A stretch of DNA of 62,296 nt, counting the filler, from Sluysia triapertura (taxonomy: Eukaryota): assembly GCA_046118255.1 (NCBI GenBank). It is 5 parts of 5 records of this genome, joined end to end, with 100 filler letters (N's around TTAATTAATTAA, not from the genome) between each part and the next. Parts side by side here need not be neighbours in the genome. Positions count along the whole stretch, not along the records: positions 1 to 16,385 come from JBJNIA010205482.1; 4 more parts are not named here. One strand, written 5' to 3'. The notes beneath the pieces were generated by a model. That model ran no database searches. It had not been told where the DNA came from and saw only the letters and a list, made by a program, of their open reading frames with translations. Shown here one piece after another: positions 1-62,296 of the stretch. The position numbers were made by a program, and so were the translations under genes. The first letter of the stretch is position 1. The number at the start of each line of letters is the position of its first letter.

Positions 1-450
1 ATACCTCAATTGACTTCACATTATTCAATAAAACATATTGCCTTCTTTCTTTTAAATATGATTCAAACCATTTTATTCCACTAAGTGAGAGACACATTCT
101 ATGAAAATCTATCTCGAGTAGATACAAAAGCACGTTTTTCTTTAACTTTTTCGTTAAAGAAATCACTGGATAACGCTTTCCAATTTATCCTACCGAGCAA
201 TTTTACTTTTCATCCAAAGAATTTGTCGTATTTGATTTAGACGAGCATCATATTATTGACTTGTATTATTTTCTCGTTATTGAAAAGGTGATAGTTGAAG
301 TTTTAGCTGTTTTGTGACTGAATTCTAGCGATGAGTAATGTTTATTGATTTTGTTTGAATAAAATTTTAAATTAAAAGGTTGAACTACCATTCCTTGTAG
401 TACCACTGAGAGTTCTAAATTCACCATACTTCGTATATTTTGTATCAACA
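1..450 (-). mobile_element. Degraded LINE reverse transcriptase fragments
   Basis: GIKWFESYLKERRQYVLLNNVKS (within the first ~80 nt) is a typical L2/CR1 RT motif; VVLQGMVVQP resembles GVPQGSVLGP. Confidence 0.6.
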
Positions 451-679
451 TCTTTCTGTATAAACATCGTTGTCCTTGTACTTGTTATAGTGGTGTTCAG
501 TAGCAGATTAGAGTAACAGGTTTTGCATTTAATTTGACATCTCTCATTATCTGGTGTCGAATTGCGACTGTAACTGTGGATCCATTTTGAAAAGACCCTC
601 TTGATATCAGCATAAAAATGTTTTCGTTTTAGGCCCCTCAAAATAGTAGTAAGATTTTTTATGCATATAAAACGAAAGT

Positions 680-1195
680 CAATTTTAAAAAAAACTTTAT
701 TCGAATCCACTATTGGTTGCCAGGGTTGGCATAACTTAAATAAAATCAATAAACGTTGACGCCCATATTAACAGAACTGAAAAAATAACAAATAAAATAA
801 ACAAAATGCAAACCCCTTTTAGATCCCCCTAACATTTTATTTTAGCTGATTTCTAAAAAATAAGCTCCAGTTTCACTGTTTTCCACAAATGAATTGAGAT
901 AGCATTCCTAAAGCTAAGAAGTCTTAAATTTGTTCTGCTTTTTGTACTGATTTTTTCTGCAAAAACGTGACTGCTTATATAGCAGTTTGACAATAATTTG
1001 GGGGTTTAAAAATGGAAATTGGACATGACGGAAATTAAAACTGTTCATTCATTAAGCCGACAAATTTTAATGAATACATTCCAGTATTAATTTCCGTGTG
1101 TGTGTCCAATTTCATTATCATCTTAATTATCTAAAGATAATGGGATTTGTGGAAAACAATCCACTTATCTTTTCAACATCATTAAATTAAAATGT
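680..1195 (-). pseudogene. Second decayed paralog of the ankyrin-gene C-terminal domain; inverted homolog of 5745-6250
   Basis: Clear nucleotide similarity to the reverse complement of 5745-6250; peptides KISGLFST, HVFAE, SFRNAISIHLW, LKGVCIL (vs IKGICNL). Confidence 0.6.
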
Positions 1196-1228
1196 ACATT
1201 AATTGTATGATTCAAATTAGCAAATTTG

Positions 1229-3770
1229 TGCAATTGAGAGGCAGAAAATTAAAAATTTTGAAATTTATACTTTTTATGGGTGTGTTATTTATATTGTATG
1301 TGGCGTTGTTTGAATGTGTCTTCGTCGTTGATTATCTCTTTGAAATCACAGATTTGATGGCAGAAAAGTAAAAAATGAGTTTTGCCTTTTTTCATAAAAA
1401 GTTGTATTAACAATGAAAACCAATTATTAATTAAAGAGTTATGTATTATGAATGTTGGTGGTATGATAACATGTACGTATCACCAATTAAGTGGAATGAG
1501 TTGAACGAAAAGGATAAATGAACAAACATAAATTTAATGAAACATGTACATCAATCATTGTAAGAATTTGTGATAATTGTGATGTGTTGAATTTGCAAAT
1601 GATTTAAAATGAATGGTTGTGGGTGTTTTTATGTCTTACCGTAATAGATTTATAAATTATGAAGTGAACCGCCACTGTACGTCATATATTAGGATAGTGC
1701 AATAAAATAAAATATGGAATAAACTGTGCGGATATGATGATTCTCAACTATTCAAGAGCCACAAGAAAGGGATGGAGAAAGCTTTATAATATTATCTTAT
1801 AATTATGAATTTAAATATTTTGTGTGTTTATTTACAATGGAAATATTCAGTCGATCAAGCAAAATTCGAATAATCATAATCTAATAAAGCTAAGTTGCTT
1901 AGATAAAGTGGTTTTACTTATCTCTGGAGGACAAACAAAGTGAATAATGAGCTTAAATTAAAATTTCGATTAAATAAATAAATTTTATTGACTATAACAA
2001 ATACACAACTTTGCTAATAATTTGAAAAAGAACAAAAAAATATTGTTTCACACGCAAGCATGATATTATGTCCGTGAAAATGAGGTACAGATGTTCGAAA
2101 TGAGTAGAATTTATTTTTGCATCATTAAATTTCAACTTTTTATGAAAGGAAAATATCGTTTAATCTAAATTTGTTTATAAAATTTTAATTTAGTAATTTA
2201 TTCAAATTGGAAATATTTTTGTGCAGTAGAACTTTAGAGAGCGTGTCAGAAGAGAACTCAGTCATATTCACAACGAACTCGTTTGCTGATTCCTTTTTCT
2301 ACTCCAAATACTCAAATGCTTAACAAGGTTTAAGATTACCTAAAGGTTCATAAGTCAAAGGCTGCTTCGATTCTTCCAAACCCATTTCCAGCTTCCGCAA
2401 GGTCTAAACACCTTATAAAGGTCTTTAGAACGGCAAGGTATTTCTCAGTTATCTAAATTTTCATGATTCTTAATCCAACAATATTTACAATGTTCTATCA
2501 CTTCGTATCAATTTTTCCTTCATTTTGTAGTTCTCTATGTTTCTCCTTAATCTTCTGGTCCACATTTGGGCAATCCCAAGAGAAGGATAATAATTTTAAA
2601 TTGTTATTAAAATTTGATATACAACTGTGAGTAAAGAAAAAATTAATTTAACGATTCAATAAAACACCAAATAATATAAAAATAAATTAATTTTTTCATA
2701 TTCATAGCGTTTTAAATACCAAAAGTGTTGTCTGTATCATTCTTACGTAAATAATGTTACTTAAATTTTAAATACTGCATCAAAAGTTATAAATTTATTC
2801 TGCAAAAAGAGAATCTTTTCATTGTTTTATAAAGATCAGATATTTGGTTCATCAATTTCCAAAATTTGTTTTAGTTGAATTCCAAACTACTGATACAATT
2901 AACAGAATTATCAAAAATAATGCATCAATTTTGCATGTAGTAATGCTGAATAAATTAGTCTGAGTAGAAATGCGGACTGTCGGAAAACCTATACACTAAA
3001 TTTTGAAAATATTCACACAATCCACATAATCATACGTGGAATCAATTATTAGAAAAATCTTAAGAATATGAGAAATGTCTTAAAAATCAGAATTATTAGA
3101 AATACGTATTACACATTCGATAATAAATTAACTTTTGTTTGAATTTGTACTTGAACAGCATTTCGATTTAATGAAAAAATGTACCATTAGATATTAAATA
3201 TGTAAGTGGTTGGGTATGATACGATATTGTGCTTGATAATGAAATACAATGAAAGAATATCGACAAATTAAATTGCAAATAAAATAAAATTTTTTATTAT
3301 AATTTAATTAGTTCTGTTAATATTTATCTATATGAAAATGAGTTTAAATGTGTGTATCCACTCGATAGAATTCCATCATATTTCGTGAAGACGGTTGTAC
3401 TATAAACACGACTATGAGTAATTTAGATGTTGAATAGTGGATCAATTCTACTAATCACATTCAATTGTACAATTGGAGAGGAAAAAAATTAAAAATATAC
3501 TTTTTATGGGTGTGTTATTTATATTTTATGTGAAGTTTTCGTTGTTGATTATCTCTTTGAAATAACAGATTTGATGGCAGAAAAGTAAAAAATAAGTTTT
3601 GCCTTTTTTCCTAAAAAAGTTGTATTAACAATGAAAACCAATTATTAATTAAAGAGTTATGTATTATGAATGTTGGTGGTATGATAACATGTACGTATCA
3701 CCAATTAAGTGGAATGAGTTGAACGAAAAGGATAAATGAACAAACATAAATTTAATGAAACATACATCAA
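1229..3770 (+). repeat. Direct duplication of ~300 bp (1229-1555 and 3468-3770)
   Basis: Near-identical text from tactttttatgggtgtgtt to atttaatgaaacat in both places. Confidence 0.9.
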
Positions 3771-4589
3771 TTGTGGTGGTACGAAGAAAATTAACATGTT
3801 GTAGAGTGCACGTACTACAAGAAATCAAATTCAAATAAATTATTAAACAGAAATTATTTTGTAAATCGGTTTTGAAAAGTATATTCATAAAAAATAGTTA
3901 TTACCAGTGTTTAGAAGAATCTTGATTATTGTCAAATAATATTGCATGCATTATCTTTCGTCGTGACAATAATTGTACGTATCTAAAATACATTACTTTT
4001 CACAAAAATTTTCTTTATAATTTTTATAAGTGTTATGTTATTAAATATTTTTCCATAATTCGTGTTTGTCTTTTTACTACAATGGGTTTCAATTTTTATT
4101 AAAATATTTACTACTAAAGTTTATTGGTCATATGTTGTGATTCAAAGCTAAACTTATAATTTTATTAATACAAGTTATTAATTCAAAATAACTTCATTTA
4201 AATCATTTACGCTTCTTTCAACTTTTCATTCTACACCTTCTATACTCTTCCGTACTCTTCTGCACGTTACAACATTGTGATGTATTCTTGTTAGTACTAT
4301 CTATTGTAGCGCTGTTATAATATCAGATTTCTTTAAAGTCGACATGAAATTATTATAGCACACCACTTTTATGTAATTCATTTAATAATTACAATTTTTA
4401 CTAATTTTAATATATCAAATTTTGGTATATTAATATCTGCTATAGAGTACTCATAAACTATTAATATAAATTATCTAACCATATTTTTAAATTAGAAAGA
4501 ACTTTGTCTTTTTATTAAATATTAAATTCTTTTATAATAATAACAATAAATATTGTATCAATAATAGTAGTAGCAACATAACGACGTTA

Positions 4590-4775
4590 GTTGTTACTTG
4601 CATTATTAATTTATTGTCATCATCATCATCATAATCATCTTCAGCAACATCATCCTTATAATAATAATAATCATCATCATCATCATCACCATCGTCATCA
4701 TCACCATTGTCATCATCATCATTGTCATTCAAAATGTCATCACTATCGTTGTTACCATAATCGTGATCATCATTA
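4590..4775. repeat. (ATC)n/(ATA)n imperfect microsatellite
   Basis: Direct reading; explains the poly-D and poly-H ORFs. Confidence 0.95.
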
Positions 4776-5079
4776 CAATAGTTGTCAATTCAAATTTCAT
4801 TGGTAACACACAATTAAAATTTCCCAATAAATTTTTACAAATACGTTACATGGTTTTCTGAAAACATTTTAAAATATTATGAACTATTTTTTAATTGTAC
4901 ATTATCAAAGAAATTTAAAGAATAAAAGATTCCGTGGTAACGAACCGAATAATTTATTTTAATACAAAATTTGATCGAATCAGTTTGTTCTCAACAAGAC
5001 ACTCAACGCATAATAAAGGTGAATCTAATAAAAAGATTCTTCTACTCTAGTCGACTCTGACCATCTGCTAATTCAAAAT

Positions 5080-6396
5080 GTTTGAAGGAAATTGAAATGA
5101 CATTAAAAACTGGTTAGAAAAGAAGAAACCATTTAATTATATTTATTGGGATTAGTGAAGGATAAGGGCAAACATAAGGTTAAGACTCATAATAACAAAA
5201 TAAAATAAAGAGCATTGAAGAATTAAGAAAAGGTATTATGATGAATTGTAATAATAAAATAAGCACATAAGATACTTGAATCAAAGCAAAATAATGAGAA
5301 ATAAGAAATAACCATTTACAAGGTTTTATTTGTTAAAGTATTAAAGTACATTAGTTAATTAATTTAATTAAAATTTGTTTAATCTAATAACTTAATAAAA
5401 ATGTTTGTTCATGATATAATGATAATAAATTTAGTGTATAATTATAAATTTTATTATTATTTTTAATGATGAAGTATTACGAAGTACATCAACGTACATA
5501 ACGTAAAAATTAGTTATTTTAATTAGTTTTTATAATTTAAAATTAAAGTTCAATATGTTCCGATGTTTAAGTATTAATAAAATATATATAAATTGATGTT
5601 TATAAAGATATTAATCCAAATATGTTATTTAACTTGACCACAACGTATTCCTATAGAAAAATAAATTTATTATTATAATTTTATCCTCAATTTAAGTTAA
5701 TAAATTGCGTTATTTATAGAATTGCTATATAATAATGATACAAATTTTAATTTAATGACGTTGAAAAGATAAGGGGAAAGGTTTACCACAAATCCAATTA
5801 TTTTTAGATAATTAAAAAGATAATGAAATTGGACACGGGAGGAAATTGCTGTCGAAAGTCTATCAATAAAATTGGTCGGCTTATCACCGATTACAAAGAA
5901 TATGCAGTTTCAATTTCTCATATGATCGTAAAATTGCTATAAGATGTCATATTTTTGCAGAAAATCAGACACAATGTAACAAAACGAGAATAAGAAACCG
6001 AAAACTTTTCAGCTTTAGAGACTCTATCTCAATTCACCTGTGGATAGCGTTGCAATTGAAGAGCATTCTTTATCAATCAACTAAAATAAGCATTTTAGGG
6101 CGTATAACCAGTTTTTTATTCATTATATTTTAGTTAATACGGGCGTCGAGATTTATCTGAGATAAGTTGTGTCAACCCTGGTAGTAATTTGTTGATATTG
6201 AAAGATTTATAATTTTGAAGTTTATAATCGAAAACGATTTATTAATAAAGAATTATTTGTATTATTATAAAGAATTTTGTTGTGTAATTGTGATTAATTA
6301 AAGAATACATCGAGATTCTGAATTTCTTTAGTTAATGGGTTTTAATTTGTTAATTTAAAAATAAGTATTAAAAGACACAACATATTTCATTGATAA
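5080..6396 (+). pseudogene. Heavily decayed paralog of the C-terminal half of the 28896-30769 ankyrin gene
   Basis: Collinear matches (this copy vs 28.9-30.8 kb): MMKYYEVH vs MMKYSDVH, HIFAE vs KMFAE, LQLKSILY vs VHIESIVY, LVNTGVEIY vs LIKTSADIH, terminal RHNIF vs QHNIF (shared cacaacatatt). Confidence 0.6.
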
Positions 6397-7075
6397 ATGC
6401 ATGAATTTACTCTGGATGCCGTAAAATTATTTGATAATTATAATTCTGAAGTTATTAGAGAATCTGTTCTTCCAATTCGCAATTTGTTAAATAGTTCATG
6501 TTTTTGCCGAATCATTTACAAAAGAAATTCGATGGAATTGTTTATATTATTTGTCAGATTGTAACCGTAATTAAACAGCTACATGTACATCGTAATCAAC
6601 ATGGTGCACGTTATTTGCACAACATTTTCATCGATGCACAATGCCGAATTCATTTACACCTTTCGGACTCCGATGTCTATTCGAATACTGTTTGAAAACC
6701 GCGTCGACCAAACTAAATACGCTATTGTAATTGAAGGAAGTATTAAACAATGTTTAACAACAGTGGCATGCCGAGGTGGTGTCCCCAAACACCACTCCCA
6801 ATGGTCAAAGGCACTATATATTATATTAGATCTATCCAAGTGGGTATTTATTTCTTTTTTTATTTTTCCAGAAGCAATTTTGTGTCCTTATGCCGCTGCG
6901 CCCGAGGCACTTGTCACTCTCTGCCCCCTTTGTTCAGCCACTGAGTGGTCGAAAAAATAGCAGAAATAAAGTCAAGCCAACTGGAGATCTTTTGAAATTT
7001 CAGAAGTACATTTCAAAATTGATATCAATTGATAAACAATATCCACCCTTTCACACATACACAAATGGCTTCTAG
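6397..7075 (+). pseudogene. Kinase-fold fragment resembling the WDR81 N-terminal pseudokinase region, interrupted by a MITE
   Basis: FLPNHLQKKFDGIVYIICQIVTVIKQLHVHRNQHGARYLHNIFIDAQCRIHLHL aligns with the kinase subdomain VIa-VIb pattern and with recalled WDR81 FSPAKL...VLFIL...CH...GALSLYHIAVD...LRL. Confidence 0.45.
6761..6943. mobile_element. hAT-type MITE (183 bp)
   Basis: Terminal inverted repeats CAGTGGC / GCCACTG with GC-rich subterminal blocks in AT-rich context; no clear 8-bp TSD. Confidence 0.7.
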
Positions 7076-7924
7076 ATATTAATTACCAAATACGCTATTT
7101 TAATGAGCATCTTGACAATATCAAACAGAGCAACAATAAGCAATATTGAAATTTGTCAGTAAATTTATGAGACTGAAATTATCAAGGCATAATTTGATTA
7201 TCATTTGGGCGAGGGCTAGGGCTAGGATTAGGACGCGCAGTCATCATTTATCCAATGACAAATGAGTGGAATGTACACAATGAAACACAACTTGTAAACT
7301 GCAGACACACTATTGAAAATTGATGTATGTGTGTGATGCATTGTGATAAAAAATTTGGACTATACATTTACTGATCTGCAGTGACAGGGAGTTAAATAAA
7401 TATTTATTCAGCATTTAATATAATATTATTGTTTGCATTGTATCAATGTGTTATGAAAATTACTGTGGTAANNNNNNNNNNNNNNNNNNNNNNNNNNNNN
7501 NNNNNNNNNNNNNNNNNNNNNNNNNNNNNNNNNNNNNNNNNNNNNNNNNNNNNNNNNNNNNNNNNNNNNNNNNNNNNNNNNNNNNNNNNNNNNNNNNNNN
7601 NNNNNNNNNNNNNNNNNNNNNNNNNNNNNNNNNNNNNNNNNNNNNNNNNNNNNNNNNNNNNNNNNNNNNNNNNNNNNNNNNNNNNNNNNNNNNNNNAATA
7701 AATCATAATATGTCTTAGTAATCTCAAAATATCCTAAAATGAAAAATAAATGAAAGACACTTAATTATCACATCAAGGCGATTAAGAATGAAATGACAGA
7801 GGAGTAAGTAAGAACTAAAAACATAACTTCATTATATAAATGAATAAAGCTGATATAGAGCCAACAAATATTATAGCATAAAATTAAATAATATATAGAC
7901 GAAATTGGTAACGTAATAATAATA

Positions 7925-8340
7925 TGTTAATTTATATTGCGCTCATATCTACTACAAACTAAATAAATCATTTACTATAATATTTCTGAAACAGAAAGAA
8001 CTTTGCCTTTTTATTAAATATTTAATAATCTTCCAGTAATTTGACATTCTCTGGTAAATGGTTGTATATTTTTGGAAACATAAACGCTATACAACCTATG
8101 ATTTAGCTTATTATCACTAGGGATTCTGTATAAGATTATTATGTCTCAATGAAATATTTATCTTGGTTTCCAATTTTTGTATTATTTCTAAAAGATATTC
8201 AGTACTTCTGTAATGTAAGCATTTGTAAATTATTGTCATCATTTTGAATTATATTCTTGCTTTTATTGGAAACCAATGTATTTCCTTAAGATAAGGTGTT
8301 ACATGAGATCTTCTAACATGGTTAGACTAAGAATAATTAA
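7925..8340 (-). mobile_element. L2/CR1-clade LINE 3' end
   Basis: SHVTPYLKEIHWFPIKARI*FKMMTIIYKCLH is the L2 ORF2 C-terminal HWLP motif; same 3' UTR as 18590-18970. Confidence 0.85.
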
Positions 8341-8845
8341 TATAGAATGAATCTAACAACAGAGTAGAGAAAATAATATGAATATTGAAAGTTCTATCTA
8401 ATTTTGTCCGCTATTCAATCAGATAATGATATAAGTCTTTTTATTGATGAATATCAACATCCAATCAAATTAACTGGATTCATCGTTAGTTGAATGTACT
8501 TACGAAAGGAATGGAATATGTTTTAGTGATAAAATCCATTTGATATTATTGCATAATTGTATCTGAATTTTGATAAAAGTTGTCTGATATAAAATATAAA
8601 ATATAAAAATTATGCCAATCCAATATTACTATGCTTTGCAAACATAAATTGATTATTAGAATTGGATAAAATTAATTATTTGAATAATAAAATGAAATTA
8701 AAAATGACTCTTATGTAAAGACTTTTCTAAAAAAGCACATATCAGAAGAGATGTCTTCCTTATTTTCTTTTAGAAACAAAAGATTGCAAATTAAATTTTG
8801 TGGTAATCTTTGAAATTAAAAAAAGATATTTCTGTAGAAAACGTG

Positions 8846-9087
8846 AGGGGCGGACTAAGGCCTAGGCAACCTAGGCAAGTGCCTAGGGCCCGTAATTTTT
8901 GGAGCCCGAAAATTAGGTTTTTACTATAAATATATTTTTTTTCCTTTTTTTATTGTAATCCGATAATTAAATAGAACTATATACTATATGCTTTAAAACC
9001 AAACTACCAAACGCAAAGTATGTGTCTTGACAGAAAAACTAGGCCCGGAATTACAATGTTGCCCGCTATAGCCTTAGTCCACCACTG
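8846..9087. mobile_element. hAT-type MITE (~242 bp)
   Basis: TIRs AGGGGCGGACTAAGGC / GCCTTAGTCCACCACTG; imperfect 8-bp TSD aaaacgtg / aacatgtg; cctaggc subterminal repeats. Confidence 0.8.
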
Positions 9088-11449
9088 AACATGTGCTGAT
9101 TTTCTTAAAGAAATTAACAATGAAATGAACTGTTTCAGTAAACTCGAAAAGATGATGAAAAGAAATGGTTTTTCAAATTAAAAATAATTAAGATGAAGAT
9201 GTTGCAAATAAAGATTTAGTAGCTTATTTAGAATTTGGATGCAACAGATTTGTTATAACTTGTAAAACTTCTTTTTAATTATTTTTTATAATTTATTATT
9301 TATATAACATTATTTCCACAGTTGAAAATAGTTTTATATAGTGCTGCATTCAATAGCCTTAAAAGAGTAACAAAAATGTATCTTTCGTCGTCATATTAAT
9401 CATTGTGCGTTTTGAATTATGCTTACATTAAAAGAGTTATATTAATATATGTTTAATTTTCTTTTCGTTTTTATAAATTTTAATTTTTATCGAATATATA
9501 CTAAAGAAATTTGTAATTAATACATATTAATCAAAATTTAATACAATATCATTATAAAAATAAGTTTTTTTTTAAAATCAGTCTTTAATAATAATATTAT
9601 ATTTACAAAAATAAGTAGCACATTATTAATAAAACTAATATTTAATATTTGGAAAGTTTATTTTGAGTAATTTTAAAAAATAATTTCCAAACGTGAAAAT
9701 GGACTCATATATATTGGTTTTTATTGGATTCAACCTACGATATACTTCGCGTGCAAAGAAGTGAGTATTTATTATTAACATTATGCAAGTGTTTTCTCAA
9801 AATTAACTGCAAAATATCTAAGGGTTAGTCCGCCTAATATCCTCGATTTATACCAATTCTGGCGACATTATTAATATTAAACTTAATATTATTAATAAAC
9901 TTAATATTAAAACTTAATCTATACTGTATTAGTTACTTAGCGATTCAAAAAACTGTATATTAGTTACTTTAAATTACGTTATATTTATGTTCCACTAGCC
10001 TTCTTAAAGTCTAGTTCAGAAAAAATTATAAATAACACTAGCCTTTTTAAGGTCTAGTATAAAATCAATTTGTGAATTTAAAAATTTCACTAGATGTCTT
10101 GTTAAAAAAATTAATTTACTTTTTAAAATTTATTAAAAGAAATCCACTCTTAACTTATATTTTTAAAAATAAAATGCTTATAACTATTGCTGATATCAAA
10201 AACATTTATTACAACTTTAAAATAATGTTAAAATAATAATATAATTTTAATGTTTCACTCAACTGTGTTGGTGAATATTAAATTTAAAGCGTTATTATGC
10301 TAGTCGTCTTAATGTCTAGCATTAAAAATAATTAAATACTTTACGTGTGATTTTGGTATTCCTATTAAAATGAATACTTTAAACTTAATAATAAAAATTA
10401 CTTTTTAGACATGGAAATTAAGCTGTGACTAAAAATAATCTTCTTTAAAATTTCTTATTGCGACTTTATTTAAGTTTACCTAAATTTTGCTTCTGATATT
10501 TTTCTAAAAATTTAATTCTATTTATACTAAATTAACTTACCTGAATTTTTTAAATTGATTAACTTAAACAACACTTATAGAAATAAAGAACATAATTAAA
10601 ATTTGTTTTGAAAATTTATTATTATATTAAAATTAAAAATATGAATTAATATTTTATTAAAATGTATTTTAGTTTTCTATATAATAAAAATAACTATTTT
10701 AATAAAATAAGATACACAAAATTTTACAAGCATATCAAAATAATCAAAATAAAATATACATTATGACATCAATTTCGCCTCAACAATTTATATTGTAATT
10801 ACTATACTATTTGTAGAACAAAATAGCCACAGAAATTAAGTAAATGTTATACCTTTTATTTAATTATATTTTTTAGAATATCTGAAAATAGCAAGAGTGC
10901 GGACGATAGTGACAACAACAGAAAAAACATAATGATAGTACCATTAAAGCCGCCGATGAGAATGTAGTTGATAATAAATATAATTTATTACTAAACAATT
11001 TAAAGAAGAGACCTTTTGTCTCTCAAAATATCCATTTAGTGAATAATTTAAATAATATTCATGAAATTATAACAAATAATTTAAGTAATTGTGGTGTTCC
11101 AGCTGTCTACAATAATTTTATTGCTACTCACATATATAAAATTATACAGAATTCATCTAAAAACATTCTACAAACCAACACCTCATTGTATCTAACATGA
11201 ATCATAAATCTCCAATTAAACCATTAATACTAAAATCATGATAACTTCTTGTTTTAATTTTAAAGCTAATTCTATCATTATCTCAATTATCGCCTTCATC
11301 AACACCATTATGAAGAATACTCTTAAAACTCTTCAGTCCACATTTTGTCATTTTTCTACACAACTTACTCACCAAATACAATGAATACAATGAATATTAT
11401 AGTTAGAAAACACTGTACTTGCGGCACACAGACAAAAAAAATTAAAAAT

Positions 11450-11720
11450 CTTATGACCATATTTGGTATTTTATTCATTATTTGACCCTTTTCTTGTAAA
11501 GGAGTATGTAATAATATTAAGTCACTTTTTTTAAATTCCACTTGATTTACTTTACTATCATAATGTTCTCTCCTTCATTATTTGTAAATAATTTTCTAAA
11601 TATTTTGATGTATCAGGTATCAAGGATAAATTCACAGGTAATCTACGTTGACGTGTTTATAATAATGATATTTTTCATAATTGTATTTTATTGTGTGGCA
11701 GCCGCTCTTATGCAAATATC
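11450..11720 (-). mobile_element. Gypsy integrase C-terminal fragment
   Basis: RLPVNLSL...HYDSKVNQVEFKKSDLILLHTP resembles the YYD..F..GDLVLL region preceding the GPY/F motif. Confidence 0.5.
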
Positions 11721-12948
11721 ATAAAGAAAGTTACTGATCAGAAATTATTCTCAAACAATTTTAATTAAATTAAGTAATAAATATATTTATAAATGTTTAT
11801 AAAACTTTGGAAAATATTGATACCTTTATTTCAAGGTGCAAGAATATTACAATCCTTTTTGTCTTTTGTCGACCACAACAACATAAATGAACATTTTATA
11901 TTTTATGAAAATCTTAGACACAAAACTGTCAATAATTATGCGGTGGTTCAGCCCACAACTACGTACACATCACATAAATCACAACAATCAATCACAAAAA
12001 TGCATTATAGCAAGTCTTATCCAATACCACATTATTCATCGTTACAAAATTACAGATGCCTAATAAAATTTGTTTTATTACACTTTAGATCAAAACATTA
12101 AACACAACACTCGTTGTCATCCTGTTATCATTATGACGCAACATATTTTTATTGTCTCGCAATTTTCAATTTTACACTTTTACAATTTATTATTGTATTG
12201 TTTATGTGCTGCAAATCAAGTTATTAAAATTTATAGGGCGATAATTCAGCTGGACAAATGTCACGTTAATGTCGTAGTGGAATATATTCGAAGTTTTTAT
12301 CTTGAGATTATTGAATTACAGAACATTAATAATTCTAAAGTTAATAATGTTAATAATGATTCTGTGTCAAAATAAAAGTACTTTATTTAAAAAAAATATT
12401 CATTCTTCCTAATTATGCGCCACCGCCTCCACCAAATCAGAAAAATCACATTCAATTCATGATGAATGATATAAGCCTTATTTAGTGATACATCATCAAT
12501 CAGCCAAATTGTCGATTTTAATATTATTATTAATAATTTTTAAGATTATTTATACAGTACTGAAACTATGCATATGCTGAATTTAATAGAAACTCCTCTA
12601 AGTGCTATTTTTTGTAATACTTTAATAGAATTATAATAAAACATAATTATTATTTATTTGTATTCGTTAAATTTATATTTCATTTTAATTTTATATTTTG
12701 GTGAAAGATGCTTTCTGTTTCAGATTAATATAATCAAATGTTTTTAAAAAAATTGAATGAGATTCATTTTGAATTTTTAGAAAATATTTTTATACAAATT
12801 TTGTAATTTCTGTTTTAGATTGTTATGCATTTTATTCGTTACAATAAATAAAAATTTATTTTAATGCATTGTTAAATGATTAAACTGTAAACAATTGGTT
12901 TCACTTTTTATTGGTGTCCTTTCTCTGATTTCAAAAGATAAACGAAAC

Positions 12949-13986
12949 ATGAATAAAGAAATCGATTATCTAGACATGAATCTAATTTCACACAACTACC
13001 ATTGACTCCAGGGGTGGAAACGATAAAATTTTCCAATGACGAAGATATTTTAAAAATGTATCGATTCTTCTGTTATCAAAAAGTTCAAATTAAAGACTTA
13101 TCATGGTTTACTGATAACAATGTAGTATAGCGAATAAATGAAAGCTATTCGAAGCAATAACCAGATTTGATATATGCTAGAGAAAATATTGATATTTTGC
13201 AGATACTGGATTTAAATTTTGTATTTTTCCAATGACTCGATTTTTAGAATTACTTAGCAACAAATTTAGTGAAAATGAACTTTGTGAAATGGAAAGAAAC
13301 ATGGTAAAAGTTATTGATTCTATTAATTATTTATGAACTTTTATTTTAATGGAAAAGCCTGTAAAATTCAAGTGTCTACGAAATTGCAAAGTTCCTTGTA
13401 GATGTTTGCTCGCGTCATAAAAAATTCTCTGTTTTACCTTATGGTAATTTAAATGTTCTCAGTTATTGTGTTTCTGTTTTCGTCGTCAATGAATATATGT
13501 GGAAAGATTATTTCCTTAATTTAACTGGCTTATCACGGGAACATTTCAATGACAACATTTACGAATTTTTGACTACAGTTCATTACTTAGTTCTGAAACG
13601 AGGTAAAAGTTTGCGTATCATGATTCATAAAGTACACAAAAGTAAATAAAGCTTGTTATGAGAATGACAAATTTATCATTTTAAAAAGCGTTTATAAATT
13701 CATAAATATAATGTGTATTTCGTTTAATAAAGTGTATGAGAAGACGAATAAAGTTTGCTCTGACAAAAACAAGTTCATCATTTTAAAAGGTATTTTTAAA
13801 GTTATAAATATGATGAATATCTTGTTTATTAAAGTAGGTGAGAGAAATGGTAAAGTTTGTTCCGACGAGAGTGAAGTTGTCATTTTAAAAGATCGAGAAG
13901 AAGGGATACAACAAATGCTAGGCAGAACATTGATCCCAAACCAGTTCGAAGTGGTATCGGTGGTCTATTTAAGCGCTACATGTTAA
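12949..13986 (+). pseudogene. Intronless cyclin-like pseudogene with a C-terminal 34-aa tandem repeat
   Basis: Across frameshifts: EDILKMY, LSWF, KLFEAITRFD, ILQIL, FPMTRFLELLSNKFSENELCEMERNMVKVI, YEIAKFLVDVC...F, W...LNLTGL. These follow cyclin-box helices 1-5 and the C-terminal cyclin fold in order. Confidence 0.65.
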
Positions 13987-14209
13987 TTTTTTTTGTTGAA
14001 TCACGTTCTATTTCAAGAGCGACAGGTGAACGACAACTGTTGATGCTTAATGAAGAAAATTTTTGTCTTGAGATTTTTAATAATAATAAAATTTTCATGT
14101 GCCATAAGCACCAACTTCATAATTATATTTATGTGAATGAAGATGATAATTTTTGTAATCAATTAATAGATTTAATGTTAAATATCAAAATAACGATGAT
14201 AGTAAAAGT

Positions 14210-14572
14210 AAACTTAATAATTTCAATACCACGTCATCCACAATACTTTACCTTTTATTTTATGCATGTGACCATTTCTTAATAATTTACAAGTGTGCAT
14301 AATTGATTCTTTATCATTATTCAAACACTTAACTTGGTTAATAATGTTTTTAAGAAGTCATTATTAATTAATGGTCTTTTATCTTATTACTTTCTTTTAA
14401 TTGTTAAAATTCTTGTTAACTTGTTTGCTTAATTAGTAGCAGCTTCACCAAATGCACTATCTATAGTGACAATGAGAGTAACTAATGGTAAAATTCCACC
14501 ATCTTTTAATATGTTCCTTCAGATCTTTATTATCAATAATGCAGCTTTATGGAATTATCTCTCAGTTTCCAT
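14210..14572 (-). mobile_element. Polinton/adintovirus-like small core protein remnant (adenovirus pX/mu-like GG(I/F)LP motif)
   Basis: LKDGGILPLVTLIVTIDSAFGEAA (GGILPL at 14483-14500); downstream KIKGKVLWM resembles KGxGLYL of polinton core proteins; several stops. Confidence 0.55.
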
Positions 14573-14701
14573 TAATTATAAAATAAATTGTGATAATTTA
14601 TAATTTAATATAAAATAAACATTAATTAATTTGAATTAAAAATATTATGCAAAATGGTTTGATAAATTTGTATAACTGATATTTGTGAAAATCAAAAAAT
14701 A

Positions 14702-15110
14702 ATGCTTCCTAAGAAATTCTATCAATAAATAATTATAAAGATTAGTAACACATCGGGACGGATGATGCGAAATCTCTTTTTTTGGAGTTTCATGCAACAT
14801 ATCGTATAAAAACCGCAATTATGAGTAAGTGAAACAATACAAAGAAACATTGTTGTTGTAAACAAGCACGTATAATTTCAACAAAATTTCATCACGTATC
14901 GTCTTCAATGTCTTAAAATAGTGATGCTAAAATCAAAGTTACATTTTTAATAAACCTAGTGATATTGTACATAGAGATAATTTACGATAGTATAATAATA
15001 ATTTGGATGATATTTGATGATGTTTTAAATACGAAAAATTAAGAATGTCCAAGTCATTTCACGAGTAGAACACGTAAATATTGATATATTTATTATGCTA
15101 TCATTTGAAC
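14702..15110 (+). mobile_element. Polinton/Maverick A32-type DNA packaging ATPase pseudogene
   Basis: MLP...ISNTSGR..RNL (degenerate Walker A, from 14741), F(F)NKPSDIV, WMIFDDVL (Walker B, 15004-15027), HFT-SR-HVNIDIFIML (A32 motif FxxGRHxNI, 15055-15100). Confidence 0.7.
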
Positions 15111-15902
15111 TTGAAATAGTAATTGTTTCATTAATGTAACTCCAAGTCAGAGATAGAGTTTATAAACCATTTATAATCAATATTTGAACATCACCATTAT
15201 TATTGTGTCACTAGCCACTAGAAGACAAAATACAATTATATTTATTTAGACAAATAAAATGAAATATTTCTGGAGTACTTATATTTCATATATCCAGATT
15301 TCACATCTCGGTAGCGTAACAAAGAGGGTGCTTTAAGAACTGCCAACTAAAAACTTCATTCAAACAAATTCGAAAAATATCTGGTAATAATTCGATATTT
15401 GAAAATGGTGATTGTTGTGTTTATCCGTTTACTAATGTCCCTCTTTAATAACTAAGAAAAAATCAAATAAAACTTAATCTGGATATATTCTTTTATAATA
15501 GTTATGCAGATCAAATCTTTACATAAATATAATTATATAAATCAACTTCTTTACATCACAATTATAGTTAATAGATCAAACTTTTTGTATAGTAAAACAC
15601 TTCTTTAAATCAATTTCTTTAATAAATTATTGTCTAACTCTTTAAAAATTGCAGGAGTTACACAACATAAATGTCGTTACCACAAATAAAATATAAAATA
15701 ATAATAATAAAACAAAATGAATCTTAATTCTCTACTAACCGCGTAAACTTATTTTGTCTTAATGTTATTGCTGAAGAAAAATATTCAATGAATCCAGCGT
15801 CCTTATATCAAGAAGTTCTTGACTAATTTGTCAAATATTACTGTTGTCGCTTTTTTTTGGATTGTTATTGTGATTTTATGTAAAAAGTTAGCTGTTTATA
15901 TA

Positions 15903-16074
15903 ATATCGAGATAATTGCCAGATAGTCGGGAATTCAATCTAATTATTTTGCATGTCTACTACAAGCTATTTTCTTAGAGTCGGTTTAATGCCGACTCATT
16001 ACTAAAATGGAATTGTAATATTAATTTCCAATGAATTTCCGACTTTAGATTGCCTGACAATTATCTGGAGATAT
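15903..16074. repeat. Imperfect ~170-bp palindrome (foldback/MITE-like)
   Basis: Central hairpin GAGTCGG-tttaatg-CCGACTC; outer arms agataattgccag...agtcgggaattca mirrored by tgaatttccgact...ctgacaattatct. Confidence 0.7.
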
Positions 16075-16385
16075 GAGTTTTGTGAAGAACAAGCCCATAT
16101 CTCTTTAAAATAATCAAATCACAATTTAATATCATAATTGGCATTAAACAAACAGATATAAAAATGCATCATCCTAATCTACTTATATTTATAATCTAGT
16201 ATAAAACTTCTTTTAATAACAATATTTTATATCACTCTATAACGTCACACGTCAATCTCAATAACGTATACTGACTTGTTTCTTTACAAGTTTTAATCTG
16301 ACGTATAATTTATTAATGCTCAGACATTGGAACGTATTTAATCTTTAATTTTAAATTACAAAATTAATTAAAATAACTAATTTTA

Positions 16386-16485
16386 NNNNNNNNNNNNNNN
16401 NNNNNNNNNNNNNNNNNNNNNNNNNNNNNTTAATTAATTAANNNNNNNNNNNNNNNNNNNNNNNNNNNNNNNNNNNNNNNNNNNN
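16386..16485. other. Artificial 100-nt contig spacer N44-TTAATTAATTAA-N44 (also 28592-28691, 39846-39945, 51129-51228)
   Basis: Identical length and the same six-frame-stop 12-mer in all four gaps; linker-less gaps at 7472-7696 and 23674-23885 are ordinary scaffold gaps. Confidence 0.97.
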
Positions 16486-16849
16486 TGAAATTGAGTACAA
16501 TAAACCATTGTTAAAATCTATGTTGTTAGTTATCAATGAATGAACAATAAGTTTAGCTGTTTTTATTATTTTATTTCACTTCGAAAATAATCTTCTGTGA
16601 TAGCTCACTGCACAACCTACAACATCCCCATTTTAAACTTGTCATACTTCATACATTTTAAATATCAATCTGCATCATTTCCATAATATCTACATACAAG
16701 TATCGTAAATGACAAACATCAACCAACTTTCAAGTCACACCCCTAGCAACGTAAATTAATTAATTAATTTTAATAATAAAGCTGAGCAATTTGGCATACA
16801 ATTCAGTGAGGCTTATCGTTTCAATAAATACTAAAAGATTAACGAAATT

Positions 16850-17420
16850 TCTCATTTCATTTGTAAAAGGAAGTTCTTTAACATATCATTTATTGTCTAA
16901 GTACTCAAAAGATCTTAAAAATGCTCTCATAGATGTATCTGCCAACATAGAAAAAGAATTACAAGATGTAAAATAGAGCCTGATGAATTTTTAAAGACAA
17001 TAAAAAATCCAACTGTGATTGTCGTCCATATGTTTTATTTAAACTGTCTAAAGTTGGAATATAGCAAGACAACAAGCACATATTTTAAAAATGCCATATC
17101 TGTTATTAAATCCTGATCAGATGAATAATGTTGTTCCAGTTCCAAAAATCTCAAAACCAGCAGATAGTTATTAATGTCTTAATTATTTCCATATGTAAAT
17201 AAAATGGTAAGTATTGTAACGAATATAATTCTTATGATAACAATAAAACTAAATATCGATCTTAGCTCACTTAAAACGTTTTTCCTTTCAACTATTCCTT
17301 TTGGTCAAGCCTCTGCAAGTGCAATTACTCAGTAAATCTTTATACGAATTACTGATAATTCTAATTCTCGATCTGTGACATCCGTATTAATTTTAGATAT
17401 CCTATTAAAATTCGAACTAA
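16850..17420 (+). mobile_element. Degraded LINE RT fragment
   Basis: NVVPVPKISKP (17125-17160) and RITDNSNSRSVTSVLILD resemble RT domain 1-3 motifs. Confidence 0.5.
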
Positions 17421-18589
17421 TTAGCGATCTTTTAGGTTAAAAAAAATAAAGAATTGAAATAAAATTTTGATTTTTTATATCATTAAAGTTAATAATCGAA
17501 ATGTTTTAAATAATTAGTTAGTAAATACTTAAACTTAGTAGCGTTTTTGAATAAAAATTTATTTTTATTAAATTACTAAAATTGTAAAGTAAAATATGAA
17601 CAAATTAATCATAGATCCGTCTAACGAATTCGTATTAAGATTTAAGGTCAATAAAAACATTTGTGACAATTATGCATGTGATACTAAAATAAATACAAGT
17701 TTATTGAAAATCTATCTTACACATTATTGAAATCATTTTTATAGCAAATAATAAATAAACAATTAATAATATAGCATGGTCTTAATCAAACATTCGTGCA
17801 CATTCTATTTTTCAACGTAATAAATAAACTTACTAATTCGGTTAATTCCTATCATAATTTATCGCCATATTGAATATTTATGTAATATCGAATATAGATC
17901 TTATTTTCATTAAAAAAACTTAAATTAAATCAACAATATATTTAAAAGTAATCATTTTTAATTTTGAATTTAATTATATTTTACGAATTTTTATTTTTAT
18001 ATAATACATATTATTTAAACAAATTAAAAAATGTTTTGCATTATTTATAATAAACAAGTTGATAACATGAATATAACTGTAAAAGTAAACACAATTTGCC
18101 CTATAAAATACATTTTGTGTTTAGCTCAGATCAACTTGAAAATTGCAATGATCCAAAAATTAAATCTTCACTTCTCGATCCGATATCGAAAATTAAAACC
18201 AGTGTTGCGTCACATCTATCCAGGAATTTTTGCTTATTGAATTCAAATTTATTAATGATTTTCGAGTAATTGTAAAAATTTATCTGGATCTTATTGCTTA
18301 TAACCAGACGTTTATAAGGCATTTTTGTTTTATCCTGGTCAAGCTTACTAGTCCGTGTATTTGGCATTCTTGTAATTTATTCGATGTTTTAACCATTTTA
18401 TTAGAAAAAGTTTTATATTTCAAGGTTTATTTTTGGACATAGAAAGTTTTTATGGATAGCTGAATCAAGATAAAGATGACTTAAATTACATTTGTTTATT
18501 TGCGAATGTGTCAGGCTGTATCACCATAAATGTTCATAAATTACTAACAACATAGATTTTAACAATGGTTTTTCGATCTCCAAGTGGGA

Positions 18590-18970
18590 AGAAGATCACT
18601 CATGTAGCACCTTATCTTAAGGAATTACATTGATTGCCAATAAAAGCAAGAATAGATTTCAAAATAATGACAATGATTTACAAATGTTTACATTACGAAG
18701 TCCTGAATATCTCTTAGAAATAATAAAAATTTGGAAACCAAGATGAATATATCATTGAGACATAATAAGGATCTATACAGAATCCACAGTGAAAATAAGA
18801 GCTAGATGATTCAAAAATATATAACTAGTACCAGCGAATATCAAATTACTGGAAGATTATGAAATATTTAAGAAAAAGGCAAGTTCTTTCTGATTCAGAA
18901 ATATTACTGTGAATGATTTATTTTAAGCGCTTTTGAGTAGATATGAGCGCAATGTACATCAATAAATTAT
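18590..18970 (+). mobile_element. L2/CR1-clade LINE 3' end
   Basis: THVAPYLKELH*LPIKARIDFKIMTMIYKCLH then a 3' UTR ending gagtagatatgagcgcaat. Confidence 0.85.
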
Positions 18971-19496
18971 TCTCATATCCTACAATGCTCTCATAAACGA
19001 CCATATTTAGTTATAATTCGAAAGATGATGACGACATAGCACAAATAAATAAAAATTTACGATAAACAAACAAATTTAATAGAAATTGCTATTTTTAATA
19101 CATCGCGCAATGAAAAATGAGATTTATTAATTTATTTTTGAACTTTGATATCTGCGAATTAGATCGTTGTTTGTTTGTTTGTTTGTGTGTGTGCATTTAT
19201 TTAAATGTACAACAAAATTCAGTTGTAATTTCATGGCCTGTTTCTGGTTAATAAACTTCAGTTTTGAATTGTTTCAGACATTCAAGTACAACATTAAATA
19301 TCTAACGTTAAAATTAGATGTTTCAATGTCAACAGATACTCAATAGACTCAGCATTAGTATCATTTACATACGATAAACTGCAGAAGTAAATAGAAACAA
19401 AATTAATTATTAATTTATATTCGCAATTGTTGTATTGACGATAGTTATTAAATATTGTTATATTTAGTTATATTAATAATGTTGGACTTCAGAAAA

Positions 19497-19546
19497 TGGA
19501 CTGATTGGGATTCGAACAGAGAAACTTCTCACTGAGCTATCAGCCC
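19497..19546 (-). pseudogene. tRNA-derived element with internal deletion
   Basis: GGGCTGATAGCTCAGTG (A box) ... GTTCGAATCCCAATCAGTCCA (B box and acceptor); anticodon arm missing. Confidence 0.65.
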
Positions 19547-19773
19547 CGTCTAACAATTTTGTTTTATTATAGTCAATTACACTGCCATTATTCTATGGAA
19601 CTTTGGGCCTATATCTCAACATATCTCATCCAATTCAATTATGTTTAACCTCAAACATCTTGTTAATCATTTAATTCAACATCAGGAGGGTATGCTTATT
19701 TTAATAATCATTATAATTTAATAAATGATTATTTTAATAATCATACATACATCTACATATCTATAATATCAAC

Positions 19774-19896
19774 CTTTCCCAGACAAATCTTCTCATAAAT
19801 CTGAATGGGCTGGTCAGCACAGAATGGTGGATATCCACAGAGCATTTCAAATATCAAAATACCAAGAGCCCACCAATCAACGGATTTGTTGTATCC
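19774..19896 (-). CDS. PRKACA: PKA-C exon ([12 protein letters not shown]...QPIQIYEKI)
   Basis: ttcag|GGATAC...GGAAAG|gttgat, 123 nt. Confidence 0.96.
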
Positions 19897-20779
19897 CTGA
19901 ATAATAGACGAATTCGTATAAACAACTTGTCATTGGTTAAATAATTGTTTACTCCAATTTAAGTGTCAGTTTAAAACGATTGTTTCACTTATATGATGAG
20001 TAATACTCAATTTCATTGGCCTAACACATTTTTGAAACTGGTCATATAATTGGTTAACCGAATTATTCGTTTTAATATCAATTTACGAAATTGTATTATC
20101 TAGACCAAAATACAAGCTGATTTTAAATATATAAATGTAAATTTTGATTGTCCTCTATAATCGAGTTTTCATTTAGAATTAATAGTGGTGTTTAAAATAT
20201 GTTTGCTTGTACGCTGGACCACAAAGACTAGCTTAATTCGCATTTATAATAATTTAACTCATTTTATTTGTACGCCAGACCATTAATGCTAGCTTAACCT
20301 ACAATTATAATAAGTTAAAAGATTATTGCCTGCGTGACTGCATACCGAATAATAATCATTCTGTGCAAAATTAACATTACTTTAAAACCTTATTTAACAT
20401 CATCAAAGTCGTCGACGTCGAGACTAACTAAAGGTTGTAGTAAATGCTCGCCTAGCTGAGTAATTAGCATCGGTAAATGCTGATGATTACTAAAAGCACT
20501 GATCCAGAAACTTGGAGCAGATCGTGTTAAGTTCACGCGTTCTCTAATTTTGTTGTCCGCGTTATTAGTATCATTCTGTAATTCATAAATTTGTTCTACT
20601 TCAGCAGTTGAGGTCGTAATCTTGATAATTATCGCTATATCATAAAATCGAAAAATTTCACTCGTTGCTAAATTGTGTGAATTTTAGTAGTCGTTTTAAA
20701 CAAAATAAATAGCAACATGATGCGTTGCGGTAATTTGTTTTAAAAATTTTATTTTATTATAATTATTGCAATTATTACC

Positions 20780-20822
<43 letters not shown>

Positions 20823-23800
20823 CTTATTTTTTATCATTGTTATTATTATTATTATATCATTATTATTCATTTTAATTATTAAATCTCGAAATATTATCAA
20901 TACTAGAATAATGTTATGCTGAAAAGATTTATTACCATAATGATATTGACCCGATGATCCACTTAAATAATACGTACAACATACATTCGAGAGGTCTTTT
21001 CTACTTCCACAACTAATATTGCACACCAGGCAGTAGAAATTGATAATACATGACATTTAAAAGTAGCTCATAGACAACGAAGAATTATTCAAATATCTTT
21101 GGAATTGGCGCTACGAGTTGTCAAGGTCGAATATGATGTTACTGGAACTTGATTGGTTTGTGCTAAATGATATGTTAAGTTTTGTTGATCTCGAATAGAA
21201 GTTGGCGACAGAAAGTAGTCAGACAATGCAGTAGCCATGACAATATCGTCACTGTCTTCAATATTGTTCTTTACGTTCTCATTTGCGCCTCATCCAAATG
21301 ACAGGCTCTTCTTCAATAACTTGTTTTTTAAAAATAACTCTTCAATTCCATTTCTATTTCATACTTCTTCTGATCTTTCTTTGCTCTATCTCGTTCACTA
21401 AGTTCCAGTTCTTGAGTCACTTCTTGAATGCAAGCCTCCAATTTCTTGTTCTACAACTCTTGTTTTAATTCAGAGATCTCAGTGTTTAGATTTATCTTCA
21501 TTTGAATATGTTCTTCGGCTTCCTGAGAATAACGATCACCGGTGATTTGCAGTTCTTTCAATTTCTGACTTATTTCGGAAACTTCCTTTTGAAGTGCTTC
21601 GTTCTGAAATTTTATTTTATTTATTCTTGTTTCGTTTGTTCCGCTTATACTTTTCTTCTTTCATTGTTCATTTTCTTGTTGAGATGAACACCTTGTTGAA
21701 ACAGCACCTTTTTAATTTCGATATTTCATCATCATACTTAGAAACATTTGCTTTAATTTCCTTAATCAATTTCTTCTGTATTTCCATTTCTTCTTTTTCT
21801 TTGTGTTGCAATCGTTGTTGGTTATGTTTTTTTGTTTAAATGTATTGTTTTGTGTATTTAATTTAATATGAAATAAATTAAACGAACCTTTAGCTGTGGA
21901 ACTACATTCAAAAAGGAAACATATGTATTAATAAGATTTTTTAGTTCTTTAAATACAGTCTTGCCACTCCTCCGGTAGCGTTTGTACTATTGTTTCTTCC
22001 CGATCTCGAGTACGAGTGTTAAGAGAAATTACGAAGATATAGAGAAGTGAGAGTAAGAGAAAGAGTTGTATTAGGGAATTATGAAAAGTTAAACTTGCTT
22101 TTATAGAAATTTCATTCTTCGAGTTATGAGTTTGGTCACCACAATCATTATTATTATCATTATTATCATAATTATTATCATTATTATTAATATTATCGAC
22201 AACATCGCTAAGATTACCTTACTTAGTATTATTTCCGGGGCTAGATATTCAGGAGTACCACACAAAGTCCATGTGCGACCTTTAATACGCTTTGCAAAGC
22301 CCAAGTCGGTAATCTGAAGTATAACCAAAACCATATAATAGCAGAAATGATACAAATACAAATATAATAATTATAAGCATGTTTTACTTCAAAGTAAAAC
22401 TAGTGTAGCACAACAATATTTGGACATTAACGACGATATGATGAAAGAAATGAAGAAACTGAAGGCAGCATCTTTAATGACGTCATTGATCATTTCGCTT
22501 CTTCATGTACTTCCTTACGAAATATCATTTTCCAAAATATGTTATTTTCTCAAAATCTGTCAACTACTCCGACTAAGCTTAACAAATTCCTGTTTTTGAA
22601 GCTGTACCATCTTACAAATTTTTGTTAGAAGAATCATTCTCAAACCATTTTATGAATGTTGCTATAAATTTAGTTTTTTAATAGTACGTAGTCAAAGGCT
22701 TAGAAAAATTTTTAATTGGTTAACCCATACTTTGGATAAGTCAATTGAGCAAAAGCCAAATGATTATTTAATTTTCATCGTATAACGTCTCTCCCTAACC
22801 AATCTCATATATTACAGTAAATATATTATCATTTTGCTGATACATCTTCACTATGTATTATTTTTGATACTCTACACTTTATTTTTTCATATCCAGCTTG
22901 CTAGTTAGTATTTGCTTGTGTTTGTTGGTATTTAATTTGATGCACAATATTTTCTGAGTGCACTCTTTCTTAGTTATTATTTCTTAGATTTGTAAATGTT
23001 TTAATGTTTTTAGTGCAATCTAATTTTATCAATATTTATAATATTAAAGATTTACTCGAACTATCTTAATTACCACAGTATTGTCAGATTCTTAAAATAT
23101 AACTTAAAAATCAAGATCGCTTCGATGGCTTTATTTATTTATTTTTATTCTAATTTTCTTACCTTAATATATCCGTCTCGATTGATGAGGATGTTCTCCG
23201 GCTTCAGATCCCGATAAATGACATCCAAATGGTGCATATATTCGAACACCAGCACCACTTGCGATGCGTAAAATTGTGCCCAAGATTTTCTATAAATAAA
23301 AATTGATAAATACGAATTTAAATATACAAAGATAGATTAAAAAGATGTAATAGAAAGATAACCAAGGAACAAATAAGTTGGACAAAGTTAAAATCAGTTT
23401 TTAATGAACTTGCAGCAGTTAAATTCAGTAATATCATTGGTTTTCTTTCTGGATAATGACATTTCTAAATTTGAAACTATTTTTTGGTTTGTTAAAATCG
23501 AATGGATTCAATTGTTCAATTCAGTCCGAGATTGACGGAGTGTTATTATTGATGCAGTTGATTATGTTTACATCACAACGATGTGCGAGGTTGCGACAAT
23601 TCACTTATTGCATTCGCACTAGACTGGACCTGCTTATTCTGTGATGTATGTGTGAATCAGGATAATACAAGCANNNNNNNNNNNNNNNNNNNNNNNNNNN
23701 NNNNNNNNNNNNNNNNNNNNNNNNNNNNNNNNNNNNNNNNNNNNNNNNNNNNNNNNNNNNNNNNNNNNNNNNNNNNNNNNNNNNNNNNNNNNNNNNNNNN

Positions 23801-26098
23801 NNNNNNNNNNNNNNNNNNNNNNNNNNNNNNNNNNNNNNNNNNNNNNNNNNNNNNNNNNNNNNNNNNNNNNNNNNNNNNNNNNNNNTACTATTATTATTCT
23901 TATAATTATTATCATTATCACTATCATTACTATTATTATTTTTATTATTAACATTATTATTATATTTATTACTATTATTATTAGTATTGTCATCACTAAA
24001 ACAATATTATTATTAACACTATTATTATCACGATTATTATTATCATTATTGTGGTGGTGATTTTATAAATTGTACAATGCGACATACATAAACAGAACTT
24101 GGCCGTGCATGCATACCAAAACACATTCAACAAACACAAAATTCATCTCGAACACGTATGTAAACAATCTCGACATATCACATCAACTTCATCACATATT
24201 TTCGTCGACCAAACTTTAACTTAAAATAATAAAATCATTAATTTTTTGAAGCAATCGCAAATTACTATTTTCATTATTACTGGTGGTAATTGTTAATTCT
24301 GAAATTGATACTGCTGTCGTCATTATCATCGTCGTCATCACCAATTACAATATTTGTTGTCCCATAATACGCGTAAAGATTATCGAAACTGAATATTAAT
24401 TAATTACTACCTGTCAGAAAATATGGTACACATTTAACAAATTTAAAAACATAAATTCTTCAAGTTATACAAACTTGTATTAAGTAAACCCTTTTTCGTC
24501 AATACGAACATAGTTGTACATATTTTCAAAATAACTATATGGCTAATCTCTTCAACTTATTTTGTTCCCTTCAATATGGCTTCACAGCCGAAGATATACG
24601 TTTTTTTGATGAAACATCCGCTAAAATTTGGCCGTCACTAAATTATTTTTAGCTATGTTCCAAATTATTCATATTGCAATAATTTCCGTAAAATACCATT
24701 AGGTTGGTTATTGGTTATTCGTGATGATTTTGATCTTTTTCGGCACATATGATCATAATTTTCATTATGGTTTGCCATTTTGTACCCACAGTGGATGAAA
24801 TTCAAATTTAATTAAAATGGCCAATTGTTTGTATTTAATTAATTTTGACATTTGTTAATTGTTGCAGCTCCATCTATTTGATTATTTTCTTACTAACATT
24901 TATTTGTATTTAAAATGATAAAAAGGCTTAAATATTAACCACTTTCAATAATCCCGTATATTTTAAGAAATCTATACCCTATTTTCGGAGACATGTAGTA
25001 TTTTTATTTTTATCTCTATTTTTTGTTGGTAAATGCAATTTCCAGAAATGTCGATAATCAAAGTGTTTCCAAAATGAACAATCTTACTGTATTCCAAATA
25101 TTTCAAATCACGATTTCGATTGTTTACAAATCAATCATATGCTTATAAATAAACAAATTACAAGTTATGGATCGTTGTGCTTATGAAAATGTAAAAACAA
25201 TAGAAGCTTGGCAAACACATGGCTTTTTATTTTCTATTAAATACCTTTCGATAGTTTAAATTAGAGTCGTTGTAGCCATTTTCATTAGTTATTGATATTC
25301 GAAATCGAATTGGAAAAGTGGAGACGGTGTTGCATGTTTCTTATTAAATGATATATTGAAATTAATTAAAATAAGAATCGAATATTATAATACTTTCATT
25401 GTACTATTGGAGTACGAATTGAGAACTAATATCGTTATATTCTTTATCATTCTTTAGATTTTCACCTTTGTAAATTATATTGACTTTTATACTTGTTATA
25501 TATTATTAATAATATTAATATTATCATGATTATTACTATCAATATTATAAATTATATTATTATAATTATTATTAACACAATTATTATTATCACTATCATT
25601 GTCATTATTATTATCATTATTATTATCATTATTATTATTATTACCATTATTATTATTATCACTATTATTATTACCATTATTATTATTATAATCATTATTA
25701 TTATCATTATCACCGTCATTGTTATTGAAAAGAAATAACTGTAACGTGTGGCCTAACAAAATAAATAAATTCTTACTCAATATCTCAAAACTGTCAACAA
25801 ACCAAAGAAAACTTGAAATTTCGAAAATCGAAAAGAAAATAATTCATAAATATTTTAAATAATAAAAAGAATGGAGCTTATCAAACCTAATTACCCAAGA
25901 ACAAGAGTTGCAAAATGAACAAAAACAGTGTAAAATTGAAAAAGGCCGATAAAATCATAGAATGTGATTAACTATTATTATGTGGAGGTTTTAAAATCAT
26001 TAAATATTGAGAAAGTTTGTGTAATTAAAAGTTATTTATTATAAAATTAAACGAGAGTAATTTTAAGGAGTTATAATTTTTAGTAAAGAATAAGAATA

Positions 26099-26141
<43 letters not shown>

Positions 26142-27494
26142 CATCAACATAAGAGACAATATTGCAATATTTTTATGACCGGCTCCGAAATAACCATTCA
26201 ATCAGGTTAATTTGTCAGATTTTTCTGTGATCACTTGCATAAAAGAAATAACTATTTCTATCGTTAGAAATATAAAATCACTTCGTTGATGTAAGTTATA
26301 AATAGAGTGGTGGCCAAATTATTAGACTATGCAGAAAAATGCTTTTCTTTGGCTTTCTTAATATTTGGTACATGGAAATTCTCCAGACATGAATCCCATA
26401 GAAAATCTGTGGGAGATTGTCGAAAGGGGAGTTACTACCCATAAACCAACCACCACGACGGGACTAACTGAAACCCTGATAAAAGTATGGCATCACAATG
26501 ACGAGATCAAAGACTTGTGCTCCAAGTTCATTCGTGGCACGCCTTTAAAGATCAGGAAATTATTGGATAACAAAGGAGGGCAAACAAAGTACTGATACAA
26601 CAGTTGTACATATTTGATTTGTAGTAAATTGTGTTATTTCATTCTACATGAATAAAATTTCTGTATGTTTTGGATCTCAGTAGTTTTATCTATTATTTTA
26701 CTTTCATCAAAATTTTTTGGAGAAAGTAGTTATTTTCCAACATTTTACATTTTCCGTGACAACTGTCGGTAATAAATGGCACTTGAAAATGTTGAGTTTT
26801 GTTACAAAAACGGACGTCTTTAGTCTAATAATTGTGCCACCATTGTAATAGTATTAATAAGTGCTGTACTACTAACGGATATCGACTCATTCTTCGTAAA
26901 TGAGTGAACATTTCTCCCCCGCAAATGAACTCCAGACCGAAGTAGAGATAGCTGTTGTCCTAGAAAATAGAGACAAATTGTCAATTTATTGTGCCATCTA
27001 TAAATGAAAAATAATATTTTATCGTGTTTCAGACTGTCTTAGTGTTCATAACATTGATACATTTCATGATTGTGTTTTATTATATGTGATATCCACCTTC
27101 ATGCAAACATTATAAGGAAAGTTATCTCATTTAAAAATGATTTTCAAACAATTTTAATTAAATTAATTAATTAATATACTTATAAATTTGTTTTGTTGAA
27201 CTTTATAAAACATTGATCCCTTTATCTTCAAGCTGCAATATTCTTTCAGTCACTTTACCTTCTGACAACCTCAACATTTTATATAAAAAGATACATGTGA
27301 AATATTTAGTTATACATATTTATGGAAAGGCATTTCAATAATGCAGTTGAAATAGATTTATTATTTAATGGAAAATAAAAGTTAAACAAAATGACCTTGA
27401 ACACAAACTCCATAGCAACCAGAAATGGATGGTCTGTAGATCGCAGTATTCGCTTCTCATTCAATGTGTGCTCGACTTGCTTCATGCGGACAAT
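19774..27494 (-). CDS. PRKACA: cAMP-dependent protein kinase catalytic subunit (PKA-C), partial gene of five internal exons: 27396-27494, 26877-26959, 23163-23289, 22218-22313, 19774-19896
   Basis: All five exons have AG/GT boundaries and splice in frame to [176 protein letters not shown]. Lengths 99/83/127/96/123 nt match my recollection of PRKACA exons 4-8. The symbol denotes family, not strict orthology. Flanking exons not found in the window. Confidence 0.97.
20340..20640 (-). pseudogene. SET: SET/NAP-family histone chaperone pseudogene inside a PKA intron
   Basis: [10 protein letters not shown]...[55 protein letters not shown] vs recalled SET IEHIDEVQNE...[54 protein letters not shown]; stop at 20390-20392, ~20-codon deletion, no intron in the aligned span. 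Confidence 0.8.
21100..21830 (-). mobile_element. Decayed coiled-coil ORF, probably retroelement gag/ORF1
   Basis: K/E/Q-rich heptad-like text ([14 protein letters not shown]...[15 protein letters not shown]) with stops; no diagnostic motif. Confidence 0.35.
22218..22313 (-). CDS. PRKACA: PKA-C exon (activation loop, DLG...[15 protein letters not shown])
   Basis: ttcag|ATTACC...AGTAAG|gtaatc, 96 nt; contained in ORF 22101..22361. Confidence 0.97.
22700..22920 (-). mobile_element. RTE-like LINE RT fragment
   Basis: QAGY...LVRE...IDLSKV resembles the QAGF...IDxxKAFD RT motifs. Confidence 0.4.
23163..23289 (-). CDS. PRKACA: PKA-C exon (catalytic loop YRDLKPEN)
   Basis: tatag|AAAATC...ATTAAG|gtaaga, 127 nt. 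Confidence 0.96.
25495..25725. repeat. (ATT)n-type microsatellite; others at ~20780-20860, 22145-22195, 23886-24050, 26100-26140, 27905-28015, 37096-37150, 42051-42100, 55644-55708
   Basis: Direct reading; explains the poly-I and poly-N ORFs. Confidence 0.95.
26305..26845 (+). mobile_element. Internally deleted Tc1/mariner element in a PKA intron
   Basis: ~24-bp imperfect TIRs gagtggtggccaaattattagact / agtctaataattgtgccaccattg, TA on both sides; ORF 26365..26595 [11 protein letters not shown]...KGGQTKY is a Tc1 transposase C-terminus. Confidence 0.92.
26877..26959 (-). CDS. PRKACA: PKA-C exon (hinge, [10 protein letters not shown])
   Basis: ctag|GACAAC...TATCC|gttagt, 83 nt. Confidence 0.95.
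27396..27494 (-). CDS. PRKACA: PKA-C exon (alphaC helix, HTLNEKRIL)
   Basis: tttcag|ATTGTC...TTCAAG|gtcatt, 99 nt. Confidence 0.95.
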
Positions 27495-27999
27495 CTGAAA
27501 TAAAATATCATTGAATTATCGTTGAATTATCGTCGAGAAGAAAAATTAATAGTTATAACTTGTTCCACATTTTAATTGGATGGTAATGGTTTCACTAATT
27601 AGAATCATCTGACTGAGTGCTGTTCCAGAAATTCGTACTCCAACAAATACTCAGAACATTTCTATAAAAATGATACTCCTACATGAATTGTTTTACTTCT
27701 ACGGATGTAATCTGTCATGCAGATTGAAATTATTTCTTCAATTTCTTGCATGTGCATCATTAATTTGTTTCTATGGTCATCCAACAAAAACAAAAACTCC
27801 ATTGCACCTTATAAATATCCAAGTTTCATGTACTGTCTAAGGGATTTGTGCAGTGTGTCGTTTATTACAGGATTTCGAATTATTTTTAAACAAACTTCTT
27901 TTTATATTAATAATAATAATAATGGTAATAATAATAATAATGGTAATAATAGTAATAATAATAGTAATAATTATTATTATAATTATAATAGTAGTAATG

Positions 28000-28138
28000 A
28001 TAGCAATAATAATAATGTGGAAGACAGATATATAATGCATCTCATTTAATAATTGTTGAATAATTATTGGATAGCAATAATAATAATGTGGAAGACAGAT
28101 ATATAATGCATCTCATTTAATAATTGTTGAATAATTAT
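28000..28138 (+). repeat. Tandem duplication, 71-bp period, 2 copies
   Basis: atagcaataataataatgtggaagacagat...gaataattat twice. Confidence 0.9.
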
Positions 28139-28324
28139 AAAAAAAATAATATAATTTATTAATGATTATACCCTTAAATTTGATTAAGACAAAAATATTT
28201 AATTATCACATAAACGACATTTAATTTAAAAAGAAATTTTAGGGTTTGGCAGAAATATAACAACACTTAGTTTAATAATGAATTAACTTTAAAATTAAAA
28301 TTTTTTACTAGCCAATAAAGTCAC

Positions 28325-28497
28325 CATTCTTCTTTAAGACTTCAATAAGTCTTTTAGGCATTGAGATAACTGGATATTTCATCTCCTCAAGGCTGATTTC
28401 TTCCCAATGGCTGCTTTCAAATCCTTTACATTGTCCAATTGGCGTCCATTCTGGTAAACCTTCCGAACGAGTAAACCCCAGAGGTTCTCAATGGAGT
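28325..28497 (-). mobile_element. Tc1 transposase C-terminal fragment
   Basis: LNSIENLWGLLVRKVYQNGRQLDNVKDLKAAI...ISMPKRLIEVLK. Confidence 0.85.
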
Positions 28498-28501
28498 TTA
28501 A

Positions 28502-28591
28502 CCCTTTGACTACAAATGGGACGATGGGTCCCACAGAAACTATGTTCTACATCAGTGGGTTAAAAGTAGCTTTAAACAGCCTAACAGATCG
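28502..28591 (+). mobile_element. piggyBac-type MITE, left part (cut by contig end)
   Basis: TTAA|CCCTTTGACTAC..., homologous to 61988-62075. Confidence 0.88.
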
Positions 28592-28895
28592 NNNNNNNNN
28601 NNNNNNNNNNNNNNNNNNNNNNNNNNNNNNNNNNNTTAATTAATTAANNNNNNNNNNNNNNNNNNNNNNNNNNNNNNNNNNNNNNNNNNNNACTTTGACA
28701 TTACTGATGACGGCAGGTATGTTATTGATTTGCATTGTTTGATACACCCAATCAGAGTTCAATACCACTAATTTCAATTACAAAACTCTGATTGGGCAAG
28801 TAGCTAGAAAAATCATTTGAAGCTAAAAATAGAAGTATAAAAATTTTTTATCAGACTAGTTATAATTTTTTAATACAGAGTCAAAATTTTCAATA

Positions 28896-30769
28896 ATGGA
28901 TGATGAATCTGGATGTACAATTTTACACTTAGTATCAAGGATGAAACCATCTAATTCATTACAACATATATTGCCTAAATCATCAGAAATTGATAAAAGA
29001 AACCATGGACTCAAAATAGTGTTATTATCGGCATTTAATTATGAGAATACCAATGCAATTGAATTACTTTGTAAAGATGCAGCTGACGTTAATTTAACTG
29101 ATGCTAATGATACATCTCCTTTACATTATATAGCTAAATCTAAGTCTGATACGAACGAAACAGAATTATTAAATTGCTAATGAAATATAATGCTAATATT
29201 GATATTACCGATAATGACAAAAAAACTTCATTAATGTGGGCTGTCTGCTCTAATAACAAAACCAAAACACGTTTTTTGCTCGAATCTCATGCTAATAAGA
29301 ATTTAATAGATGAAAGAGGAGTAAGCATTCTCCATTATGCAACTAATTACGGTAACAATGAAATAATAGAAATGTTACTTGATAAACATGATTTCAACAT
29401 CGAGCGTCAAGATAATAATGGATGTACACCTTTAATATATGAATGCATCAGATTATTATTATTAGATAAGGGAGCCAATCCCTATTCCGAAGACAATCAT
29501 GACGTAACGACGAAGCATTCTAATATAAGCAAAATGGATGTTTTTAATACAATAATATTAATGATTAGGAAATTTTGTGCGCACGAAAATCCTATATTTG
29601 GTATTATATTATTAAAAGATCATAAAATGATAATTAGACAATTTAATATACATAAAAATAGTCTCTTTAACTTATTGCCATTAGATGAAGATGAAATGAC
29701 GACAAGACAATCTGATATATACAATTATGAAATAATGATGAAATATTCTGACGTACATAAAGATGTTCTCCTTAGTTTAATGTTATTAGATGAAGATGAA
29801 ATCATGACAAGACAACCTGATGTACACTATTATGGAATAATGATGAAACAATTTTTTATGCGTAAAGATTATGTTTTTAGGGTAGTATTATTGAGAAGTT
29901 GTAAAGTAATGATTAAGCTCTTTGATGTACATAGTAATGATATAACTATTAGACGTTCTAGGATAAGTGAAGATGATCTATTTAGTACGATATTAGTGTG
30001 CAATTATAATAGAGCAAAATTACAATCTGATGTAGTTGAAGGAGAGAACATCCTTAAGTTCATCGATAATGTCAAGTGGCCTGATACAATCATATCGACC
30101 GTCGCAATGGTCCACAGTCACGAAATATCTGGGATTAGTTTAAGTAATATTTTTATATTAAAACTACGTTACTGTATTTATTATACTGTTTATGTATTTA
30201 TTAGTTATAACATTTCTATCAATCAAGAAGTGAATGGAATCGAGATTCGTGGAGAAAAGATGTTTGCAGAAGAATCTAAAATTTTTAATATATTTACAGA
30301 TAAATTTATAGTTCTTAAATTAGTTCCCAAAATGAATTTTTTATTTAGTTTATTAATAAATAATTATAGGTCTTATTTTTACAGAATTAAAGTTAATTGC
30401 GAAACAAACAAAAATGTTCATATTGAATCTATAGTTTATTATAAATCATTTATTAAAGGAATATGTAATTTGATAAAGACCTCAGCCGATATCCATAACT
30501 TCATCTTTCGTAACCATCACATAGTTTCTAACATAAAGTCACGTTTAAATTTAATATTCTTCTAAATGACTATAGTGAAAATCACGAACACTCTGCCTTC
30601 TTTCAATTCAATAAACGTGCTTATACAAATTATTGTCGATGTACTTAATAATAAACTCGGACAGTTAATATTCTATGGGGTTAAGTCTAAGGCCATCTTT
30701 GGCAAATTATCAAACCATATTATAAACCACTCGACACTACATCAACACAACATATTCTCCATAGGTTAA
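28896..30769 (+). pseudogene. Intronless ankyrin-repeat protein with internal 23/12-aa repeats and an unknown ~230-aa C-terminal domain; frameshift near 29174-29180 and in-frame TAA at 30563-30565
   Basis: Ankyrin motifs GCTILHL, DTSPLHYIA, KTSLMWAV, GVSILHYA, GCTPLIY across ORFs 28896..29180 and 29174..30565; ORF 30566..30769 continues in the same frame directly after the stop. Confidence 0.85.
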
Positions 30770-30830
30770 ATTAATACTACAATTTTTAATGATAATTTTT
30801 AAATACAAATAAACCGATTAGAGTGAAATA

Positions 30831-31200
30831 ATGATTGATCATTTTTGTTTTGTATTTAATGAAGTGCGGCAAATTGCCAGAGATGTCACAAAAAGTGTTC
30901 AGATGATTTGTATAAGAAACACATTTTTATTTGATAAAGAATCAACCGGGAAATGTATATTTTATGATATACCATAAAATTAATGAAAATGATGTAAATT
31001 AAGGAACTTTACCATGAACTAACACATATTACAAAACCAATTTTTATTATAGATAATGCTTGAATTAGTTATCAGCGTCAGTAAAGTTGAATGAATCATA
31101 AATTTAAAACTTATTTTCCTGAATATTCATCTTTTGACAATCTTTTTGAGAATTTTTTTCCGATTGCAATCGGGTTTAAGAAGTATTCATAAAACTAACT
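30831..31200 (+). pseudogene. AAA+ ATPase pseudogene resembling ORC5
   Basis: Ordered motifs NTFLFDKESTGKC (Walker A-like), KPIFIIDNA (Walker B-like), LVISVSKVE(W)-HKFK, YFPEYS, FFSDCNRV vs recalled ORC5 SIFIYGHTASGKT, VYIVLDKA, VTVLFLSEIVWEKF, YFPDYS, FYTVCRDL; large deletions between blocks. Confidence 0.45.
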
Positions 31201-31689
31201 ATGAGTACTGCGGATTTCTCTACAGAAAAATATCGGGTTGTTAGATAAAATCTGGAAATAGTTAAATTCTAAATATATAACTTTAATTTGTAATAATACA
31301 TAAAATATAGATTCAATTGATGAAACAATAAAATTAAATATAAGTATATAATTAGATAAAATATAAAAATGAAATATAATTACATAAAATCCGGACATAG
31401 TTAAATTTCAAATATGTAATTTTAATTTGTAATTATACATAATATAAATTCAGCAATCAAAATGTAAATTAATTTGTAAAATATAATTGTATAATACTTA
31501 TTTACTTAGTTGTTTTAAAAGTCATTTGTCATTATTTGATATATAGAATAAATTTTCATGAAATGAACAAATAAGGCATTTTTTATTTCAATAATTACAA
31601 ATTTTAATACAAAACGTTAATCTATAAAGAAAAAAGTAACTTTATCATTTCAAAAATTGTGGATACTAATTTAAAACTTTATTTTATGA

Positions 31690-32110
31690 GTTACCAAAAA
31701 TACCTATTTTCGCAGTTAAAAGCTAATAATTATCTTGTAATTGTAAATACGCTGAAACATTGTATTTCTGTAAAAATTGTTTATATAACTGAATAGAATC
31801 ATGTCTGATTGTCGCAACAAAATGCTTTCTAATAAACTATTATTAAAATAAGCTGCTATATAAATTTCAAGGTCACTGTTTTGTTTGTTTTTCAGGAGTT
31901 AAACTTTTGTATTAAAAACATACAGTTTGAAATGAAGGCGATCAATACTAAGCTGTACGTGGACTTTACATGATATAATTTGCACTTGGAAAATAAGTAT
32001 GAGTGGCTTTTTATAGCCAGATGATTTTTCCAAACTGTTGGATTCAACAGTTGTTAAAGATTTAGAAATAACTCATAAAAGTTTTATCATACACCTAAAA
32101 CTAAGCGAAA
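31690..32110 (+). pseudogene. RING-finger (possibly RING + TRAF/Sina zinc finger) pseudogene
   Basis: SCNC...YFCKNCLYN(W)IE-SC(P)DCRN...NKLL...HCFVC with stops and frameshifts. Confidence 0.5.
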
Positions 32111-32774
32111 TAATAATTATACGATTATACATGTTATACATTTAAGTAAGGTAGAAGTAGAATTCCTTATTCGAGTGAACTTTGTTAAAAGCTTGATGTA
32201 ATTAATACTTCGAGAAGTGTTAAATACTTCGTTAAATAACTCTTTAGCGGTAAATTTCAAGAAACATATATCAGGATTTAATTTATTGTTATTCATGTTA
32301 TTTATGATAATATTCTTAAACTGATGCATAGTATAATAAGTAATATTTATTTATTATATATTATTATTTATACATTATTTCTTATATTTATTAACAAATA
32401 GCAACATACATGATGAATTTAACTCGATTTCTATAAGGTATTTCATCATTTTTAAGAAAGACAGTAACGAAAATTTAAAATTAATTTGAATTAAAATATC
32501 ATCTACTAATAAGCGCATCATTTCATTTAAGGACAAATAATTTATCAACACTTACTAAAATATCCGCGTGGAATGCAATTTTTTTTATTGTACTTGTGAG
32601 GATGAGGCGAGCAATCTGAGTAGTAGATTGTAAAATTTAAAAATATGTTAAAAGCAACAATAAGTTTTGTATATAAACTTCTCAAAATAATGACTAAATC
32701 TCTTAACTATATTCTAGTAAATAGGCTATAAACTGGTGATCAATTTCAAACATAATTTCTTCATTCACAGTGTA

Positions 32775-33312
32775 TTATTGATGTATTATTCAAACAGCTC
32801 ATACTTTGGCTCAATCATTCACTTGCGATTGCATTAATCCACTAACGTTACATGCATACACAAAATTCAATCTCGAACAGATTACTCAACACAATTCCCA
32901 AATCTTCATCATTATATGGTTTAGGTTGTAAATGAATTGGAGAATGTTAGAATAGTTTATTGAAACTTAATTAAGGTTTATACTTTGAAAACAAGATATG
33001 TGCATTAAATGCTTGTTGAAGGATTGAAGTTATTTTAATTTTGAATGATGATTACAAAATAAGTCTTAGTATATTATAATGTTGTTGTGAATGATGATTA
33101 GTGTGACTGAAATAAATTTAGGTCGGTGTTGTGGATTAAAGTTTTAAATGGAAATGACGTATGTTTGTGAGGTATTTGTTGGGGTTAATTGATGTATTAT
33201 TCAAACAGCTCATATTTTGGCTCAATCATTCACTTACGATTGCATTAATCCACTAACGTTACATGCATACACAAAATTCAATCTCGAACACAATTCCCAA
33301 ATCTTCATCATT
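32775..33312 (+). repeat. Direct repeat of ~130 bp (32775-32912 and 33188-33312)
   Basis: ttgatgtattattcaaacagctcat...aatcttcatcatta twice; second copy lacks 11 nt. Confidence 0.9.
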
Positions 33313-33480
33313 AACTGTATCTCTTGATGTAGCTTCATTTATTAACATTGTCAGACTTTAATTCTTACAAACCATAGTTACTTACAGTTGTTATTGTTAT
33401 GATAATCAACATCCATACCAATAATGCAAAAACGAACCTCAACATAACCTAACACAATCATTGAGAAAATCGAAAACACT

Positions 33481-34600
33481 TGTACAAAGTACAACAAATG
33501 ATGTATATAATAAATTGATTGATTTTTACAAATGATGTAGTACAAATGACGTATAATAAATTGATTAATTTTTATTGAATTTTATAATTTATTAATAATT
33601 GTTTTGTTTAAATTATCAAACGGTTTTGTTTTAATTATCGATTTTTATTGAATTAATTATTGTTATAATTATTGTTTTGGATTATTTTCGAATTGGATTT
33701 AAATTATTGTTTCTGGAATAAACTAACGTGAGTAATTTTATTATTATTATTAGTACTTTTAGAATTCCGTATGGCTGTTTACGAGGTGTGATCAATTCGA
33801 CCTGCACCAATCTTATCTCTCATTCATCGTTAAATCCCATCACTAAGGCTAGGAAAATATTACAATTATATTCATTTCCACCTAAATCCTTCACTTGCGA
33901 GCAGCATGCTAAGGATACAATATCCATTTTTGACGAATCATTTTTACCACAGAAGGTCATAATTAATACTAATAAAATCACATCTAATAATAATAAAGAA
34001 CTTATTCCTTTTTCTTCTTTTCCTTCTTGTACACACAAACTCACAGAAAACAAATTCTGCACAAATAATAATTGTAACATCTTTAACATTGCAAAACCTA
34101 TATTGCATAAACACTGCATGCGCAATATAGAACATATGGACAAAGCAACAGTCAGCAGCAATCCAAGAAAAATAAAACAAACTTCTCCAATAGTAGAACA
34201 ATCGTCTTCTCCAAATGTCGACTTGGATGATATTGAAGCATTAAACATCAATTTGGGCGAAGATTTTGGCCATTTAGCATCAATACTAGGCGAGGATGAA
34301 TTCTTCGATTGCGTGGGTACTATCGACCTATCTTTCTAAAAATGAAGACCAATTTTTTGGTCGCGGAAACTTATGTACAAAGTACAACAAATGATGTATA
34401 TAATAAATTGATTGATTTTTACAAATGACGTATAATAAATTGATTAATTTTTATTGAATTTTATAATTTATTAGTAACTGTTCTGTTTTAATTATCGATT
34501 GTTATTGAATTAATTATTGTTATAATTATTTTTTGGATTATTTTCGAATTGAAATTAAATTACTGTTTTGTGGAATAAACTAACGTGAGTAATTTTATTA
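33481..34600 (+). repeat. ~230-260-bp direct repeats (33481-33741, 34374-34600) flanking an unknown ORF
   Basis: tgtacaaagtacaacaaatgatg...ggaataaactaacgtgagtaattttatta occurs twice, ~893 bp apart. Confidence 0.9.
33728..34339 (+). CDS. Hypothetical ~200-aa protein with Cys/His cluster and acidic C-terminus
   Basis: 203-codon open frame, higher GC than the flanks; true start uncertain (possible 35-nt intron GTGAGT...TTTTAG at 33728-33762). Confidence 0.4.
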   Translation: MSNFIIIISTFRIPYGCLRGVINSTCTNLISHSSLNPITKARKILQLYSFPPKSFTCEQHAKDTISIFDESFLPQKVIINTNKITSNNNKELIPFSSFPSCTHKLTENKFCTNNNCNIFNIAKPILHKHCMRNIEHMDKATVSSNPRKIKQTSPIVEQSSSPNVDLDDIEALNINLGEDFGHLASILGEDEFFDCVGTIDLSF

Positions 34601-34879
34601 ATTACATATAAACTTTAATATTTTTAAAATTAATCAAATTTAAAATCAAACAACTTTTGTTTTAATGAATAAAATAAATATTTTGTTTTAGTCTGACCAA
34701 GGCCAGTTAGATTAGGTGTAAATACATAAAATTTACAACTTAGACACAATTTTGTACAACGACGTTAATTAATTTTTATAAATATTTCGTTGAAGCATCC
34801 AAGAGCTAACTTTTTTAAAGATTAAGAAGAATTTTTACAAATCCATACAGAAAAGAAAATTGAATATAAAAACTTACCG

Positions 34880-35520
34880 AATTTTTCCTTTTCAATAAAC
34901 AAAAAATACGTTAGTTTATTATTTGAAGTTTTGAATATAAGAAATATCCCCGTAAAATCCACTTAAAATAAAATTTTTGTAATCAACTTATAATAGTTTT
35001 CTCGAAAAATCATTGTTGAATTATTATTATTTGAGAATTAAGATTAATTCTGCGTAATATACTTATTAATTCTTTTTTTCATTTTATACCCTGTTAAGTA
35101 TACAATATAAATTGTTAGAGAGTTCATTTTTATTAATAATTAATTTCCATAGTGTTAAAGATATAATATCTACTGCAACAAAGTTTTCCCTTATCAGAGT
35201 TTAATTCTTATACTGCAAAATCATTTATTACAAATCCTTTTCATAGGATTTACGCAAACTATTTCTTAAAATATTAAATTTAACTGTTATTTTTCAGTTA
35301 ATACCTCCAGAATTCAACCCGATTTGACTGATAAGCATTTGAATTCCGAATTGATCAAAAGATTATTTGAATAAGTCAAGAACATCCTATCAAATTTATA
35401 GATACTTTAAGAAGTTATTTCACATTTACTTAAAAAATCTTTTCTTTAGAAATCCAACGGCTAGCCCTAACTGGTAAGCCTAGTACGTTTGTGGACTCAC
35501 GTTAAAAATCTTATTTTATT
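34880..35520 (-). mobile_element. Non-coding repeat (probable LTR end + 5' UTR), homologous to 47030-47650 and 39960-40030
   Basis: Collinear blocks gtgagtccac..ccgttggatt, ggaggtatt, atcctatgaaa(a)ggat, gaaaactt, aataaactaacgta. Confidence 0.75.
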
Positions 35521-36939
35521 CTCCAAGTATCTCTTATTAAAAACGCCATACACTGATAACACTATACAACATAAATGGTAACAATATCTACATCAACTCG
35601 CACACAACTTGGATCTAAAATTTAATTTTTCCAATTTATTTGTAAAACAACTTTGTCATCATATCGTTGTTGTTGTTGTTCTCCTATTCTTTTATTCTGT
35701 CATTTATTTTTTTTTGTTACTATTTATTTATAATCGTTTCTTTTTGATGATTTCGATGTAATAGAAAGCGAAAACAAGATTGCATTATTTTAAATAGTTA
35801 AGCAATGCAAAGATAGGTCATAAAATTCTGAATGACTCATTGGATAAAAATTGCACACTATTTTGAAGATTGACTAGAACTTCTACGACGTGTTTTATTA
35901 TCCTTAATATATAATAAGACCACTGTCTTTCTTAGGACAGCAATTTGTTTAGACAGTGTCCACGTGTGGACAAAGGGTATTTATTCTGGTTTGCTGGGAA
36001 GAATTACTGGATGTGATATGGTGTATAATGTGAGTTTGATGAATAAGTAAAGGTGAACAACTGGGCATTGTGGTTTGTTGTATGTGGTTTTTATGTTTAT
36101 TAAGCGCTGCCTGGAATTGAGCTTTGTATGCGTTATTTTAGGTAGATGTATTAAAGTCTATATTATTATGTTTTTGTTGTTTTGTAAACTAGTTTTGGTT
36201 CAATGTGATAATGTCAGTGGGTCAACAAGTATGAAAAGGGTAATTTTTATGTTGGATTTCATTTGTGGATTGAATATCTTTCCGTTTAGAGTTGTCATTG
36301 GTATTTCTTATACTGGTTGTATGCTAATGTGCTTGAATTAATCTTAATATAATTGCAATGTCTGAGTTTTCAAAAATAAATGAATACGGCAATAAAGGTG
36401 TCACCTAAATACATAACGGATGAGAATGAATTGGGAACTCTGTCTTACTATGTTTGATTTTGTCATGGGTACGATAGTTAATAGTACTGATCACTGATAA
36501 AGCACTAAGTAGTAAATCAACATTTTAGTCAAAACATTTGACAAAATTTTATTCAAGTTCCAGTTCAAAATTATATGAAACCATTTTCAAAAGATTTAAT
36601 ATAAGAATGAAGTTTCATAGAAAAAATTGTATTGTGTAATATTTGTTTTAATATTTAGTCAAATTTTTCAATAATCAAGCAGTTTTACGAGAGAAAACGA
36701 TTTTCGAACGATATCTAAATTCTGTCATAATTCAGATATACATTTAAGAACTTTCGATTTTATCGGCCATTCTAGCAAACACTAAAATTGGGAATATTAA
36801 GTTGATTTAAGAGAAGTAGCTTAGTAATCAAAGTTGGAAGATTTCAATCACCCTATTTTCCAAAATAATAAAATAATTCATTGTATTTATATACAGAAAT
36901 TTAATAAAAGATGTAAATATACACTAATACCGTATGAAG

Positions 36940-37016
36940 TGGACTGATCATGACTCGAACAAGTAACCTTTTCATTGCAAAATCCAATGTTCTGACTATT
37001 GAGCTAACAATAGTCC
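36940..37016 (-). pseudogene. tRNA-like pseudogene or SINE head, same family as 19497-19546
   Basis: GGACT..TAGCTCAATAG..TTGCA..GTTCGAGTC..TCAGTCCA; stems imperfect, anticodon unassignable (Cys/Ala-like). Confidence 0.65.
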
Positions 37017-37093
37017 TGCACAATAATTTATTTTCATTATAGTAAATTATATAAGTTTTTTAGTGGCACTTTTTAGGCCCATGCCTCAACGAT

Positions 37094-37154
<61 letters not shown>

Positions 37155-37772
37155 GTAAAGTTTAAAATCTATAAATTTATTCGTCATTTCAAACAAATTC
37201 TATAATAAAATTTCAGTCAATAAATACAGTTAAAAAAAGAAAAATAAAACTAATCAAATATTCCATTGATAAATAAAAAATTCTGTTAACAATTTAATCA
37301 ACAAAATAGAAAAGATTCTTTATTTAATAATAATATTTTCAGTGCTATTAGCGATTTTGTTTAAAATTTAATATAATAAAACCTTTTTTCTTAATTCATA
37401 TAAATATTTAATTTATTATACAAAAAAATTAATCATTCTAAATTTAAATTAGCTGGTTTTTATAATTAAATATTAAAAAAGTAACTCGCTTATTGTCATA
37501 ATCAAAAGAAATAAAACTCTGCTTTAAATAGCCACTTCGAATAATATTATTTTCTTTTCTGGATTCAGTTGTTAATGAAAAGTTGTAAGAAAAACAAAAC
37601 ATGTAGAAGAGAAAACTATTTCTGTATTTGAAATGTTTAAATTTAAATGTACAAATAAAATAAAATTAAAATGAAAGATTCGTTTTCTTTTATTTACTTG
37701 GCCAATTTAAGATTGAATCCGGTGTGAAGGTGGTTAACCATTGATTTCTTATTTTTTTATCATATATATAAA

Positions 37773-38231
37773 ATGTTATCATTAATTTTATCATTAAATT
37801 TATTAATAACAATGAAAAAAACGTATCGATTGGATTTTGAGAACATCGAACGATATGAAAAATCAGAAATCGATTTAATAAGTGTTACTAATTTTCTTTA
37901 TTTTTCACCTATTGAAAGTTATTATCCATCACAAAAATCGATAAATTTATTAAATGATTTGATTGAATCGAATGGTACAAAAAAACAATTGAAACCGAAA
38001 AAAATTATTTTTAGAAGCTTATCATTACCCATTGAAAATCGAATAAAAACTAGTTCGAAATTAATTAAAGTCAATTCTTTATCAAAATTACAGCAGCAAA
38101 AACGATCTAAACCTTCTACAAAATCAAACTGTAGTAATAAAGAAAACATAAAAATATCTCGAAAAACACAAACCAATCATCATTGGGAACACACGAGTAA
38201 TTATTATTATACTATTTTTAATTATATTTAA
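37773..38231 (+). CDS. Hypothetical 152-aa K/S-rich protein
   Basis: Open frame long for this base composition; no recognised domain. Confidence 0.3.
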   Translation: MLSLILSLNLLITMKKTYRLDFENIERYEKSEIDLISVTNFLYFSPIESYYPSQKSINLLNDLIESNGTKKQLKPKKIIFRSLSLPIENRIKTSSKLIKVNSLSKLQQQKRSKPSTKSNCSNKENIKISRKTQTNHHWEHTSNYYYTIFNYI

Positions 38232-40827
38232 AAGAATTATTATTTTACTATTTCTTTAAAATTGATTTTGATACATTTTTAATCTTTAACATGTTTCTGT
38301 AATTTGGAAAAGATTTTTATAGAAATTATACGTACTGTACTCTTATACCAAGAGCACTGTGGTCGGCGTATTTCTTCTCACTTAAACTTTTGATAGCTTC
38401 TTTGTTCAAAAATCAGAATAACTTCTCTTTTTGTTGGTTGTAAGAGTCTTTAATCTTGAAGAAACGGTAACGTATCTTTAAATATTTCTTTATTTTGACA
38501 GCTTTAATGAAATATCTTTCGGATGGAGTTCACTGAGAAGTAATATGTTTATACTCTCAAATTACTATTTACACTCCAATAAGAATCATTATTATAACAC
38601 AAAAATATATGATGATTCATTGCTAAATATATATAGTGCTACTATTAGCATCAATATGTAGAATATTTTTGATATAAATTCGATTATAATTTATTGCTTC
38701 GATTACAACATTAATAAAGCTAGATATTTTAAATATTTCATATTTTATAAATATAAATAAAAATAGAAACTTCTAATCACGTAAAGAAGTATGATCTATA
38801 TGAAAATAATCTAAAATAACAAATCAGAATATAATGGAACAGAAGAAGCTTTAAATTTTAAAGCAACAAACAAAGACGAAATTTATTCACAATTCGAATT
38901 ATTTATTATGCCTGTAAAAAATTTAAAACTATAAAATAATTTTATGTAAACGTATATAAAATTTCTTAATTTAATGAAATATTGCCTTGCATTCTAATAC
39001 TCGTAATTTTTCTTTGGAAAAATGAAAAAAATATTAAAGGGAATGTACCACTCTTACGTAGTGATAAGAAATGGTTGCAAATTAAACTGGAACATAGAAA
39101 GTAAATGAGAAATCAATACAAAGCGTCAAAATGGATATAAATAAATAAATTATAAAATAGTTTAAAAATATTTTAATAAAGTTAAAATAATAACATAATA
39201 ATAATTATGGTAATAATAATAATAATATAATTCCGGTTACAGTAAACGACTTACAACATCGAGTGAACGTTAATTTAATTTAATAATTTTCAATGTACCT
39301 TTGATATAATATTAGTGATGAGTTTATTCACTTATATAATTGTTTTGGTGTATAAAACTATCATTATTCCATATTTAAGGGTCTGAATTTCATTATTCTT
39401 TTTATAATTTATCCTTTTTTTATAATTATTCTCAATGAAATAAAAAATCTCACAAATTTAAAACTTAAAAAAACTAAAGATACAAATAGTTTTCGTTTTT
39501 GATAGAAATTTGTCCTCAAAATAGACTTTTAATCAAAATATATTTTATCTATTTTTTGTGTTGAGTAGAGTTTATTTGTGTTGTTCTATTTATACTGAGT
39601 TTGAAATGTAAACAATTACAAATATAATAATAATAATAATCACAATAATAAAATAATAATAATAATGCACATAATTCTTATAAGTCTTAAAAATTTTTAT
39701 TTTATTCTATTATTCTATTATTATTGTATTAATAATCAATTTTTGACATGTTTTTATGTTCTATTCAATAATGTAAATAAAATATTCGAATATGTAAGTA
39801 TAAGAAAAAAGAGAATAATTTTAAAAAATTGAAAAATTGCTTTAANNNNNNNNNNNNNNNNNNNNNNNNNNNNNNNNNNNNNNNNNNNNTTAATTAATTA
39901 ANNNNNNNNNNNNNNNNNNNNNNNNNNNNNNNNNNNNNNNNNNNNCCTCCATTTTATTTTTAAGTTAGAAAATCCAACGGTTGGCCATTAGGTTTGTAAG
40001 TCCAATACGTTGGTGGACTCACATAAATTTTAAGTTAAATTAATTTATTCTATACATTTTCTTGCAGTTCATTCAATAAGTTTATTGTTGAATTCTCTTT
40101 TTACGTTTGACTTAACAATTAAATTAAATATAATTCAAAGTTTTATTTTGAGAAACCTAATAAGAGAATTGTTACAAATCTTCAATGATTGTTGCAAGTC
40201 TTCAATAACTTCAGTAGAAACCTATTAATAATTGTGGTAATAAAGTGAAATTTGTTGGTCCTTATATACTATTTATATCAATAATTACAATATTAATTTA
40301 CAATACTATAAATTTAGTTCCATAATAATTATTCCAATATTAATAAATTCTATATTTAATATTTATTTCAGTAATTCCAATTTTAATATACTGTGAATTT
40401 CAATATTAATAATTTCTACAGTTATTTTATAATAACTATAATTTTTAAATAATTATTATTTAATAAGGATTTAATTTAACAAATTTATAAGTAATTATTA
40501 ATTTAATATAATAATTTATATAATAGTTTATAATTATTTATAAGTACATTTTTTTAATTTAAATTTTTATTTTATAACAATAGTAATAGTTGTTATTATA
40601 ATAATAGTTGTCATAATAATAATAATAATAATTCAAAAATTTTTTCATAATCATAATACTAAACTGTGAGTAATAATAATTAATAATAAAAAGACAATAA
40701 TTAATAATAAAATAAAATAATAATAACAATAATTTTCTACTCTAATAATGATAATAATTTTAATAATATAATAAATATAATATTAATATATATAATAACA
40801 GTTATAATACTAATTTTAAATAGGATA

Positions 40828-42036
40828 TATAGCCTAGAATTTTGAGTAAAATAGAATAATTTGTACTCAGTTAATATAGAGGATACACGCATACTCATTC
40901 ACTGTTAAAGAAGATAAATAAGTATTCATCATCCAATCAAAAGAGTCATGAAACCTTACATCTTTAGTATAAAACTAAGCGCTTATGCATATAAAGAACA
41001 ACAAAAAATTTTATTTTGAATTTTTTATGCAATTATAATTTATTAGTTTAAGAAACGATATATTTTAATAAAGAAATGTTATTAATTCGTCTTTACTTTG
41101 ATATAGTCATTACATGTACTCACAGTTGAGAAAAAAATTATTTTCCACAAGATACTTTTCTTTAAAGACGTTAGTTTTATTAATTTAAGTTGCAACAGTT
41201 TAAAATCTTACTAAAATTATAATTATGTTTTCCCGGAGGTTTAAAAGCATCGTCAAATCATAACTAAAACCCATTGAAATGTTTATTTTAAATTTTTAAA
41301 ATCTTGTAAATTTATAGATATAATTGTTGTTAAGTAAGTATTGAGTTACAATACATAGATTGATTTCGAAAATAATGAAACTCAAAAATTTACCGAGTTG
41401 CCCCAAATATTAAAACTACGTGCACCGCTTATGTAAATCCTATGTAATTGCATTTAAAATACAAGGAATTAAATTGTGTAGTTTCAATCGTGCAAAATAA
41501 GTCATATTTGTAATTTTTTTCGTCGATTTAAGTACAATGATAAAATTATATTTTTCGTCCTAGTTTAAAAACGTACTTAAATATATTATTTAAAATTAAA
41601 CTAGCTGAAACTAGAAAATTAATGTTAAAGAGTTAATAAAAACTTAACCAGAATTCACAAAATAAATTAACAAAGTTTGTAAGGTTGTCGCCTTTCGAGC
41701 GTTTGATTTTACTTGACTGAAAGAACTACACACTCTTCAGGAAAGTATAAGATTGCACACGTAATTATTCGATATCTCTTGACTATTTTATATTTAAATC
41801 ATTAACTGTGTAAGACTCGGATCAGAGGTTAACTCTTAAATAATTAAAAACAATTACAATTGCAGGCTTTCATTAAGAAAACACATCATAATTCTTTAAT
41901 ATTAAATACACTTATTTCTTATTCTTAAATGTAGCTCCTCACTCTGGGCACTCTCTTTTCAATGAATGAGTAGGTGCTTACTCTCTATAATAACTGATTA
42001 AAAAGTACTCTATTTTACTCAAAATTCTAGGCTATA
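40828..42036. mobile_element. 1.2-kb segment bounded by inverted repeats (28 bp perfect, ~85 bp imperfect)
   Basis: tatagcctagaattttgagtaaaataga at 40828 and its reverse complement ending at 42036; AAT/ATT tracts outside both ends. Confidence 0.7.
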
Positions 42037-42049
42037 AGGCAAATTTAAA

Positions 42050-42105
<56 letters not shown>

Positions 42106-42539
42106 TTTAATAAAGAAATACTATTATTAATTATTATTTTTTATTATTGTTGTTATATTTATATTTATATTTTTTTATTGTATTATTACAATTATTATCA
42201 CTTTTATAGTACAAAATTATTGTATTGTATTTGAGGGATGTTTCATTAGTTTTTTCGATTTGTAAAAGTTCTTACTGCTCATAAACTTTAATTTATTTAT
42301 TAATTTCGATTTTAATTTTTATTTTATTTCCTTTTAGTTTTATGAAGAGATATGAAACCGACTTAAAGCCTGAGGAGACTAGATTAAACTCTATTTATAA
42401 ATAACAAAAAACGGAAGTTCAATTATAACACGAAAATCACTTAAATATAACAAATATATTTTCTAATTGTCTGAAAATGCTTGCATTAAAACTTATTTTG
42501 ATATACGAATATATTCATTTTTAAATAAATAAACGATTT

Positions 42540-43426
42540 CTTGAAAATTAATTAAATTTGGACTGCAGAATTTAGTAATCGTTAATTTTTAGTACCTTGA
42601 TCAACAGAATTTTCAAAGGCTTTTAAAATAAATAGCATAATAAGAACAGTTGATTAGGTGACGTCTGCACAATAACACATTTAAGATTCCAATAATTTAA
42701 ATTAAACATTTTATATAATTCCTGTAAAATCAAATTTAATTGTTATACTTCAAAGACTAGAATTTTTAACAATAACATTATAATGTTATGACTATTACAT
42801 TCACTCAATTTATATATTAAATAATTAGCGGAAGTTTCGTTAAATATACATTAGCTTATGCCTTGATGAGCACTTTTGTCAGAACATTAATAACATTAGG
42901 ATTTAATATTCTAAAACTATTTGTAAGTTCGTCAGTTTCTATTGGATTATCAATATCTTTTATTTCAAAACTAAAAATAACGCTTGCATCATCAAATTCA
43001 CTATAATAATTTGGTAGTAGAAATAATTTAACTAATGAACCATTGCACAAATTCGTGTATATCTTCAAATACTTCGCGAACACGGATAATCAGGAATAAA
43101 TTAAATTTAGTTAAAAATAAAGCAATAATATTAGGTACAAATTGATAATACATACCTTTATCATTTACTCTCAAACTGATCATTTTATTACAAGTTTCTT
43201 GTAAAAGTACAACTTCTAATATATCAATTGCAATTTACATTAAATCATATATAAATGGTGGATATGGTTCGAAACGGAAATAATCAAATGAATAGCATTG
43301 AAAATTAACACCAAATATTGCAAGTAATGATAAAATAAATTTAACTGAATTTGTTACGATTTCATTCATATTTTTACGAATATTCAAATTATTTGATATG
43401 ATTAGTGTTACTTTCGTATTGGTCAT
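42540..43426 (-). pseudogene. Decayed intronless ORF of unknown function (~300 codons)
   Basis: ORF 43235..43426 continues in frame past one TAA for ~68 codons, then shifts into ORF 42856..43083 and further open stretches. Confidence 0.45.
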
Positions 43427-44451
43427 AAGGTACCAGTGATATTACAGCAAGGAGTGGAGTATATTCAAAATCTTTTTGTGATTGCTTATTTCTCTCTACA
43501 TTTATTGATTTAAAAAATAACGGTAATTTAATAAAATGATAATATAATAATGATAATATAATAATTACAATAATTATTATAAAATGGTGATAATAATTAC
43601 TAATAATAATAATTAATAATTAATTACAAATGTAAGTAATTGCAATAATAAAAATTAAAAAAATAACCCAACACTTTAAAACGTCCAAAACAAATGCAAT
43701 AATATGAAAAAACCTGGTAAATTTATGAATTTAGTCTGAGTAATAAATTAAAAGTAAATTGTTTTGTCAATACTTGTAGTTCAATATTATCAATTTAAAC
43801 AAATACTCCGACAAATTTCATTTTCGAAAATTTTCAAAAGCGAAAGATATTCAAACTTTATTAAAATTTTGGAAATATCACTAGATAATATCTAAATAAT
43901 AAGCAAATAGTTTCACATAAAAATCATTTATTTAATACATCTATAAATTATATATATAGTAATGTAGTAAACTCTACATTTTCACATCAAAATCACTAAC
44001 ACATTTCTCACATAAATAAAACATTAAATAAATTACTCGAGTCATTCAAAACATAAACATAATCATTGTATATAATTATCATTAGTTATACTTATTGTTA
44101 ACATAACTTCTATCACAATAATAACTCTAGTCATAAGTTCATATCATCGTAACTCCATCAACATTATCTCATTAAACTACGTAATAAATAAATTAAAATG
44201 TCATTCTCATAATTGTTATCATTATAATTTTATTATTGTCAAAATTTACGTTATCTTACCTTTTCGCATTCTTCTTGTTTGTATGCATGTGTATATGTAA
44301 GTATGTATGTTTGCACTTTTGTATGTGTGCTTATTCTTTTTCACTCTTCGTTTTACATTTATTATTTTCTTGACTTGCAAATTAAGATGTACTTTTAAAA
44401 CTCAAATTTATCATGAAATATTGTATGCAATTGCAAATTTGATAAATTTAG

Positions 44452-45058
44452 GTGGAATGAAGTTTATTTTTACAACCATACGAAGTGTACATATTACTGA
44501 TATTTTTGTTGGAGTATTACACTAATATTTTATCATATGTATTTAATATTTGATTCAAAATTCGAATATCAAACAACACATTAATAAATAAATAAATTTT
44601 AGTTTATTTATATCAGCATTGCACATCCATTATGATTTTTATATGATTTTAATTATTATCAGCTCCGTATTCTTGTTAATCGCTCAAATTAGATTTTATA
44701 TCGATATTATTCAAACAACTGCTAAAGACTGGCTAACTCAATTTCCTTATTTTGAATTATCTTACTATGGCCATAGTAATATTTTACTTTAGTGAATTAT
44801 TATTAGTGAAATATTATTGAAGAAAATGAAATAATTTTTAAGTTAAATTTGACACTGGGTTAAAAAGTAGGTGGAACTTTATCCTATTAATGTATGGTTA
44901 TCAGTTTTCACCACAAAGAACATTTGTTAATATACATTCTTATAAAATTGATGCATCCTTTGGTTAAGTTGAAAGTACATCATCATGTACTTTACCTCAA
45001 AGTAAATTGTATCACAGTTATGAAAATGAATCAAATGATTCAAACGAAAAACTATAAA
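44452..45058 (+). pseudogene. TMEM181: TMEM181-like C-terminal half, intron-containing, disrupted
   Basis: GMKFIFTTIRSV; VFLLIAQIRFYIDIIQ...LSYYGH; WNFILLMYGYQFSPQ...KIDASF...YENESNDS vs recalled TMEM181 GMKVFFMVVAAV; IAILYLRFGAQVLQ...LSFYGLLNFYLYTLAFVYSPS...KDNPAF...YKEESDSD; stops and frame slips present. Confidence 0.55.
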
Positions 45059-45117
45059 AAGGTATTACTCTCTTTCTGTGTTTCATGCTTAATTTATATA
45101 ATTTATTTGTATTAGAA

Positions 45118-45915
45118 TGTATTGTACTGCTTGCTTTAAATATATTGATTATATTTGACAATATAAACAAGTACTATTTATCATGTATTTGAAATTTTAT
45201 AATGGTATTCACTAATTACAATAAAATAAATTTAAAATTTAAGATTTCAATGTTCCAATAGATGTAATTATTTTGTAAAATTTATTTTACTATCGGTACC
45301 TGAAATTATAAAAATAAATATATATAAAATTAATATTAATTTATATCCTGGTTACAAAATTTTCAAGTTATCTCAATGTCTATAACAAGTATTTATTATA
45401 ATGCTTCTATTAGAATTTACTGTAATATTTTTGCTATAATTTATGCACATTTTATCATTTATAAATGGTATATTCATTAACTTTATTAACTTACATCGTA
45501 TCCTAACTGAAGTATCAATTTACCTAAGTATAATTCATATGCAATTTGTAGTTATTGACATTGGTATTTTCGCAAATGTTGTTACTATTATCATACCATA
45601 TAAAATAAGTTTAGAGCGTGAAATACGATTAGACATGTTATTTTAAGAACTCATTAAATTTATTGGTTTCGTTTGATTTAATCTTGCATATTGATGTTAA
45701 GATTATATTATGTTCAGCAATATTTTAATGAAAATATTAATTTTGTTTTAGCTCAAAAGACTCCACTTTTTATTTATGATGTCTTAATCATGCAGAGTTT
45801 CAAAGTTTTTATGCAAGTATCAGTTCAAATCCTTTGATATGCAAGGAATCGAATTCTGATCATTCTTGTTCAATAATGAATTATGCTAAAGTAGGCAGAC
45901 TAATTATCAAACTGA
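45118..45915 (+). pseudogene. Possible ARV1-like N-terminal fragment, intron-containing, ending just before the Gypsy LTR
   Basis: MYCTAC...YK; FKLSQC; HAEF...LICK...H-LFN...GRLII parallel the ARV1 zinc-binding N-terminus as recalled. Confidence 0.33.
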
Positions 45916-45957
45916 TCAAGCTTCTATTAGAAATTTTAAATGAACTTTACGTCATAA

Positions 45958-48900
45958 TGTGGTGGCCAGCACCATTTCATAGGATTTTAATATTCCATAA
46001 CACACTAATTTTGACATCTAAACAACATTCAAATCACTAATCACATCAAAAAGTTTCATAAGTTATATTTTTAAAATCCAAAAATAGAATAAAATGAAAT
46101 TTTCATTAAACATATAAATTAATTAACACCTTCTTTTATAACTCTTTTTAGTCATTTTTATTTCTCCTTAACCTCTTATCTAACTGTCTTTCTCTAACAA
46201 TAATTTGGCTTATATTGACGGAGTTCCATCTAGCAAAAAACACGAAGATCTTGTCATAGTATCAATCCATCTACAGATCCATCAGTAAGCAATAGTGATT
46301 TGCTATTCTACCAAATCTGAGATGTTAACTACATTGGCACCAAATTATGTCAATAAACTATCTTCGACTGTATTAAATACACCACCACAATTTCCACAAT
46401 CTTTTCTACAACATTGATTATATTTGATTACATCAACTCAATCACCAACAGAACAATTGCACATTGCAGATATAATAACTCTCCAACAATTATTACATCA
46501 TCCGAATAAACGCAACTTATCTACAAACATTAGACAGCCTCTAATTTATTTCACAACAATAATAGGTTTAACAAAACAAAATCAGTAACAGTACATGCAG
46601 CACAATTACCAACACATCAATCGTTACAACAATCGCTTAAATATAATGAAGATGAATTTCCAGAATTAAATTATGAAATTAATAACAAAAATTCCGAAAA
46701 TTCAGTTAAGATATTAGAAAATTAAATTTCAGTTTGTATCTGTGTATAAATGTTAACTACTAACGCATGATTTTTTTCGACCCATATCCGATTTAACTCG
46801 TGCTTATGCATTAAGTGGTTAACATTATTGTGACTGTTATTGTGAAGATATGTTGAATTTGAGTTATTATGCCGTGTACATATTGTTTCTGTTTTACGTT
46901 TGATATTTGTTGATTTGATGTTTTGTGATGAATTGTGTTGATGTCTGTCTATGATTGTATTTCGGTTTTGAGTTCACCATATATTATTTAATATTAGTTT
47001 CAGTATATTGTGAGAATTTTAAAAGATAAAATAGAATAAAATGAGATTTTAACGTGAGTCCACCAACGTATAAGGCTTACCAGTTCGGGCTAGCCGTTGG
47101 ATTTGTAGATAAAAGATTTTAAAGTAAATGGTAGAAAAAATTGTCTAAAAGTAGTCTTTCTAGGGTATTCTTTGCCTAATAACTTGACTATTAATTTCAA
47201 TTTTAATTTTGGAGGTATTTCAAAACTGTTAATGATAATAAATTTATAATCTATTGTTAACTGAAAAAAAAATTAGTTTATGAAGTATTTTACTATGATC
47301 CTATGAAAGGATCTATAAAAATGTTTTTTCGAGATTAGATTTAAAATCTAATCGTTGAAAACTTATTCTTCTATAGATTTTATATTTGAAACTATGAAAT
47401 TTTAAGAACAATAAGCGATTACTTAAAATTTTATTAAATACAAAATAGTAATGGAATTTACAATAGAATAAAATTATATGAAATTAATTCCTGAGTCAAT
47501 AATATTTTAATTGAGATTTTAAATAAGATCTATTATAAGATTTGTTAAAGAAAATGATTTTTAGTATATTTTGTGTGGATATATTTACGTATATCCTACC
47601 TTAAGATAAATAAACTAACGTAATTATTTTTTTTGAATTCGATAAACAGTTCCAAAAGTTTTGCCAAAGTCACGTTGAAGTTCAAAACAAAGTTTTGTCT
47701 CAAAACAAAGTTGTGGTTATAAAATTGAATTACCAAATTGTGTAATACAAATTGTGGAACTGTCTAGCAAATTCCATGACTATTATTTATAAACTAAAAA
47801 AAATTATTTTATCTAATATATTAAAACAGTTAAAATTAACTTTATTTTAAAAAATTTTTTTATTTAATATATCAAAATAATGTATCAAATTATGTGTATT
47901 AAAATTATGTGTATCAAATTTATGTATAAATTTATATTATATTATTTAAGGACATAATAACACATATGGACATAAATAACACAAAAATTATTGATTTTAT
48001 CTGGAATTTCAAATTTATGTGATTTTATATTATTTGTAGAATTAATTATTATGTAAGTAATTTTGAATTTAAATTATTAAATTATTTGGTAAATAAAATA
48101 ATTTTAATATAATTGTTAATTTTGAATAAAATAAAACTAGCGAATTTTATTTTGTTTAATTGAAATATAAATTTTGTTTTAAACATATATCAAGGTCAAA
48201 CGAATTTGACTATAAAAGATGGTAGTTTTACACAATTTCATCAGAAATACACCACAGACACGTTCCTTCCTTAAAACAGCTAACGGAACAACTGCTACTT
48301 GCTACGGCTTCAGAAAATTACAATTCAAATTGCCATACTATAATAAAATCTTCGAACGGAATTTTCTAATTGCCGCAGTCCAGCAACCGATAATAGAAGC
48401 CGACCTTCTTACTTATTATAAACTCCTAGTCGATAGCCAAAACAAAACTTTAACAAAGTCCTTCGAACAACTCAATAACAATAAATTAAAACTTGAGGAT
48501 CTCAATATTACCCAATATTTACAAATACACCCGAACCTACTACTCGAAAAATTCAATCCAGAATACGTTTATAAACCAGAACACTTTATAAAAACAATAT
48601 TTGCATCACCGTGCAGACAACGATGACGAGAACTTGCACAAAAAATACGTTCTCAGGCAGAGACAGAATTCCTTGAAATGGAAAAACAAGGAATTGTGCG
48701 ACGCTCTTCTTCTTCATGGGACGCACCTCTGCAAATTGTCAAAAAGAAAGATGAAACAATAAAGATATGTATTGACTACAGAATGCTTAATAAAGTCACT
48801 CTTCCAGACGCATATCTTATGCCACTAATAAGAGGCATCTTTCACAGATTTACTGGTTGCACAATCTTCTCTTCAGTAGACCAAGGCGTATCATCAAATC

Positions 48901-51128
48901 CCAGTACACACTGAGAATATACCAAAAACAGTCTTAACAACTCCTTTCGGTCTGTTTGAATATCTACACATACCTTTCAGTCTACGAAATGCAGCACAAA
49001 CTTTCTAGCGTCACCTCGATCAAGTTCTTCAAGGCTTAACTTTCACTACAGCCTATGTCGATGACATCATAATTGCTTCCAGAGATTTCACACAACATCA
49101 GACACATCTGGAACACGTATTCCAAAGACTTTCCGACAATAATCTCATAATTAAAATAAACAAATGTCAAATTTTCAATTTTTCATAGGTCATAACATCT
49201 CTGTTGATGGGATAAAACCACGCCGAACCCATACAACAGCAATAAAAGACTTCCCACAACCTAAAACAGTTACACAAATGAGAAGTTTCTTAGGCCCAGT
49301 TAATTATTGACGACGCTTTATTCCGAAACTCTCAGAAATCATATCACCTTTAACAGTTTTATCATCGGGAAAGAAGAACAAACAAATCAATTGGAATACA
49401 AAATCTCTGGATTCTTTTGAACAAACAAAACAAGAAATTATGAAAATGGAAAGTTTAACATTTCTACAACATTTACCGTTCACCTTAACAATAGGTGCGG
49501 TACTAACACAAAATCAACCAGACTCATCGAATTTTATTCTCATAAACTATCTGCACAACAAACTCGATATTCGGAATTCGACCATGAATTGCTCGCAATT
49601 TATCTTTCCGTCAAAAACTTTGAGTATTTATTACTCCCAACGCAATTCACACTTAGAACTGACCACAAACAGTTGTTACACATTTTCAAATGAAAAACCC
49701 TACTCCAAGACAACAACGGCATATTAACCACTTGTCCCAATTTAACTTCAATATAGAATTCATTCCTAGACAAGAAAATGTGGTCGCCGATGCATTTTCA
49801 CGTGTAGGTTTAAACAGCATCGAATTCCAGTCAATATTCACTGTCGAAGAATTACAAAACAATCCACCACCTAGTATATAAATCTCCAACTTTTCAACAA
49901 AACCATCATTACAAAATATAATTTTCTACGACTACTATTTATCAAGTACTTCTCGACCAGTGCTAGGACAACAGCTCCAAATCAAAGCTTTTGAACATAA
50001 CCACAAATGACACATGCAGGAGCCAAGGCCACATACAAATTACTACTTTGAAAAGGAGCATGGCCTTCAATGCGCCAAGACATCATACATCAATTGTGAA
50101 AATTCACAAAAACATAAAACCACAAACGCTTCACGTTCCCACAGGCCAACTCTTCGATATAAACATATAAACATAGTCGGTCCACTACCACAATCCCGTG
50201 GTTACACTTACATTTTAACTATACTTGACCGACACAGCCGATGTTCTGAAGCGTTTCCAATTAGATCAATTACGACACCATATCCAGAATTTTAATAAAA
50301 AACTGCATTTCACGCTCCGGTGTACCAAAAAGAATTATCACAGATCAAGGAGCTCAATTCGAGTCTAGCCTTTTCAATAATCTACTTAAACAACTAGATA
50401 GTGCTAGACTACGAACAACTTCATACCATCCACAGTCTAATGGTATAGTAGAGAGATTCCATAGAACTCTCAAAAACTCTTTGCGCGCACTATCAATAAA
50501 TCACAACTTGGTCGATGCGTTACCTTTAATCTTATTAGGCTGGCGTAATATCCTCATTCTTCAACAGGATATTCTCCAGCTCAAATCTTATTAGGAACTA
50601 ACAGTAGATTACCCTTTGAATTATTCGAAAACGAAAACCCCAAGAGAAAAACCTCTTTTGCGACAATATTTTAATGAATTAAATAAAACCAAACTTCATA
50701 ATGAGACTCCTCACATCTACATTCCTAAAAACATCACAGATAGTAAATCAGAAAATCCAAAATCTCTTCAACCAAGATACAGCGATCCCTATAAATTCAT
50801 CCAGTTCAATTCAAATAACAATACAGCTTCCATCGACATTAACGGAAAACCTAAAACAGTTAACTGGTGTAAACTTAAACCAGCCACAATCCTAGTTGAA
50901 GAAGATTCACAAACTACACCAATGAATAAATTGTTAACCTTTAATAACAGAGCTACTTTACTAAATGAACAGGATTTACACAAAATTGAATTAAACCTAT
51001 CAATTTCATCTTAATTTTAAACATTTGTTGCTCCGCGTCTTCGAAGGGGGCTGATGTGGTGGCCAAGCTATTACTTTTAACAAATTTCATTAAAAAATTT
51101 TCTTTTTAACATTACAAAACAACATTCA
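45958..51128 (+). mobile_element. Decayed Ty3/Gypsy LTR retrotransposon with a nested insertion at ~46730-48200
   Basis: LTR starts TGTGGTGGCCA at 45958 and 51055; PPT gaagggggctga 51043-51054; gag-like 46205-46725; RT WDAPLQIVKKKD..CIDYRMLN and YVDD (49054-49065); RNase H TDHK and NVVADAFSR; integrase IVGPLP, TDQGAQFES, YHPQSNGIVERFHRTLK; many frameshifts. Confidence 0.95.
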
Positions 51129-51228
51129 NNNNNNNNNNNNNNNNNNNNNNNNNNNNNNNNNNNNNNNNNNNNTTAATTAATTAANNNNNNNNNNNNNNNN
51201 NNNNNNNNNNNNNNNNNNNNNNNNNNNN

Positions 51229-51334
51229 TACACAACCATTGGGACGATCTGTTAGGCTGTTTAAAGCTACTTTTAACCCACTGATGCAGAACATAGTTTC
51301 TGTGGGACCCATCGTCCCATTGGTAGTCAAAGGG
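51229..51334 (-). mobile_element. piggyBac-type MITE, partial (contig start)
   Basis: ...TTGGTAGTCAAAGGG|TTAA; reverse complement of the left ~105 bp of 61988-62219. Confidence 0.88.
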
Positions 51335-51777
51335 TTAAGTGAATCTTGGTTTGGGATTAATATTTTAAGAATTTTTTTAGACGACGTATTATATTTAATT
51401 GAAAATATAATAATTTTTTGATAGTTTTGTTAATGTTGATAATATTAATAATTTTGATAGTATTACCGTTTATAGTTAATTATTTTGACATAATACTTTT
51501 GGTAAATTTCTATATTGATACCATTTTCAAAAATAAAGTATTTTTGTAAACATTATTTTTGAAAAAAGAATTATAATAATAAATAAATCATTTTTAGGCA
51601 TTTTCAGCCCTGGTTAGTAATTTTTATATATTGGTAAATCTTGAGATTGTGATATAATTTAATTATAATTTTACCAAATAGACTTAATTTGATTTTTCAA
51701 AAAGTTACGCTGATTTTATTAATAAGATATTTGATTTTATAAGAGTTACTTTGATTTTATAAGAAAGTTATTTTAAT

Positions 51778-51963
51778 TTGGCAAAAGGTATTCTGAATTT
51801 ACGAAGAAAAGAAAAGAGAAAGTTATTTTGGTTTACAAAAATGAGATTATGTTATCAATGTAATAAAAGAGGACACATACGACCAGAATGTGGATTGTTG
51901 CTTAACAAAAATAATCCAGTTAACAGACGAAATTATAAAAAAATTATTACGAACAAAGGATAA
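51778..51963 (+). mobile_element. Retroelement gag zinc knuckle fragment
   Basis: CYQCNKRGHIRPEC = CX2CX4HX4C. Confidence 0.75.
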
Positions 51964-53081
51964 AATGCCTGTTTTTCATTCATTCAATCTAGATATAGAA
52001 AATGTGACCTAAGAAAATAGACGTCTTAAAACAATAGTTAAAGTATTATTAATCCAACTTAAACGATAGAAAATCAATGATGAAAAAAATGGTGAAGAAA
52101 CCGATGAAGGAATGTTGGGTAATTTATTCTTGGTAAAGGATGCTGAGAGACACACTAAAGCAAATGTTGTTTTTGATAGTGATGCTAGTAATGAAGAATC
52201 TAGAAAATATATTAGAAAGATATTAGCAAATTTCAAGAAATAAAAACTGAATTACGGATCACCTGCAATAATGAATACGGTAGTTCAGTATGTAAATTAA
52301 GACGATAGAAATCAGAACCTGTATTAAGTTACAAAAAAGGTTAATAAATACATTGTGCTTTAGTAACACAGTAAATAAGCAACATCCTTCTTTTGAAAAA
52401 GAAATAATGCAAGAAAATTCTCAAAAAAGTTGTTTTGAGAAAAGCAGTATTTCATTAAAATATATTTTAACATTAATAACTATTTTAATATTTCTTGGAT
52501 AAAATCACCAAAAATTTAGACTTAAATATGCTCCAAATTAAGTTTGTTCAACTTCAACAAAAAAAGTCATTTATATTTATTCGAATTTACAACATCGAAC
52601 ACTTTTTCTGCGAAACCTACACTAATATATTATAACAAATATCAACTTGGGACAATAGGAAGTACGACTGCATGTGGCTCTGAAAACAGGTCGACCATGT
52701 AGTGTACCATGCCCCACAATCGATATATTGTTATTATTACGTTGGAATCTTGTTTTATACTTGTTTAACGATTATTTATATTGCAGATTTTATTCTTAAC
52801 TACAAAATACATTTTTTAAAAGACAAACATTCTAGGATAGAAGTAAGAAAGCCGATATTTGGTTCTTGGAGTACAATTTAATAAAGTTTACTAGCTGACT
52901 CAGAGCTGACTCAACTAATAAATTTATTGACGCCGTTATTGTTATTGACAATATTTAACAGTTAGTAACTCATGCATTTATTAAAGGGCAGTGTGAATTT
53001 TATTACTATATCTCCACGTACATCATTTGCCTTGGCTCCGAAGTGACATCTAAATAAAAATGAGAATCATTTTTATCAAAG

Positions 53082-54415
53082 TTATATAAAGTCAACAAAA
53101 GAAAAATGTACATTCTTGAGATACTGCAAAACTTGCGAATTCAGCGTCAATAAGTCTTGAACTTGAAACCATGAGTAAAAGGTGAACTTAGTTTTATTAA
53201 AATTGATTTCTATTTTATTCTTCAACAAATAAAATTCTAATAGAGTAAAAACCTTAGTTATATCACACTTTGATAATCTTAGCATACATTCTGTAAAAAT
53301 ATTGTACAATTCGCTAATAGTGAAAACATTGTTGCCTCTGATATTAGACTTGTGAACAATCATACAAACGTTTGAATTACGATCACTAATAAAATCATCA
53401 TAATAGGTAATTTTATTCACTTGATTCTTTTTAGATCCTTTATAGAAAATATTTATTTTATAATTAAAAACTTTAGATGGATGGTAATAACTTGAAAACA
53501 TCTTTGAAAATTCGATCAATTAATGTGAACATAAATTCGAGAATCAAATTATCATTGACATGAAAGATGAGATAACTCATCACATGATGAGCGGAGTCAC
53601 TAATAATATTTATTTTATCTTTTGTGTTTAACACAAAATAAAGTAGACAATCAATATACGTTATTGTCGAATCATCATAAAAAAATACAGAGTCAATAAA
53701 TATAAAACATGTAATAAAACTTAAAATTTTGTTTACGGGAAACGGTCATAAGTATATTAATTGAAACGTCAATACTCTCTTTAATACTATCGTAGTCTTT
53801 CAGAATATCAATTAAGAGAATCATAGATTCATCTACATTATTCATTTCACTAAATGTGGTATTACTTTTTATATCTTTAGCCATATACTCTTCAAGTAAA
53901 TGAGAATAAAAAGAAATAATATATTTAGTTAAAATTTTCGCTAATAGTAACTGAAATCGTTCTTTAAAGAATAATAACAATAATAAGCTCTTACTATGTT
54001 TATCTTTCGGATCCATGGATTTTAAACTGTAAATTTGAAACAAACTTTTTATCCATTCTACAAGTTGAACTAAGTAACTTGCACATCGTACGCAGATTGG
54101 ATCGGTTAGGTCTATAGACTCGAAATTGAAACATTTCACTTTTACATATAAATTACTGATCATTAAACTAAATAATTTGTTGTTGTAAGTTGATGCCGGA
54201 GACAACTTCATTAGGATATCAAATGTTTGACAGATAGAATCATATAAAATTTCACACAATTTCTTAATCTCGTTTAACTTTATTGTTATAGGATCATCAT
54301 TACAAGTAGTGTTGATTTGATAACGAATTTTATCATTTGTAGGTGAAATTTTGTACTGTATATTGATCCCTACATATGGTAAGTAGTGAGGCTGCACAGA
54401 AATAATCTTGGACAT
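53082..54415 (-). pseudogene. Intronless ~440-codon gene of unknown function split by two frameshifts
   Basis: ORFs 53693..54415 and 53082..53519 are bridged by an overlapping third-frame open stretch SFITCFIFIDSVFFYDD...KDVFKLLPSI. Confidence 0.6.
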
Positions 54416-54834
54416 GTCTACAAAAAAAACGAATTACGGAGCCAATTTTCTGTATTAATTTCAAACGCTGTGATTAGAACTGTCAACATTGATGGTGGCA
54501 GTTACTGATTTAACTAAAAATTAATAACTTTTACAAATCAAAAATGATAAAAATAAATCAGAATTAATAAAATTAAAACGGTGATAATAATAATTTCGAA
54601 TATGGTTGAAGTTTGATCACTATGAATGTGAAGTAAAATATTTTTGATGGATTTGTTACTGTAAATTGGTGGTATTGAATGTAATTGTGATTTGTGAACT
54701 TGTGAGTATACATTGATTTTAGTAGATGAACTGTTTGATGAGTAAAGCAAAGATAGATATGCGTGGATATTAAAGTGTTGAAGAATTATCTTTTGCATGA
54801 AATTTAATAATATTAAAGGTTGATCACCACAGAT

Positions 54835-54975
54835 ACATTGTAAGAAGTTTATTTTCATCTAAGAACTTTGACAATTATTGTAAAACTGCTTTTTTCAATC
54901 AGTTTTGATGAGTATTATGTTTGATACGGGTCTGTAATTATTTAAAAGCAATGGATCACCATGTTTCAGATGCTG
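54835..54975 (-). mobile_element. L2/CR1 LINE RT fragment
   Basis: LKHGDPLLLNNYRPVSN...SKLIEKAVLQ*LSKFLDENKLL. Confidence 0.8.
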
Positions 54976-55640
54976 GAATTTGATATATTATATGTAATTA
55001 CACTAACGAATGCATTCTCGAACATGTTCAATGCTCTTTCATCTGCATTTTTACTAGAATTCATCAGTCTGCTGTACTGATTATTAGACTAATAATCTGT
55101 TAAAACAATATAATCAAACATATTTAATTGTCATGAAAATATCTGTAAGAATACTGATAACTTAATATAATTCAATTATGTGAGAATGTAGAAAAAGCCA
55201 TAACTTTTGTATTTCATGCTTTAATTTATCAACATTAGGTGCCTTAATCTTATCCCGATTCACAATTTTTGTAGTAACTTGTACTTCGGTTGATTTATGT
55301 AAACCAACTTTTAACTTACAATACTCTCAATGTAAATTTCTACTCGCATTTCAGATAATCCTCTTATAAATTTAATTTCTATTTTGCGCTAATCTTTTTT
55401 TTTTACTTAAAAACGATTACTTTTATGAATGCACTCATTTCATTTTGCTACGCCTACTCTTTTTACCAACATGATTACGTAATGTCATTATAACTCTTAC
55501 TCTTAATTAACTGCATGCAAGCAATAATTATGTAACATCGAAATGCACCAATTTTAATGTGATGTAACAGTTGGTGTACCACAACATAATGTATCAACTA
55601 TTACATCAATTTATTAACTCAGTTTAAAACCTTTTAGCAA

Positions 55641-55709
<69 letters not shown>

Positions 55710-57774
55710 ATTATAAATTATTTCATTAATTTTTTGTCTTTCTTGAATTTCTTTTAGCTTTCCTATATTTTTGCTTATTTAAAACATGATCTTGCATAAA
55801 TGTAACATTTTAATATTTCGAAAAATGATTTCTGCAGTTATGAAAAATGTTTGGAGAATTGTTTGGCGGTCTTTAAATATGATTGCGAATTTTGCTGAGT
55901 GTTTTAGGGGTTAAAGGATGTTAAAATTTTTGTTGACTTTTTGTGTCCTTTTAAATCTATTAAATCTTTCTATTAAATCATTTATTTCTTATTTCTCTAA
56001 CTTACAACATGATTTCGCATAAATTAACATATTTTTCGCGCATGGTCTATAGAATGAGTTTGTAAAATAAATTGGGTATTGTAATGTGTGACTTTTCATT
56101 GAAATATTGTTATTTTGTGTTCTAAAGGCGTGTTGATCTAAGATGAATTTCTGGAATCTGTTGACTTCTTGCTTTAATGTTATATGAATATGTCTGTGGT
56201 TAATTTATGTGCTGAATTTGTCCACTATAATGTTATTGTTTAATACTTATACTTATAATGTTTGATTGAGTGACGTTGTGAATTTCTTGAGTGTGAAATT
56301 CGTAAGATATAAAGTGTGAAAAGGATTATGGTTAAGGATTATGTGAATTAAACTGGGAATTTTGTTAAGTATGTTGAAGGTTAAAATTTTGTTATGAGCT
56401 GATTTTATAATAAAATCATATGTAATGAGTTTGATATTTTATAGGTCCCATCGTGTATTATTGCTACTATGTATCGTTTAAAAAGAAGGATAGGGTTTAT
56501 TTCAACTTCTAATGTTATAATATGAATCTTAGGTAGTTTATATTGTTTAATTTTATGATCATATTTAAAAGGAAACTATATTTTAAACTTTAAGTTTGTA
56601 AGGATACGATTTCTCACTTTTATTTTAAACCCAAAGTAAAGAATTTCATAAACAATAAAAATTATTTAAAACACGAAATTTTCTGCAAATCATTTCGAAT
56701 TTTAAATGTTATTTTACAGTCAAATAGGATTTGGTGGCTTCATTAAACTTTATTTTAATACTTTCGATTTTCGATTGTGATTCTTTATATTTTAAATAAT
56801 AAATATGAACACATTATTTTGAGTTGTCAATGCATAATTTTCTCACACATGCATTTTTTACAATGCTGGATAATCTTGCTGATTGTTATTCAGTTTCATG
56901 TGTGGCATATCTTTTAATAGATGTTTCATTATTTTGATACTTGTACCGGCTGAACTAACGCATTTAATGCCATATTTCAATTGGTATAGTTAAATTTATG
57001 TTAATTTTAAACGGTTGTTCATAAGTGATAACAGAAATATATTGTTCATTTTTTTGTCGTTAACTTAATTGGCAAGAATTTTATCGTCTTGGATCTAAAT
57101 TTTATTAAAACTTTTAGATTGCTTACTGTATCTAAATCGATTCGTCTTTGTTATAATTTGAAAGTTCTACTAAAACTTGGATAAATTGTAGTTTATTTTT
57201 TGCAAAATTATTGAGATTTTCTTTTCAAATTTCCAAATTTGTAGTATATATTCACTTGATGCTTCTTCAGCTAAAGTAGCTTCTTTTGAAATTTTTCTCC
57301 AAGAGAATTTCATTTAGGATAATGAATGAATGAATGGATTTAATTTATTTCGATTGTGTCTTAACCAAATTGATATTCGATGACAATAAAATGAACAGCT
57401 CAAGTTAGACAAATATACAAACTTTTCAAGTAAACTTTACAAGTTTCATGATGATATAGTAATATAATTGGACTAACAAGGATGTAAAAACATATTTTAC
57501 AAATCAAATATTCTTTTTATAATTAAAAAATGAACACAAAAATTATTAATTTTATTAACTATGTATTATACAATAATTATTAACAACGCTTTCGAGTATA
57601 ATTTTTTTAATGATTTATATTTCAATAAATTTGGATTGGCAACAATTGTAACCAATCCAGATTTCATTGATGTGCTGATAAAGTCCTCATCGAGAGCACT
57701 AAATGATGAACTTTAATAATAATAATGATAATCATAATATTAGTAATAATAATGATAATAATATTAATAAATTA

Positions 57775-58000
57775 TATTGTGTTAATATCTACTGCAAAAT
57801 AAGTACTCGATAGCGCTACTTATTTCACCATAATATTTCTGAAACAGAAAGAACTTTGCTTTTTTCTTAAATATTTCAATCTTTCAGTAATTTAACATTC
57901 ACTGGTAGCTAAACATTGTACAACCTATCATCAAGCTTATGATCATTGTAGATTCAGTGTAAATTATTATATCTTAATGACATATTCAATTTGTTTTCCG
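57775..58000 (-). mobile_element. Truncated 3' end of the same L2-like family, with AAT-rich tail at ~57715-57775
   Basis: Shares ataatatttctgaaacagaaagaactttgc...cagtaattt(g/a)acattc with 7975-8060; a shorter trace sits near 4490-4530. Confidence 0.75.
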
Positions 58001-60293
58001 AATTTTTTATAAACTGTTATTATTTAATTATAGTTTATGGTCTGGCCAAGATTCTATCGCAGCATTAACAATTTGTTTTCATTAGTCATTTATTGAGTTG
58101 GAACATATAACCAATTAAATTCGTTGACAGAAAAATTTAAAAATCATTAAACATTTATTTAAAGTTTCACTTTACTTTTAAAAGTAATAAACTTATTAAG
58201 AATAATGTATGAAAAATCAAATTAATGTTTATTTTAAATTTACATTATTAATTTAAGTACTTGATAAACATCAAGTAAATAAAAATAAATAAAAACATTC
58301 TTAAAATTATATACATTTATATATAAATATATTTTTTTCCAAATTATGAAATTATCCTTATTTTTTGATTGGATAAAACGTTTCGTAATTAGTTATAGAT
58401 CAATAATTTTTTAAAAATCAATATTGAAACTATTTATTTACGAAACTATAACCATTGGCAATGATTTTTATTTTGTTTATTTTAATGATTTTATGTTAAT
58501 GAGACTTAATTTTATCTAAATTATTAATGCTTTAAATTTTCTACTTTCAATTGATTAAACCATCAATACTGTAATAAATCTATTATTGTTTTAATAGTCG
58601 TTCTTAAATTACTGATATAGTAAAGAAATTTAAATACTTTTTGTTTATTAATGTATTTTAATAATTTATTTATTTAATAATTTCACTTTTTACTTATTCT
58701 AGATTATTATAATAATTATTAAAATTATAAAATTTATTTATTTCAATGTCTCGAATTATCGTAAATATTACGAATATTTAACTAAGGGTAATATAATTTC
58801 GCATAAATTCTATCCAATCGGTTTGTGATTAGTCTTTATATCGGCGAGATTAGTTCGAATGACATAGATGGAAGTGCAAATCATTAGTTTTATTACATTT
58901 TATAATACCTATTTTAATATTAATATTAAGTTTTATAATAATTTTATTTCATAAATTCCATATTTTTTATTAATATTTTTTTGTTATTTATTTTTATTAT
59001 TTAGTTTTTTTACTCCATGACATTTTTTTCATTAATTTAATTTTTCATTAAATCCTTCTAATTCAACACTGAGAAGTCCTAACAATGCTGTATATACTAA
59101 ATGTTGTTAACCGAAATTAATCTTCACCAATGAAAATTAATCCATCCAAATATTCGTCAAATAACTTGTCGAAATATATTCAAATGATTCAGTTCAGTAT
59201 AATTCATATTATAATGGTAATTTATTTCAAAATATATTCAAGTAATACGATCCAATATAAATGCAATCATTTCCAATACGTCAGAAATTAAATATTCGTA
59301 TTATAAAGTTATTATATTTTCGAATATGGAAAACACTTATTGTATTATATTATGGATATTACATTCTACAATAATACTTATTTACAGTTAAATTCTATTA
59401 AATTCTATCAATTTCTTTTAGCAGTTATATCATATAAGTATTCTGACATACACATCATTGTAATAATTTTGGGAATTTCAATTTTCTGTTATAATATTGG
59501 TTTAATCCTTAATTCAATTTCTTAGTAGCTTTTCGTCTGTTAGTATTAGTTTGTGGTTGTTTGTAGCAGAACCTTACTAAAAAAAGTTTAAAAAATCACA
59601 CCAGAAAACTCGAAGTGAATCAATAGAATATTACAACTTTAGTAAAGTTATCATTTTATAATAATCTAGAATGATTAATGTTTTGCATTTTGGCAAAGGT
59701 AAACCTAAGCATGAAACATAACCATATTATTTAGAATAAAGTAATATATAATTTAAATTTATTACAATTTGAATAAGTTAAATTAAAGAAATATATATCA
59801 ATATCAATAAAAACCATAATTAACTAGAAGTAATAAGACAAATAATGTCATTTGTTTTTGACATTTCAACAAATTTTTTTCTCAAAATATCTTTTTATTT
59901 ATGTTTTAAATCATCAAACTTGTCATTTCATAATTTAGGAAAATCCAACAATATTGACTTTTGTCTTCGTTTCCCATTTTCTACACGCCGATTTAATACA
60001 TTCAAAAGGATTGTTGTTTTTTATTACTAATATATTTTTATGACTTTCTTTGTTCATCCGACTTTATTAAACGTGTAATGTCTCATAGTGACATTTTTAA
60101 TCAATAAATCAATCTATTTCACACTTCTGTAATTAGAAATTTATAAGTGGGTCAAACATTTTATTTATTTATTAACAGTTATTAGTTATGTAAAACAATT
60201 CATAAAATATTATATTGAACATATATTAGCTAAACAATAATATGTTGATTGTGTAGATAATTATAACGTAAAACTTGTTTTTTCTAATTGCAG

Positions 60294-60565
60294 ATTATTG
60301 TGGATATGGAGTGGTTAGTTATTTTCGATTTCTTGGTTGGCTGTGCAATTTAAATTTATTAATTTTACTTATACAAGTATCAATTATGGAAATGCCTTTT
60401 ATATTGCTTGGTCCTGACACATTTGAAAAATGTAGAGCTGACGAAGTAACATTGAAAAGTGATATGGAAAATAAGTTTTCTGAAGCATTATATTGTTCAA
60501 ATAAATCAACTGCAATAGTATCTAATAACGTTTGGAAAAAAGTACTAGAAGTTATTGAAGGTAAG
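60294..60565 (+). CDS. Transmembrane channel-like (TMC family) protein, single internal exon covering the first TM segment
   Basis: ttgcag|ATTAT...GGTAAG|gtaagt. YCGYGVVSYFRFLGWLCNLNLLILLIQVSIMEMP matches the TMC motif HFGxGVxSYFxFLRWLxxLN; the end VLEVIEGK resembles the TMC DLLxGxG motif. Neighbouring exons not resolved. Confidence 0.8.
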
Positions 60566-61987
60566 GTAAGTAATTGAAACAACTTACTTTCATTTTTATG
60601 AATTTGAATGAAAATGGATTTTAAATTTAAAAATTAAAATTTCGTTTGAAAAAATTAATTTTAATGACTGTAACGAAATGAGTAGAAAATTTTTTTAAAT
60701 AAAAAATAACAAATAAATTTATTGAAGGATAATTGTTTTAATAAATTAATTAAATCCAAAGTATGTATAATTTGTAAAATATTGTGTAAATAATAATTTG
60801 TAAAAAGGTATTGTTAATAATTTGTTGAAAAATAATAATTCTTTGTAATAATTATAAATAAGTTGTTAATAATTTGTTGAAAAATAATAATTCTTTGTAA
60901 TAATTATAAATAATAATCATAATAATTATAATAATTGTAATAATTGAAAAATAATTAATTAGAAAGGATGTGTGTAATCAACTGTTTATCGTAATAAGTA
61001 AACTGTTTATTTTATATTTTATATCCGTAATATTTTTAATCATAATAACTTGATAATTTAATTATGTGAATTGTAAATAATCGAAAAAATAATATAATCA
61101 ATTGTTTTTAATTTATCATAATCATTGTTTATAGAATAATTAAATAATAATTAGTGAAAATTTAATCATAATCATTGTTTATAGAATAATTAACTACCCA
61201 GAGCCTCCTGAATGCCATATAAACTACTAAATAACTTTAGAACCTTAAAAAAACTTTAAATAATTGTTTTAAAAAATATAATATCACAAAATTATATCAC
61301 CTAACAACAAATGATCTTATTTTAATATGACCCAAAAAATTTATATTATAGGTATTAATAAAATTAAATAAAATAACAGAAATTACCAATTGAATGAATC
61401 TTCTAACGTAAACATTTTTTGTTGTGTTTAAAAATATTAATTATTCCCTTTTTACTTTTGTCGTCCAATCATTCCTAAATTCACAATCAGGAATTACTCT
61501 TACACAAATCGTCAAAACTTTCTTTAAGGATATAACCGACTACATGGTATAACTTGTCAAGCAAAACATAACAATTCAATGAACAATCAACTCTTATTTT
61601 TCTTCTACTCTACTCGATCAATTTTTTCATGTAAGACATTACAATAACAATAGTTATTACTATGAACATACTTTAAAATTATGGATTTAACTTTTGCTTT
61701 CGCAATTTAATTAATTTTCAATTCCTCGCTCATGAGACTCTAGATGTTTTTTCTCTCATCACTCTGATTCTTACTTACTTATTTTAATTATTGTATCAAA
61801 TGCATCTTTAATAAACTTTTGAATTAATGCCTGTCAAAATACATCGCTAATACCGAAACTATTCTACTATAGATACAACATTTTGTAATACGATAGCATG
61901 TGTCGAATCGAAATGGTTTTTATTTTGCAAAATGATACCCATATGTATTTTGTTGTATGATTTTTACGGTAAGTCCACTCTATTTAA

Positions 61988-62219
61988 CCCTTTGACTACC
62001 AATGGGACGATGGGTCACACAGAAACTGTCTTACATCAGTGGGTTAAAAGTAGCTTTAAACATACTAACAGATCGTCCCAATGGTTGTGTAGTGTTTATT
62101 GAATGACGTAAAGTCAGCTGGTGACCTTGGTCGGTTACATTTATTACTTGTGTTGTCACACTGCATCAATTAAGTTAATATTATAAAATGGGACCAAAAA
62201 AGGTTTGGTAGTGAAAGGA
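61988..62219 (+). mobile_element. Complete 232-bp piggyBac-type MITE
   Basis: TTAA at both flanks; TIRs CCCTTTGACTACCAA / TTGGTAGTGAAAGGA (13/15 match). Confidence 0.9.
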
Positions 62220-62296
62220 TTAAATAAGGTATTATTTTTGTGAAAAAATAGTACAATGCTTACAAAAACGATTCTGAATCCTGAAACATAATTTAG

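Follow-up and report, generated by a model that had tools for sequence, protein, structure and literature searches.

A decayed Polinton-type remnant and an adjoining cyclin-like unit in the genome of Sluysia triapertura

In the genome of Sluysia triapertura, a decayed Polinton remnant of about 1.1 kb lies beside a decayed cyclin-like unit. The explanation held here to be moderately probable is that the remnant was cut off by a host-cyclin pseudogene unit which had multiplied separately. A sequence-only reading of this DNA had seen an endogenous polintovirus lineage which captured a cyclin. Its polintovirus origin stands strongly for the pX-like gene and, by motif and synteny, for the ATPase, but not for the cyclin as part of the element; a captured cyclin in a Polinton lineage is not supported. 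The best reading is an ordinary one: an animal genome rich in repeats, where Polinton debris adjoins a family of pseudogenes.

The window, meaning the whole stretch of 62,296 nucleotides that was analysed, is AT-rich (~25% GC), eukaryotic and interrupted by assembly gaps. The cyclin-like unit, pX and ATPase all lie on the contig at positions 7697–16385 (Table 1). The host is intron-bearing, because a protein kinase gene has two exons intact at 22215–22320 and 23160–23290 (minus strand; Pfam Pkinase E=6e-7 and 4e-12); by its motifs this gene probably encodes a PKA-type catalytic subunit.

Table 1. Features of the locus, in positions of the window
Feature	Position	Strand	Remarks
Dispersed repeat	11470–12211		upstream of cyclin-like unit; second partial copy at 27042–27287, 75% identity
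Two inverted CCAAT boxes and an inverted CHR-type hexamer	12894–12935	+	sites 12894, 12910 and 12930, upstream of ATG
Decayed cyclin-like gene (A/B-type N-box end and C-box)	12949–13650	+	interrupted by stops and frame breaks (several); uncertain start
102-nt (34-codon) tandem repeat	13612–13891	+	~2.7 units; starts at cyclin-like C-box end
135-codon open frame	13875–14282	+	origin unassigned; end overlaps pX tail on opposite strand
Decayed Polinton pX-like (Adeno_PX-type) virion protein gene	14222–14572	−	internal deletions; from profile and shuffles
Decayed A32-type packaging ATPase (likely)	14702–15110	+	core 15007–15091, Walker B to RH-x-N motif; ends undefined
Very high-copy repeat	15450–16385		right-hand end of Polinton remnant; then gap 16386–16485

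The Polinton-type remnant

Polinton references were gathered by a motif scan of metagenome contigs, which gave at least 120 loci and at least 118 ORFs with the ATPase motif; the loci are mostly short (358 kb in total in 120) and come from other hosts. They are regarded as Polinton-type because representatives bear Pox_A32, Adeno_PX, PLA2, DJR capsid and rve domains; the pX references are assigned to Pfam PF05829, and a reference ATPase matches Pox_A32 at E=1e-9. Two pX profiles (28 and 25 ORFs) and an ATPase profile (50 distinct ORFs having Walker A) were built, and a custom frameshift-aware aligner scored the DNA, with shuffles and further stretches of the window as controls. One compact family of these metagenome elements (L002, L012, L014 and L063) keeps a fixed gene block comprising a two-TM (SLATT-like) gene, a fibre-like gene with an F5/8 domain, protease, pX and ATPase.

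The small GGILPL gene had been likened to the pX/mu-like core proteins, and this likeness holds: its identity as a decayed Polinton pX-like virion protein is strongly supported by sequence. The pX profile finds here its best match in the window, at 39.5 bits, against 34.1 for the next real peak and a shuffled maximum of 24.6 (366 kb shuffled); the score was reached by none of 200 local shuffles in any of six settings. Three separate pX motifs are collinear from ~14572 to 14222, with the GGILP motif at 14500 (minus strand), and the likeness to Polintons comprises GG-x-LP, the C-terminal K-x-PL...FLK-x-LL and CG-x-G. The gene has 6 stops in 84 codons. Its relatives have ~205 residues and the window copy is short by tens of codons; the ATG at 14572 appears to be internal to the pX protein.

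The second gene is likely to be a broken A32-type packaging ATPase of a Polinton, an assignment made by motif and synteny. IFDD lies at 15010 and HVNI at 15071 (plus strand), in different frames. What carries the ATPase call is a single occurrence of its motif (IFDD-x12-F) across all six frames of the window, with strand and side relative to pX as in 30/30 reference loci: pX and ATPase are head-to-head in every reference locus holding both, among the at least 120 matches listed, and the window has the same head-to-head layout of pX (−) and ATPase (+), as originally described. The ATPase profile has its best match in the window at 15004–15063 (E=0.25). Its references were themselves selected by the IFDD-type motif, and with them the target scores z 3.4–7.4 against local shuffles and z 6.6 against 6.46 for the top one of 84 control segments; with nine motif columns masked no signal remains (z −1.0 to 0.7). 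Motif, strand and layout of the proposed A32-type ATPase are as claimed, but Pfam Pox_A32 has no match at the window ATPase and no signal lies outside the motif. IMG/VR returned no match to the ATPase motif and no relative of the window ATPase frame or the cyclin ORF, nor any of a reference ATPase or pX.

The pX gene and the likely ATPase form a divergent pair like that of the Polinton/Maverick (adintovirus) module represented by L002, L007, L044 and L063 (PMC8502044). Unlike in Polintons, both window genes are dead and shortened by deletion, a cyclin-like unit stands at the protease site, and no protease, fibre-like gene, capsid, PolB, integrase or TIR is detected in the window. The profile searches for polinton MCP, pPolB and protease put forward with the polintovirus reading found nothing specific near the locus: profiles of protein-primed PolB, DJR MCP, protease, fibre-like genes and further families have no specific match there in this window, in which the contig stops at 16386. 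No Polinton integrase (rve) lies near the locus, and the sole integrase match, at 50.3–51.0 kb, comes from an LTR retrotransposon. No terminal inverted repeats or target-site duplication enclose the locus; the proposed TIR check likewise found none around cyclin and ATPase in the window.

The gene after pX is the protease in 19 of the 22 reference loci which extend past pX, among the at least 120 matches listed; 8 further loci stop at pX and are not counted in the 22. In the window an adenain-type protease is undetected at 13800–14260 (z −1.0 to 0.1; rank 90 of 124 bins), and the cyclin-like unit occupies the site where the protease usually comes after pX. Several other candidates were discarded: on the minus strand, a protease or a fibre gene beneath the cyclin unit gave no score and PP2A-type HEAT repeats gave no match, and the high scores of many profiles at 21.1–21.4 kb and 4.6 kb are composition artefacts.

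The cyclin-like unit and its repeat tail

Cyclin ancestry of the unit at 12.9–14.0 kb is considered probable, on signals which are weak. The earlier proposal of a cyclin-like gene is upheld in part: the ATG at 12949 (plus strand) is present and a weak Cyclin_C signal is found, but Cyclin_N has no Pfam match at the locus. The signal lies in the frame 13365–13646 (94 codons), for which Pfam returned two families; Cyclin_C, which had been named as expected before the search, covers profile positions 24–90 of 119 at E=0.07 (0.078–0.1 in a further scan) and 13.6 bits against a cut-off of 22, and ranks behind an unrelated family at E=0.042. A cyclin profile was built from the best 120 of 2043 matches, mostly B-type, in a search seeded by the viral CDK–cyclin fusion L121. 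Restricted to the range from helix 4 to the C-end, which was chosen post hoc, after inspection, its score was beaten by 0–1 of 500 shuffles and by 0 of 112 control segments. In end-to-end mode the N-box score was reached by 4–12 and the C-box score by 1–8 of 200 shuffles, and the two boxes stand in the correct order. Motif spacing is 34/37/37 codons, compared to reference medians of 40/38/34.

The unit has in common with cellular A/B-type cyclins (PF00134, PF02984) the EME-R helix, K-F/Y-L-x-D/E, W-x3-L-x2-T and LR-x3-H/K-K at near-canonical spacing. In contrast to them it is broken and below all family cut-offs, no N-terminal regulatory region is recognised, and 34-residue repeats together with another open frame lengthen its C-terminus. 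The seed fusion L121, a separate observation, occupies 481–3027 (minus strand) of a 314-kb viral contig and has 849 residues; it alone is a true cyclin among 7 matches to the cyclin-box pattern.

An alternative, considered unlikely, is that the unit at 12.9–14.0 kb derives from some other decayed multi-copy gene whose helical pattern mimics a cyclin box. It would account for the want of a Cyclin_N match, for the failure of tblastn with 120 cyclins to hit the locus, and for a whole-length cyclin score which 7 of 78 and 3 of 78 control segments match. HHalign places the cyclin frame at rank 4 of 532 scored segments with 2.8% probability; phmmer against 1.84 billion proteins gave 3 matches, all false and repeat-driven, and a PDB sequence search gave none. 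Set against this are the prior prediction of Cyclin_C as one of only two families returned, the scores of N-box and C-box above most shuffles and in the right order, and the helix-4-to-C-end profile together with the motif spacing. Further searches added no assignment: Pfam scans of single frames across 11.5–16.4 kb, with stops as X, matched in 0 of 30 frames, a homologue search with the cyclin frame gave 29 candidates of which none scored, and neither open frame matched in the ESM Atlas at ≥0.9. A single-sequence model of the cyclin frame has five helices at pLDDT 55, and Foldseek with this low-confidence model found nothing at E≤0.001.

The gene had also been called intronless, which is borne out for about 13286–13610 only, there being no intron in this stretch because the motif spacing leaves no room for one. 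By eye, the ATG stands just before the putative cyclin box; the destruction-box region would therefore be absent. Of 6098 sliding 70-nt windows, 20 contain the CCAAT/CHR combination that Table 1 lists upstream of the ATG, and these fall at 6 places of the window. The combination might, post hoc, be a remnant of a host cell-cycle promoter, a weak suggestion; inverse CHR sites are functional in mammals (PMC4176359). Neither mark expected of a recent retrocopy of a host gene, its own target-site duplication or poly-A, was detected. No A-run is found at 14180–14300, and candidate ends of the unit have only AT-rich 8-mers in common; decay might have erased both a poly-A and a duplication.

The locus had been presented as three tightly packed, similarly decayed genes, a picture which its finer structure does not bear out. 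The tandem repeat at 13612–13891 is accompanied by an open frame at 13624–13986 (plus strand), and the supposed spacer at 13986–14210 lies within the 135-codon open frame, which has no Pfam, PDB or Atlas assignment. Nor is the decay even. Within 13340–14290 three frames stay open over 135, 120 and 94 codons (0 of 1000 shuffles), while pX (215 of 1000) and the ATPase (804 of 1000) do no better than chance; breaks also affect the cyclin's 5′ half (51 of 1000). A possible, degenerate zinc-finger-like pattern was seen by eye at 13975–14075 (plus strand), where look-alike contigs are densest; Nanos, RING and nuclear-receptor zinc fingers, tried in this 3′ module, gave no match.

Elsewhere in the window, at 28866–30565 (plus strand), a broken ankyrin-repeat gene precedes a 105-nt tandem repeat, after which comes a long open frame. 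This layout, a host domain with a repeat-expanded tail, resembles that of the cyclin unit.

Copies of the unit and the origin of the arrangement

Evidence for further copies comes from a single public run (X1), which is possibly the window's own source. On 12100–15440, 690 contigs were aligned, 533 of them <95% alike. Summed contig depth, which is not equal to copy number, is 126–1106 over 12884–14227, 14.5–18.7 over 14340–14563 (the pX core) and 21–35 over 14900–15347. From 14216 to 15467, taking in pX and most of the ATPase, one contig of 1,252 nt runs with zero differences at depth 14.5, other unique contigs having depths of 10–24. The cyclin unit itself comes in pieces of 223–508 nt, overlaid by contigs with 11–17% other letters; up to 44 contigs lie at one site, densest over the 3′ open frame at 13875–14282, and contig joints skip 58–336 nt in the tandem-repeat area. 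Across 11.5–14.25 kb, copy density is highest at both ends and lower inside.

The pile of look-alikes ends at ~14230–14250, as estimated from bins, and so enters the aligned pX tail by some 20 nt; reaching ~14245, it overlaps the codons at 14242–14222, the last that align to pX, and other copies could share this junction. Further piles at 14564–14675 (182) and 14788–14899 (865; 23 contigs at one site) show that the ATPase region, too, has relatives. That the cyclin unit has many look-alikes is well evidenced, that these lack pX less so, because contigs show presence and not absence. No listed contig piece of the run spans from cyclin to ATPase. Co-occurrence of the two genes in other copies, on which cyclin capture had been made to depend, is not borne out: the look-alikes mostly stop at pX, as judged from short contigs.

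We infer a course of events, the movement of the unit included, as follows. An old Polinton insertion would have decayed by point changes and deletions, and a high-copy repeat would have cut the scrap on the right. The left side would have been cut by a unit in which a cyclin piece, with its C-terminal end expanded in tandem, is joined to an unrelated 3′ module, and the arrival of this unit may have removed or replaced the protease side. The unit was likely copied as DNA, via duplication or a gene-capturing transposon, because its flank and promoter-like motifs are kept and there is no poly-A. It is unlikely that any part of the locus functions at present. The unit resembles Pack-type gene-capturing transposons (Pack-MULEs) and duplicated pseudogenes in being a multi-copy, decayed piece of a host gene with a chimeric 3′ end and an uneven copy density, but the window has no identified element ends or target-site repeat.

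Two other explanations join the cyclin to the Polinton. According to one, to which we give little credence, an intronless cyclin stood tail-to-tail with pX in a Polinton lineage, which would have used it to push host cells into S phase, the locus being a decayed copy. It draws on the tight tail-to-tail adjacency, on the intron-free stretch at 13286–13610, and on the destruction-box region that would be missing if the ATG, placed by eye, stands just before the box; the look-alike pile also extends into the pX tail. That the cyclin 5′ half is as broken as pX speaks against the favoured reading. Precedents exist in Maverick cargo and in Klebsormidium, where PMC5294986 places a U-type cyclin next to a packaging ATPase within an endogenous NCLDV region. 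Against these points, the look-alikes mostly end at pX, the usual place of the protease holds no protease and is taken by the unit, TIRs and other core genes are not detected, decay is uneven between the parts, and no cyclin is found in the ORFs of the at least 120 reference loci (best E=0.21). A fuller version, in which a Polinton replaced or displaced its protease with a captured, destruction-box-less cyclin with a repeat-expanded tail and the unit later spread alone, is given an equally small chance. Slimmer still is the chance that a non-viral gene-capturing transposon took the host cyclin piece together with the end of a Polinton, most of its copies keeping no more of the latter than the pX tail and the locus being a longer version or the donor site. 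Copy density does peak at both ends of 11.5–14.25 kb, and the right edge overlaps the pX tail; yet the two ends are without a joining inverted repeat, and the overlap with pX is ~20 nt only, within alignment noise. A search of the locus for marks of a capturing element, namely a hairpin module, TIR, twin palindrome or target-site repeat, yielded none.

Published systems bear on the cyclin-carrying Polinton in several ways. Viral cyclins are described for herpesviruses, retroviruses and baculoviruses in PMC5294986. The Klebsormidium case shares with the window a cyclin-like gene by a packaging ATPase, in the window a likely one, but the window ATPase would be Polinton-type and a viral origin of its cyclin is putative. 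Nematode Mavericks with WASP proteases and KRMA kinases (bioRxiv 2022.07.12.499685) indicate that host-type cargo genes are possible; as far as the accessible text goes, their cargo lies in the interval from left TIR to integrase, often with introns, in near-complete elements, whereas the window locus is incomplete and without TIRs, and the word ‘cyclin’ does not occur in that portion of text. Adintoviruses have pX-like domains and genes for Rb-binding ‘Oncoid’ proteins, by which they are proposed to steer the cell cycle, with no cyclin gene in the accessible part of that account (PMC8502044). A word look-up in the accessible text of bioRxiv 2026.10.13.758929, PMC9952930, PMC11131425 and PMC8547959 gave nothing relevant. 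No published case of a cyclin in a Polinton, Maverick or adintovirus was found, with supplements and most subscription papers outside the scope of the search. Cyclin capture has so far been described in herpes-, retro-, baculo- and giant viruses; a captured cyclin here, if true, would make the first cyclin-carrying Polinton, and a second route to the cell cycle besides the ‘Oncoid’ proteins.

Other genes and repeats of the window

Several further fragments were seen away from the locus. Those at 26300–26600 (plus strand) and 28340–28500 (minus strand) carry N-x-IENLW, a Tc1/mariner-type motif, and neither has a Pfam match at E≤0.01. The open frame at 60272–60577 (plus strand) resembles a TMC (transmembrane-channel-like) exon in a motif and has no Pfam match. 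At 20390–21820 (minus strand) lies a decayed, possibly chimeric gene, in which a NAP/SET fragment (Pfam NAP E=2e-4) comes after a charged coiled-coil-like stretch. The pol gene of a decayed LTR retrotransposon, with RNase H-like and rve matches, occupies 48216–51014 (plus strand). Finally, a duplicated module with repeated ATGACGTA-type motifs is found at 33471–33766 and 34364–34623, and its first copy runs into a 205-codon open frame at 33722.
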